Shown here: positions 1 to 64,000 of the stretch, in pieces | How positions within the stretch are numbered: position 1 is the first letter of the stretch | Layout of the letters: the number at the start of each line of letters is the position of its first letter | Assembly (NCBI GenBank): GCA_964199315.1 | Contig: OZ116710.1 | Span: forward strand, 16,554,001-16,618,000 | Origin: Orbicella franksi | Lineage: Eukaryota | DNA: 64,000 nucleotides | Reading direction: 5' to 3' | The notes under the pieces: generated by a model | Databases searched by the model: none | Told to the model about the DNA's origin: nothing | The model's input: only the letters and a program-made list of their open reading frames with translations | Position numbers and translations under genes: made by a program

Positions 1-419
1 CACTATATCAAGTTCCGTACTTTGAACTCACTTGCTCTCCGAAACACGCGTTGCCACATCACGTGTTTCGGGGCGCAAGGAGACGAAGTGTCAAGATTGG
101 TGTCTCGAAAAGCAAAAGAATAAATGTGGCTGGACAAGGCCAGCCTAAACATTTAAACATTCAACCACATGGCCAGTACCATGCTTAAAAAACGTAGGTC
201 TTTTTAGATCCGATACGCTGCGTTTTTTAAGCATGGTACTGGCCATGCGGTTGAATGTTTAAATGTTTAGGCTGGCCTTGTCCAGCCACATTTATTCTTT
301 TGCTTTTCGAGACACCAATCTTGACACTTTGTCTCCTTGCGCCCCGAAACACGTAATGTAATGTGGCAACGCGTGTTTCGGGGCGCAAGTGAGTTCAAAG
401 TACGGAACTTGATATAGTG
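1..419. mobile_element. Long near-perfect palindrome (fold-back/MITE-like); may extend beyond the window start
   Basis: 1-~190 (cactatatcaagttccgtactttgaactc...) is the reverse complement of ~230-419 (...gagttcaaagtacggaacttgatatagtg), with a short central spacer around 195-225. Absent from the homologous introns of the copies at 14364 and 45526. Confidence 0.8.
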
Positions 420-481
420 AACGGGTCATTTTGCAATTTATGTGCGTTGGCTGTTGGGCTGGCGTTACATATCTTCGCTAC

Positions 482-526
482 ACAGTGCTGACGAGCCCCA
501 AGAAGGGCGAAACAGCTGTCCACTGT
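482..526 (+). ncRNA. Minimal type-I hammerhead ribozyme
   Basis: Stem I ACAGTG(482-487)/CACTGT(521-526); core CTGACGA(488-494); stem II GCCC(495-498)/GGGC(505-508) with loop CAAGAA; GAAA(509-512); palindromic minimal stem III ACAGCTGT(512-519); GUC cleavage triplet at 518-520. All conserved core nucleotides are present. Confidence 0.85.
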
Positions 527-1018
527 TGCGATCCTACTTTATCGGTTCTTGTCATGTTGGTGTCTCGAAACGTTTTTCACGTAGTATCCGCCTTGCAGTC
601 TATTGTTTGTCTTCATACATTTTTTTGGCTGATCAGATCTCTTGTAGATCCTACGTTGGCAGCGTTTATCGTATGCGGTCCCTTACAGTTTCTGGTTTCT
701 TAAATTTAAGCCTTCATGAGTGGAAGAAAATATTTTGTGACTAGTAAAAAAATAACTGAAATCTCCACCAACAGATTTTTGTAAGATTCCTTGAATTGAC
801 ACATCCATAATACCTTTAAATTTTAATATTTTTTAGTCGCAACAATATCGCTAAGGTGATATTTATTGATATAGTAAAGTACTGCTCCCTGAGAATTGCG
901 TCACTGTAACTAATTCAAACTACAAAAACTCTGTATACGAGTGAATGGTAAAAACAGCGTGAAAATTTATGATTGTGAATTCTGAATAACTCATAACCTT
1001 TTTTTCGTTCTAATCCAG

Positions 1019-1974
1019 CAACCTCCTTCCTGTTATGGTGGTATCCCTGGTATGCACGGCAAGCCTGGGTCGCCTGGGGCACCAGGTCGTGATGGTCGTG
1101 ATGGCCGTGAAGGAGTCAAAGGTGACCAAGGCAGCCCGGGGAAGACTGGGACCCAGGGACCTCAGGGAACCCCTGGTACCAATGGAAAGAATGGCGCCAA
1201 AGGAGAACCTGGAGTCCAGGGCCCTCCCGGCCAAAAGGGGCAGCGCGGAGAGAGTGGAACAAATGGAATTCCGGGGACTCCTGGTGTGATGGCTTACAAG
1301 AACTGGAAAGAGTGCGCATGGAGGTTCGGTGACGGCAAAGATAACGGCATGATCAAGGTGATTGAGTTTTATAGGTGACGTTTTTGTAACAGATCATTGT
1401 GCACATGATTTATACACTGGCAAACAGGACACTATCCTTTTTCCTTTGTGTTTCATTTTCGTGGTGGTTTAGGTCGTGTTAACCGCCGTCAGATAGTTTT
1501 AATTGATTTCTGTTACCCTAGAACACATAAATAATTTTGTAGATATTGTCGAGTAAATGTTCCGCTTAATCACTTATCGATCCCTTTAATTTCTCTTCTG
1601 TTTTCCATTTTGTGCAGGATTGTTTGTTCACCAAGAACTTCTCTGACACTTCCCTCCATGTTTACTGGACTGGCGTTCTTAGAATTACCGGCTGTGACAA
1701 CTGCTGCAAACGGTGGTATTTCACTTTCAACGGTGCTGAATGTTCAGGTCCCCTTCCAATTGACGGTGTTGTGTACATGTATAAAGGAAGTGGTAAAAAT
1801 CTCCTTCGCGTCCGCCATATTGAGGGGCACTGCAACAACATCCACAAAGGCAAAGTGCGCGTGGGATTCTGGGTCGCTAATTGTGCCGGATACAGTGGAA
1901 GTTATGACGCCTACACAGGCTGGAATTCAGTGTCCCGGATCTTTATTGAGGAAGTTCCCAAACCTCAGGCTTAG
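1019..1974 (+). CDS. CTHRC1: CTHRC1-like collagen triple helix repeat protein, copy 1 (exons 1019-1357 and 1618-1974; signal-peptide exon not in window)
   Basis: AG/GT splice sites in phase 0; 28 Gly-X-Y triplets followed by NWKECAW; last exon has the CTHRC1 head motifs [21 protein letters not shown] and [13 protein letters not shown]. No stop or frameshift. Confidence 0.85.
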
Positions 1975-2105
1975 ATCTCGAGACAAAACATCCATTCCTG
2001 CAGAAAAGGCGCGTAATGGAACAGTGATAAATTGCTTAATGATATAACGCGGGGTTCCTTTGATTACTGGGTGTGTTCTGTAGTGGTTTACGTTTTCTGT
2101 TTTTA

Positions 2106-2111
2106 AATAAA
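2106..2111 (+). promoter_or_regulatory. Putative polyadenylation signal (AATAAA) of copy 1
   Basis: About 130 nt after the stop codon, in a 3' UTR whose AATAAA context recurs downstream of other copies (e.g. near 6880, 16110, 20210, 47560). Confidence 0.5.
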
Positions 2112-2289
2112 ATGCAGGAGGATTGATAAAGAAACATTTGTTTGTTTGCATTTGCATTCTGTTCTATTTCTTCATGCCACAGAAAGTCAAGGAATGTTTT
2201 ATTGAGAATTTAAAAGCTAGAAATAGCAAGAAAATTGGACATCGCTAACACCCTAAGGAAAAAGTGGGGTCTGTTTGATATGTAGATTT

Positions 2290-2567
2290 ATTATACAGTT
2301 AGCGTTTTTGAGCGGGCAAGGTGAACCGAATCCTGGGCTGTGATTGGCTACCCGAGCGTGAAAGATGGCGCTGTCTTGCCTGTTCGGAATTATTTACCCG
2401 CTGTGTCCCGCAAGAAAATAGTGATCTTTTTCCATATGATAAATCCTTTATTGACCAAACCTGTTAGGTCAAGATGGCTGGATATTAGTCTTGTTCTGTT
2501 TTTGAAAAAATAAACTTGGCCAATATCCAGCCATCTAGACCTCACGCCAGGTCAATAACCCATGTGT
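2290..2567. repeat. Interspersed non-coding repeat (MITE-like); second copy at ~47755-48035
   Basis: GC-richer block with internal inverted motifs (caagatggctggatatt / aatatccagccatct); duplicated with the surrounding segment. Confidence 0.5.
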
Positions 2568-5188
2568 ATATTAGTTCAGCTGTAACCCTGTGAGCACAAA
2601 CTATCTGAAGCAAATCCAAGTTTGCTGACTAAGCGTTCATGTACATTGCGCAACCTTAAACTCAGACTAAGTTTAACCTGACAGGACTCCTTAGTATGGA
2701 GGGAGTTTTACATCAACTGCGAGTCACCTTCCAAGAGAATCCGAACAAAAGGAAAGTATTATGATGAAATTTATTGTTGTTTTTCTCTATCATGATCACT
2801 ATGAGATATTGGAAAACATATTGCAGGAACCACAGGTTTGAAAAGAAAAACTTTGAGCGCTTTGAAAAACAATTGTCCACTTAAAGTCGATATCATCCTA
2901 ATTTGTACCTCTTGTTTTCACTCTTCACTGTCAGAATATGTTTCTATCAGTCTAACATGAGAGTGCTGTTCCTTCTCTGTTGCTAAGTTGCTCCTCTCAG
3001 TCCTCGTGTCTCTACTTTTCGTCGGTTGAAGAAATTAAAAAATATAACAACAAACAATTTTAAGATGTTAACTATACACTTGATTATCATCTGCTTTAAG
3101 AAATATCGCTTATTCGGCCGGAGTTAACTTATTCAAAGAAAATAATCCCCCAGATATGTTCCAAGAAAATACAATCAGCCGACATTTTAGTCGACATACC
3201 CTGTTGTGAATTTAGTCTCACAGACTGATAAATAATTAAAAATTTTGCTTTCTTCACAGCTGTTCAATTCCATCAAATTAAAGAAAGGCAACAACAAACA
3301 GCGGATAAGAAACCATTTTCAGCCCATTAGCGTTGATGTGAGAAAAAAATCCCGTCAATCACAAAGTGGTTTTAAATTTAAGGCGTGTCACATTTAGTCA
3401 TGTCGTATTCTGATTAAACATCAAACTGGTGGGCAAAAAGTAAGCAAATACCGCCTCACTATGGTAAACTGAAAATATACAATGCATATCTCTGTCTGTA
3501 AACACAGCCTTGTTTTTAATCACAGAAAATAAAAGAAAGACAATAATATACTAGATAATCCAAAGTGGAACTAGAAATAAATGACAAAGCAAACTACATT
3601 TTCGATTTGCAAAATAAAGAGGTCATAGGTTTAGGTTTGTAAAAAATATCTTTTCATATTCATTGTTAAAAGCGAGGATAAGTTGTTGTGAATTGTTTTT
3701 TTAACTTAGCGTTCAAGTTAAATACGACAATCAGGTTAATATTTTCTAAAAGGTAAAGTTTTATTGATTCTTCACAAATTCGTTATACTTCATGCATTTC
3801 TACTTTGCCATTCAATTATCTTCTATTCAGTCGGTGTGCTTGATTCCAAAGTATAATTAAAAAAAAAATGCAAGAAAACCAATGAAGCTCTTTAATTCTC
3901 AAAATTAAAAGGGTGTATAATCATTTTAAAACAAATAGCCTGTTTTCCGACTCACCCTTAAAACCAATCAGACAGGTTTGATCTGGTTTATAAACACAGG
4001 CGACTTGTTCTCAAAGTTGTCGAAAGGAATGTCCGGCAGTTTAATATAGTTTTCAAGTCAGCAAGTCAGTAATTAGGCTTTCTTAGTTGGCAAAGTTATT
4101 TTTCTTTATAAACAATCCGCTATAATGCCGAAACTTTCTGTGTTGCAGTTTTTAGTTTCCTTTAAAAAAAAAAATATTATCTTTTAATTAAAGCAAAACA
4201 TAAATGGTAAAGGAACAAGGTTTATTGGTTTTTTATCTCAATTAGAGAGTGTGTGGATTCAGGTTTATAAACAAGGCCTGTCGTTAAAAGCAATTATGCA
4301 GGTTCAATTTAGGTTTATAAACACAGGCGCCATTTTCCTAAAGTCGTCAAAAAAAATCTCTTTTTTTATGTTTTTTTTTTCCTCAACCGGATAAAACGCA
4401 TATAATTCTTTTCGGTATTTTTTAGAAACAGATGATATGAGAAATTAATCATCAACAAAGGGATTATAAAAAAACTATCTTGTCTAAAATTAGGAGAAAA
4501 TTATCGAAACTCTTCCTGCTGGTCACGTGATCTGCAATCATCTTTAAATTTATTCAAGCATAATTCCAGTCGTAATTTTGATCTCAGTAAACTATGCTGA
4601 GAAAACAAAACGCGAAAAGCACATTAGGCAATGGACAAGAATAAACAAAGTTCTATCGTAAAATATTGATCGCTGGTCAACGAGAAGTTCATATCTTTTT
4701 CAACAGTGATAGGTACGTATTGAAGAAGTTCCCGTTACTGTCTTATACTGATTTACAATCTGATCGGCTTTTTTTTTCTTTCTCCTTTTTCTTTTTCTTG
4801 CTTTATTTATCATCTGCATAGGCGCTGAGTCTTGCACGGTAAGTTAATTTCAAGAAGCCTCAGCAACCCGTTTTACAATCTTTTTACAATCTCCGGAAAC
4901 AGAAAGCTAGTAAAATACGTGACAGCGAGGGCTGATGCAAGGAGAACCTTGAATAAACTTTCTCTCCGAGTCGACGACCAACTGAGGCTCATTGGGTTAA
5001 CTATTAGCAGCGGCTATCTCAAGTTTTTCATAGTAACCTCATGTGTCAAATTAGTTAAAGGTCTACTCAGTATTTAGATTGACGTGTCTAACAATCGTTC
5101 GGTGTATATTAAGATCGTTTCCAATTCTATTAAAAAAAGAATGGTGATTAATCATGAGTATAACACTTGATAACCTGCTGGTGCCTTT

Positions 5189-5306
5189 CAACCTCCTTGC
5201 CAGGGCTTTCCTCTTAGAAACTTTGAGTGGCGAAACAGGAGCCTCTGGCCACTCCTCATGTGTTGCCCTTCATAACATCTAAGCTAAAAGCCCTGGGAAC
5301 GAGGTC
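5189..5306. repeat. Short hairpin repeat of the caacctcgttcccagggc...gccctgggaacgaggttg type (others at 8411-8474, ~34371-34425, ~50992-51115)
   Basis: Terminal inverted repeats caacctccttgccagggc / gccctgggaacgaggtc; the same termini recur at several positions in the window. Confidence 0.6.
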
Positions 5307-5427
5307 AGGCTTTCTTTCTCCCCTCTCTAGGAAAAAACCCCGGAAGGTCTATAGGGGATTTAGTTATTTAATATATTTTTCTTTTTTCCTTTGCAGTTAA
5401 CTCTACCGAGCAACTCATTAAGAGGAA

Positions 5428-6755
5428 ATGGTTTTTAAGATTGGTGTCTCTGTGGCCTTAATGTTGTTTGTGATGTCCAACTTAGCAGTTTATTGTGCTG
5501 CGGAGGAAAACAAAACAGCAGGACGACCGTGGTATTATAAGGTGTGTTTATGTCACATGCGCAAATGACTTTATTAAATGCTTCGATGATAGAGACTAAC
5601 GTGCAGATTCTGTGAGAGCTACAAAATAAAAATTGGGAAAACATTTTTTTCCATCAATTTGTTGAAGAACTAAGCTTTATAAGTGCAATTTTTATGTAAT
5701 GCTCAACGGAGAGATGGTAACATTTTAAAGAACTTCTCTACTCAATGCGGCCCGAGTAAATTATTACCGAAAAGCGATGGTCTGCGACTTTAGAGCTTCA
5801 GAAAAGATTTAGTTGATGAGAAACTTACACGGAGAGTCATAGTCTGTCCTATTTTGATATCAACAAAGTTACAGAGTTTCTCATAAATATTCAGAATTCT
5901 CTTCTTATCACACTAAATCAGCAGCCTCTTCCTTTCTGTTATGGTGGTATCCCTGGTATGCCTGGCAAGCCTGGTTTCCCTGGTATGCATGGCAACCCTG
6001 GGTCTCCTGGGGCACCAGGTCATGATGGCCGTGATGGCCGTGACGGAGCCAAAGGTGACCAGGGAAAGACTGGACCCCAGGGACCTCCAGGGACACCTGG
6101 TATCAATGGAATTAATGGCGCCAAAGGAGAACTTGGGGCCCAGGGCCCTCCCGGCGAAAAGGGGCAGCGCGGAGAGAGTGGAGCAAGTGGAATACCTGGG
6201 ACTCCTGGTGTGATGTCTTATAAGAACTGGAAAGAGTGCGCATGGAAAAACTTGAATGACAACAAAGACCACGGCCTGATCAAGGTGAATGATTCGTTTG
6301 CAAAACAAACAATCCTTTGAGAGACGAAATTAACTGAGAAAGAATTATGTTTCTGAGTTTGTTTGAAGTTTTTCCTTTTTATCGTTACTTTTTAACAGGA
6401 GTGTTTATTCAACAAGAACTTCTCTGACACTTCCCTTCATGTTTACTGGACAGGCGTTCTTAGAATAAGCGGCTGTGACAATTGCTGCAAACGCTGGTAT
6501 TTCACTTTCAGCGGTGCTGAATGTGCAGCTCCCCTGCCAATTGATGGACTTGTGTACATGGGGAAATCAACAAGTCAAAATATTCACCGCGTCAACAATA
6601 TTGAGGGGCACTGCAACAACATTCACAAAGGCAAGGTGCGCGTGGGATTCTGGGTCACTAATTGTGCCGGATACAGTGGAAGTTATGACGCCTACACAGG
6701 CTGGAATTCAGTGTCCCGGATCTTTATTGAGGAAATTCCTAAACCTCAGGCTTAG
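5428..6755 (+). CDS. CTHRC1: CTHRC1-like protein, copy 2, complete (exons 5428-5541, 5922-6284, 6399-6755)
   Basis: Exon 1 encodes a signal-peptide-like [38 protein letters not shown] followed by GT. Exon 2 has 30 Gly-X-Y triplets plus NWKECAW. Exon 3 is an intact head domain. All junctions are phase 0 with GT/AG. Confidence 0.9.
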
Positions 6756-7559
6756 ATCTCGAGACAAAATATCCATTCCTGCATAAACACTTAAGATGGG
6801 ACGGTAATAATTTGCTGAAATAATTAGCGAGAGGTTCGTTTACATTGCAACTTAATTAACTTTATGTTTGCTGATGTAAAATAAATGGCAGGAAGATCGA
6901 AAAAGAGACTGGTGCTTGTTTTCAAGCTATTCTTACAAAACCTGCTATCTATATGTATATATGCTCAACGTTGAACAACAAAGCCACCCAAATTGCTAAA
7001 AAAATGTGACGGTTTTACAAAATTGGCGAAACGTGATGGGTTTGCATGTGAACCATATTCAAAGAAACTCCAACTGACCAGGAACTTTACAAAGTTTTCG
7101 AAAATTACAAACATGACTACAAATGTAAAAAAGAAAATGCACTGGCTTTAAAGCTTAAGTGAAAACACGAGCCCAACCCTTAATTCGTGTTGAGATAAAC
7201 GATAGAACGAGTCAAATGGAATGGAAAGAAGGCTTTCATTCATTAGAATTGCTATAATTACAATATTGTAATACTGCGCAGATTACTGAGCGACAAAAAA
7301 ATTCCACTGGGCCAATACGACAATTGGAAAGGCCAAAATATCAAGAAAAATAAACAGAAAAAGGGAATTACCTAAAACAAAATAGGCTAAAACAATGGAA
7401 TCAACAATGCGCGATTCAATAAAGGACCTAAAACAATAAAGACCACGAGAGCAATAACAGTATTAGAGACATTCCAATCCAACCTAAAACGCTTTTTAAC
7501 CCGCCAAAGCAGGCTTTACTTTTAATCCTGTTTTTATTAAATAATATCAAGTAAACCGT

Positions 7560-8035
7560 CATAATTCGCCCCATATCTGAAATTCGCAGCTATCTAGATC
7601 TGTTTAGTAAGCCAATGGCTCTAAAAACGTGCTCAGGCTAAATATGCAATGACAGCGTTCACTTCCAAATGGAAATATGAAAAATTAGCCGTCGTCGTTC
7701 GCGTTCCTCAGACTACGCAAAACGTAGTCATTGTCTACTTGCACAAATCCCATAACAAACCTCTTTTAACCCCCCAAATTTTGCGTAATCGTTGTTGGCA
7801 ATTTCTCCTGGGACATGAAGATGTCCCAAGAAAAATCTAAGACAATGCCTATGCAAATTTTTAGGGGGTAAAGTACAAGTAGAGAATTCCACGTTCTTGA
7901 TTTGCAAAAGACGGCAAAGAAATGCACAAAGATCTATAACACTCGTGCACAGCAATTGTTTTGCTCAGTAAACCTTTTATTTGCTGACGTTCTCGTTGCC
8001 GTCGTCTTCGTCGTCTTGGCTTGCTTAATTTCCCT
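7560..8035. repeat. Degenerate non-autonomous DNA-element remnants (gccgtcgtcgtt...gcttaatttccct family); second copy at ~33530-34010
   Basis: Shares motifs (ccgtcgtc, ttttgct...ttgcttaa) with the TIR-bounded element at 22031-22349. Confidence 0.4.
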
Positions 8036-8657
8036 TCTACAGGGCGAGGAACGCACCGACTGTACTGGACTAATTTAGCACGGGCGACATTAAAACTAGA
8101 GTTCTTCTCTTGCTATTTCAGTTTAACCCCACTCTCTTCCGAAAAGGCTTCATTTTTTTTTTTTTTCGGTTGGGGAGTATCCACTGAGTAATGTAAGTGC
8201 AGGCGCAACGTTACGATCCATTCGACTTTGTGCCTGCACTAACTTCGCACAGCCGATTTATATAACGAACGTTCGAACCTCTTTGAAGAAGAGAGGTTTA
8301 ACCCATGCATATGTTCGTTTTCAAATGCACACAAATGACTTCACAAAGCCGGCTTTCTCGAAATATGACCGCCTGGGATTTTGGAGAGGAGTCAAAGTAA
8401 AGAAATTGTGCAACTTCGTTTCCAGGGCTGTGCCCTTAGAGATTGGGAAGGGGGAAGCCCTGGGAACGAGCTTGGAAATTGTGGGTGTCTGAAACGAGCA
8501 GAGTGATTAATTTCAAGAGAAATACTGCTTTATTGTGCTGCGTTATATAACTGAAGGCATATCCGTACCACGGGGTCAATGATTAAGAGATTAATGATGG
8601 ACCGTTTTTATGCTAGAGGAAGCATTATCTGTCCAGAAGGATAATGCGTCCTCGCCG

Positions 8658-8916
8658 TTTTTATACTAAAGACGCATTATCCGTCTGGACGAGCTTGGGC
8701 AAACATTTGTAGTTCGTCTGGTTGTGCGTCTCTAGTATAGAGGCGGGCACAAGACGTATTATGCGTCTAGAGGAACTATCTCTCGAAGCGCGTCGTTCAA
8801 GGCGTATTTCGAAGGATAGTCTTGTGCCCGTCTTTATACTAGAGACGCACATCCAAACGAACTAGGAATGTTTGCCCACGCTCGTCCAGACAGATAATGC
8901 GTCTTTAGTTTAAAAA
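8658..8916. mobile_element. Palindromic MITE-like element; second copy at ~34629-34912
   Basis: Arms ttttatactaaagacgcattatc...gcttgggcaaacatt and aatgtttgcccacgc...gataatgcgtctttagtttaaaa are reverse complements. Confidence 0.7.
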
Positions 8917-9425
8917 AAGCAATTAAGGTTAAGAGACTGATGTGAAGTTTATTTCGCCTGCACTCTATCATATCGCAGAAGATTTCGTCCTGCTTTGCTT
9001 ATCTTTGTTCTTTTTTTTCAAGGATTTATGATCATTCAAATAAACGATTTGCTGTTGTTTCTTGGAAATTGTAAAAAAAGAAGACAAGTCCCTTTGCGCC
9101 AGATACCAACTCCGTAACGAAAAGCTATTTTGCGTCACGTTTGCCCTGAAATCAGTGGCCGCGGCAGCAAATCTTTTATTTCCTCTGATTGTAGATTTAA
9201 CAGAGTCGACCTTTCCTTTACAGAAACACCTCAACAACAAGGAGGAATTAGTTAATCCTTAAAGCAAAGACGTAGTTGTAGTGTGGAGCTGTTCACGAAG
9301 GGAGAACAAAAAAAAAGTGAGTGCGCGCGTATTTGTAGCCTTCGAACACCTGTCCTCGCCCCGATCGCTTTGCTCTCCGAATTCTTCGCAGGCTAGCGAA
9401 TTTGGAGTCACGTGCGTTATGCAGC

Positions 9426-9463
<38 letters not shown>

Positions 9464-12400
9464 CGTTAAAAGCTGACTCGAGATGAACAGTTTATTTCAA
9501 GTCACACCGAAAATCAGTTATTCTGCAAATCGGCGCGTTTTCCATCCACAGTTGCCGGTGAGTAAAGGTGACAATTGTGATTAATTAACAGGAATTGTTT
9601 ACATTCTATGATCAAGTTGTGTGAACCGAAAACGCAGTCAAACAGAACTCAAATATATTCACCACAAAATTACAAACAATTCACTTAAAACTGCAAATAT
9701 TGAAAGTATTTGCACCTGAACGCGTGGAAAGATTAGAGCGTTTAATAAGAAACACGCGGTTATTGTCTGAGAAAGGACTGAAAAGTAAGCATCATAAGAG
9801 GCAATAGAAGTAGAAAAATAATTAATGTCATCTTCCGCTAACCGCTTTGCGGGGTTTATTTCGCAAGAAGACTCTGGCCTACTCATAAAAGGTCTTGACA
9901 TTTACAGTTGCTTCTAGTAGTGTCCCCTTTATAGAGCTTTTTTTTTTGCATTTGACGATACAGCAAGTCCGCTGGGAAAATTTTCTCAAACTGCTCAAGC
10001 TCTGAGGATTGCGAGAAAAGCACTTCCAGGCCTGTTGTTTAATCGAGTTGCAATTAAATCTGCATAGAGCTACTGAAAGTATGTTCAAAAATATAACTAT
10101 TTGCAAAGCCATCATACAAAAAGTCAGTATTTTGCCAGGACAAACAACAAGCGAAGAAACAAGCCGTTTTCCTGCTGAACAACATTGTTCGTAAGAATTC
10201 TATATAGAAAAAGTTGTATAAAAATTGCTAAATTTATTCAAAACGTGTTTTGTCGGGAATACTATTATTACTCGAAGGCAAAACATCTTCACAGCGATGA
10301 GATAAATCATCTCTGCTGTAAGCTAACGCCGATTTCTTTCTCTACTTCGTTATTCGAACTAATCATAGCTAGTTTGATTAGTCCAATATTCAGCTTCACT
10401 TCTTTCCACCCAGTTCTGTTATTGTTTAGAGATTTGGCGAGATAAAATGTTACTATACAAAAGGTAAGTGATTGCAAATAAATACGACGTTATATTGTTA
10501 CGCTAGATCATAGAGTGCTGTTTTGAATGTCCGTCCGGCATAAATATTGAGTTTCTAACAGGGCCTGAAACCTATTCAGTTTGCCTAGGCAGTTTATTTG
10601 CACTTTAAACTCGTTAAACATCAGTCGATTTGTCGACAGCTAAGCCATATCGTCTTTAATTATGTTTGCGCGGTTGGTCTCTTTTTCCTAAGGCTATTTT
10701 ACATACCGTTGACAGTTATTAATTTTATTGTTTAATCACAAAACTAGGACTACAGAAGTGGCCAAACTCGGCTCTCGCTTAATGCAATTCGTAGAAGAAG
10801 ATATCACTGACAGAAATGGTTCAGACCTTCGCATAACAGAAAGTGAACTGAGTGACATAGTTTTAAAAACAAGTGTTTTTCAGTGTAATTGAGCCTCATT
10901 ATCATTTAGACCGCTTCAAAGATTACCAAATCAAACCCTTTTGTTTAAATGAAAACCGAGAACGTAACATTTAGCGTCGATGTCGGAATCATCATGATGT
11001 GTCTGATGTGGACACACTGACTGGTTTCTATTAAATTCGAGAATCTTCCACCGCTTAATTTTCTCCGTGCTGCGGGAATTAGCGATTAATTTTCATTTTT
11101 GTCATGACTTTAAAAGGTTCATTGACACGAGAGGTCCATCATTATCAAATAATAATGCATCAGTTGCCCTAGAAGCAGTAGAAGAGAAGGAATGTCTTGT
11201 TGGAGGCGCCGTTTTTGCAATTTTGGGGAGTGTCATTTATGACTTTTTAATCGGGATCCGTGGGAGATATTTCCCTGCGCGAAACTTAATCTATCACAAA
11301 ATTATGTCTTGTTTTGCTTTCAAAAAATTGTACCAACTTTCAAAGCTAAATTCATGATATTCATCGGCGTACAAGATGACGAGTGAAAGGTTTCATTTCA
11401 TTGGACAAATAGTCTACAATAAAGAACATTTTTAGCGAATAGTACTTCTTGTTAGAATAAAACCATGAGGCTATTTTAAAAATGGTTATTAACTCATTAT
11501 TATTTCACAAACTTGTTTTATCGAGATTCACTTTACTCGTGTTCGAAACAGCAACAAGACCAGGGTGACTTGGCTGACAGTGTAAGCTACCAGTCTGATT
11601 TTCTCTGCGTTTATATTTGATTCAAAGTGAAATCTAACAGTTCTCTCTACTTTCTTATTGTCTGCAGATTTCAAGACGCGCAAGTTGACTAGAAAGGTGA
11701 GTGACTGTTTTACAAATGGTTTAAATACTGTCTGACTGTCAGAGACGCATTTTTTGTAGCCATAAATGTTCTAATCACAGATAATGCGCTGTTTGCTGAA
11801 GCAATTTTAGACACTCGTCTCGTGTAATATCGTGCGATACCACACTGCGGAATTTTTTTAACAGGCAGTTCTCCTCTTTTTCTGTTGATATAAAGTAACT
11901 GACTGGAAATTGCAAATTTGAAATTGTTCGTTGCTTATTATTTAATTCAATTGCCATCAAGTTTATTGTTTTTATTGTGGTATCACTAATAGAGCGCAGA
12001 TTTCGCGGGAAACTTTCACTTCACTCGGCTAATCAGTGTACTGAACGTTTATGTTCAAAGTTCTTCATGATGTAAATTCAATTGTTATTTATTGATGTCA
12101 GTGGTGGATTTATTTCAATCTTATCCAGGAGAAAACCTGTCGATCAACCAAAACATCAAAAAATACCGAGTTTACAAACTTATAAAAAGGAAAACGGACC
12201 AATTAGGTTTATTTCAAGCTTGTCGTTTTCACTCATTGAAAAATTCGTCTAGCGTGGCTACATGGAGGTTGTAGATGTGTGATAATGACTTCAACATAGT
12301 TTTCGAGATTAGTTTCCTCTACTGAGTGCTAAAATTATTGTTTTAAGTTCATGAGGATTTGAAAATATCGATAGCATTTAGTCATTATGTGCGGAAGAAA

Positions 12401-14363
12401 AATCAAAGTTAACGATATCTGTTTTCATAACTGTGGATGTTGATTATTCATTCAAGTTAAAGAATCGATTGGTACGTCCTAAATTCCTTGCTATGTTTGA
12501 ATTATGTTGCAAAAGTCCGTTATGTTTTGTGTCGATGGAAAAACGCGCAAATATTCTGAAATAAGGAAAGAAAATTATACATCAAAGTTATCAACTTACG
12601 TAGGTAACACGTCAGTGTTTGTTAACTAACGAATGGAAGACACCATTTTATTGGACACTGATGGTCACATAAACAAACTGTTCAGGCCAATTATATTCCT
12701 CGTAAGAAAATTGATACTAAATGTAGTTGTCATCTCATAATTATTCCCAAACTTGTTTTATCGAGAATTATTCTAGTCGAGGCAAAACGACGTTAACACA
12801 AGCTGGAGCGACTCGGCTATCAGCGTAAGCTTAGTAGGTTGTATTTTTCTCAGTTTTTTCTTTGTATTTTGATATCAAGGCCCCTAGCATTCCTTTCTCC
12901 TCTTTCGCGTCAAGCAAACGCGATAATAACTTTCGGCGAGAAACCCAAGCCTACAAATACGGTGTGTGATTTTACCCCAGTTAAAAGGTAAGTTAACGCC
13001 AGTTCACAGCACACTTTTCTTTCACATAGAATGCCTTGATAGAGCACATTTTTGACAAACCAATCATGAACTTTCTGTCGGCATTACACGGTTAACGTAA
13101 TTTTTAAATGTGAAGCAACGACATTTCTCTGGAACATGAAATTCTGAGCCTTGTCTCACGGCTATGTATGAAAACCGCGCAACTTAGCCTCCAATTTATT
13201 TTACTAAAATGACTTACAAGACGGCATCTAATTGCTCTTTTTTTACTTGAAGTCTTCAAGAACAAGCTAAGATTTTTGATTGACGAATCGCTAAGGGTAA
13301 AAAGTTATCATATCGCTCTCACTGTTTTAGAAAACATTGCAAGGTAACAGGAAGTTAAAATCGTATTTTTTCTCATTGTATAAAAACAAAAGAACTGTCA
13401 TGAATATTATCAGTGATGTAATGTACTATTGAAAGAGCTCGACTCATGGCCAACAGTGAACTGGTCCGAACACGAACCAAAGTCAACACAAAGGCTAAAA
13501 ACTCTACTGCATACGTACATATACGTAACTTACTTATCATTCCTACACAGTGAGTTGTTCACCAGTGCTTGGAACAGAAAAGCAATTGTCTTCGAGCCTC
13601 GAGGTATGGTACTTTCTTATAATTTTCCTGCTCCTGACGACTAAATTAAATAGTTTCTCAATATTGTAATGCCACCAAAAAAATTCACGTCTCTTTGCCA
13701 ATTAGGGACGTTTTGTCGAATCTCTAAAATCCAGAAAAATTATTCGATGCCACTCTAAATTTCAAATAGGAATAAGTCGCAAGGAAAATACCTTCTCTAT
13801 AGTTTAGATAGCTTTATATATTTCTCCACTTGGCCGCCGGCAATTTCTCCAATTCAAAACTAATATTGTGAGTTAGCGCTAAAAATTGGGAAACATTCAC
13901 ATGCGTTGTTGTTTTGCACAGGTAAAAAAAGAAGCAGCATGAGGAAAAAATGCGTATTGTTTCCTTTCAAAACTAGCACTATCGTTTCAAAATTTGCCAG
14001 TGAGAGGAAATTTGTCCTGAGTGAGAGATACGATATTCAATTTTCGCAGCATTTCCACTGATATGAAAAATACAAATCCGATTTGAGTAGAAGCTAGTAG
14101 ACGACTTGAAGTACAGCTTTCAGAGAGTTTGAATGTCCCCGTTACTAAACTAAAAAAAGCATCACTTAACCAAAGTTTCAATTCAAATTTTTACAAAGAG
14201 AGAAAACGTTTTCACGTCGGTAAATTCCGCTATAATTTTTTAACACGGAGAATAACGTCTCTTTTGTAGAATTTGCCTTTCACCGTGACCCTACTTTAAT
14301 GTGGACTGATCTGGTCGTTGTAAACGATTTTTCGTAGCGAGATCGTGAAGAACTAAGAAAATA

Positions 14364-16008
14364 ATGGCCTTCATTTCACCTGAAGTCTCTGTAATGCCCT
14401 TGTTGTCCCTGTCTGCAATGTTTTTGCTGATGTACTGTGCCGGAGCAAATAACAAAACCAATCAACCGTCGTACAAAATGGTGAGTTATTGCGTTATGTG
14501 ACAAATGTTGATTTCTGGTAAGAGTAAAACGACATTTCTTTGCAAATATTGATTGAACTCTGGAGATTACAGATGCGTCCACGTTGTCCTATTTATAACT
14601 TTGATTGACCTGAAACTAGTTGAGCCGCGCAAACAATCTGGGCTTTCCTTGATGATAGACTACAGTATTTTCCTTCCTCGCATTAAAAATTGTGAAATAT
14701 TGCAACCAAAGCAAGGGAAAATAAAGGGACCTGATTCTAGTAGGAAGAAAAATTAGGAAGTATAAACTTTAAAAGCAAGAAAAAGTCTCAGTAAAATTTA
14801 AGCCTTCATGAGTGGAACAAAGTATTTTGTGACTGGTAAAAAATAACTGAAATATCCAACAACAGATTTTGTAAGATTTCTTGAATTAGCACATCCATGA
14901 TACCGTTAAATTTTAACTCTTTTTAGTCGCATGAACATCGCTAAGGTGATATTTATTGATATATTAAAGTACTGCTCCCTGTTGATTGCCTCTAATTCAA
15001 ACTACAAAAACTCTGTATACGAGTGAATGGTAAAAACAGCGTGAAAATTTATGATTGTGAATTCTGAATAACTCATAACCTCTTTCTCATTCTAATTCAG
15101 CAACCTCCTTTCTGTTATGGTGGTATTCCTGGTATGCATGGCAAGCCTGGGTCTCCTGGGGCGCCAGGTCGTGATGGTCGTGATGGTCGTGAAGGAGTCA
15201 AAGGTGACCACGGCAGCCCGGGAAAGACTGGACCCCGGGGACCTCTAGGAACTCCTGGTATCAATGGAAAGAATGGCGCCAAAGGAGAACCTGGAGTCCA
15301 GGGCCCTCCCGGCCAAAAGGGGCAGCGCGGAGAGAGTGGAGCAAGAGGAATCCCTGGTACGCCTGGTGTGATGTCTTATAAGAACTGGAGGGAGTGCGTA
15401 TGGAAAAACTTGAATGACGACAAAGATCACGGTCTGATCAAGGTGATTGAGTTTTATAGGTGACGTTTTTGTAACAGATCATTGTGCACATGATTTATTC
15501 ACTGGCAAACAGGACACCATCCGTGTTTTTCTTTGTGTTGTTAAGCGCTAATTGATTTCTGTTGCCCTAATTTTGTGAATATTGTCGAGTGAATGTTTCC
15601 TCTTGATCAGTTATCGATCCCTTTAATTTCTCTTCTGTTTTCCATTTTGTACAGGACTTTTTGTTCACCAAGAACTTCTCTGACACTTCCCTCCATGTTT
15701 ACTGGACTGGCGTTCTTAGAATTACTAACTATGACACCTGCTGCAAACGCTGGTATTTCACTTTCAACGGTGCTGAATGTTCAGGTCCCCTTCCAATTGA
15801 CGGTGTTGTGTACATGTATAAAGGAAGTGGTAAAGATCCCCGTCGCGTCCGCCATATTGAGGGACATTGTAACAACATCCACAAAGGCAAGGTGCGCGTG
15901 GGATTCTGGGTTGGTAATTGTGCTAGTTACGGAAATGCTGACGCCTACACAGGCTGGAATTCAGTGTCCCGGATCTTTGTTGAAGAAGTTCCTAAACCTC
16001 AGGCATAG
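14364..16008 (+). CDS. CTHRC1: CTHRC1-like protein, copy 3, complete (exons 14364-14480, 15101-15442, 15655-16008)
   Basis: Exon 1 [39 protein letters not shown] then GTGAG donor; 28 Gly-X-Y triplets; intact head exon, though two otherwise conserved Cys are replaced. Confidence 0.88.
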
Positions 16009-16890
16009 GTCTTGAGACAAAACATCCATTTTTGCATAAACGTTTACAACGGGACATTGATGAAATGCTGGGTGTGCTCTGTAATGTTTTCTACGCGTTT
16101 GCTGATGTAAAATAAATAGCAGGAAGTTTGACAGAGATATCTTTACTTGTCTGCTTCTTCATTTTTTTTTTCTGCGGATTGAATAACGCACCTCGAAAAA
16201 GCTGAATATGCCATTTCTTTAAACATTTCCGCAAGTTAGAACGTTTACAAAAAATGTTGGCGGTGCAAGAGCTACACCTGGCCAGTAAACATGGCGTCAA
16301 CAAAGACAAGATCCTGCGACATGTGAGCACGCTGTGGAGCCACTTGTGAGGGAAGACCACGTGACCACGACATTTTAGAAAATTTGCGAAAATTACAAAC
16401 ATGAGCATATAAAATTGCAAAAAGCTGAAACGACATTGGACCAAGGAAAGCATAATGACCAACCTAGCCAAAATAGCTAGAAAACAAGTTAAGAGAGAAA
16501 CAATGTAAAAGCAGGAAAAACGATAAAGACCAATCGAGCGCCCACAGCCAGACGTTAGTGCTCAACCGATAATATTGTGAAACACAAAGCAGCCTTGAGC
16601 TTTATTCAATTTCAAACGGTTTTTAGAAATGTCACCTAAACTGGGAACCTAAACTAGTGTGACTGGGGTGATTGTCTTGCTATTTTTCATTCAAAAGGAG
16701 AATCAAGCCGATTTTATAACTGTGGCGGAATAAATTACTAGTGACTTATTTAACTTATTAACAATTTTGTTCGCGGGTTTAAAATCTACTCGTATGAAGT
16801 TAGCGAACGCAGCTTTTTTAAAACTATAATCACCCAGTATTTTAAAGAAGAATTAAAGAAAATAAATTGTAGTAAACAACTTCCCTGAAA

Positions 16891-17047
16891 TGGACCTTTT
16901 CGGCGATACGACGGCCATTTTGAATTCTATTGTTTCAACTAGTTATTATGGGATGCTCAGAGAGCAAATACATATACTAATATTCGCCCACTGAGCATCC
17001 CATAACAATAGAATTCAAAATTGCTGTCATATCGCCGAAAAGGTCCA
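16891..17047. mobile_element. ~157-bp hairpin MITE
   Basis: tggaccttttcggcgata... / ...tatcgccgaaaaggtcca inverted termini. The homologous region near 32520 (ccctgaacttgacgtc) lacks it. Confidence 0.7.
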
Positions 17048-18160
17048 TTGACGTCTGAAACGCGCAGTGGTATTACTTTCAAGAGGGAGACTGATCAACA
17101 ATATGTTATTGTGCTGCCTTGTATGACTGGAGACATATCCACTCACGTTTAAGTTTCTAAGTTTTTATCGCCTGCACCATATCAAATCGCAAAAATGTCG
17201 TCTTGCTGACCCACTTTGCTTGACGTAATTGATGCAGTAACGATATATGGCCATGAATTAAAGCTTGTTGCTGTTACTTGTGTAAAAAGAAGACAGGGCC
17301 ATGTGCGCCATATAGAAAGAACTATTTCAAAACATGTTTTTCCTCAAAACATTGGCCGCGGAAGAAGATCTCTCATTAATTTCCTTTAGATTGAATGAAC
17401 ATAATCGACTTGTTCTTGACGGAGACACCTCAACAACAAGTAGTAAACATAAAGGGATTAAAGGTAGTTAATCCTTAAAACAAAGTCTCAGTTGTAGTGT
17501 GGAACTGCTTACAAGTATAGAAAAGGCGCGCAAGAAATTGGACTTACGCGCGTCGCAAAAGTCTCCTTATCTGAGGTCGTATAAAGCTTAACGAGAGACC
17601 TATACAAATTATTAATGGTCATTTATGGAAGAAACTCCGTTGCAGTTTAGCATGCAGACCATGGTTTTCTCAAAAACAGGTTTTTAAGCTTACAGTCATG
17701 TCTTTTTTTTATTTCAGTTCTTTTTTAAAACAGCTATGTCTTTAACAATATCCACCCGCAGAGAACTTTTCTACACGCAACAAGTCTGCTGTGAAGTTTT
17801 ATTCAAACATTTGTTGCTGCAAAAAGCTATTCTCTATCAAAAGGCTTACTGTGGAATAAAATGTTCGACTGGTAATAGATAACACACCATGCTCATTTTC
17901 CCAAGTAAATGAAGCATGAGCTATTGGCTGTCTGACTACAGTTGTGTGATTATAGTAAATAGCACAAGCAGGGTCCTGGTAACAGGTTGTGACATCATAT
18001 ACACCGTTTGGCGACGTCACAAGTTAGTGTAAAGAGAAAGTCTGGGTACTTAAGGCAGATGACTTCATCAGGATGCATAGATTGATAAACGATCTTAAAA
18101 TTAACCAAAGGATCTGATTTTACTCTTAAGAGTTCCTGTCCATAAAAATGGAAAATAACT

Positions 18161-19016
18161 CGGCAAGGGTCGAAAATTCGATTTCACTCATATTTTCATG
18201 GTAGATAGGCTAGGGCATGACAAAAACTACTGGATAGTTTTTTTGGCAAAATATCCTTTTATTTCAAAGAAATATGCAAATTACCAACTTCCGTTAAAAT
18301 CGTCATTTGACGCACCATTTTATTAAACAAGTTTGAGAGCCTCGCATACAAAACCACATCATTCTTCCGTCTTTAAAACACTCAAATATTTTTGTGCAAT
18401 GTTTAAATGTGTACTGGGTTAGTTTTAGAGAATGTTGGGTTGTCTTTTTGGGTGCAAAATAATTAAATTTCGAAGACATGTATTTCATTCACTTAAAAGT
18501 ACTTCGTGTATATAATTAATTTTCACCATGTGCGAAACCTTCAAATGGATTAAGCTTCTGGTGGTTGAATCGCAGAAGGATGATCTACAGATTCCTGTAA
18601 AAATTTCTTTGGGCAAATGATTGTGAGCGACGCGAGAGCTTTTCAAAATACGTTAAAAATGAAAATATTTGACCAATTCCTCATCAAATTTCAATTTACG
18701 GGTTAGAAATTTAATTATTTTGCACCCAAAAAGACAACGCAACATTCCCTAAAACTAACCCAGTACACATTTAAACATTGCACAAAAATATTTGAGTGTT
18801 TTAAAGACGGAAGAGTGATGTGGTTTTGCATGCGAGGCTCTCAAACTTGTTTAATAAAATGGTGCGTCAAATGACGATTTTAACGGAAGTTGGTAATTTG
18901 CATATTTCTTTGAAATAAAAGGATATTTTGCCAAAAAAACTATTCAGTAGTTTTTGCCATGCCCTAGCCTATCTACCATAAGAATATGAGCGAAATCGAA
19001 TTTTCTACCCTTGCCG
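18161..19016. mobile_element. Fold-back element with ~310-bp terminal inverted repeats
   Basis: 18161-~18471 (cggcaagggtcgaaaattcgatttc...) is a near-identical reverse complement of ~18706-19016 (...gaaatcgaattttctacccttgccg), with a ~235-bp non-coding spacer. Confidence 0.8.
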
Positions 19017-19381
19017 CGAAATTAAGAATTTGTCTGATTTCTACAAGCAGGCACTCTTAAATGTGAAAACAACACAAGCATTCTCCAAAATGCTACGGTC
19101 AATCGTCAATAGACAGCTGAAGGGCAATGATGTGAAGGTAAGTGAAACTTTAATCACTGTTTAATTTTATAGAAGGAAAAAGACCATTCTCGTCCCCATA
19201 GCCCTTTTCGCTTCTCTTAGCCGGCGGGGCCTTGGCATGAGAATCGAAAGGTTCTGGAGACATGGGATTTCCGATTCTTAGACTCTAGGACCTCCGATCT
19301 TCATGTACCTAGTCGTAATATTGTTGTATATTGTATGGGATTGACAATGGCGGTCGTCGAGGCAGGATTCGAGGTATCAAT

Positions 19382-19567
19382 TTGGAGAATGTTTCCGTCC
19401 GTGTAGAACAGAAAGAGGTGATAAGGAACATTGTTGTTTTAAAGAAAGACACTAATTTTTTTACCTGCTTTGGCAAGTCATTGATTTTTCAGCTATTGCC
19501 CTTCGTTTTCGACTACTGGCATGGATCAACTGAATCGTTTATTTTGGTTGTTTCGCCTTTAAATGCG
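19382..19567 (+). pseudogene. Fragment of a RecQ-like/DEAD-DEAH helicase N-terminus
   Basis: Translation QKEVIRNIVVLKKDTNFFTCFGKSLIFQL...ILVVSPLNA resembles RecQ motif I (TGxGKSL.YQL) and motif Ia (VVSPL); degenerate and truncated. Confidence 0.55.
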
Positions 19568-19722
19568 AGATCATACCGTGAAGCAAAACGATTTACAGTT
19601 CAGCTTTTTAATTGTTCGGAATACGGAGACATTTAGCGAGGTTGAAATTAAAGATATCAATTAAGCAATCAAAAAAGAGAGGATGGCATCATATCTTGCT
19701 TATGCCGATTATTTTTCCATAG

Positions 19723-20078
19723 GAGTGTTTGTTCACCAAGAACTTCTCTGACACTTCCCTCCATGTTTACTGGACTGGCGTTCTTAGAATCACCAACTGT
19801 GACAACTGCTGCAAACGCTGGTATTTCACTTTCAACGGTGCTAAATGTTCAGGTCCCCTTCCAATTGATGGTATTGTGTACTTGTGGAAAGGAAGCAGTA
19901 AAAATCTCGATCGTGTCTGCCATATTGAGGGGCACTGTAACAACATCCACACAAGCAAGGTGCGCATGGGATTCTGGGTCACTAATTGTACCGGATACAG
20001 TGGAAGTTATAACGCCTACACAGGCTAAAAGTCAGTGTCCTGGTCTTTACTGAAGAATTTCCTAAACCCCAGGCTTAA
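19723..20078 (+). pseudogene. CTHRC1: CTHRC1-like copy 4: orphan head exon
   Basis: Acceptor AG at 19721-19722; premature TAA at 20026-20028 in place of Trp, then a 1-nt deletion. No collagen exon upstream. Confidence 0.85.
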
Positions 20079-21033
20079 CTCTCGAAACAAAACATCCATT
20101 CCTGCATAAACGCTTATAATGGGACAGTGATAAATTGCTTCATTATATAACGAGCTGTTTCTTTGATACTCTGATGTGCTCTGTAATTTTTTTACGTTTG
20201 CTGGTTTTAAATAAAATGCAGGAAGATTGAGAAAGAGATGGTTGCTCTTTTGTATATCTTTTCTTTCTTCATGCTTGAGAGAGAGAGCTGCAGTGTTTCG
20301 TAATGGAAACCGAGGAATAGCCAGAGAAAGAGAACACTGAGGAGAAACCTGAGTGAAAAAAACGCAAGTTGAATATTGATGTGTATATCTCTGGGGTCAT
20401 TTCTGGCTCTCTGGGTAAAAACAATGCAAAAACAAATCTGATATATAACAACTCCTTACCAAGTGTGCGGAGGAATTAAGTGAAAATGTATCAGTGCAGT
20501 CTTTAACTCAGAGTGTAGTCTGATGGAGCACTCAGTTTACCTCTACGACTTAGTCATGCATCTCCTTGGTATAGAATTCGAAAGAATCTCATAAAAACTG
20601 CGAATACTTCCAAGATAATCCGCACAGAAGGAAAACAGAACGAACGTTATTGTTATTGTTTTTTGTTTTTTTCTGTTACGACTAGGAAAAATTGAAAGTC
20701 ACACTGAAGAGGCCAAAAGATTGAAAAACTGAACTGTGTGCACATTTAACACCTGTCCACTTTAGACTATATAAATTGCATGCCATTATATAAATTTCTT
20801 TATCGGTGTTGGGGGGAGTAATGGGTTTTTTTTTATGGAGCTGATCTTTCACTGATCTCGTATTGAGAAAGTTGATGTTGAATTTATCGACTGAATTAAC
20901 AAGAAAATGAACGCAATGCAAGCGCTAAACAACGCAAAATACTAATATAATGTTTTTTTTTCTTATGAAGTAGAGGAGTAAAAAACTGACAGAAAGAAAT
21001 TAAAACGAATGGTTGTCTTCCGTATCGATCATC

Positions 21034-21547
21034 TGCATGGCAAGCCTGGGTCTCCTGGGGTACCAGGTCGTGATGGTCGTGATGGCCGTGAAGGAGTCAA
21101 AGGTGACCAAGGCAGCCCGGGGAAGACTGGACCCCAGGGACCTCTAGGAACTCCTGGTATGAATAGAAAGAATGGCGCCAAAGGAGAACCTGGAGTCCAG
21201 GGCCCTCCCGGCCAAAAGGGGCAGCGCGGAGAGAGTGGAAGAAGTGGAATCCCTGGAAATCCCGGTCTGATGGCTAACAAGAATTGGAAAGAGTGCGCAT
21301 GGAAAAACTTGAATGACGGCAAAGATCACGGCCTGATCAAGGTGGTTCTAACTGATCTTTGCGACTAGACTATAACATATGATTATATCTAGAAAATAAA
21401 CTGAGAGGATGTCATCATATCTTGCTTATGCTGATTATTTTTCCACAGGAGTGTTTGTTCACTAAGAACTTCTCTGACACTTCGCTCCATGTTTACTGGA
21501 CTGGCGTTCTAAGAGTCCAGAACTGTAACAACTGCTGCAAACGCTGG
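21034..21547 (+). pseudogene. CTHRC1: CTHRC1-like copy 5: doubly truncated (exon 2 remnant 21034-21341, exon 3 start 21449-21547)
   Basis: The collagen exon lacks its acceptor and first codons and is fused to sequence homologous to the 3' flank at ~53460. Exon 3 breaks off after CCKRW. Confidence 0.85.
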
Positions 21548-21864
21548 CAAAAATATTAAAGAGCGCAGCCCTCGAATAAGCGCCGCATTCATTCACAACC
21601 ATGCGGCGCCTAAATGAAGCATCATCAGACTGAATTGTTCAGACTGAACTGTACAACTTAATGTTAAGCAGCCTCGAAAACTTTTTTCCTGGACGGATTG
21701 CAATGTGTTTCAATTCAAAGTGGCGATATTTCTGTTGTTAACATCTGCTTGTCATCATCCACAAGTGTTAGGAATATTTCAAAGAGTGACCCCTCAAATA
21801 AACGCCGCAACCGAAACACTAAATATATGAAGGCGCCGTGGCGCTCAAACGAGTGAAAACGGTA
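21548..21864. mobile_element. One-ended MITE remnant with repeated aataagcgccgc motifs; truncates copy 5
   Basis: ctcgaataagcgccgca, aaataaacgccgca and a terminus ...gagtgaaaacggta; starts where exon 3 homology stops. Confidence 0.45.
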
Positions 21865-22030
21865 CATGAGTTAGATGCGCTGTAAAGATGCGCAGAAACA
21901 ACTTCCGGGAACGTTAACCCTAAGGGTCGAGCTATTACAACATTGTTGCTTGCTAAATCTTGAGTCAAAGATGGCGACGTATAAAATTAAAAGATAAAGA
22001 AATTTCAGAAACATTGATAAGTCTATTCAT

Positions 22031-22349
22031 TAGAGAGCTTAAGCAATGATGACGGCAACCTCAAGGACAACGCCTACTAAAAAGTGAATTTATAATTTAA
22101 CTTCGCATTTTGTAATTGTCCAGATCTGTTCAGTGCGCTTATTGGTCTCAGAACTTGTTCAAGCTTAAAATATAACGCCAACTTTCAATTCCAACTGAAA
22201 AACACGAAAGATTAACTGCCGCCGTTCGCGTTCTCTTAGTCATTTCACGTTGTTGTTTTGCAAAGGACAACAAAGAAATGTACAAAGATTTATAACGGAC
22301 GTGTAGAGCCACTGGTCTCGTTGCCGTCGTGGTTTGCTTAAGCTCTCTA
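22031..22349. mobile_element. Non-autonomous TIR element (MITE)
   Basis: TIRs tagagagcttaagcaa / ttgcttaagctctcta; no ORF. Confidence 0.7.
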
Positions 22350-23872
22350 TTAACGTACAAACCCTCGACGACACCAGTAATAAAGCCCTAAAAAGATGGT
22401 TTGTATTCTGAAAGATTGCGACAGATTAGCTACAAAATATATGCAAAATATGTTAATGCTAAATTTATGAAGTACAGTGGAAGCTCGCTTAGCGGAGACT
22501 CTCTTAAGCGGACAACTCTACTTACGACCGCCTTCACAAAACCCCGTTTGGACTCCCGTACAAACTCCCAGTCTGTATTTATTTATTACCGGAAGCCGTC
22601 GTTCTCGTAAGCGGCCACGGACACTTTGCGGGCTTACGATCGGGACTTTTCCTTCGTTTTTAAAGCTCCCGTAAGCGGACAGCGGAAAGGGATTGACCTG
22701 ACTTTGAAAGATACTCGTAAACATTTGTAAACTGTATCACTACTTTTTGTTGCTGGCTGCATGCAATTATGGTTTGTTATTAATTTCGAAACATTAATAA
22801 GTTTACTCGTTAGTGAGCTTAAGCATTGGCGACCGCGACCCCGATGACAACGCCTACTAAACTGAAGGACGGTAAGTGACATTTCTTACGTGGTAAAGTA
22901 CAACAATAAATACAAAGTAATAAAGGGGTTTAAAGTAGACTGCCATATCACTGGGTAAACTGATGATGAAGTACCACCAATCATCTGGAAGCTATAACAT
23001 CACTTAATGGAATAAAAAGTTTTAATTTTCAATCACTGTTTTGACAACAACCGGACAAGAACAAACTAGCGCCGAAAAAAAAAAAAAACTTGCAGGGCGC
23101 AATCTTTAGCTCTTCAGTTTGCGACAAGAGGTGAAAGTGAAGCCTACTAAATGGTAAGTTCATATTGAACCTTTGTTGTCGGTTTTGATAAAGTTAAAAG
23201 ACTTCTTTTGTTCTGACCGTGGATTTAAACTCAGGTGGAGACTTGGTAATCGACTTTGGGGAATATATTCAAGGTAAACACGAAAGGATTAAATGTACCC
23301 TCGCCTTTGTTATGTATGCTCTCTAGTACAGCAATATTCGTGACTAGATACGTTCTGTTAAAGCAAAATTTTCTAATGGATATGAGTCTGAAAAGAAAAC
23401 TAGTTTACTTATCTGACGATGCTTCTCTTGAATGGCACTGGGATACGTTTGTTGACGTAAGACATGGACAGCCATATGAAATCATCAGTTGAAAATAACT
23501 TTATATAAATATAAATTAATTATATCCATATAAATTTATTGTGGCGGGTTTTGTAAGCAGGCCATGTGCGTGTACGGTCACGGAAAGTGAGAAGTGAAAC
23601 ACGAAGGAAGAGGATGATCTCAATGGGAAGGTTAAACGAGAGGCCCGAGGGTCTCATGGGATCGGCTTACGGTTAAAAATAAGTCGTTTTGATGGTTGAC
23701 GCTTAAATTTTAGGTCATTTGACAGTTAAAGGTTAATTTTTGGGAATGAAGTTTATAACTAAAAATTAAAGCGCAAATCCGACTGTAACTTTTCATTTAT
23801 GGATAGAATTTTGTCCTTATTTGAATAATCCCTTTAGTCCAATAATTTGTGCATTAAAAATTTGGTTTTTAG

Positions 23873-24921
23873 TCTACGTCTCGGGTTTGCCCGGCACACA
23901 TGGTAAGCATGGTACCCCAGGGATACCCGGGCGGTATGGACGTGATGGTCGTGACGGAAATCAGGGAATGACTGGAACAGCGGGACCTCCAGAACAGCAA
24001 GGAAAAAAAGAGAGAAACTGGTGTCCAGGGCCCAAGCGGAAAAAAAGGGGAGCGCGGGGATGTGGCATCTGGTCTGATGTCTCATAAGAACTGAAACGAA
24101 TGCGCAGCACTGCGCATGGAAAAACTTGAACGACGACAAAGACAACGTTCTGATCAAGGTGGATGATTTTTGTAGGTTGCAAAAATTTTGTTTTTTAAAC
24201 CAGATCATAACACACAGCTTTCTCAAGCTCACTGAGCATGAGTGAGCGTTGTTTTTGGTGACAGCTAATCATACAGCAAAACATAAGGATTTATGTGGGA
24301 ATGAAACGAATGTATTAGGAACCATAGAAAATAGCAATAAATTGGCAATGAGAACACAATTTGCATTTCATATGCATTTTCGTGGTGTTTTAGGTCGTGT
24401 TAAGCGATTTCAGCGAGTCTTAATTTGTCTCTATTACCCTAGAATCAAGAAGCTATGAACAACTCAGTCTCTTGCCTAAAATACATAAGTAATTTTATGA
24501 TTATCATAGTTTCATGATCAGCTATAGATTTCTTTCATTTCTATTCTCTTTCCATTCTGTACAGGAGTGTGTGTTCACCAAGAACTTCTCTGACACATCT
24601 CGCCATGTTTACTGGACTGGTGCTCTAAGAATCTACAACTGTGACAACTGCTGCTCAAGCTGGTATTTCACTTTCAACGGTGCTGAATGTTCAGGCCCCC
24701 TTCCCATTGACGGTATTTTGTTCATGTATAAAGGAAGCGGTAAAAATCCCAGTCGTGTCCGCCATATTGAGGGGCACTGTAACCACACCCGCAAAGGCAA
24801 GGTGCGCGTGGGATTCTGGGTCACTAATTGTGCCGGATTCAGTGGAAGTTACGACGCCTACACTGGATACAATTCAGTGTCCCGGATCTTTATTGAAGAA
24901 ATTCCTAAACCTCAGGCTTAG
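23873..24921 (+). pseudogene. CTHRC1: CTHRC1-like copy 6: broken collagen exon (~23873-24158), intact head exon 24565-24921
   Basis: +1 frameshift in the A-run near 24001-24012, TGG>TGA at 24092-24094, and a small insertion. Exon 3 is open and full length. No signal-peptide exon identified. Confidence 0.8.
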
Positions 24922-26640
24922 ATCTCGAGACGAAACATCCATTCCTATAGAAAGGCTTATAATTGGACGGTGATAAATTGCTAAATTATATATTGCGGGT
25001 TTCTGTTAATTTCTCTAAGTGTATTTTCTTTTGTCCGTTTGCTGATGTTAAATAAATGGTAGAAAGATTGACAAAAATGTCGTTGCTTGTCTGTTTTTTA
25101 TTCTAGTTTTACAAATTGAATAACGCACCTATGAAAATTACAAAATATACCAAATGTTTCCACTAAGTTTGCCAGATTAAAAAGTTTATAAAAACGAAGG
25201 TTGATGACCTCAATACGCATATTTAAGTTGCAGTTTAAAAAGCTTTACAGAAAACACTTTTTGAGTGGTAGGTGTTTTTGACAGTATACTTATTACATCG
25301 CCAGTTGCTCGAAAAGTTATTTCATAACCTTCGTATGCTATATTTGCAGATTTTAGTTAATAGGACTAGTACTTTGCTATTTTTTCGGAAATTAATTGCA
25401 AGGTTTAGATCAAATATTAAGAAAATGGAATGAACTCAAATAAATTATGTTGAGCTTTGTTTTTTTTATTTCGCTTATTTTCCGTTGAGTAGCTGTGAGA
25501 TTGCATCAGCTGTTGAGGAAGAAAAAAACATATCTTTTACGCCCTTAGGCGCGGGAAATAAACACAATTTTAGCTGCAATCATGTAACACTGTTCCTTTA
25601 ATTAGGTTAAATCACGAAAGATAACAAACGTTTTCATGATAACTACATAATATGCCATATTATACTTATTATGCCGTATTGTACGGTACTTTTTTTTTTC
25701 GTGCTCCATTACCCCTTGCCGTTCAAGGATGGGATTGCCCCGACTTCGATTTTGAAATAATAACTTTTGCACTGAGAAATGCATGTAATTGTTGTGGTCC
25801 AAACAGAGAAAAAAAAAACAAAACAAAAACAAAAAAAAAAAAAACAGTGGAATTCCAGAATTTTGGAACCTCTATGGAAAACGAAAATAGGTTTACAAAA
25901 TTTTTTAATTTGAGAAATCGGGATAAAATTACAAACTTATGTTTGAAAACACTCTTATTTTGTTTTCAAGGATACAAAGAATAGATTCGCGCCTTCCCAT
26001 ATGTTGCTCCGTAATGTAACATTCATATCTATTCAATTTTGAAATAATTACTTTTGTGCAGTAAAATGACAATATTTCTGTCCAGGATAGAAAAATAGAA
26101 AATTATGGGGTTAACATTATCCCTCCTTTTAAAATGTTCTTTAAACCTGTTTTATTTTTCTTCAGTTTGAATAAATTTCTATTTTGTTGTCTACACCGAA
26201 TAATTAAACAAATCCCACCTCATCAGAATTAAACAAGGACAACAAAATTGAAACATTTTTAGCTCAATAAAGTTTCAAACTGGAAAGCACGCTTCCATGT
26301 CTTTTTCACAGCTAATGAAAAGTCTGTCTTTTGCGTCGTTTTCGTAGATTTTCTTTGATTTTATCACAGCGGTGATTCTTCATACCCGCCATGCGACTCT
26401 GCTCGCCTTGTCGGATCGTGTTCATCGTCCAAAGTCTGATTTCCTTGTCCCACCTTAAAATTACCGTTGCCTTCGATCTGTCTTGGTCCAAAGATTTCCT
26501 TTTCCAACTCTTCAGCTTGTGAAATAGTTTTTCTTGACGACAACTGAATGAGAGCTACGCGAAAATGTCTTATTTGAAATCGTAAAACATCGGATCAAAT
26601 AACGATCGACTTCAAAACTGGCAATAAAGTAACCCAAGTA

Positions 26641-26805
26641 GATGGTGATGGCCGCGACAGAGCCAAAGGTGACCAGCGCATCCCGGGGAAGACTGAACCA
26701 CAGGGACCTCCAGGAATCCCTGGTATCAATGTAAATAATCGCGCCAAAGGAGAACTTAGAGTTAAGGGCCCTCCCGGCCAAAAGGGAGAGAGTGGAACTA
26801 GTAGA
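26641..26805 (+). pseudogene. CTHRC1: CTHRC1-like copy 7: degenerate collagen-exon fragment
   Basis: gatggccgcgacagagccaaaggtgaccag...gggccctcccggccaaaaggg aligns to exon 2 of copies 1-3, with Gly substitutions and indels; no flanking exons. Confidence 0.7.
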
Positions 26806-29570
26806 ATCGTCTTGTCATGAGGAATGGCCGAGATATTTTTGTGTTCTGTTCGTTTTGGTTTCTTGTTGTTTTGTTTGTTCCCTCTTTTTCTGCGCTGTTA
26901 TCCTTATAATGTTTTGATCACAACGTAACGCCGAGAACAGCATGAGAAAAACAAAAATAGAGAACAACCTAAGGTTTCATTGTGTTTCAATTGAGCTAAG
27001 CAAAACGAAAGAAAGGGTCCTTGCATGTTTATTATTTTTTATTTTTCAGTTTTTTTTTCATTCTGATTTTAGACATAAAAGCAAGGAAATAATGAGTAAA
27101 AAGACAGTAGCAAGCTAAAAATAACCGATTAACTGATTAGAAACTCGACGGCAAGTGTGTTAAATAGAGAACAAGCCAGTTTCATCGTCTTACGATTGAA
27201 CAAAACAAAACAAAAGAAATGCATGTATAAAAGATGAATGATAAGAAAGTGGATCCCAAGCATGTCGACCATATTCCTAAGGCAATCATTCTCACGTTAT
27301 TTTTAAATGGCATTCCCGATTTGGGAAGAGGGTTTTACTAGAAGGGTCTATAAAATGCTAATCTTGCGACATGGATCATCTGGAAACGTGGATAACTGAA
27401 GCGGAAACATCGACACAACTAGTCCGCAGTAAACTTTCCCGCCAGAAAGCTCTGAGTCACGTGACTTGAAGATTTGGGAGAACATTTCTCAAATCTTTTG
27501 TTTAATCAAATTCTACTCCTGCAAAGTAACGGTTCTTCTGTTCGAGGTCATATATTCGTGTTTGTTAACGATGAGGCAACTGTCAGACTTGTGACTAAAC
27601 ATATTTCGTCCATCTTACCAACTAAAGTAACGTACACTTCCTGTGTATTATGCTTTGGGTCGTTCGCGCCGAAATCTTCTAGCGTTCGGTTTTCTTTTTA
27701 AATCCTTTGCCACAGAAAGCTAAAAGGTAAAATAAAAGAACGTCACAGCTCTTGTTTCGGAGGTAAAATTAATTTTTATAGGATAGTGCTGCGTTTTATT
27801 AAGAGCTTTGGTCATGGGCGCGACATCCGCTTTATTGCTTTCAGTATTGAGTATTACTTTGAGTATTTAAGCCATGACATTTTCTCACGTAGTACATTTT
27901 GTTTACAATAAATGCTAAGCAACAAAGACGTTTAAAATAGACTGCCATATCACAGGGTAAACTGATGATGAACAACCACCAATCATCTGGAAGCTACGAA
28001 CTCAGTAAATGGAGTAAAAAGTTTTAATCTTTAGTCGTGCTCTGACAAGAATCTCACAAGATCAAACAAGCGTTGAAATTAAGAAAATATCTTGCAACGC
28101 ATCTAGTCTAGCTCTTCATTTCGTTTGTGTTTGCGATAAGAGATCAGACAAAAGCGAAGCCTCATGAATTGTAAGTTAATTAAGTTGTAACCTTTTTTTT
28201 CTTGTCGTCTTCTTCTTCTTGTAGTCTTCTTTTGGTTTGACCTCTGATTTAACTTCTATTACAGACTCGGCAGTCGACTTTGGGGAATATCTTCATCAAT
28301 ATTAAGGTAAACATTACGTTAGTAAGAAAAGGACTAAATTTAGCTGCATATGTCACTGTCTCCCCTCTAGTACACTAGTTTTTCAAATTTACTTTTACTG
28401 CCCTCTAAATATATATAATTATAAATTACGACGGGGTTATTAATCATGACTAACTACGTTCTGTTACTGTGAGATTTCCCATTGGATATGAGTATAACAT
28501 ACGACGCAAATTTAGTTTAGCTGAGTGGCATGGTTCTCTTGAATGCACGGGGATACTTTTGTTGACGTAAAACACGTAAAGCCATGTGGAACCATCACTT
28601 GAAAGTAAATGAAGGTGTATAAATTTCTTGGCGTGGATTTTAAATGAAAGTTATACGCGGGTACAGTCACACGAAGGTGAAATGCAATACGAACGAGGGC
28701 ATTCAGTAGAGATTTCGGTGAAAGTGCGATCTTCGTAAAAAAGAAAGGAACAATTTTAACTTTCACTCAGCACAGGTCTTGTGCACGGGACACAAATTTG
28801 CTGCTTTCCTTTGGTCTTCTCCTTTTCACTCATTTTTTTTATACTTCTTCTATTTGTCTCTTTATTTCCATCTGTCCAGCTAAAAGCTTGTCATTGTAAT
28901 GATGCGTGTTTGGGCCAGATTGATCACCGATTTTGTATTGTCATAAGTTCACGGCTGACTTCTCCTCCATAACATATTTACGGTTTCGCACTACACATTA
29001 ATTGCTGCTTTTAAAAGTTACCTTAAAGCTTGTGAAGCAATAATTAATGCATATCCATAAAATGACCTTGAGGTCTACCAATTTTGTTATCACAACAGCT
29101 TATACCCTGGGACAAATAAAACTTGCTTCAACCTGCAAATTATATACTTGAGAGGGCAAATTATGTTACCTAAGAATAACACAGTTTCATATTAGAATTT
29201 TTTGGGCAGTAAAACGACCTGAACCTTGTACTTTTTGTGGAAAACTGATATTTTAGACTTTTCAGAACTTCATCGATGTTGTCATTTTCAAGTGGTCATG
29301 TCATAATTCTTTAAATGTTGGCATGGTCCGTGCGCCAAGTTGTCTTAGCTGATAAATGCTTTCGATGAGTGACATTTTAAGGAACAGCTTTGAAGAATAC
29401 TAAAATGGTGTTTATCATGTCATCGGTAACTACCTATGTAAGCGAAGTCAAAACTAAACACCCCTCCCCCCCTCCCCCCGAGTTCGCACACACAAGCTAA
29501 TTTTAATGTATATTCTAATCCACAGGTCACTGAAATCGTAAATCCTTTGAGAGAAGTACAGCTCACCATC

Positions 29571-31514
29571 ATGTTAAGTTTATTGATTATTTTGCTGGCG
29601 ACAATCTGTATTGCCACGGGAAACCTTGACAGCAAACAAACCGGAGGTCAAACCACGGTACAGCCAGATACTGAAATAGCACTGTTATGTACTATTACTT
29701 CAGTTTACTTCACTTAATCATTTCTGCGTTCAAAGAGCCATAACAAACAGCTGTCGTGTCCCTTAACTGTATGTTATAAGAAAATTGTAAGAAATTAAAG
29801 ACGGTGCAAGATTTCGCGGAACTGGCCCCCAATCACAGTGTTATAGGTTGAAACCATTTCAGACCAAAGGGGAGATTGGAGCGTAAATATACCTACAGTA
29901 GTTCACATGATACAACGGCTCTTTACAGTGTAACTTATAAGAGCACAAAGACTATTAATATGCACTGTTAGCTCCTTAACGTGTATGCGTCGTTTTATTC
30001 AAAGCCATCTTCCGTCTGCTGCGCATGTCAGCCTGGCACACATGGCAAGCCTGGTACCCCAGGGATACCCGGGCGGGATGGACGTGATGGTCGTGACGGA
30101 AATCAGGGACCTACGGGAATGATTGGACCAGTAGGACCTCCAGGACTGCAAGGAACAAAGGGACAAACTGGTGCCCAGGGGCCGAGCGGACCAAAAGGGG
30201 AGCGCGGGGATGTGGCACCTGGTCTGATGTCTTATAAGAATTGGAAAGAGTGCGCATGGAAAGACTTGAATGCAGGCCAAGATAACGGTCTGATCAAGGT
30301 GATTAATTTTTGTAGAATGCACAAAGCTTTTATTTTATACCAGATAATAACACACAGCTTTCTCAAGCTCATTGAGCACGAGTTAGCGTTGTTTTGAGAT
30401 AGTTTTGCAATGAGTATTTGTTTAAAAACTGGGGAACCGTAGCCAAGTCAAAACATATTAAGTTTGTAAAAAAGCGTTCACTGGCTATACAAAGTCAAAA
30501 CTTTCGAGCTTTAGGCTGACAGACTACAGCCTTCGTTGGATAAATTAAAATGGAAAAAAAGGACGACTACAAATATATACATGTACCAAAAACAAGTGGG
30601 GCTATAAAAAGAACATATCAAAATGGAAAAAATATGTGTCAATAAACTAATTGTTCTTTTTTAAAAGAATAGAATATTGATCGGGGAGCGGCCTTGAATT
30701 GTTATCTTTATGATTTATCAAAGCGGTGTGCCATGATTCTAGCGTCTTGCGGATACAGAAAGAACCCTTGTCAATCACTTGAAATTATTCAAGTCAATAG
30801 AGTAATTTGAAGGTCAAGCGTGTTAGCGATGTTGGAGCCTCTTTCCAAAGTCTTCATAATCCTCATGTGTTCCTTTTTCCTTGTTTCAAAGCATCTGCCA
30901 CTCTCCCCTGCGTACCTCCATGGACAGTCGGCGCAAAATATTTTGTAAAGAACACCACCCATTTTATCCATCGTGTTCATCTGTTTTTCAATTCCGTGGT
31001 TGATTTAGAGCACGTAAGCGATTTCAGCAAGTTTTAATTTCTCTCTATCACTCTAAAATACAGAAAAGATGTATAATTATCGTTGAGTGAAAGCTTTTAC
31101 TTGTAAATGATCAGTTATCGATTTCTTTCATTTTTATTCTCTTTCCATTCTGTACAGGAGTGTCTGTTCAACAAGAACTTCTCTGACACTTCCCTCCATG
31201 TTTACTGGACTGGTACTCTTAGAATCTACAGCTGTGACAACTGCTGCAAACGCTGGTATTTCACTTTTAACGGCGCTGAATGTTCGGGCCCCCTTCTAAT
31301 TGATGGTATTGTGTACATGGGGAAAGGAAATGGTCAAAATCCCCATCGCGTCCGGCATATTGAGGGGCACTGTAACAACATCCATAATGGCGAGGTGCGC
31401 GTGGGATTCTGGGTCGGTAATTGTGCCGGATTCAGTGGAAGTTATAACGCCCACACTGGATACAAATCAGTGTCCCGAATCTTTATTGAAGAAGTTCCTA
31501 ATCCCCAGGCTTAA
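29571..31514 (+). CDS. CTHRC1: CTHRC1-like protein, copy 8 (divergent subtype), complete (exons 29571-29657, 30005-30298, 31158-31514; ~245 aa)
   Basis: Exon 1 [29 protein letters not shown] then GT; exon 2 [10 protein letters not shown] plus 20 Gly-X-Y triplets and NWKECAW; intact head exon; phase-0 junctions. Confidence 0.85.
30410..31000 (-). mobile_element. 5'-truncated Penelope-like retroelement remnant (GIY-YIG endonuclease) in intron 2 of copy 8
   Basis: The minus ORF 30789-30980 reads [30 protein letters not shown], matching the Penelope GIY-YIG pattern (VYkIpC..C...YIGETgR.L..R.kEH). A frameshifted continuation reads RKTLESWH. The homologous intron of copy 6 lacks it. Confidence 0.75.
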
Positions 31515-34500
31515 TTCTTGACACAGAACATCCATTCCTGCATAAAGGCTTATAATGGGACGGAGATAAGTTACCTAATTATACAACGCGGGGTTTCTGT
31601 GATTACTGGGAATCTCTCTTTATTTTTTTCACGTCTGCTGATATAAAATAAATGACAGGAAGAGTGACAAAGAGATCTCCGCTTGTCTTACTTTGTTTGT
31701 CTAAGATTACTAAATACGCCAAAGTTTTTTACTATTTTTCGCAAATCGAAAAGTTTTCAAAAAATGTAAAATCATTATAAAATTTCCAAAAATTGTTGAG
31801 TACACAAAGGAGTCATATGCAGGGAAGTCCACGTGACCACGAATTTTACAAAAGTTGCAAAGATGACGGTTATAGAAAATCCAAAAAACACCCCTAAGGA
31901 AAAGCACAAGCTCAATCACATCCCGCAATCAGGTACTAGCCGGAATAATGTCGAATGAGATAGAAAGAAGGCCTTTACGAGAACAGCTGCCAACGGGCAA
32001 TTGTGCCGGGAGGGGCAAAGGAGCTGAAGGAAATCAATGTTAAAAGGCCGAAACGGAAAATGTTTAAAAGCAATAATAGCAAGAAAAACTGAAGAGAAAA
32101 AGGAAAGATGCTAAGAGTGCAACAACTGCAGTACCAGTGACACTCCAGTTCACTAACTTGAGACAAAATTTAAAACAGTATGATCGCCAATCATTTCTAG
32201 GAATATGATTTTAACTTTGAAAGTTCTTTCTTATCCCATATCCGGTTTTTCGATTTGTTAAAATAAGCTTTTAACAAATGCGAAAACAAGGCATTAGACT
32301 AACCAAGGATGACTTCGGTGATTCTGCTGCTATTTTATACATGTATACAACATAGACATCGAGCCAATTTTATACAGTTTTTGAACTTATTAACTTGGTT
32401 TTCATTTCCCAATGCACTCATTTGAGCTAAGCATTGAAACCGGCTTGTTAAAACTATAATCGCCTAAGAGTTTGAAGAGAAAGTAAAGTATAGAAATTGC
32501 GATAAATTAAGTCCCTGAACTTGACGTCAAAGCTCGCATAGTTATTACTTTCAAGAAAAAGACTGGACCCCGTGCCCGGTGAGACTGTTAACAGCAGCCC
32601 TTTTCTCGGCGTAGGGTCTGACGAGTGTTTCACGCTATCGGCAAACGCATAAGGCCAAAACAGGACGGTTATCCATTTTAGGCTGAAACGTCTCGCCTCA
32701 TAATCCTTGCCAAAGTTCGAGAGAATGGCAGATTGCCAGCAGTCTATGTCTGGTAAGTTTCAAAGTCTTTATCGCCTGCGGCATATCAAATCGCAAAACA
32801 GTCGCCTTGCTGGCCCACTCTGCTTCATCTTATTACTTTTTCAATGCTGTAACGAATTATGGCTATGCAGATAAAGCTTGTGGTTATAGATTACTTGATT
32901 AAATAGACGAAAGGGCCGTGTGCGTCACATAGAAAGAGCTAAATTCCAAAAAAAAAATGTGACGGTTTTACAAAATTGGTTTTGTATGAGAACCATATGC
33001 AAAGAAACTCCAACTGACCAGGAACTTTACAAAATTTTCGAAAATTACAAACATGACCAAAAATGTAAAGAAAAAAAAAAAAAATGCACTGGCTTTAAAG
33101 CTTAAGTGAAAACACGAACCCAACACTTAATTTGTGTTCAGATAAATGATGGAATGAGTCAAATGGAATGGAAAGAAGGCTTTCATTCCTAAGAATTGCT
33201 ATAATTACAATACTTATGATACTGCGCAGATTACCAAGCGACAAAAGAATTCCACAAGGCCAATACAACAATTGGAAAGGCCAAAATATCAAGAAAAAAA
33301 TAAACAGATAAAGAGAATCACCTGAAAGAAGATAGGCTAAAACAATGGAATCAACAATGCGCGATTCAATAAAGGACCTAAAACAATAAAGACCACGAGA
33401 GCAATAACAGTACCAGAGACATTCCAATCCAACCTAAAACGCTTTTTAACCCGCCAAAGCAGGCTTTACTTTTAATCCTGTTTTTATTAAATTATATCAA
33501 GTAAACCTTCATAATTCGCCCCATATCCGAAATTCGCAACTATCTAGATCTGTTTAGTAAGCCAATGACTCTAGAAACGTACTCAGGCTAAATATGGAAT
33601 GACAGCGTTCACTTCCAAATGGAAATATGAAAAATTAGCCGTCGTCGTTCGCGTTCCTCAGACTACGTAAAACGTAGTCATTGTCTACTTGCACAAATCC
33701 CATAACACACCTCTTTTAACCCCAAATTTTGCGTAATCATTGTGGGCAATTTCTCCTGGGACATGAAGATGTCCCAAGAAAAATCTAAGACAATGCCTAT
33801 GCAAATTCTTTGGGGGTAAAAGAGGTGTATTATGAAATTTGTGCAAGTAGAGAATTCCACGTTCTTGATTTGCAAAAGACGGCAAAGAAATGTTCAAAGA
33901 TCTATAACACGCGTTCACAGCTATTATTTTGCTAATAAAACCTTTTGTTAGCTGACGTCCTCATTGCCGTCGTCTTCGTCGTCTTGGCTTGCTTGATTTC
34001 CCTTCTACAGGGCGAAGAACGCAAGGATTGTACTGGACTAATTTAGCACGGGCGACATTAAAACTAGAGTGGTTCTCTTGCTATTTCAGTTTAACCCCAC
34101 TCTCCTCCGAAAAGGCTTCAATTTTTTTTTCCGGGTGGGGTATCCACTGAGTAATGTAAGTGCAGGCGCAGGGTTACGGTCCATTCGACTTTGTGCCTGC
34201 ACTAACTTCGCACAGCCGATTTATATAACGAACGTTCGAACCTCTTTGTAAAAGAGAGGTATAACCCATGCATATGTTCGTTTTCAAATGCACACAAATG
34301 ACTTCACAAAGCTGGCTTTCTCGAAATATGTTTGCCTGGGATTTTGGAGAGGAGTCAAAGTAAAGAAATTGTGCAACTTCGTTTCCAGGGTTTTGCCCTT
34401 AGAGATTGGCAGGGGGAACGAGCTTGGAAATTGTGGTAAATAAGCTGAACAAGAGATGTCTGAAACGAGCAGAGTGATTAATTTCAAGAGAAGTACTGCT

Positions 34501-35309
34501 TTATTGTGCTGCCTCATGTAACTGAAGGCATATCCGTACCACGCGGTCGATGATTAAGAGATTAATGATTGACCGTTTTTATACTAGAGGAAGCATTATC
34601 TGTCCAGAAGGATAATGCGTCCTCGCCGTTTTTATACTAAAGACGCATTATCTGTCTGGACGAGCTTGGGCAAACATTTGTAGTTCGTCTGGTTGAGCGT
34701 CTCTAGTATAAAGGCGGGCACAAGATGTATTATGCTTCTAGAGGAACTCTCGAATCTCTCGAAGCGCATCGTTCAAGGCGTATTTCGAAGAATAGTTCGT
34801 TTAGACGCATAATAAGTCTTGTGCGCGTCTTTATGCTGGAGACGCACATCCAAACGAACTACGAATGTTTGCCCAAGCTCGTCAAGACAGATAATGTGTC
34901 TTTAGTATAAAAATGGCAATTAAGGTTAAGTGACTGGTGTGAAGTTTATTTTGCCTGCACTCTATTATATCGCAGAAGATTTCGTCCTGCTTTGCTTATC
35001 TTTGTTCTTTTTTTAAGGATTTATGATCATTCAAATAAACGATTTGCTGTTGTTCCTTGGAATTTGTAAAAAAAGAAGACAAGCGCCTGTGCGTCACAAA
35101 CCATCTCCGTGACGAAAAGCTATTTCGCGTCACGTTTACTCTGAAATCAGTGGCCGCGGCAGCAAATCTTTTATTTCCTCTGATTGTAGATTTAACAGAG
35201 TCGACTTTTCCTTCACAGAAACACCTCAACAACAAGAAGGAATTAGTTAATCCTTAAAGCAAAGACGCACTTGTAGTGTGGAGCTGTTCAGGAAGGGAGA
35301 ACAAAAAAA

Positions 35310-35614
35310 NNNNNNNNNNNNNNNNNNNNNNNNNNNNNNNNNNNNNNNNNNNNNNNNNNNNNNNNNNNNNNNNNNNNNNNNNNNNNNNNNNNNNNNNNNN
35401 NNNNNNNNNNNNNNNNNNNNNNNNNNNNNNNNNNNNNNNNNNNNNNNNNNNNNNNNNNNNNNNNNNNNNNNNNNNNNNNNNNNNNNNNNNNNNNNNNNNN
35501 NNNNNNNNNNNNNNNNNNNNNNNNNNNNNNNNNNNNNNNNNNNNNNNNNNNNNNNNNNNNNNNNNNNNNNNNNNNNNNNNNNNNNNNNNNNNNNNNNNNN
35601 NNNNNNNNNNNNNN
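35310..35614. other. Assembly gap (305 N)
   Basis: Run of N. Confidence 0.99.
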
Positions 35615-35920
35615 GTTGTTCCCTTACAAAGTTTGATCTTCATCTTGGCAATTAGCCATTTGATTCTGGCTTCAACCCTGTTGTCTATCTAAGGAGAAGG
35701 TAAACATGAGATTTTAACAGTTTCTGAAATAAATTTAACTTGCAACCCATTTTTAAGAGCATTACTTTGTGCTTCGCCATCTGTGTTAAGGGAACGCAAA
35801 AAAGAAGCCCGAATGTTCCTCTTAATGTAAACTTGAAAGGTTCACTTTGATTTCCGTCATTCCGAGAAATCCATCTTTTCCGCCATCAATCAAAAAAGAT
35901 TACTATTAGAAGTTATCTTG

Positions 35921-36510
35921 CAAGTTCCCAAGCATCAATCAACTCTTTTATTTTTTGAAGTCGGAAAAGACGGATTTCCCGGATTTCCCGGAGAACTGAC
36001 TTACAGTAATTAAGGGAAGTAATATAATACTACTCTTTATATCTGTAAGTATACTTACAGTAAAAAGGGAAGTATTACTGTAAGTCAGTTTCCCGGGATA
36101 TCCGGAAAATCCGTGGTTTCCACTGTCAAATGTAAGTGTCTTGCATTAATGATTTCATGAACAGTCAATTCATACTGTAAGTTGCCAAGCATTAATCTAC
36201 TCTGCTTTCTGAAGTTGGAAAACACGGATTTTCCGGATTTCCCGGAGAACTGACTTACAGTAATTAAGGGAAGTAATATAATACTTCCTTTTTTTACTGT
36301 AAGTATACTTACAGTAAAAAAGAGAAGTATTATATTACTTCCCCTTATTACTGTAAGTCAGTTCTCCGGGAAATCCGGAAAATCCGTCCTTTCCACCATC
36401 AAATCTAAATGTCTTGCATACTGATTTTATGAGCAGTCACTCCATACTGCAAGTTCCCAAGCATCAATCTATTCTCTTTTTGGAGATGGAAAAGACGGAT
36501 TTTCCGGTTT
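35921..36510. repeat. Tandem array of ~2.3 units (~260-270 bp), each full unit carrying a long palindrome
   Basis: Units start caagttcccaagcatcaatc at ~35921, ~36178 and ~36450. Unit 2 has a 178-bp near-perfect hairpin at 36217-36394 centred on ttactgtaagta|tacttacagtaa. Confidence 0.85.
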
Positions 36511-36943
36511 ACATAGAGAATTGACATATTTATCGAATTTAAGATGTGGAAATGCTTTAAAACATCCTTTAGATTTCTACACTAGTTGCATTCGAAAAAT
36601 CGGAAACCCTGTGGTGCAGAAACGCTTTGAATGAAGATAAAAAGGACAAAGTAATATATATCTGGAGTATTTTTGCCGTAAAGAAAGCCGTTGATTTAAT
36701 ACGTTAAAAATGCTATCTGGTTGCTTGATTACGCGGTACGGACTAATGTGTTCGCCAAAAGGTCAATTAGTTGCGACACTCACAATATCGTAATAACTGG
36801 AATCTATCCGTTGTTAATTCGGTGAAAAGTACGCCGTTATAAAACATTTCTTGTTTCTATTTTAAGAGGATAATATCAGTTTGAGTTGGTTTTGTTCCAA
36901 TGATAACTAGAGCACACCACGATTTTTTTTTTTCAAAGTCCTT

Positions 36944-38710
36944 TTATCGGTCGTATAATTTAGAAGGCGAACCGAATTTTCTTGCCGCCCGGCTCAGCAG
37001 AGAGTTGGCTGTCCTAACCTTTTGAAAACGAAATTCGGGGTCTCTTAGGATCGCTTGCCATTGACCGAAGCCGTGTTTTTTAAGTCCAGCTTTTAGGTAT
37101 TTGTCTTCTTCAGGAGAGAACATCACATTTTTTCTTCTCGCGCCAATTTCGTTCGGCCTGAAAGCATCTTCGCGTGTTAGTCTCGGCACGCCTGCTAGAC
37201 GCTCGGGTTGTTTTTTCGTGATCACTTCGACCTCGTCGGTAGAAGGAGTGTCACTATTGTCAGCATTTTGATCTTGCGAAGAGCTTGACAGGTCTGAAAG
37301 CCTCGAGCGCACTTCCATTTCTAATTCTGTTCCCCTGTCACCGTGCAATTCTTTCAAACATTTGTGTGCCTTACTAGCGACGTCACGCGATCGTTGCTTT
37401 TGATAGTGAACCCTTGCCACGACAGAGCTGTGTTTCTGATCCTCGGATATTGTGCTTTGCGCGTTGCTACTAAGTTGCCTGCAGCTTGCGGTCTCGACTA
37501 TTTGTCGATAGCGAGTCGGATGAACGTACTTGCCTGTTGCATCGAAGACAAGTTTACTCATTAGTTCTCCTAGCTTGTTGTGTTGTCCTCCATTTCTCGT
37601 CACTAAAACATAATCACAGTTCGGCTTGAGCAGAGGGCGTGTATGATTGATGTAGCCATCTAACACTTGCATGCTAGTCTCAGTCAGGTAAAGAGAATCG
37701 AAGCCAAACTTTCCTGCTGTTTTGAACATTTTCTGGTCGATAAATCCGCCGTTGGTTTTAGCGTTGTTCACCATCTCAACAGTTAAATATTGATATGTCA
37801 TCGGGCGCGATCCTTTGACCTTGATAAACAAATATACGGCGAGAAATTTGGTAGCAAACGATAAGTCTAGTGGGGATATTGTACCTGGATCATCCTTGCA
37901 TGATTTTAGCACGCTTTCGTAGCGCGGCAAATAACGCCCTACGACTTCCAAGAGCTCTTCTAGCGTAGCCCAGTGTCCCTTGGCTTCTAAGGCTTCGATA
38001 TCGAGTTCGCTCGTCCATTGTAATCGCATCATCTTGGAGACGGTCTTGCGGACTCGTTTTAAGTACAGCTCTGTGGAAGATAATCCTCTTAATACCGATT
38101 CCGAAGCTCCATTGACTTTTCTGAAATCCCCTAATTCTGCAATGGCGTCCAAATAGCCTATGCGCCCTGCGTGCCCGAGATTCCACTCGTCTTGCATCAT
38201 GTCAACAAATTTGAAAAGTAGATTGGGCGAACATAGACTAAAGTCAACGATTTCAAATGTAAGATCCTCCTCTTCTTCGCAACAGAATTTAAGAAACTTC
38301 AAACACTTGCTGACAATTTGGTGCGCTTGCCGATCACTTTTACAACCTCCGCCACTGCCGGTGAACCAGGACAAGAAATCTTGTGCGATTTCACTTGACA
38401 TGGCAAAAGAGACAACTCTTCTAGATTTAGGTGGAATCTTGTGATCACTGACCTCCATTTTGTTGCTTTTTTGTTGGCCTGATTCAATCTGAGTGATGTC
38501 TGGCTTTTCGTCGAAATAAAAGTACCAACGATGTTTGTTCTTTGCGTGTTTTCTGCATCCTCTTGCCGTTGTAAACCCATCATGATTGCAATCTTGCACT
38601 GGACAGTGAAAAAGGCCATCAGAATCGTCTTCTTCTAAGTGAAGTCGTTTGGGTTTAGGAGATGCGTTTCCTAACTTTGACCAGTCGATTTCCACTCCTC
38701 TTTTGTTCAT
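36944..38710 (-). CDS. Intronless 588-aa protein: C2H2 zinc finger + tyrosine recombinase/integrase + C-terminal Myb/SANT-like domain (Crypton-like mobile element protein)
   Basis: N-terminal CPVQDC-x12-HAKNKH. Tyrosine-recombinase motifs in order: GSRP (R), FKTAGK (K), VHPTRYRQ (PHxLR-like), QKHS (H), VHYQ (Y). C-terminal FSPEEDKYLKAGLKKHGFGQWQAIL resembles Myb helices 1-2. Confidence 0.8.
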   Translation of the reverse strand: MNKRGVEIDWSKLGNASPKPKRLHLEEDDSDGLFHCPVQDCNHDGFTTARGCRKHAKNKHRWYFYFDEKPDITQIESGQQKSNKMEVSDHKIPPKSRRVVSFAMSSEIAQDFLSWFTGSGGGCKSDRQAHQIVSKCLKFLKFCCEEEEDLTFEIVDFSLCSPNLLFKFVDMMQDEWNLGHAGRIGYLDAIAELGDFRKVNGASESVLRGLSSTELYLKRVRKTVSKMMRLQWTSELDIEALEAKGHWATLEELLEVVGRYLPRYESVLKSCKDDPGTISPLDLSFATKFLAVYLFIKVKGSRPMTYQYLTVEMVNNAKTNGGFIDQKMFKTAGKFGFDSLYLTETSMQVLDGYINHTRPLLKPNCDYVLVTRNGGQHNKLGELMSKLVFDATGKYVHPTRYRQIVETASCRQLSSNAQSTISEDQKHSSVVARVHYQKQRSRDVASKAHKCLKELHGDRGTELEMEVRSRLSDLSSSSQDQNADNSDTPSTDEVEVITKKQPERLAGVPRLTREDAFRPNEIGARRKNVMFSPEEDKYLKAGLKKHGFGQWQAILRDPEFRFQKVRTANSLLSRAARKFGSPSKLYDR

Positions 38711-38942
38711 CTTTTAATATCCGATATGTGAAGTTTCTCGCGAGACTACTGTATTTATAATAAATAGCTGACTTGTTATCCATCTGGCCCGCTTCTCACA
38801 CAATAAAACCAAACAAAGGAACAAAGGGGCAGGTCTCATCTTGTCCCAACCTGCCCTTACCTGATTAAGCATGCAGCAGGCAAGCCAGGCTAGAATTTGA
38901 ATTTGCCCTCGATCGCGCATGTTAGAATGGTAAAGTAACCTC

Positions 38943-39531
38943 GGAACTTGTGTTCGTGTTCACCAACGCTAAATAGGAACCCTCGTTCCCATTAAGTGAC
39001 TCAAATAAAACAACGGAATGCTAGTTCCTCTTTAACTTAAAGCGGAACTAATTCCAGTTTGGAAACAAAACTATTGTTTCCATGCTTTCAGCAGAAAAAA
39101 GGACCAAAATTGCTTTTGAAAGGGACCAATTAAAACATTTGGGAACGACAAGCAGCGATTAGGAACAGCACGTTCCTAATTGCAAATAAGATAAGACTAA
39201 AGTGGAACAATCGTTCCTTAATATTGAACTCCGGAACTTACTATGCTGGTCAATGGGAACGAATTGTGTAAAAGAGAACACTCGACAAAATCGGAACCAT
39301 TCGAAAAGGAACATTTGTTCCTGAAAAGATAAAAACGGAACAAAGAGTTCCCTTTACTCGCAATAAAAAAGGAACTTCGTGTTCTTGTTTAAGACAAAAG
39401 GAACCCGTTGTTCCGATTTCAGACATCGTTGTTCCTAGGACTGATTTCGGACTAAAAACAAGTTCCTATTGGTGTCTTCTAAGTTTGTTCCTTAAACAAT
39501 TAGAGGAACAAAGCAGTAAAACTCGCGGAAC
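38943..39531. repeat. Dense array of GGAAC/GTTCC pentamers upstream of the recombinase ORF
   Basis: 25 occurrences counted by eye in ~590 bp, often as GGAAC-N4/5-GTTCC inverted pairs. Confidence 0.8.
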
Positions 39532-39698
39532 GGTAGCTTTTCAAGAAAGCCATTATTTTTTGCGTCGCATCAATTACAATCATGATTTGAAAACTTGCTA
39601 AATTAAGGAATACGCCAACAAGGCGGGCAAAAAAATATCGACGAAAAAGATGGTGTTAAAAGCCAAAATCTCTGCTGTCATCAATTTTGGGGAATGTT

Positions 39699-39720
39699 AA
39701 TGATAATGATAATGATAATG

Positions 39721-39751
<31 letters not shown>

Positions 39752-39850
39752 AAGACTTTATTTAACGAGGGTAACATAATTTACTGGTTGCCCAGTAGTT
39801 TACAATATGGCCTTCCCTAATTTTACATAAAATCATTTACATATTATATA
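39699..39850 (-). mobile_element. (AATGAT)n microsatellite plus short adjacent segment, probably the 3' tail of a truncated LINE/SINE
   Basis: About 8 copies of AATGAT (39699-39746) followed by tttatttaacgagggtaac..., a layout like the microsatellite-tailed LINE at 58201. Homology to 9330 resumes at ~39852. Confidence 0.5.
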
Positions 39851-41330
39851 CTTGTAGCCTTCGAACACCTGTCCTCGCCTCGATCGCTTTGCTCTCCGAA
39901 TTCTTCGCAGGCTAGCGAATTTGGAGTCACGTGCGTTATGCCACGCAAAAAAACAAAAAAAAACAAAACAAAAAAACAAACAACAAAAAAAATACATACC
40001 ATTAAAAGCTGACTCGAGATGAGCAGTTTATTTCAAGTCATACCGAAAACCAGTTATTCTGCAAATCGGCGCGTTTCCCATCCACAGTTGCCGGTGAGTA
40101 AAGGTGAAAATTGTGATTAATTAACAGGAATTGTTTACATTCTATGATCAAGTTGTGTCAACCGAAAACGCAGTCATACAGAAATCAAATATATTCACCA
40201 CAAAATTACAAAAATTCACTTAAACCTGCAAATATTTGCAGTATTTGCACTTGAACGCGTGGAAAGATTAATGATTAGAGCGTTTAATAAGAAACACGCG
40301 GTTAATGCCTGAGAAAGGACTGAAAATTAGGCATCATAAGAGGCAATAGAAGTAGAAAAATAATTAATGTCATCTTCCGCTAACCGCTTTGCGGGGTTTA
40401 TTTCGCATGAAGACTCTGGCCTACTCATAAACAGGTTTTGGCATTTACAGTTGCTTCTAGTAGTGTCCCCTTTATAGAGCTGCTTCTTTTTGCATTTGAC
40501 GATACAGCAAGTCCGCTGGGAAAATTTTCTCAAACTGCTCAAGCTCTGAGGATTGCGAGAAAAGCACTTCCAGGCCTGTTGTTTAAGCGAGTTGCAATTA
40601 AATCTGCATAGAGCTACTGAAAGTATGTTCAAAAATATAACTATTTGCAAAGCCATCATACAAAAAGTCAGTATTTTGCCAGGACAAACAACAAGCGAAG
40701 AAACAAGCCGTTTTCCTGCTGAACAACATTGTTCGTGAGAATTCTATATAGAAAACGTTGAATAAAAATTGCTAAATGTATTCAAAACGTGTTTTGTCGG
40801 GAATACTATTATTGCTCGAAGGCAAAACATCTTCACAGTGATGAGATAAACTATCTCTGCTGTAAGCTAACACCGATTTTTTTCTCTACTTAATTGTTCG
40901 AATTAATCACAGCTAGTTTAATTAATCCAGTATTCAGCTTTACTTCTTTCCACCCAGTTTTGTTATTGTTTAGAGATTTGGCGAGATAAAATGTTATTAT
41001 ATATACAAAAGGTAAGCGATAGCAAAATAAATACGACGTTATATTGTTACGCTAGATCATAGAGTGCTGTTTGGAATGTCCGTCCGGCATAAATATTGAG
41101 TTTCTAACAGGGCCTGAAACCTATTCAGTTTGTCTAGGCAGTTTATTTGCACTTTAAACTCGTTAAACATCGATTTGTCGACAAGTCTTCGACAGCTAAG
41201 CCGTATCGTCTTTATGTTTGCGCGGTTGGTCTCTTTTTCCTAAGGCTATTTTACATACCGTTGTTATTAATTTTATTGTTTAATCAAAAAAATAGGATTA
41301 CAGAAGAGGCCAAACTCGGCTCCCACTTAA

Positions 41331-41972
41331 GGTAATTCCTCTAAAATAAAAGTGACAATAGATTTTTGCTCAAACTTTGTCCACTGAATATTTGTCATAT
41401 GGTAACTTCAATTTTGAAATAAAAAAGGGGGGTGCCCATGCTCATTGAGGAGCAGTGAGGCATTGAAAATGCCCCATTTTGGCATATTTAATGCTTATTA
41501 TAAGAACGCATTCCCAGTAATTGTAAAATCTTTGTGAACCCAGACTCATAAGAACACGCATTAAACTACAGTCAATACATTGTGTTGGACACAAATAAAC
41601 ATTTTAAGTCTGATTCAGGCAGAAAGCTAAATCCTTGATTAAAAATTTGAACCAAATTTCTTGACGTGGTTACCGACTGCAAAATAGAAAAGACCACAGT
41701 GTATCTGCTATTTTTCTTATTTATTCAATTTTCAGCAATAGAAATTAGATCATTCTTTTCTCACGCAAAGCTTATGATTAGTTGATTATATTGACTGGAA
41801 AAAAAATTGGGGTGCCCGTGCTCGTTGGTGAGCTAGAGCCATTTTTCAACTGACAGAACTCAATATCAAGGTAAATCCGTCGTGTTTTCAATATGCGCGT
41901 GCACGAGCGCGCGCTAATGACGCCATAAATTATGCGCAGTAAGGATGCGCAATGCAAATGTGAGGAATGACC
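41331..41972. mobile_element. 642-bp non-autonomous DNA transposon with TTAA target-site duplication (Kolobok/piggyBac-type target)
   Basis: TTAA|GGTAATTCCTC ... GAGGAATGACC|TTAA. The paralogous site near 10780 has a single TTAA and no insert. Confidence 0.8.
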
Positions 41973-44900
41973 TTAATAGCAGCTGGTATAAGAAGATATC
42001 ACTGACAGAAATGGCTCAGACCTTCGCATAATGGCAGAAATTGAACTGTGCGACATAATTTTAGAAACAAGTGTTTTTCGGTGTAATTGAGCTTCATTAC
42101 CATTTAGACAGCTTCAAAGATTACCAAATTAAACCCTTTTGTTTAAGTGAAAACCGAGGGCGTAACGTTTAGCGTCGATGTCGGAATCATCATGATGAGT
42201 CTGATGTGGACACACTGACTGGTTTCTATTAAATTCGAGAATCTTCCACCGCTTAATTTTCTTCGTGCTGCGGAAATTAGCGACTAATTTTCATTTTTAT
42301 CATGGCTTTAAAAGGTTCATTGACACGAGAGGTCCACCATCATCAAATAATAATGCATCAGTTGCCTTAGAAGCAGTAGTGGACAAGGAACTTAATCTAT
42401 CACAAAATCATGTCCTGTTTTGCTTTCAAAAAATTGTAGCAACTTTCAAAGCTAAATTCACGATATTCATCAGTCATACAAGATGACGAGTGAAAGGCTT
42501 CATTTCATTGGACAAATAGTCTACAATAAAGAACATTTTTAGCGAATAGTACTTCTTGTTAGAATAAAACCATGAGGCTATTTTAAAAATGGTTATTAAC
42601 TCATTATTATTTCACAAACTTGTTTTATCGAGACTCACTTTACTCGTGTTCGAAACAGCAACAAGACCAGGGTGACTTGGCTGACAGTGTAAGCTACTAG
42701 ACTGATTTTCTCTGCGTTTATATTTGATTCAAAGTGAAATCTAACATTTCTGTCTACTTTCTTATTGTCGTCAGATTTCAAGACGCACAAGTTGACTAGA
42801 AAGGTGAGTGACTGTTTTACAAATGGTTTAAATACTGTCTGACTGTCAGAGACGCATTTTTTGTAGCCATGAATGTTCTAATCACAGATAAAGCGCTGTT
42901 TGTTGAAGCAATTTTAGACGGCTCGTGTAATATCGTGCGATAGCACAATGCCGAATTTTTTTAACAGCCAGTTCTCCTCTTTTTCTGTTGATATAAAGTA
43001 ACTGACTGGAAATTGAAAATTTGAAATTGTTCGTTTCTTATTATTTAATTCACTTGCCATCACGTTTATTGATTTTATTGTGGTATCACTAATAGAGCGC
43101 AGATTTCGCGGGCAAACTTTCACTTCACTCGGCTAATCAGTGTACTGAAAGTTTATGTTCAAAGTTCTTCATGATGTAAATTCAATCGTTACTTATTGAT
43201 GTCAGTGGTGGATTTATTTCAATCTTATTCAGGAGAAAACCTGTCGATCAACCAAAACATCAAAAAATACCGAGTTTACAAAATTATAAAATGGAAAACG
43301 GACCAATTAGGTTTATTTCAAGCTTTTTCGTTTTCACTCATTGAAAAATTCGTCCAGTGTGGCTACATGCGCGTTGTAGATGCGGGATTATGATTTCAAC
43401 ATAGTTTTTGAGATTAGTTTCCTTTACTGACTGCTAAAATTATTGTTTTAAGTTCATGAGGATTTGAAAATATGGACAGCATTTAGACATTATTTGCGGA
43501 AGAAAAATCATAGTTGACGATATCTGTTTTCATAACTGTGGATGTTGATTATTCATTCAAGTTAAAGAATCGAGTGGTACATCCTAAATTCCTTGCTGGA
43601 ATTATGTTGCAAAAGTCCGTTATGTTTTGTGTCGATATAAAAATGCTCAAATTTACTGAAATAAGGAAAGAAAATTATACATCAAAGTTATCAACTTAGG
43701 CAACACGTCAGTATTTGTTAACTAACGAATGAAAGACACAATTTTTTTGGGCACTGATGGTTACATAAACAAACTGTTCAGGCCAATTATATTCCTCGTA
43801 AGAAAATTGATACTAGATATAGTTGTCATGTCAAAATTATTCCTAAACTTGTTTTATCGAGAATTATTTTACTCGAGGCAAAACGACGTTAACCCTAGCT
43901 GGAGCGACTCGGCTAGCAGTGTAAGCTTATTCGGTTGTATTTTTCTCAACTTTTTCACTTGATTTAATGTCAAGGCCCCTGACATTCCTTTCTCCTCTTT
44001 CACGTTAAGCAAATCGATTACAACTTTCGGCGAGAAACCCAAGCTTAAAAATAAGGTGTGTGATTTTACTCTACTTAAAGAGTCAGTTAACGCCAGTTCA
44101 CAGCACACTGTTCTTTTGCATAGAATGCCTTGATAGAGCACATTTTTGACAAAGCAATCATGAACTCTCTGCAGCATTACACGGTTATCGTAGCCGAATA
44201 GTCTTCCACAATTATTAAAGTTGAAGCAACGAAATTTCTCTGGAACATGAAGAAATTCTGAGCCTTGTCTATGTAAGAAAACCGCGCAACTTAGCTTCCA
44301 ATTTATTTTATTAAAATGACTTTCAAGACGGCACCTAATTGCTCTTTTTTCACTTGAAGTCTTCAAGGACAAGCTAAGATTCTTGATCGACGAATCCTTA
44401 AGGGTAAAAAGTTATCATATCGCTCTCACTGTTTTAGAAAACACTGCAAGGTCCATTGGACAAAAACTTCGCACAATCTTAACACTGAGAAAAAACGTGA
44501 TATTTGTTTGATGCAACACAACAAGAAGTTAAAATCGTATTTTTTCTTATTGTATAAAAACAAAAGAACTGTCATGAATATTATCAGTAATGTAATGTAC
44601 TATTGAAACAGCTCGACTCATGGTCAACAGTAAACTGGTCCAAACACGAACCAAAGTCAACACAAAGGCTAAAAACTCAATTGCACACGTAACTTACTTA
44701 TCATTCCTTCACAGTGAGTTGTTCACCAGTGCTTGGAACAGAAAAGCAATTGTCTTCGAGCCTCGAGGCATGGTACTTTCCTCTAATTTTCCTGCTCCTG
44801 ACGACTAAATTAAATAGTTTCTCAATATTGTAATGCCACCAAAAAATCACGTCTCTTTGCCAATTAGGGAAGTTTTGTCGAAACTCTAAAATCCAGAAAA

Positions 44901-45525
44901 ATTATTCGATGCCACTCTAAATTTCGAATAGGAATAGGTCGCAAGGAAAATAACTTCTCTATAGTTTAGATAGCTTTATGCATTTCTCCACTTGGCCGCC
45001 GGCAATTTCTCCAATTCAAAACTAATATTGTGAGTTGGCGTTAAAAATTGGGAAACATTCACATGCGTTGTTGTTTTGCACAGGTAAAAAAAGAAGCAGC
45101 ACGAGGAAAAAATGCGTAGTGTTTCCTTTCAAAACTAGCACTATCGTTTCAAAATTCGCCAGTGAGAGGAAATTTGTCTTGAGTGAGAGATATGATATTC
45201 AATTTTCGCAGCATTTCCACTGATATAAAAAACACATATCCGATTTGAGTAGAAGCTAGTAGACGACTTGAAGTACAGCTTTCAGAGAGTTTGAATATCC
45301 CCGTCACTAAACTAAAAAAAGCACCACTTAACCAAAGTTTCAATTCAAATTTTTACAAAGAGAGAAAACGTTTTCACGTCGGAAAATTCCGCTATAAGTT
45401 TTTAACACGGAGAATAACGTCTCTTTTGTAGAATTTGCCTCTCACCGTTACCCTACTTTAATGTGCACTGATCTGGTCGTTGTAAACGTTTTCTCGTAGC
45501 GAGATCGCGAAGAACTAAGAAAATA

Positions 45526-47427
45526 ATGGCCTTCATTTCACCTAAAGTCTCTATAATGCCCTTGTTGTCTCTGTCGGCGATGTTTTTGCTGATGTACTGT
45601 GCCGGAGCAAATAACAAAACCAATCAACCGTCGTACAAAATGGTGAGTTATTGCGTTATCTGACAAATGTTAATTTCTGGTAAGAGTAAAACGAAATTTC
45701 GTTGCAAACACTATTGATTTAACTTTGGACATTACAGATGCGTCCACGTTGCCTTATTTATAGCTTTGATTGACTAAACCGGTTGAGCGGCACAAACAAT
45801 CTGGGCTTTCCTTCATTATAGACAGAAGTAGTTTTCTTCGTCGCTGTAAAAATTTTAAAATATTGCAACCAAAGCAGGGGGAAATACAGGGGCCTGATTC
45901 TAGTAGGAAGAAAAATTACGAAATTTAAACTTTAAAAGCAGTAAAATTTAAGCCTCCATGAGTGGAACAAAGTATTTTGTGACTAGTAAAAAATCTCCAC
46001 CAACAGATTTTGTATGATTTCTTGAATTGGCATATCCATAATATTACTGAATTTTAATTTTTTTTAGTCGCAGCAATAAACTAAGGTGAAATTAATTGTT
46101 AGTATAATTTTCAGAAGTGAATATTCACCAATGTTCACTTTGCCTTTGGCGAATAATTGTTAAATGTAGTAAAGTACTGCTCCTCGAAAATTGCCTCACT
46201 GTTACTAATTCAAATTGCAAACACTCTGTATACGAGTGACTGGTAAAAAACAGCGTTAAAATTCATGATTGTGAATCCCGAATAATTAAGGCCTTTTTTT
46301 CATTCCAATCCAGCAGCCTCTTGCTTTATGTTATGGTGGTATCCCTGGTATGCACGGCAAGCCTGGGTCTCCTGGGGCACCAGGTCGTGATGGTCGTGAT
46401 GGCCGTGACGGAGCCAAAGGTGACCAGGGCAGCCCGGGAAAGACTGGACCCCAGGGATCTCCAGGAACTCCTGGTATCAATGGAAAGAATGGCGCCAAAT
46501 GAACACCTGGAGTCCAGGGCCTCCCCGGCCAAAAGGGGCAGCGCGGAGAGAGTGGAACAAGTGAAACCCCTGGAACTCCTGGTGTGATGTCTTATAAGAA
46601 CTGGAAAGAGTGTACATGGAAAAACTTGAATGACCAAACAGATAACGGTCTGATCAAGGTGATTGAGTTTTGTAGGTGATGTTTTTGTAACAGATCATTG
46701 CGCACAGCTATCTCAAGCTTATTGTGTGAGCGTTGTTTACACTGGCAATCAGGACACTATCCCTTTCTTCCTTTGTGTTTCATTTTCGTGATGGTTTAGA
46801 TCGTGTTAAGCGCTGTCAAATAGTTTAAATTGATTTCTATTGCCCTACAACACATAAATATTTTTATTGATTGATTTTTAATGATTTTTATTCTGATTAT
46901 TTTAAGCTGAGGGCCCCAAGTTTATCAGTAACTTAAGTTACTGTCACGGGTCACCCTCATTAAATAAAGTCTTTCACTTCACTTCACTTCATTGATATTG
47001 TCGAGTGAATGTTTCCGTTTGATCAGTTATCGATCCCTTTCATTTCTCTTGTTTTTTTTTTTTAGTTTTGTAAAGGACTGTGTGTTCACCAAGAACTTCT
47101 CTCACACTTCCCTCCATGTTTACTGGACTGGTACTCTAAGAATCTACGGCTGTGACAGCTGCTGCAAAGTATTTCACTTTCAACGGTGCTGAATGTTCAG
47201 GCTCTCTTCCAATTGACGGTGTTGTGCGCATGTATAAAGGAAGTGGTAAAAATCCCCATCGCGTTCGCCATATTGAGGGACACTGCAACAACATCCACAA
47301 AGGCAAGGTGCGCGTGGGATTCTGGGTCGGTAATTGTGCCGGATACAGTGGAAGTTACGACGCCTACACAGGCTGGAATTCAGTGTCCCGGATCTTTACT
47401 GAAGAAGTTCCCAAACCTCAGGCTTAG
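45526..47427 (+). pseudogene. CTHRC1: CTHRC1-like copy 9 (exons 45526-45642, 46314-46658, 47076-47427), disabled
   Basis: Exon 1 is intact and nearly identical to copy 3. GGA>TGA at 46500-46502 in the collagen exon. A 5-nt deletion near 47168 shifts the frame of exon 3. Confidence 0.88.
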
Positions 47428-48796
47428 ATCTCGAGACAAAACATCCATTCCTGCAGAAAACGCTTATAATGGGACGGTGATAAATTGCTTAATTATATAA
47501 TGCGGGGTTCCTGTGATTACTGGGTGTGTTCTGTAAAGGTTTACGGTTCCTTTTTTTAATAAAATGCAGGAGGATTGATAAAGAAACATTTATTTGTTTG
47601 CATTTGTATTCTGTTCTCTTTCTTCATCCACATAGAGACAAGGAATGTTTTGTTCAGAATGTTAAAGCTAGAAATAGCAAGAAAATGGGAAAATGAGAAC
47701 ACGTGCACCCTGAGGAAAAGGTGGGGTCAAAATAAACCACTGTTTGATATATAGGTTTATTATACAGTTGGCGTTTTTAAACGGGTAAGATGAACCGAAT
47801 CCTGGGGTTTTATTGGCTACCCGAGCGTGAAAGATGGCGCTGTCTTGCCTGCTCTGGATTACCCGCTGTGTCCCGCCAAAAAAATAGTGCTCTTTTTCCA
47901 TCGAAAAAATCCTTTATTGAGTAAACTTGGTAAGTCAAGATGGCTTGATATTGGTCTCGTTCTTTTTCTGAAAAAAAAAAATGAAGTTGGCCAATATCCA
48001 GCCATCTAGACCTCACGCTAGGTCAATAGCCCGTATGTATATTAGTTCAGCTGTAATTCTGTGAGCGCAAAGTAATTGAAGCAAACCTAAGTAAGCCGAC
48101 TAAGCGTTCAAATACAGTGCAGCCTTAAACTCAGACTAAGTTTAGTTTGACAGGACCCCGTAGTATGGAAGGAATTTTACATAGCCTGCGAGTCACCTTC
48201 CAAGAGAATCTGGACAAAAGGAAAATATTACTAAGAAATTTACTGTTGATTTTCTCCGTCATGACCACTTGGAGATATTGGAAAACATATTGAAGAAACC
48301 ACAAGTTTGAGCTGAAAAACTTTGTGCACTTTGAACAACACCTGTCAACTTTAGGTCGATATCATCCTCATTTGTACCTAAGTTGCTCCTCTCTGTCCTC
48401 GTGTCTCTACTTTTAATCGATTGAAGAAATTAAAAAAATATAACAACAAACAATTTTAAGATGTTGACTATAGACTTGATTATCATCTGTTTTAAAAAAT
48501 ATGCCTTGTTCGGCCGGAGGAGACTCTCATTTAACTTATTCAAAGAAGATTATCCCACAGATATGTTCTAAGGAAGTACAATCAGCTGACGTTTTAGTCG
48601 ACAAACCTTCTTGTCAATTTACTCTTACATATTGACGAAAAATTCAGGATTCTTCAGAGCTGTTCAATTCTATCAAGTTAAAGAAAGGAAATAACAAACA
48701 GCGGATAAAAAAACATTTTCAGCCTGGTAGCGTTGATGTGAGAAAAAATTCTCGTCAATCACAAAGTGGTGTTAAATTTAAGGCGTGTCACATTTA

Positions 48797-49225
48797 AGGC
48801 CGAGACCCACTATGCGACAAATCGCTGCGACACGTCGCCGCGACAGCTTGCTGCAACAAATTGTGACATGTGAAAATTATTGTCGCAGCGACAGAATTTT
48901 GTCGCTGCGATCTGTTGGATGAATTCAAACTGTTTTGAATTCGTGCGACATATCGCAGCGACAAAATAAGCGCAAGCAGCTTTGTCACAGCGTGTCCACC
49001 CTTCTGCGAAATGTCGCTGCGACAAAATTTAAATCAACCAATGAAGGAGCGTCATATATTTATTTTTGGAGCTAGTTCACATTTTCCCTCTTCCAAATTC
49101 CCTTGCGTGCACCGATCAAGTGTCTCGTCGTAGCAGCAGTGCAGAAGAGGCGACTTGTCGCAGCGACAAAGCGAGTTGTCGCCGCGATGTGTCGAAACGA
49201 TTTGTCGCATAGTGTGTCTCGGCCT
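48797..49225. mobile_element. 429-bp PIF/Harbinger-type MITE
   Basis: 28-bp TIRs aggccgagacccactatgcgacaaatcg / cgatttgtcgcatagtgtgtctcggcct, flanked by TTA on both sides. The paralogous empty site has a single TTA at 3394-3396. Confidence 0.85.
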
Positions 49226-51240
49226 TTAGTCACGTCATATTCTGATTAAACATCAAGCTGGTGGGCAAAAAGTCAGCAAAAACTGCCTTTCTCTGGTAGA
49301 CTGAAAATATAAAATACGTATCTCTGTCTGTAAACACAGCCCTGTTTTTAATTACAGAAAACAAAAGAAAGAGAATAATATACTAGATAATAAAAAGTGG
49401 AACTAAAAGGTCATAGATTTAGGTTTATAAAAACATGTTTTCATATTCATTGTTAAAAGCGAGGATAAGTTGTTGTAAATTGGTTGTTTAGCTCAGCGTT
49501 CAAGGTATATACGACAATCAGGTTAATATTTCTTAAAAGGTAAAGTTTTATCGATTCTTCACAAATTCGTTATACTTCATGCATTTCTGCCTTGCCATTT
49601 AATTACCTTTAGAAAAAAAGAAAAAAAACATTAATAAGTCGGTGTACTTGATTCCAAAGTAAAATTTAAAAAAAAAAAATGCAAGAAAACCAATAAAGCT
49701 CTTTAGTTCTCAAAATTAAAAGGGTGTAGAATCAGTTTCAAACTAACAGCCTGCTTTCCGACTCACCGTTAAAACCAATCAGACAGGTTTGATCTGGTTT
49801 ATAAACACAGGCGACTTGTTCTCGAAGTTGTTGAAAGGAATGTCGGTCAGTTTAATATAGTTTTCAAGTCAGCAAGTCAATAGTTAAGCTTTCTTAGTGG
49901 GCAAAGTTATTTTTCTTTTTAAACAATCCGATATATTGCCTAAACCTTCTGTGTTGCAATTTTTAGTTTCCTTTAAAAAATATTATCTTTTAAAGCAAAA
50001 CATAAATAGTAAAGGAACAAAGTTTATTGGTTTCTTTTATACCAATTAAGGAGCGTGTGGACTCAGGTTTATAAACAAAGCCTGTTTTCAGACACATCGT
50101 TAAAAGCAATTATGCAGGTTCAATTTAGGTTTATAAACACAGGCGCCATTTTCCTAAAGTTGTCCAAAAAAATCTCTTTTTTTAATTTTTTTTTTTCCTC
50201 AACCGGATATACCGCATATATTTCTTTTCTTTATTTTTTGTAAATATATGAGAAATTAATCATCAACAAAGGGATTATATAAAACTATCTTGTCTAAAAT
50301 TAGGAGTAGATTATCGAGACACTTCCTGCTGGCTATGTGATCTGCAATCATCTTTAAATTTATTCAAGCATAATTCCAGTCGTAAGTTTGATCTCAGTAA
50401 ACTATGCTGAGAAAACAAAACGCGACAAACACATTAAGAGATGGACAAGAGTAAACAAAGTTCTATCGTAAAATATTGATTGCTGTTCAACGAGAAGTTC
50501 ATATCCTTTTCAACAGTGATAGGTACGTATTGAAGAAGTTTCCTTCCAGTGTTATACTGATTTACAATCTGATCTTCTTTTTTTCCTTTTCTTGCTTTAT
50601 TTATTATCTACATAGGTGTTGAGTTACTTGCAAGGTAAGTTATTTAAAAGAAGCCTCAACAACCCCTTTTTGTACAAAAAATCTCTGGCTAAAGTGAAAC
50701 AGAAAGCTAGTAAAATACGTGACGGCGAAGGCTGATGCGGAGAGAACCTTAAATAAACTTTCTCTCCGAGTCGATTATACCAACAACTGAGGCTCATTGG
50801 GCTAACTATTAGCAGCAGCTAGCCAAATTTTTCATAGTAACTTCATATGTAAAGTTACGAAAAGGTCTACTCAGTATTTAGATTGACGTGTCTATCAATG
50901 GTTCGGTGTATATTAAGATTGTTTTCAATTCTACTAAAAAAAGAACGTGATTAATCGTGAATATAACACTTGATAACCTGCTGGTGCCTTTCAACCTCCA
51001 TGCCAGGGCTTTCCTCTTAGAAACTTTGAGTGGCGAAACAGGAGCCTCTGGCCACTCCTCATGTGTTGAATTGCCCTTCATAACATCTAAGCTAAAAGCC
51101 CTGGAAACGAGGTTAGGCTTTCTTTCTCCCCTCACTAGCAAAAAAAAAAAAACCCGGAAGGTCTATAGAGGATTTAGTTATTTAATGTTTTTACTTTTTT
51201 CCTTTGTAATTAGCTCCACCGAGCAAATCATTCAGAGGAA

Positions 51241-52543
51241 ATGGTTTTTAAGATTGGTGTCTCTGTGGCCTTAATGTTGTTTGTGATGTCCAACTTAGCA
51301 GTTTATTGTGCTGCGGAGGAAAACAAAGCAGCAGGAAGACCGTGGTACCATAAGGTGTGTTTATGTCACATGCGCAAATGACTTTATTAAAAACTTCAAT
51401 GATAGAGACTAACGAGCAGCTTCTGTGACAACTACAGTTGAAAAATTGGGAAAACATGTTTTTCCATTAATTTGTTAAAGAACTAAGCTCTATAAGTGCA
51501 ATTTTTATGTAATGCTCAACGGAGAGATGGTAACATTATAAAGAATTTCTCTACTCAGTGCGTCCCAACCAAATCATTACCGGAAAGCGATGGCCTACGA
51601 CTTTACAGTTTCAGAAAAGATTTAATTGATGAAAAGCTTATACGTCGAGTCATAGTTTTCCCCCTTTGGTATCAACATAGTTACAGAGTTTCTCATAAAT
51701 ATTCAGAATTCTCATTCTAGTGTTCAGCAGCGTCCTCTTTTCTGTTATGGTGGTATCCCTGGAATGCCTGGCAAGCCTAGATCCCCTGGTTTTTTCCTGG
51801 GGCAACAGGTCGTGATGGCCGGGATGGCCGTGACGGAGCCAAAGGTGACCAGGGCAGTTCGGGGAAGACTAGACCCCAGGGATCCCCTGGTATCAATGGC
51901 ATTAATGGCGCCAAAGGAGGACTTGGAGCCCAGGGCCATCCCGGCCAAACGGGGCAGCGCGGAGAGAGTGGAACAAGTGTAATGCCTGGGACTCCTGGTG
52001 TGATGAACTGAAAGAGTGTGCATGGAAAGACTTGAATGACGGCAAAAATCACGGCCTGATCAAGGTGAATGCTTCGTTTGCGAAACAAACAATAGTTTGA
52101 GAGACGAAATTAATTGGGAATCGCAAAAGAATTATGTTTCTGAGTTTTGTTTCAAGTTTCTCCTTTTTATCGTTACGTTTTTACAGGAGTGTTTGGTCAG
52201 CAAGAACTTCTCGGACACTTCCCTCCATGTTTACTGGACTGGCGTTCTTAGAATCACTGGCTGTGACAATTGCTGCAAACGCTGGTATTTCACTTTCAAC
52301 GTTGTTGAATGTGCAGCTCCCCTGCCAATTGATGGTCTTGTTTACGTATTGAAATCAACGAGTCAAAATATTTACCGCGTCAACAACATTGAAGGGCACT
52401 GTAACAACATCCACAAAGGCAAGATGCGCCTGGGATTCTGGGTCAACAATTGTGCCGGATACAGTGGAAGTTATGACGCCTACACGGGCTGGAATTCAGT
52501 GTCCCGGATCTTCATTGAGGAAGTTCCTAAACCTCAGGCTTAG
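51241..52543 (+). pseudogene. CTHRC1: CTHRC1-like copy 10 (exons 51241-51354, 51728-52064, 52187-52543): collagen exon broken, exons 1 and 3 intact
   Basis: Paralog of copy 2. Exon 2 has a frameshift near 51790 and deletions at gtgatg/aactga. The signal exon and head exon are open. Confidence 0.8.
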
Positions 52544-54922
52544 ATCTCGAGACAAAACATTCATTCCTGCATAAACGTTTATAATTGAGCAGTGATAAAT
52601 TGCTTAATTACATAACGAGCTGTTTCTTTGATACTCTGATGTGCTCTGTAATTTTTTTACGTTTACTGGTTTTAAGTAAAGTGCTTCAGAGAGAGCTGCA
52701 GTGTTTCGTAATGGAAACCGAGGAATAGCCAGAGAAAGAGAACACTAAGGAAAAACCTGAGTGAAAAAAACGCAAGTTGAATATTTATGTGTATATCTCT
52801 GGGGTCATTTCTGGCTCTCTGGGCAAAAACAATGCAAAAACAAATCTGATATATAATAACTCCTTACCAAGAGTGCGGAGGAATTAAGTGAAGATGTATC
52901 AGTGCAGTCTTTAACTCAGAGTGTAGTCTGATGGAGCACTCAGATTACCTCTACGACTTAGTCATGCATCTCCTTGGTATAGAATTCGAAGGAATCTCAT
53001 ATAAACTGCGAAGACCTCCAAGATGATCCGCACAGAAGGAAAACGGAACGAAGGTTATTGTTATTGCTTTTTTTTTTTTTTTCTGTTACGACTAGGAAAA
53101 ATTGAAAGTCACACTGAAGAGGCCAAAAGATTGAAAAACTGAACTGTGTGCACATTTAACACCTGTCCACTTTAGATTATATAGATTGCATGCCACTATA
53201 TAAATTTCTCTATCGGTGTGTGTGTGTGGCGGGGGGGGGGGGGGGTTTGGGGGATGGTGGTTTTTTTTTTTTTTTTTTTTTTTCAATCGAGCTGATCTTT
53301 CACTGATCTCGTATCGAGAAAATTGATGTTGAATTTATCGACCGAATTAACAAAGAATGAACGCAATGCAAGCACTAAACAAACGCAAAATACCAAGATA
53401 ATGTTTTTTTTTTTATGAAGTAGAGAAGAAAAAAAACTGACCGAAAGAAATTAAAACGAATGGTTGTCTTCAGTATGGATCACTTGCCGTCTTCAAAACG
53501 TTAAAAACAGGCTTAATTTTACCTAAAGAGCTGATTTGTACGTATTAAAGTTCATTGACCCTTACTGCGCGACTCGCAAATTTTCTGCAACTTCCGAAAG
53601 CACATGTGATAATAATCCCTAATTTTACTCGGCCTCATGATAACCTACACTTATCCTGGACACTGGCCTCTTAACTCCACTGGTCTCTCAACTCCACTCC
53701 ATTCCAGGCATGTTAATCATGAAGTGCCTTTGGTATCCAATGTTATTGTATGGTTGCTAATTGTTTGTGTTTGAACATAAAAAGCCCAGTGAAAGAGCGA
53801 TACATATGCTAAGCTAATGACGCTGGGGCCAAACGGCCTTAACAACGGTCATTTAGGGCGAGTTTGTGCTCTTTGCCCATTTTTTTTACCAAACTTTACA
53901 CACTGCCTTGGATTGTTGTCTTGATCATTTTAAGTGGAACAAAATGTCCAAATGTCATATCGTAATATTGTGACGTCATATTTGATGACGCCGCAAAAAC
54001 GTGTTATAAAAATTTTCCAACTTCAAACTACCAAATATATCATTTAAGAGAGCATGACTAAGGGACTATTATACTGAAAACCGTTCCTCGCTATGACAAA
54101 TATTTCTCGGGTTATAGCAATTTAAAGAAATTTCAGTGTCCTCCCAGGAACCATTCTGTTCCTCCAAGATCAACCCCCTTGATATTTTTTATTCAGTTTT
54201 CTTTGAGGAACTCTGACAATTTGGAAATATAGAGTACTTAGTGCTGCTAAAAATGGTATCATTTTCGATCTTTTAGTTTTCGCCTCTTAAACAGGTTAAC
54301 ACAGGTTCAACTAAATCGGACGATCGCGAAGTGTGATATGAAAATCCTGTAACTTAACTACAAGGTTTTCTGGATACCTTGGATCCGCTGTCTTCTTGAC
54401 ACAGCAGCAAACTATTATACTGAGTATTAAATAGTATTAAACAGTGCGCAGAACTGTTCCCACGGCCACGGCGTTGCTGAGAACAAAAGACCAGTGTTTA
54501 AGAATGTGCGACGAACTTGATGCGGCAGAGACGCATTTCCGGCTTTTGTTTCATTACGCCACGTTTACCGGCTACGGTTGATCAGTGTATTTTAGCCGGA
54601 GAAAACAAACATGATCCCGCTCTCAGGCTATGCTAATTCGATTACATGGAAGTTTGTCACTAGCTACGGAAATACTACCACGATGTTTCCTTTACCGAAA
54701 CCCGTCCTCCAGAGGAGTTTAATTTACGACAAAGGCAGATATTATTGTTCACCATCAATTTGTTGAGGCTAAGAAAACACTGAGAAAACCCTAAGAATAT
54801 ACTGTTATGAAAATGTTAGCCTTTGTGGTTTAAAATAAATTCAATTATCGTTTTGTTATGATCTACCGGAAAAAAATATCATGAGTGCGAATAAAAGAGG
54901 AGGAGTGAGGAGTGTTAAAAAC

Positions 54923-55320
54923 TTAGAGATTTCCCGTTTTGGAGATTCCCTGTTTTAGAGATTCCCCGTTTTAGAGATTACTCCTTTAGAGATTCCCCGT
55001 TTTAGAGATTCCCCTTTTAGAGATTCCCCCTTTTAGAGATTCCCTGTTTTAGAGATTCCCCCTTTTAGAGATTTCCCGTTCTAGAGATTTCCCGTTTTAG
55101 ATATTCCCCCTTTTAGAGATTCCCCCTTTTAGAGATTCCCCCTCTTAGAGATTCCCCCTTTTAGAGATTCCCCCTTTTAGAGATTCCCCGTTCTCCGTTC
55201 CCCGTTCCCCGTTCCCCGTTCCCCGTTCCCCGTTCCCCGTTCCTCGTTCGCTGTTTCCCTTCCCCGTTCCCCGTTCTCCGTTCCCTGTTCACCTATTCCC
55301 CGATTGCCCCTTCCCCATTT
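54923..55320. repeat. Compound minisatellite: ~16-bp ttagagattccccctt units, then 7-bp ccccgtt units
   Basis: Directly visible tandem repeats at ~54923-55190 and ~55186-55290. Confidence 0.9.
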
Positions 55321-58210
55321 TAGAGAGCCTAACGATTGGGGTGTTTTATAAGTAACTCGCGGTTTACGTCCGAGAAAAAGAGGAAAAGGAGGCATTGTGA
55401 GGGGGTGCAACCAAGCATATTAAATCTGAAAAGAAAACTTATTACTTTTAACTCTGGCTACCCGCTTTCCGAGGTTTGTTTGGAATGAAGACTCTCGCCA
55501 ACTGGTAAACAGGTTTTGACATATTTGTTTTAGCATTTGACGACACAGTAAGCCCGCTGTGAAATTCTATTCAAATATTTAAAATGTTCAAGCTCTCAGA
55601 ATTACAAGAAAATCACTTATTTGATGTCTAAACTCAATTAAATCTGCATACAGCTTCTGAAGGTATCTTAAAATAAGCAATTATTTCTCAAACCCAAACA
55701 GAAAGTCAGTATTTCATAACGATGTGAGAGGAAAATTGCCAGGACAAACAACAAACGGAGAAACAAACTTTTCTGTTGAACAACACTGTAGGAACCTATA
55801 CAGAGAACTTTGTACTGGTTAAATTTATTAAACTTATTTAAAACTTGTTCTGTCGAGTTAACAAATCGAATGTGATTAAGCGTGGTCTGTACGCTTATCG
55901 ACGATACGTGCCATCACAGTGGTCAAAATCCTGTGGACTCACAATGCGCAACCGAGTGAGATAAAAGTACAGACTACGCGAAACCATATTTCGATTTGTT
56001 TTTTCACCACAATATCAACGTCAAAGAAAACGTTTTTGTTTTTTTTTTTTTTCAGAGCGCGAGATAAAAAAGAATTGCGTGACACATTGACGCGAGCAGC
56101 CTTGTCTGGACTCTTATCGACAACGGCAAATTAGCCAATCGAATTACAGATTAGCCCAATATTTCAGCCTCACTTCTTTTTACTCAATTCTGTCACAGTT
56201 TGAAGATTTGGCGCGGTAAAATTTTACCACAGAAAGGTAAGTGATTGGAACTAAATGCGCCTTTATATTATTGCGCCAGATAGAGTGCTGTATTGAAAGT
56301 CCGTACGGCATGAATACTGAGATTCTAACAAAGCCTGAAACCTATTCAGTTTGCAAACTACTAAACGGTATCGTCTTTATGTTTGGGCGGTAGGCCTCTT
56401 TTTCTTACGGCTATTTTACATATCGTGGTTATCAATTTTATTTTTTAATCACAAAACTAGGATCACAGAAGTGACGAAACTCCGCTCTCGCCATATACAA
56501 TTCGTACAAGAAGATATCAATGACAGAAATATCCTGATTTTCGCGTAATGGAAATTGAACGTAGCGACATTTAAGAAATCAGGAAAAGATAGATAATTAA
56601 ACCGTAATTAAGTCAGTGAGTTTAACATTAGCGTCGATGTCAGAATCCGTGATGTGTCTGGCGTGGACACACTGACTGGTTTCTATTAAATTCGAGAATC
56701 TTCCACCGCTTAATTTTCTTCGTGCTGCGGAAATTAGCGATTAACTTTCATTTTTAAAAAGGTTAATAGTATGAGAGGTCCATCATTCTATCAAATAAAA
56801 ACACTTATTTCCTTAGAAGCTGTAGTGAACAAGGAATTAGTGTCTTGTTAGAGGTAAGTTTTTGCAATGTGGGTTAAGTGTTATTTTTTATTTTGTAACC
56901 GGAATCGAGTGGACAATACGTCCCTGCGCTAAGCTTAAACTATCTTAAAATTATTCTTGTTTCGCCTTGAAAAAATTGTAGCGACTCTCAAAGCTAAATT
57001 TGTCATAGTCATTATACATACAAGACAATAAATGACTGCTAAAATTATTGTTTTTAGTTCAAGAAGATTTGAAAATATCGATAGCATTTAGTAAATCATA
57101 GTTGACGATATCTGTTTTCATAACTGTGGATGTTGATTATTCATTCAAATTAAAATATCGAGTGGTACATCCTTAATTCCTGGCTATGTTTTGCATTATG
57201 TTGCAAAAGTCCGTTACGTTTTGTGTCGATATAAAAATGCGCAAATTTTCTGAAATAAGGAATATTAAGACCCCTGGCATTCCTTTCTCCTCTTTCGCGT
57301 TAAGCAAATCGATTACAACTTTCGGCGAGAAACCCAAGCTTACAAATAAGGTGTGTGATTTTACTCCAGTTAAAGAGTCAGTTAACGCCAGTTCGCAGCA
57401 CACTTTTCTTTCACATAGCGTGCCTTGATAGCGCACATTTTTGACAAACCAATCATGAACTTTCTGTCGGCATTACACGGTTATCGTAGCCGAATAGTCT
57501 TACACAATTCATAAATATGAAGCAACGACATTTCTCTGGAACATGAAATTCCGAGCCTTGTCTATGTAACAAAACCGCGCAACTTAGCTTCCAATTTATT
57601 TTACTAAGATGACTTACAAGACTGCACCTAATTGCCACCTTTGAGAGAATTATACAAATCGCATCTGTTGCAAAAATCGCCTTACGCCATTTAAGTGTAG
57701 AAAAAACTGAACTGATTTAATTTAAATTTTAATTCAAATTCTTAAAAGTAGAAGAGAGCGGTTACTCTTGAAGTGCCAGGATACCAATGGCTTTATTAAT
57801 TCAAAAACAATAAATTGTTACGCTTTCAGAGTTAAAGAAGTAGAAAATGATGAAACAGGATTTTGGCGAGGGAGAGATGGTAGCTAAAAGTTAGTTTTAG
57901 TGAACTGTTGGATAGCTACGAAAAGACATTTCCTCCGGTTACGTTTATAAATATTTATTCGTCTCATGTCATGTTAATTTATATTCCAAACTTATAGTTT
58001 TTTTTCTTTTCGCTTCGCTATTATCGCAAGTTTATATTTTCAGTCTAGTAAATGTCGTATAAAAGAAGGATTTTATTTTACGTTATTTACTCCAAACATT
58101 TGCCTACTAATGTGATTTTCACCCGCGTCATTTAGAATATTCAATTCAATTAATTACTCAGTTTTAGCGAGTTACTATTCAGGCCGAAGTAACAGAGTCA
58201 AGTAAATAAA

Positions 58211-58264
<54 letters not shown>

Positions 58265-58436
58265 GCATTTCGGGCAGTATATCCACAGGGTGGCTCTTCG
58301 CCTGCCCGATGCTAACTAAATTTACAATTGTAAAAAGATTAAAAGATATCTAAGAATTTATATCTATATGTAAACGAGATAAAATTGTGTTTTAAGATAT
58401 GCTAAAATAAATAAATGAATAAATAAATAATTAAAA

Positions 58437-60158
58437 TTATGCCAGGTGTTCTAAAGCTCTCTTAAAAATAATGTTTTTGGTGTCTTTACAAAATTTAATA
58501 TAGTCTTGGCAGCACCTCACGTTGCTGGGCAACGTGTTAAATAAACTTGCAGTCTGGTCCTGTAGAGTATTATTAATTAAAGATCTCTCTAACTGAATGC
58601 TGTTACTAGATCTTAAGCATCTTTCGTGTTGAAATACATTAAGTTTCAGATAACTTGGCCAATATGGGTTGTGAAGGGCTTTGTGAGTTGCCTTAAGTAG
58701 GTTCCATTCACGTTGTTCCTTTACGGGAAGCCATTTGAGTTTCGTAAGGATGTCTTCGGATGACACAAATCTACCAAGCACAAAACTAGCTGTAGCCTTT
58801 TGTACTCTCCGGAGACGTTTCATTAAATAATCTGGGAGTGAGTGGTATACTATGTCATTATAATATAGCTTGCTTAGAACCAGTGCCTGTGCCAAATTCT
58901 TTTTGATATGGAAAGGCAGGATGTTCTTTAACTTCCTTAGGGTTGTTAGAGTAGCATAGCAGGACGCTGCTACTTGTCTGACATTTCCTTCCCAGTTCAG
59001 ATGCTCATGGATGTGAGACCCCAATAATTTAGTGGTGGTCACTCGTTCCAAGGGGATGCTGTTGATTGTGATGTCGAACTTTTCAGTGTTTAAATGATGG
59101 ACCTTTGATAACTGCGGAGTAGATAATAACATCAGCTTAGTCTTGGAAGGATTAATGACTAAGTTTGCTTCACGTGACCACGCTTCCAATTTGCCTATAC
59201 TTGCAGAAAGTTCAGTTAGAGTTGATTGAAGATCTGCTGGTTTGCACTGTGTGTACAATGTGGTATCATCAGCATATTGATGACATTTAACTCCGCGTAC
59301 ATATGACTGAAGGTCAGCCACGTAGAGATTGAAAATGAGTGGCCCCATGATAGAACCTTGAGGTACGCCGAAACTCACCCTACAAAGCTCTGACGTTTTG
59401 TCGTCGACTTGCACAAAGTGTTTCCTTCCTGTAAGATATTGGATCGTCCATTTAAGATATTCCTTGGAAAAGCCCAACAGGCTGAGCTTTTCAAGAACAG
59501 TCTTGTACTTGATGGTAACAAACGCCTTAGAGAAATCGGCTAGTACCATGAGGGTAACTTCTCCTCGCTTCATGGCGCGAATAATGTCATCTCTGATCCC
59601 TAATAGAACAGTAGTCGTTGAGTGTCTTTTCCTGAAGCCTGAGATATTCTCTTTTAACAGGCAGTGAGAATCAATGTAATCGATGACTTGGTGGTGTACG
59701 AGTCTTTCAAAAACTTTTGAAAGGACCGGAAGTATTGATATCGGTCTCATGTCTGATACACTGAAGGTAGAGCCACTGGTCTTAGGGATTGGGGTTATCC
59801 TCGCAACTTTCCAAGCGTCGGGAAATGTTGATGTGGCAATACAGGAATTTATCACGTCTGTCAAAGGTCCTGCAATCAGGTCGGCTACAGGCTTTAGGAA
59901 CTTAGCTGGTATTTGGTCAGGTCCTGTCGATGTATCGGAACGAATTAATTTGATTTCCTTGAGGACCTCTTCATATTTAACGTGGCGCAAAGTGAATGAT
60001 CTTTCCCCCATCAGGCATGGCTGCAAGCTATCAACAAAGTTCAGTAGGTCTTCTTTTGCGTCAACACCTGCATTTCCGGTGGTGCGTTGGGCAACTTCTG
60101 CAAAATGCTTGTTAAGCTCATTGACATCCAGACGTAAAGGCTGTGGACATGGGTTCAA
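58437..60158 (-). CDS. LINE reverse transcriptase domain (frame extends upstream to ~60340)
   Basis: RPISILPVLSKVFE, ADFSKAF, GVPQGSIMGPLIF, YADD and KLLG motifs. Confidence 0.9.
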   Translation of the reverse strand: MNPCPQPLRLDVNELNKHFAEVAQRTTGNAGVDAKEDLLNFVDSLQPCLMGERSFTLRHVKYEEVLKEIKLIRSDTSTGPDQIPAKFLKPVADLIAGPLTDVINSCIATSTFPDAWKVARITPIPKTSGSTFSVSDMRPISILPVLSKVFERLVHHQVIDYIDSHCLLKENISGFRKRHSTTTVLLGIRDDIIRAMKRGEVTLMVLADFSKAFVTIKYKTVLEKLSLLGFSKEYLKWTIQYLTGRKHFVQVDDKTSELCRVSFGVPQGSIMGPLIFNLYVADLQSYVRGVKCHQYADDTTLYTQCKPADLQSTLTELSASIGKLEAWSREANLVINPSKTKLMLLSTPQLSKVHHLNTEKFDITINSIPLERVTTTKLLGSHIHEHLNWEGNVRQVAASCYATLTTLRKLKNILPFHIKKNLAQALVLSKLYYNDIVYHSLPDYLMKRLRRVQKATASFVLGRFVSSEDILTKLKWLPVKEQREWNLLKATHKALHNPYWPSYLKLNVFQHERCLRSSNSIQLERSLINNTLQDQTASLFNTLPSNVRCCQDYIKFCKDTKNIIFKRALEHLA

Positions 60159-60346
60159 AATACGGTGTATGATACGCCAGACCTCTTTCGGTTTCGTTGA
60201 TGATAATGCCGTATTGATGAACGATCGTTTCGCCTCTTTGATCGTTGTTTTCAGACGATTACGGACGTCGCGAAAAGCTTGCCAGGCATCGGGTGTTTTT
60301 AACGAGTGTGCCTTGTGTCTTAGTACATTTCTCTGATTTTGAAGAC

Positions 60347-61597
60347 CTACATTTCCTCATCATGTAACCAGGGAGCTGGTGGCCGTGTGACCTTTGTGCG
60401 TGTCAGTGGAGCGTGTCGCTCAATACAGTCAGAGATGAGTGTAGTAAACATCTCTAGCTTTTCTTCAGGATCATCTGTTGCCTGAATGACACTAAATGGA
60501 AGGGATGTAAAGTCGCGAATGAACTCTTCTTCCTTGAACCCACGCTCTTTTCGAATCATTTTAAACCTTGGAACAAAGCGCTCAGCACGAATGTTGAGGC
60601 ACGCGTAAGGTGCATCATGGTCGCTCACATTTGAGCATGGAAGAACATCAACATGTGTAACACGCTTAGGATCATTTGAGATTATGTGATCAATCAAGGT
60701 CTCACTGTGAGGTGTAACTCTTGTTGGCTTTTGCACGTGCTGTGTTAGGTTAAACGTGTTCAATAAATCTGTATACTGTTTTGTCAACGGCGCATTTGGC
60801 TTCAGCACGTCAATATTTAAATCCCCAGTAACAAGCAATAAACCGTCCCACGAAGTTGACAGATCCGCCAACATGCTCTCCATTTGGGACATCCACTGTT
60901 GGGTATCTAGTATTCTTGTGGATCTGTATATGGTTCCCATTAATAAGTGACTATGTTTATTGCGTCCTTGAATTTCAAGCCACAAGTGTTCTAATTCAGG
61001 GTATCTTGATTCAATATCCTTACGCCTTTTGTACCTTACACTTTCTTTAATGTATGCACCAACGCCTCCACCTTTGATTTTATCTCTGTTCCTAAACTCA
61101 TTAGCATAGCCAGGAATAGTTACATGGCTAAGTAGTTGTGGGTTGTCTTTGAGCCATGTTTCGCTAAGCATGACCACGTCAAAACCATATCTTTGAATGA
61201 CGAGGAGTAGCTCGTCGAATGTTGATGTCATACACTGCGTGTTGATGTGCATAAAAGAAAGTTGCTTTTGTCTCGCAATGAGAGCATCGAAGTGGCGGTC
61301 GGAATTCCAATGCAAATCACTCGCAGCATCATCTGTCGTGTCCAGAGCGACTAGATCTTTTACTTTAAAGAAGGGAAGCTCAGATAATGTACAAGTACTA
61401 CATGTCCAAATGCCAGGCTGGTTAACTTTGATGGTTTTATGGAAACTGGCGTTGCTGTTTACACAGCGAACATGAATCAAATCATAACACTTATCGCACT
61501 GAAGATGTTTATGGTTTCGCTGAGCTGGCTTTGAGCACTTTGGGCATTTGGCAGTAAATCCGCTTTTTGGTTTTAGGTTGCTCGAAGACGTATCCAA
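60347..61597 (-). CDS. LINE PHD finger + apurinic-like endonuclease domain
   Basis: CPKCSK...CDKCYDLIHVRC...WTCSTC (PHD); HINTQ, LSETWL, GGGVG, TGDLNID, TLIDHI and SDHDAP (APE endonuclease). Confidence 0.88.
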   Translation of the reverse strand: MDTSSSNLKPKSGFTAKCPKCSKPAQRNHKHLQCDKCYDLIHVRCVNSNASFHKTIKVNQPGIWTCSTCTLSELPFFKVKDLVALDTTDDAASDLHWNSDRHFDALIARQKQLSFMHINTQCMTSTFDELLLVIQRYGFDVVMLSETWLKDNPQLLSHVTIPGYANEFRNRDKIKGGGVGAYIKESVRYKRRKDIESRYPELEHLWLEIQGRNKHSHLLMGTIYRSTRILDTQQWMSQMESMLADLSTSWDGLLLVTGDLNIDVLKPNAPLTKQYTDLLNTFNLTQHVQKPTRVTPHSETLIDHIISNDPKRVTHVDVLPCSNVSDHDAPYACLNIRAERFVPRFKMIRKERGFKEEEFIRDFTSLPFSVIQATDDPEEKLEMFTTLISDCIERHAPLTRTKVTRPPAPWLHDEEM

Positions 61598-64000
61598 CGC
61601 GGGTCCAGGATGCGGATGAACGTCCCCACAAATTAGTATCGCTTAGGCAGTAACATTGAATGATGCGGTAGAGTTGTGATAGTAGAGTGGGCGACTCTTA
61701 AGCCATTTGCATTTCCTCGTGGTTGATGTCGGCGAATTTCGACTCCATTTGATAGGAGTTTCGATGAAACACCGATTACTTTCGATTGAATTCACCTTTA
61801 GGTCCGACTTGTAGGTAGAAATTTCAATATTCAGAGCCAAAAGAAGCAATAAAACGAAATTAACTTCGGAGACTAGGAAGACGCGTCTTTCCATGACCAC
61901 ACCTTCACACCCCAAGCTGTCAATAAATAACTAGAAATCCAAAAGTTTTACGTACTAAAGGAAAACAGATTTGTCAGGGCTCCAAATTTAAACTGGGGCA
62001 CAAGGGCTTTGTTTGGCCATCGATTATTCGGTTTAGGGACCTTTGACTTTGCCACCGGCTATCTCAGATTTAAAAAAAAAAAAAAAAAAAAAATGTACGT
62101 ACATACAAGATGACTCGCTTTCCATTCTCTTGGCTATAGAATTTTTGCGAGACTCTGACTGGAAGCATTAATTACATTGCAGTGGAAATGCTGTTTTGCA
62201 AAACTAGTGGAACTCGTTTGTAAAATTTGGTCAATTTGTTATATTAATTTAGAGGCTTTAAATGTACGAATGATAATTCATTGATGCAAAAGACAGATGC
62301 TAAAGTCCTTGACTACTGGCTAATGTGGCCGCTTTATATTCTCAGATATGAGCTAGACAAGATTCTTCAACCCATCAAAAGTATACACAGAGATATTAAA
62401 AGATGGTTGCCGACAAAGTGTTAGCTTTAAATTATAATTGCTTTTGTCAGAGAATGCACGGATTAGTCAAATGCGCTATTCAACAGAACTCGCGTTTACA
62501 TCGTTACCACGAATTCTAAAAAAAAAAATACAAGAAACAAAGAAGTCTCTCAGTTCTACGTACATTTAGTAGAAAGATACCTTTCAATTTATTAGGTGTC
62601 ACTTTTGCGAATAGTCTTTTTTATTTCAAGGGAAGAGTCTGTTTCTGACAAGCACAAACGGCAAAAGATATACACAGCCGACGACATTACATCAACACAA
62701 GCGAATAATTTCATCTCTACGTTAATTGTTTGAAGCCTAAATCAAAAAATAATACTATTGTCAGTTGCCTTTGAATAGTACTGAGCAAGAAACCCCTTAC
62801 GTTAATTGACTAACTGACCAGCGATTAACTCTATCTAATTTTGCCCAGCCATGGCCGGTTTAACTTATCAGTGATGCACATCAGAGCAAATCGTGGTTTC
62901 CTTCCAAGCAAATTGTTAAGAATTTCAAAAAAGAAAAAAAAAAAGAATATTAATGCCATATTATGACACATTGTCAGGTCAATGTTACGTATTAACACGC
63001 ACTCACTGTGCGAATGAGTCTACCAAATTTTACTTTTTTAATCAAGATGATAAAAGACGCGTAAAAAACTAATGAGAGGAATGTGTTGAGTGTGTGACTA
63101 TTGGAATTAGCAATGCACATTCAGCGGTTACAGGAAAGAGAGGAACTACTGTAAAGAAACAGCTACGGATATTACTATAGGCGAACAATGTTGTTGATAA
63201 TTATCAGCATATGAAACACTTTCATGCACTGTCTCAAAGATTCATTATTGTGGTGAGCACATTTAAACTTCAGGCAAAAGAACGAGAAAGATGGTAAAAC
63301 AGCTTTGATTTGCGTCCAACTCACCCATCCGATAACTTTTTATTGGACCCCAGGTCAAGTACAAAATTTCATCAAAATTTTGATGTTTGATGTTTATTTG
63401 AGAGATACATCGTTTCGGTTATTTAATTTACGAAACATGCACTACAAATAATTTATAGAAACGGCAATTCCAGAAATAAAAACGTTCTCTGGGTTAACAT
63501 AGAGTCCTTACCATTGAAATATTCGTAGTTATTCGCGAAAAGATTCGCTTTCACAAACAGTTGTGTAATATAAATAAAGAACAGTAGTGTGCAGAAAATG
63601 TTTGCGTGAGACTATTTTTCTTTTTGACAAACAGGTCAAGATTGTCAGTAACATAACCAAAGAGGTCTTAACTCAAAGCGTTCAGAAACACAAAACTGGT
63701 CATTGCTCTTCTTTTGGTCTTCAAGAAGAAGATTCGTGATCGACGAATCGCTAAGGGTAAAAAGTTATCATATCGCTCTCACTGTCACTGTTTAGAAAAC
63801 ACTGCAAGGTCCATTCGACAAAAACTCCGCACAATCTTAAGTCTGAGAGAAAACGTGATATTTGTTTGATGCAACGTAACAGGAAGTTAAAATCGTATTT
63901 TTCTTCTTGGATAAAAGCAAAAAAAACAACTGTCATCAACATTATTAGTGATGTACTGCACTATTGAAACAGCTCGACTCATGGTCAACAGTAAACTGGT

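Follow-up and report, generated by a model that had tools for sequence, protein, structure and literature searches.

The question raised by this locus is what kind of DNA interrupts one copy of a duplicated region and is missing from the other. We analysed a stretch of 64,000 nucleotides from Orbicella franksi (hereafter, the window), which is filled with segmental duplications. Self-comparison of this 64-kb window showed that positions 7037–9314 match 32977–35309 with 90.7% identity and that 9330–10790 match 39849–41338 with 92.6% identity. Because homology of the paralogue breaks at 9314 and resumes at 9330, the stretch at 35310–39848 has no counterpart at 9314–9330. This insert consists of 305 N and 4234 bases, the visible part being 35615–39848. 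Its right junction is uninterrupted sequence, and the left flank keeps homology to the paralogue right up to the N stretch. Since the left junction falls inside the N run (35310–35614), the 3' end of the window copy and any short direct repeat are hidden there. Approximately 245 bases at the left of the insert and 99 at the right are unshared with other copies, so the insert may be composite or the ends of the element variable. The features of the locus are listed in the table.

Table. Features of the insert and of the empty site in the 64-kb window
Feature	Position	Strand	Remarks
Empty paralogous site in the other duplicate copy	9314..9330	.	Homology up to 9314 and again from 9330
N stretch covering the left junction of the insert	35310..35614	.	
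Left insert segment outside any element part	35615..35859	.	No match in fetched loci or rest of window
Distal (3'-side) array of ~254-272-bp near-perfect palindromic units	35860..36530	-	
Spacer of the helicase-less variant	36531..36764	-	Window departs here from L002-L005, L007 and L016
3' untranslated stretch common to two-gene relatives	36765..36943	-	
Recombinase gene, 588 aa, open	36944..38710	-	588 codons, no stop
TRF-like Myb/SANT domain, aa 527-580	36971..37132	-	Pfam and profile matches
Tyrosine-recombinase catalytic domain, aa ~280-476	37283..37873	-	R302, K330, H397, R400, H427, Y436
Helical core-binding (SAM-like) domain, aa ~100-275	37886..38413	-	Structure model
CCHH zinc-finger-like module, aa 34-60	38531..38611	-	Invariant C36, C41, H55, H60
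Leader, start codon to proximal array	38711..38929	-	78% identity to copies in the related species
Proximal (5'-side) GGAAC/GTTCC pentamer array	38930..39540	-	25 half-sites, including 6 palindromes with 4-5 bp spacer
5' terminal segment ending in conserved TCATTAACATTCCCCAAAAT (gene strand)	39541..39703	-	
(AATGAT)n microsatellite abutting the 5' terminus	39693..39749	.	Length varies among copies
Right insert segment	39750..39848	.	Unshared with other copies; missing at empty site

Other copies of the insert were then compared with that in the window. Near-identical copies (99.5–99.7%) share a sharp 5' end at window position ~39703. Homology to L003, L005, L006 and L016, and to copies in a related species (L001, L008–L010), stops at this point and the flanks differ beyond it. 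Together with two other coral sub-families, three sub-families in all have a common sharp 5' end with differing flanks. There are many copies per genome (97–99.7% identity, different flanks), they sit within long chromosomal contigs, and the family is present in both Anthozoa and Scyphozoa, including reef-building corals, sea anemones and jellyfish. The duplicate flanks are only ~91% identical, whereas the element is 99.5–99.7% identical to copies in other flanks, which indicates that the insertion is younger than the duplication. An earlier reading of this DNA from sequence only had proposed this order of events, and both the empty paralogous site and the identity contrast bear it out. That reading had also suggested collecting copies, which yielded the shared 5' end, and had named a single-copy, syntenic gene as the finding that would speak against mobility; the many copies in different flanks and the empty site are of the opposite kind. 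From these comparisons the window insert appears to be a recently moved copy of a mobile element.

The open gene had been read as encoding a protein with a zinc finger, a tyrosine recombinase and a Myb-like tail, and this three-domain layout is supported for the window protein, which was compared with 34 relatives. Foldseek searches with the structure model of the window recombinase (pLDDT 82) against the PDB and viral models returned a predicted tyrosine-recombinase fold. Nearly all matches were tyrosine recombinases with probability 1.0 (XerA, XerH, Cre, lambda Int, Tn1549 Int, and phage and algal-virus integrases), with modest E-values and TM-scores (best E 7.5e-4 in the PDB, to XerA, and 8.8e-5 among viral models). 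The matches extend over the two domains of recombinases of the Xer, Cre and lambda-Int types, including the core-binding domain. Of the catalytic residues, R302, K330 and R402 are conserved in 34/34, R400 and Y436 in 33/34, and the histidines are less strict (H427 in 32/34 and H397 in 23/34 relatives). Their spacing and secondary-structure context match Cre. By Pfam, Phage_integrase and DUF3504 gave no match up to E 10 in any of the 34 members, and Phage_int_SAM_1 gave a weak match (E 0.005) in one of them.

The four residues of the finger are invariant in the 34 relatives with the spacing C-x4-C-x13-H-x4-H, and the module is modelled as strand-strand-helix with a pLDDT of about 90. As a comparison, the C2H2 criterion used was C-x(2-4)-C-x(12)-H-x(3-5)-H with a beta-beta-alpha fold; Pfam C2H2 models were non-significant on this module, reaching only E 0.12, in 2 of 34 members. 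Pfam Myb_DNA-binding matched 31 of 34 relatives (best E 3.9e-7). The window protein itself scored 23.8 bits where the cut-off is 24.4, and the family profile matches TRF1 (E 4.3e-7). Values of dN/dS for the recombinase gene were ~0.14 between species and 0.17–0.56 among paralogous copies, which points to purifying selection. Outside the main ORF, the insert has no second ORF of at least 80 aa and no RT gene, and in the visible part of the window copy no inverted repeat joins the two ends and no long terminal direct repeat is present. These results agree with the earlier proposal of a tyrosine recombinase that operates without RT or TIR.

Both arrays contain motifs that are enriched at least 26-fold. 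In the distal array each unit consists of three CGGA iterons at 9-bp spacing, ACTTACAGT, and a short A/T-rich hairpin-like core. The motif CGGA-N5-CGGA is found 8 times in 35962–36374 but not at all in the other 59 kb of the window, and all 8 occurrences of ACTTACAGT or its complement in the window lie in this array. The palindrome at 36210–36401 is of the perfect type, with 96-nt arms and zero spacer. In the proximal array, pentamers GGAAC/GTTCC reach 41 per kb vs 1.6 per kb elsewhere, and 6 of the window's 7 GGAAC-N(4-5)-GTTCC palindromes lie within 38976–39414, the whole-window expectation being 0.41. All anthozoan copies read have GGAAC palindromes on the upstream side of the recombinase gene; in L012 they show a 63-bp period, and L011 has 20 sites. 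Arrays comparable to the distal one occur in most sub-families, and its 30-bp iteron block recurs in L011 and L012 with at least 90% identity, despite recombinases that are only 58% identical. Thus, the arrays noticed in the sequence-only reading are real and conserved across the family. Because lineages with such divergent proteins keep them, they count for the main reading given below.

The ends show additional regularities. In the spacer next to the distal array, L006 tracks the window for the last 9 bases. Repeats of the ATCAT type are placed at the 5' end of L013 and L015 in a similar way to the microsatellite of the window. A sharp 3' end, formed by ACTTACAG and then a microsatellite, was seen in three copies of a related species, and the ACTTACAG end motif is arranged tail-to-tail in the window and in L012. 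Where both ends are present (L001, L008 and L009), no direct repeat of at least 4 bp is visible, and a microsatellite abuts one end.

The relatives of the window copy carry a second gene. In L016, which is 99.5% identical to the window, a convergent D5-like SF3 helicase gene is present and both genes are open. This convergent gene was found in 27 of 31 informative metagenome loci and in one jellyfish copy, and it also occurs in L011, L012 and L015. In full-length relatives it lies between the recombinase gene and the distal array. Its product matches the Pfam models PPV_E1_C (30.3 bits, cut-off 26.5), Parvo_NS1 (21.4 bits, cut-off 20) and DUF5906 (29.6 bits, cut-off 27.6). A low-confidence structure model (pLDDT 62) matches poxvirus D5/E5, the SaPI5 primase-helicase and ASFV PrimPol with E ~3e-6. 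The partner is thus predicted to be an SF3 helicase with a Walker A/B core and a D5/E1-type fold. The helicase gene is absent from the window, where both arrays are retained, and the helicase-less form occurs with two or more 5' flanks, those in the window and in L006 being different. By comparison with these loci, the window copy appears to be a helicase-less derivative and not the full element, and the earlier description of it as autonomous is not supported.

Together, these data make it probable that the insert derives from a two-gene DNA element found widely in cnidarians, lacks its helicase gene and transposed recently. The element would transpose conservatively by means of its arrays and a circle. 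Our best reading is that the element is undescribed, Crypton-like and possibly episome-forming. The recombinase, aided by its extra DNA-binding domains, would bind putative sites repeated in the two arrays that adjoin the ends. These candidate sites are the GGAAC palindromes on the 5' side and the 9-bp-spaced CGGA iterons with the ACTTACAGT palindromes at the other end. The enzyme would bring the ends together and cut and rejoin DNA conservatively via Y436, and the element would be excised and re-inserted, with a circle as the probable intermediate, in the way that has been proposed for Cryptons. By such a conservative route terminal inverted repeats would be unneeded and no target-site duplication would be made. 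In the circle both arrays would merge into a single control region from which the two genes are read outwards, and the iteron/palindrome region would be where the helicase starts the replication of this excised form. The window copy, having kept its cis arrays and recombinase, could rely on full-length copies for replication. Against this reading, no end-to-end junction, circular or tandem, was found in any contig, and L015 has no terminal overlap; the hidden left junction, the unshared insert segments, the missing Phage_integrase and DUF3504 matches, the modest Foldseek values and the low confidence of the helicase model weigh on the same side.

To place the family, we compared it with known systems. 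No published description was found in the literature, with Repbase and Dfam outside the comparison. Cryptons are eukaryotic tyrosine-recombinase DNA elements without RT, TIR or LTR (Goodwin 2003; Kojima and Jurka 2011, PMC3212892). They make no classical target-site duplication and have non-autonomous derivatives (PMC3212892, PMC9977147), and an active example is CryptonF-1_cRei (PMC9977147). By one criterion, each Crypton terminus has a short (4–6 bp) direct repeat corresponding to the target. The family resembles Cryptons in its tyrosine recombinase, lack of RT and TIR, helicase-less derivative and proposed route of excision and re-insertion. However, according to published descriptions animal Cryptons lack a C-terminal domain, whereas the protein here has a Myb tail and an N-terminal finger. 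The catalytic box motifs are unlike those of CryA1_NV and every group in the published alignment, and a D5-like helicase gene and long structured arrays are unreported in the Crypton papers (PMC3212892, PMC9977147). CryptonA gave rise to DUF3504. The missing DUF3504 match and the differing motifs speak against grouping with CryptonA, I, F or S, in a comparison with Pfam models and the published alignment that Repbase/Dfam and the RepeatMasker classes Crypton-H, -C and -R lie outside. DIRS, Ngaro, PAT and VIPER elements likewise use a tyrosine recombinase as integrase and are present in cnidarians, but they carry RT and RNase H, which are absent from the window insert, the metagenome loci and the ~7.9-kb unit of L030; a DIRS-like retroelement was rejected.

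A different explanation is that the family is primarily a replicon, episomal or virus-derived, that integrates into the genome, and not a transposon, its genomic copies being integrated or decayed forms. The replicon would be an extrachromosomal circle or a hairpin-ended linear molecule, with the D5-like helicase replicating from an iteron/palindrome origin. The recombinase would integrate or excise the molecule or resolve its multimers, and the Myb domain might tether it to chromatin. Full-length relatives combine an integrase and a D5-like helicase with iterons around an A/T-rich palindrome (seen in L013). This gene pair follows the logic of SaPI/PICI islands, archaeal and bacterial integrative plasmids, virophages and polinton-like viruses, which likewise have a tyrosine recombinase and a D5-type SF3 helicase, and SaPI5 and poxvirus D5 are among the fold matches. 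The divergent promoters and convergent genes that would yield a single control region in a circle, and the deep conservation across Anthozoa and Scyphozoa, also fit. By contrast, no contig contains a circular or end-to-end junction, and the copies lie in long chromosomal contigs, with more than one 5' flank for the helicase-less form. The hosts are animals, and the units are small (~5.5–8 kb, two genes, of which the window copy lacks the helicase). The L030 unit has only two long ORFs and no RT, capsid or packaging genes; polinton-like virus or virophage membership was rejected on the absence of capsid and packaging ATPase genes. Neither gene has a relative in 2.9 million IMG/VR contigs. We regard the episome as an unlikely alternative to a transposon.

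It is very improbable that the enzyme is telomere-resolvase-like and that the zero-spacer distal palindromes are replicated-telomere junctions of a linear hairpin-ended element. The palindrome with 96-nt arms, the tail-to-tail end motifs in the window and L012, the telomere-repeat-binding type of Myb domain and the microsatellites at element ends in several lineages would suit it. However, the best 50 PDB fold matches are Xer, Cre and integrase-type enzymes with no protelomerase (TelK, TelA, ResT) among them, so that membership of this group was rejected though palindromes are present, and sharp-ended copies are integrated in chromosomal contigs. Least probable of all is that we are dealing with an assembly artefact or with host genes of a domesticated family, as the strong purifying selection and the left join through N only might suggest. 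The many near-identical copies in different flanks already contradict this, and the empty site in the paralogue, the continuous right junction and the left-flank homology also speak against it.

Among eukaryotic mobile DNA, tyrosine-recombinase DNA transposons form the class that is understood least, and it is notoriously difficult to delimit their ends and cis sites. Unlike Cryptons, this family offers sharp ends, two distinct and strongly conserved arrays of putative binding sites, and a recombinase to which two DNA-binding domains have been added. Near-identical copies whose genes are open are known from reef-building corals, sea anemones and jellyfish. That a replicative helicase of viral/plasmid type regularly accompanies the recombinase suggests that transposons and replicating episomes are connected in animals, which bears on the way such elements multiply and on where Crypton-like elements came from. 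It is possible, if rather doubtful, that these are small self-replicating, integrating two-gene replicons of cnidarians and that the window copy is a helicase-less satellite relying on full-length copies. Each replicon would then have a D5-like helicase, an iteron/palindrome origin and a finger-recombinase-Myb protein that serves in integration, resolution or tethering, and would correspond in animals to integrative plasmids, SaPI-type islands or the 2-micron circle of yeast. The 2-micron plasmid has the FLP recombinase, inverted repeats and tandem ~62-bp STB repeats. As a lead only, the small unit, tyrosine recombinase, large inverted repeats and array of ~63-bp period resemble it; the two have no sequence relation, and the family here is known from chromosomal copies. 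An active Crypton in Chlamydomonas causes recombinase-mediated rearrangements (PMC9977147), and similar rearrangements could contribute to the segmental duplications of the window.

The DNA inserted at 35615-39848 of the window is a copy of a Crypton-like DNA element that encodes a tyrosine recombinase. Its domain layout is unreported, its flanking arrays are conserved, and its full-length relatives have a helicase partner. The element is real, mobile, and recently active, and the window copy is a derivative that lacks the helicase. Self-comparison of the window revealed a segmental duplication in which 7037-9314 matches 32977-35309 at 90.7% identity and 9330-10790 matches 39849-41338 at 92.6% identity. 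Because the matches between the paralogues stop and restart at 9314-9330, the stretch from the N run (35310-35614, the only one in the window) to 39848 has no counterpart there, which confirms the empty paralogous site proposed in the sequence-only reading. The right junction of the insert is unbroken sequence. The left flank tracks the paralogue as far as an A-run, beyond which the N stretch begins, and the left end of the insert falls inside this stretch. Of the empty site, 16 bases are absent to the right of the insert and are either hidden by the N stretch or missing altogether. The element is approximately 0.4% diverged from its other copies versus approximately 8-9% for the duplicated flanks, and therefore the insertion is younger than the duplication, as had been suggested. 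Bases 35615-35859 and 39750-39848 match no other copy, so that the insert may be composite.

The recombinase ORF is uninterrupted, as first read, and every further ORF of at least 80 aa in the insert overlaps it. HMMER searches against Pfam and PDB sequences detected only a C-terminal Myb/SANT domain in the recombinase. The score of the window protein against the Pfam model Myb_DNA-binding was just below the cut-off (23.8 versus 24.4 bits), whereas HMMER matched this model in 31 of 34 relatives and a family profile matched TRF1 (E 4.3e-7), results that bear out the Myb-like tail. None of the 34 members matched Phage_integrase or DUF3504 in Pfam, even at E 10. Since sequence searches gave only the Myb tail, recognition of the recombinase fold required structure prediction. 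For this we used an AlphaFold model built from 34 relatives (mean pLDDT 82). Foldseek searches with the model returned almost only tyrosine recombinases from the PDB (XerA, YopR/MrpR, staphylococcal integrase, XerH, Cre, lambda Int, and Tn1549 Int) and, from viral models, phage integrases, recombinases of algal giant viruses, and baculovirus VLF-1. The Foldseek probability was 1.0 throughout, with modest TM-scores and E-values (best 7.5e-4 for the PDB and 8.8e-5 for viral models). The catalytic residues R302, K330, H397-x-x-R400, H427, and Y436 are present and conserved in the family, with the same H-to-Y spacing (nine residues) as in Cre. The fold and these residues agree with the ordered R-K-(T/H)xxR-H-Y set noticed earlier. 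The C2H2 finger held in part: C36, C41, H55, and H60 are invariant in relatives, as expected of a C2H2-like finger, although none of the Pfam zinc-finger models reached significance for the family. Near the N-terminus, aa 17-26 of the window protein contain a basic stretch, PKPKR, followed by LHLEE; this segment is almost invariant in the family and may be a nuclear-localization or interaction motif.

Positions of element features, parts of the recombinase model, and helicase genes in relatives
Feature	Location	Position	Strand	Remarks
Recombinase ORF	window	36944-38710	(-)	588 codons; the one long ORF of the insert
Proximal array	window	38930-39540		upstream of the gene; 25 GGAAC/GTTCC pentamers
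Distal array	window	35860-36530		units of approximately 254-272 bp, each a near-perfect palindrome
Model part 1	recombinase	aa 34-60		strand-strand-helix module
Model part 2	recombinase	aa ~100-275		helical domain
Model part 3	recombinase	aa ~280-476		alpha/beta domain
Model part 4	recombinase			disordered linker, then three-helix tail
Helicase gene	L016	3125-5419	(-)	open, convergent
Helicase gene	L012	7001-9250		open, convergent
Helicase gene	L015	1837-4050		open, convergent
Helicase gene	L030	7745-10069		open, convergent

Relatives of the recombinase numbered 836 among 90%-identity clusters and 1428 clusters at 50% identity (E ≤ 0.001), the named members being from Porites lobata, Oculina patagonica, Nematostella vectensis, and the jellyfish Rhopilema esculentum (at least four loci). 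Seven short contigs from other samples (L002-L007 and L016) are 99.5-99.7% identical to window 36765-39703. Upstream of the gene, three of these (L003, L005, and L006) enter three different flanks at the identical base; in other copies, as in the window, this 5′ end point is marked by an ATCAT-type microsatellite whose length varies. A related coral assembly contains four copies, with 88% protein identity and 97-99% identity among themselves, that start at the homologous base in four different flanks. Three of the four end in ACTTACAG; a CT-type microsatellite comes next, and beyond it the flanks differ. The unit bounded by the 5′ end and ACTTACAG is approximately 5.8 kb. In a third sub-family (61% protein identity, unit of 7.2-7.9 kb), at least five different left flanks meet one sharp 5′ end. 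The shared ends that the sequence-only reading had proposed to look for thus include a sharp 5′ end common to the copies. No target-site duplication of at least 4 bp was found in the copies compared, nor was a terminal inverted repeat, of which none had been visible before. The recombinase gene is under purifying selection: its dN/dS was 0.14 between the two species and 0.17-0.56 among paralogous copies, and the gene is open in all seven copies compared for this measure.

Microsatellites are found at element ends in several lineages, of ATCAT type where the recombinase gene lies and of CT, CTTT, or ATT type at the opposite end. They vary in length between copies (window 39693-39749, the 3′ ends of L001, L008, and L009 from the related coral, L013:4790-4920, and both ends of L015). 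Directly upstream of the first copy in L009 is a second, divergent copy (400-6100, approximately 70% nucleotide identity) with the two-gene layout and its own regular GGAAC-palindrome array; both of its genes are broken.

GGAAC/GTTCC pentamers occur at 41 per kb in the proximal array versus 1.6 per kb elsewhere, and six palindromes with a 4-5 bp spacer were observed in this array versus 0.41 expected for the whole window. Every anthozoan copy examined has GGAAC palindromes upstream of its recombinase gene; in L011 and L012, two loci with proteins only 58% identical to that of the window, they form regular 63-bp repeats. On the 3′ side of the gene, each unit of the distal array combines an A/T-rich core and the motif ACTTACAGT with three CGGA iterons that follow one another at 9-bp intervals; one unit has 96-nt arms with no spacer. 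CGGA-N5-CGGA occurs eight times in the distal array and not at all in the other 59 kb, and ACTTACAGT or its complement occurs eight times in the array and nowhere else. L011 and L012 retain a 30-bp iteron block at 90% identity or more, which is far above neutral expectation at their protein distance. In the copies from the related species, three CGGAGA iterons precede the 3′ terminal motif ACTTACAG, and similar arrays of iterons and an end motif lie on the distal side in most sub-families. This recurrence of iteron and palindrome arrays across anthozoan copies and most sub-families indicates that the ORF between two structured arrays, noticed from the window alone, is an architecture that the family has conserved rather than a chance feature of the locus.

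The search for 3′ termini and direct repeats in two further sub-families found distal arrays that vary widely between copies and contigs that stop inside the arrays. As candidate crossover sites we considered a 5-bp inverted repeat at the hypothetical join of the 3′ motif and the 5′ terminus and a recurring ATTGAC hexamer; neither is kept in the related species and both were rejected. In L013, iteron-bearing arms at 9300-9960 and 10150-10400 enclose an A/T-rich simple-repeat core in a large palindrome, and the inverted partial 5′ end of another copy comes after it. This inverted end was rejected as a long terminal inverted repeat because it is confined to that locus. The jellyfish copy L014 (GCA_013076305.1) has neither the GGAAC nor the ACTTACAG motifs, and therefore cis sites differ between cnidarian classes.

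In the related species, the shared unit runs on past the recombinase gene into a second, convergent gene. Homologues of this gene, up to 680-785 aa long, match PPV_E1_C, Parvo_NS1, and DUF5906 at or over the curated Pfam cut-offs. A low-confidence model of the helicase gave fold matches to the helicase portion of poxvirus D5/E5, to the SaPI5 primase-helicase, and to ASFV PrimPol (E approximately 3e-6); a sequence profile search of the PDB gave P-loop noise only. The gene pair is found in L011, L012, and L015 (other assemblies and a metagenome scaffold), with both genes open in L012 and L015, and as a fragment in L013. It is also found in R. esculentum (L014); there, a host gene model, Utp11, spans the recombinase gene model. 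Where at least 1.5 kb is available downstream of the recombinase gene, 27 of 31 metagenome loci have the helicase gene, convergent every time. The D5-like SF3 helicases of L016, L012, L015, and L030 are 737-774 aa long.

The presence of the helicase gene in full-length relatives and its absence from the window copy alter what the element is. Over 2.9 kb, L016 and the window share 99.5% identity, and right after the shared stretch L016 has an open 764-aa helicase gene, whereas no trace of this gene was found in the window. Therefore, the window copy and L006 are derivatives with one internal deletion. This deletion removed the helicase gene and spared the recombinase gene and both arrays, in the window copy and in L006 with its other 5′ flank. 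The sequence-only reading had taken the insert for an autonomous Crypton-like or virus-derived element. A recombinase element without reverse transcriptase that inserted after the duplication stands, but autonomy is not supported for a copy that is a helicase-less derivative. All three copies examined in the related species have a broken helicase gene, owing to an insertion in one and internal deletions in two, one of them also with at least one frameshift; their recombinase genes are open. The recombinase gene is broken at some other loci, as in L011, where it is in two pieces. The approximately 7.9-kb unit of L030 has two long ORFs only, with no reverse transcriptase, as claimed for the insert, and no capsid or packaging gene. 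IMG/VR contained no relative of either the recombinase or the helicase gene.

The element most likely has the same mode of working as a Crypton. Clean excision and copy gain have been observed for CryptonF-1_cRei (PMC9977147). Animal Cryptons, however, are described as having neither a C-terminal domain nor terminal repeats, and the catalytic boxes of the element protein differ from those of CryA1_NV and the A, I, F, and S groups in a published alignment (PMC3212892). By the tests available (catalytic boxes, C-terminal domain, and DUF3504), the element appears to fall outside the published Crypton groups. DUF3504 is a domesticated CryptonA recombinase, and it did not match the recombinase of the element. 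The family may already be catalogued in Repbase or Dfam or among the RepeatMasker Crypton sub-classes H, C, and R. The closest logic to that of the full-length element is the combination of an integrase, a D5-like helicase, and an iteron origin. SaPI-type islands and integrative plasmids are known to have this combination, as are some virophages or polinton-like viruses; the searchable literature contained no report of it in an animal transposon. A polinton-like virus was rejected because there are no capsid genes. A DIRS-type retroelement was rejected because there is no reverse transcriptase.

As a Crypton-like element, it would have its recombinase bind the arrays via the finger and Myb domains, as lambda-type integrases use arm-type sites. 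The recombinase would then synapse the ends and, in the manner proposed for Cryptons, use conservative recombination to excise and re-insert the element. In a circle, both arrays would abut as one control region from which the genes would read outwards and converge at their 3′ ends, the same layout as in small replicons. The D5-like helicase, together with iterons on either side of an A/T-rich palindrome (seen best in L013), suggests an excised form capable of replication, and such replication would account for the gain of copies. The 7.3-kb metagenome scaffold L015 had no terminal overlap as a sign of a circle.

The duplication that carries the element is just one among those found by self-comparison, and most of the window consists of repeated modules and segmental duplications with 80-92% identity (for example, 700-6800 versus 14800-16000, 46000-52600, and others). 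A second indel of approximately 630 bp between the duplicate copies, at 41339-41971, is present only in the element-bearing copy and has no obvious terminal inverted repeat. The window also contains a 314-bp inverted repeat with 96.5% identity and arms 228 bp apart (18161-18474 and 18703-19016), and a tandem array with a short period of approximately 16 bp, visible as a ladder of self-matches (54923-55316). A non-LTR retrotransposon unrelated to the element lies on the (-) strand at 58437-61597, with two adjoining ORFs that encode a PHD finger plus AP-endonuclease (416 aa) and a reverse transcriptase (573 aa).
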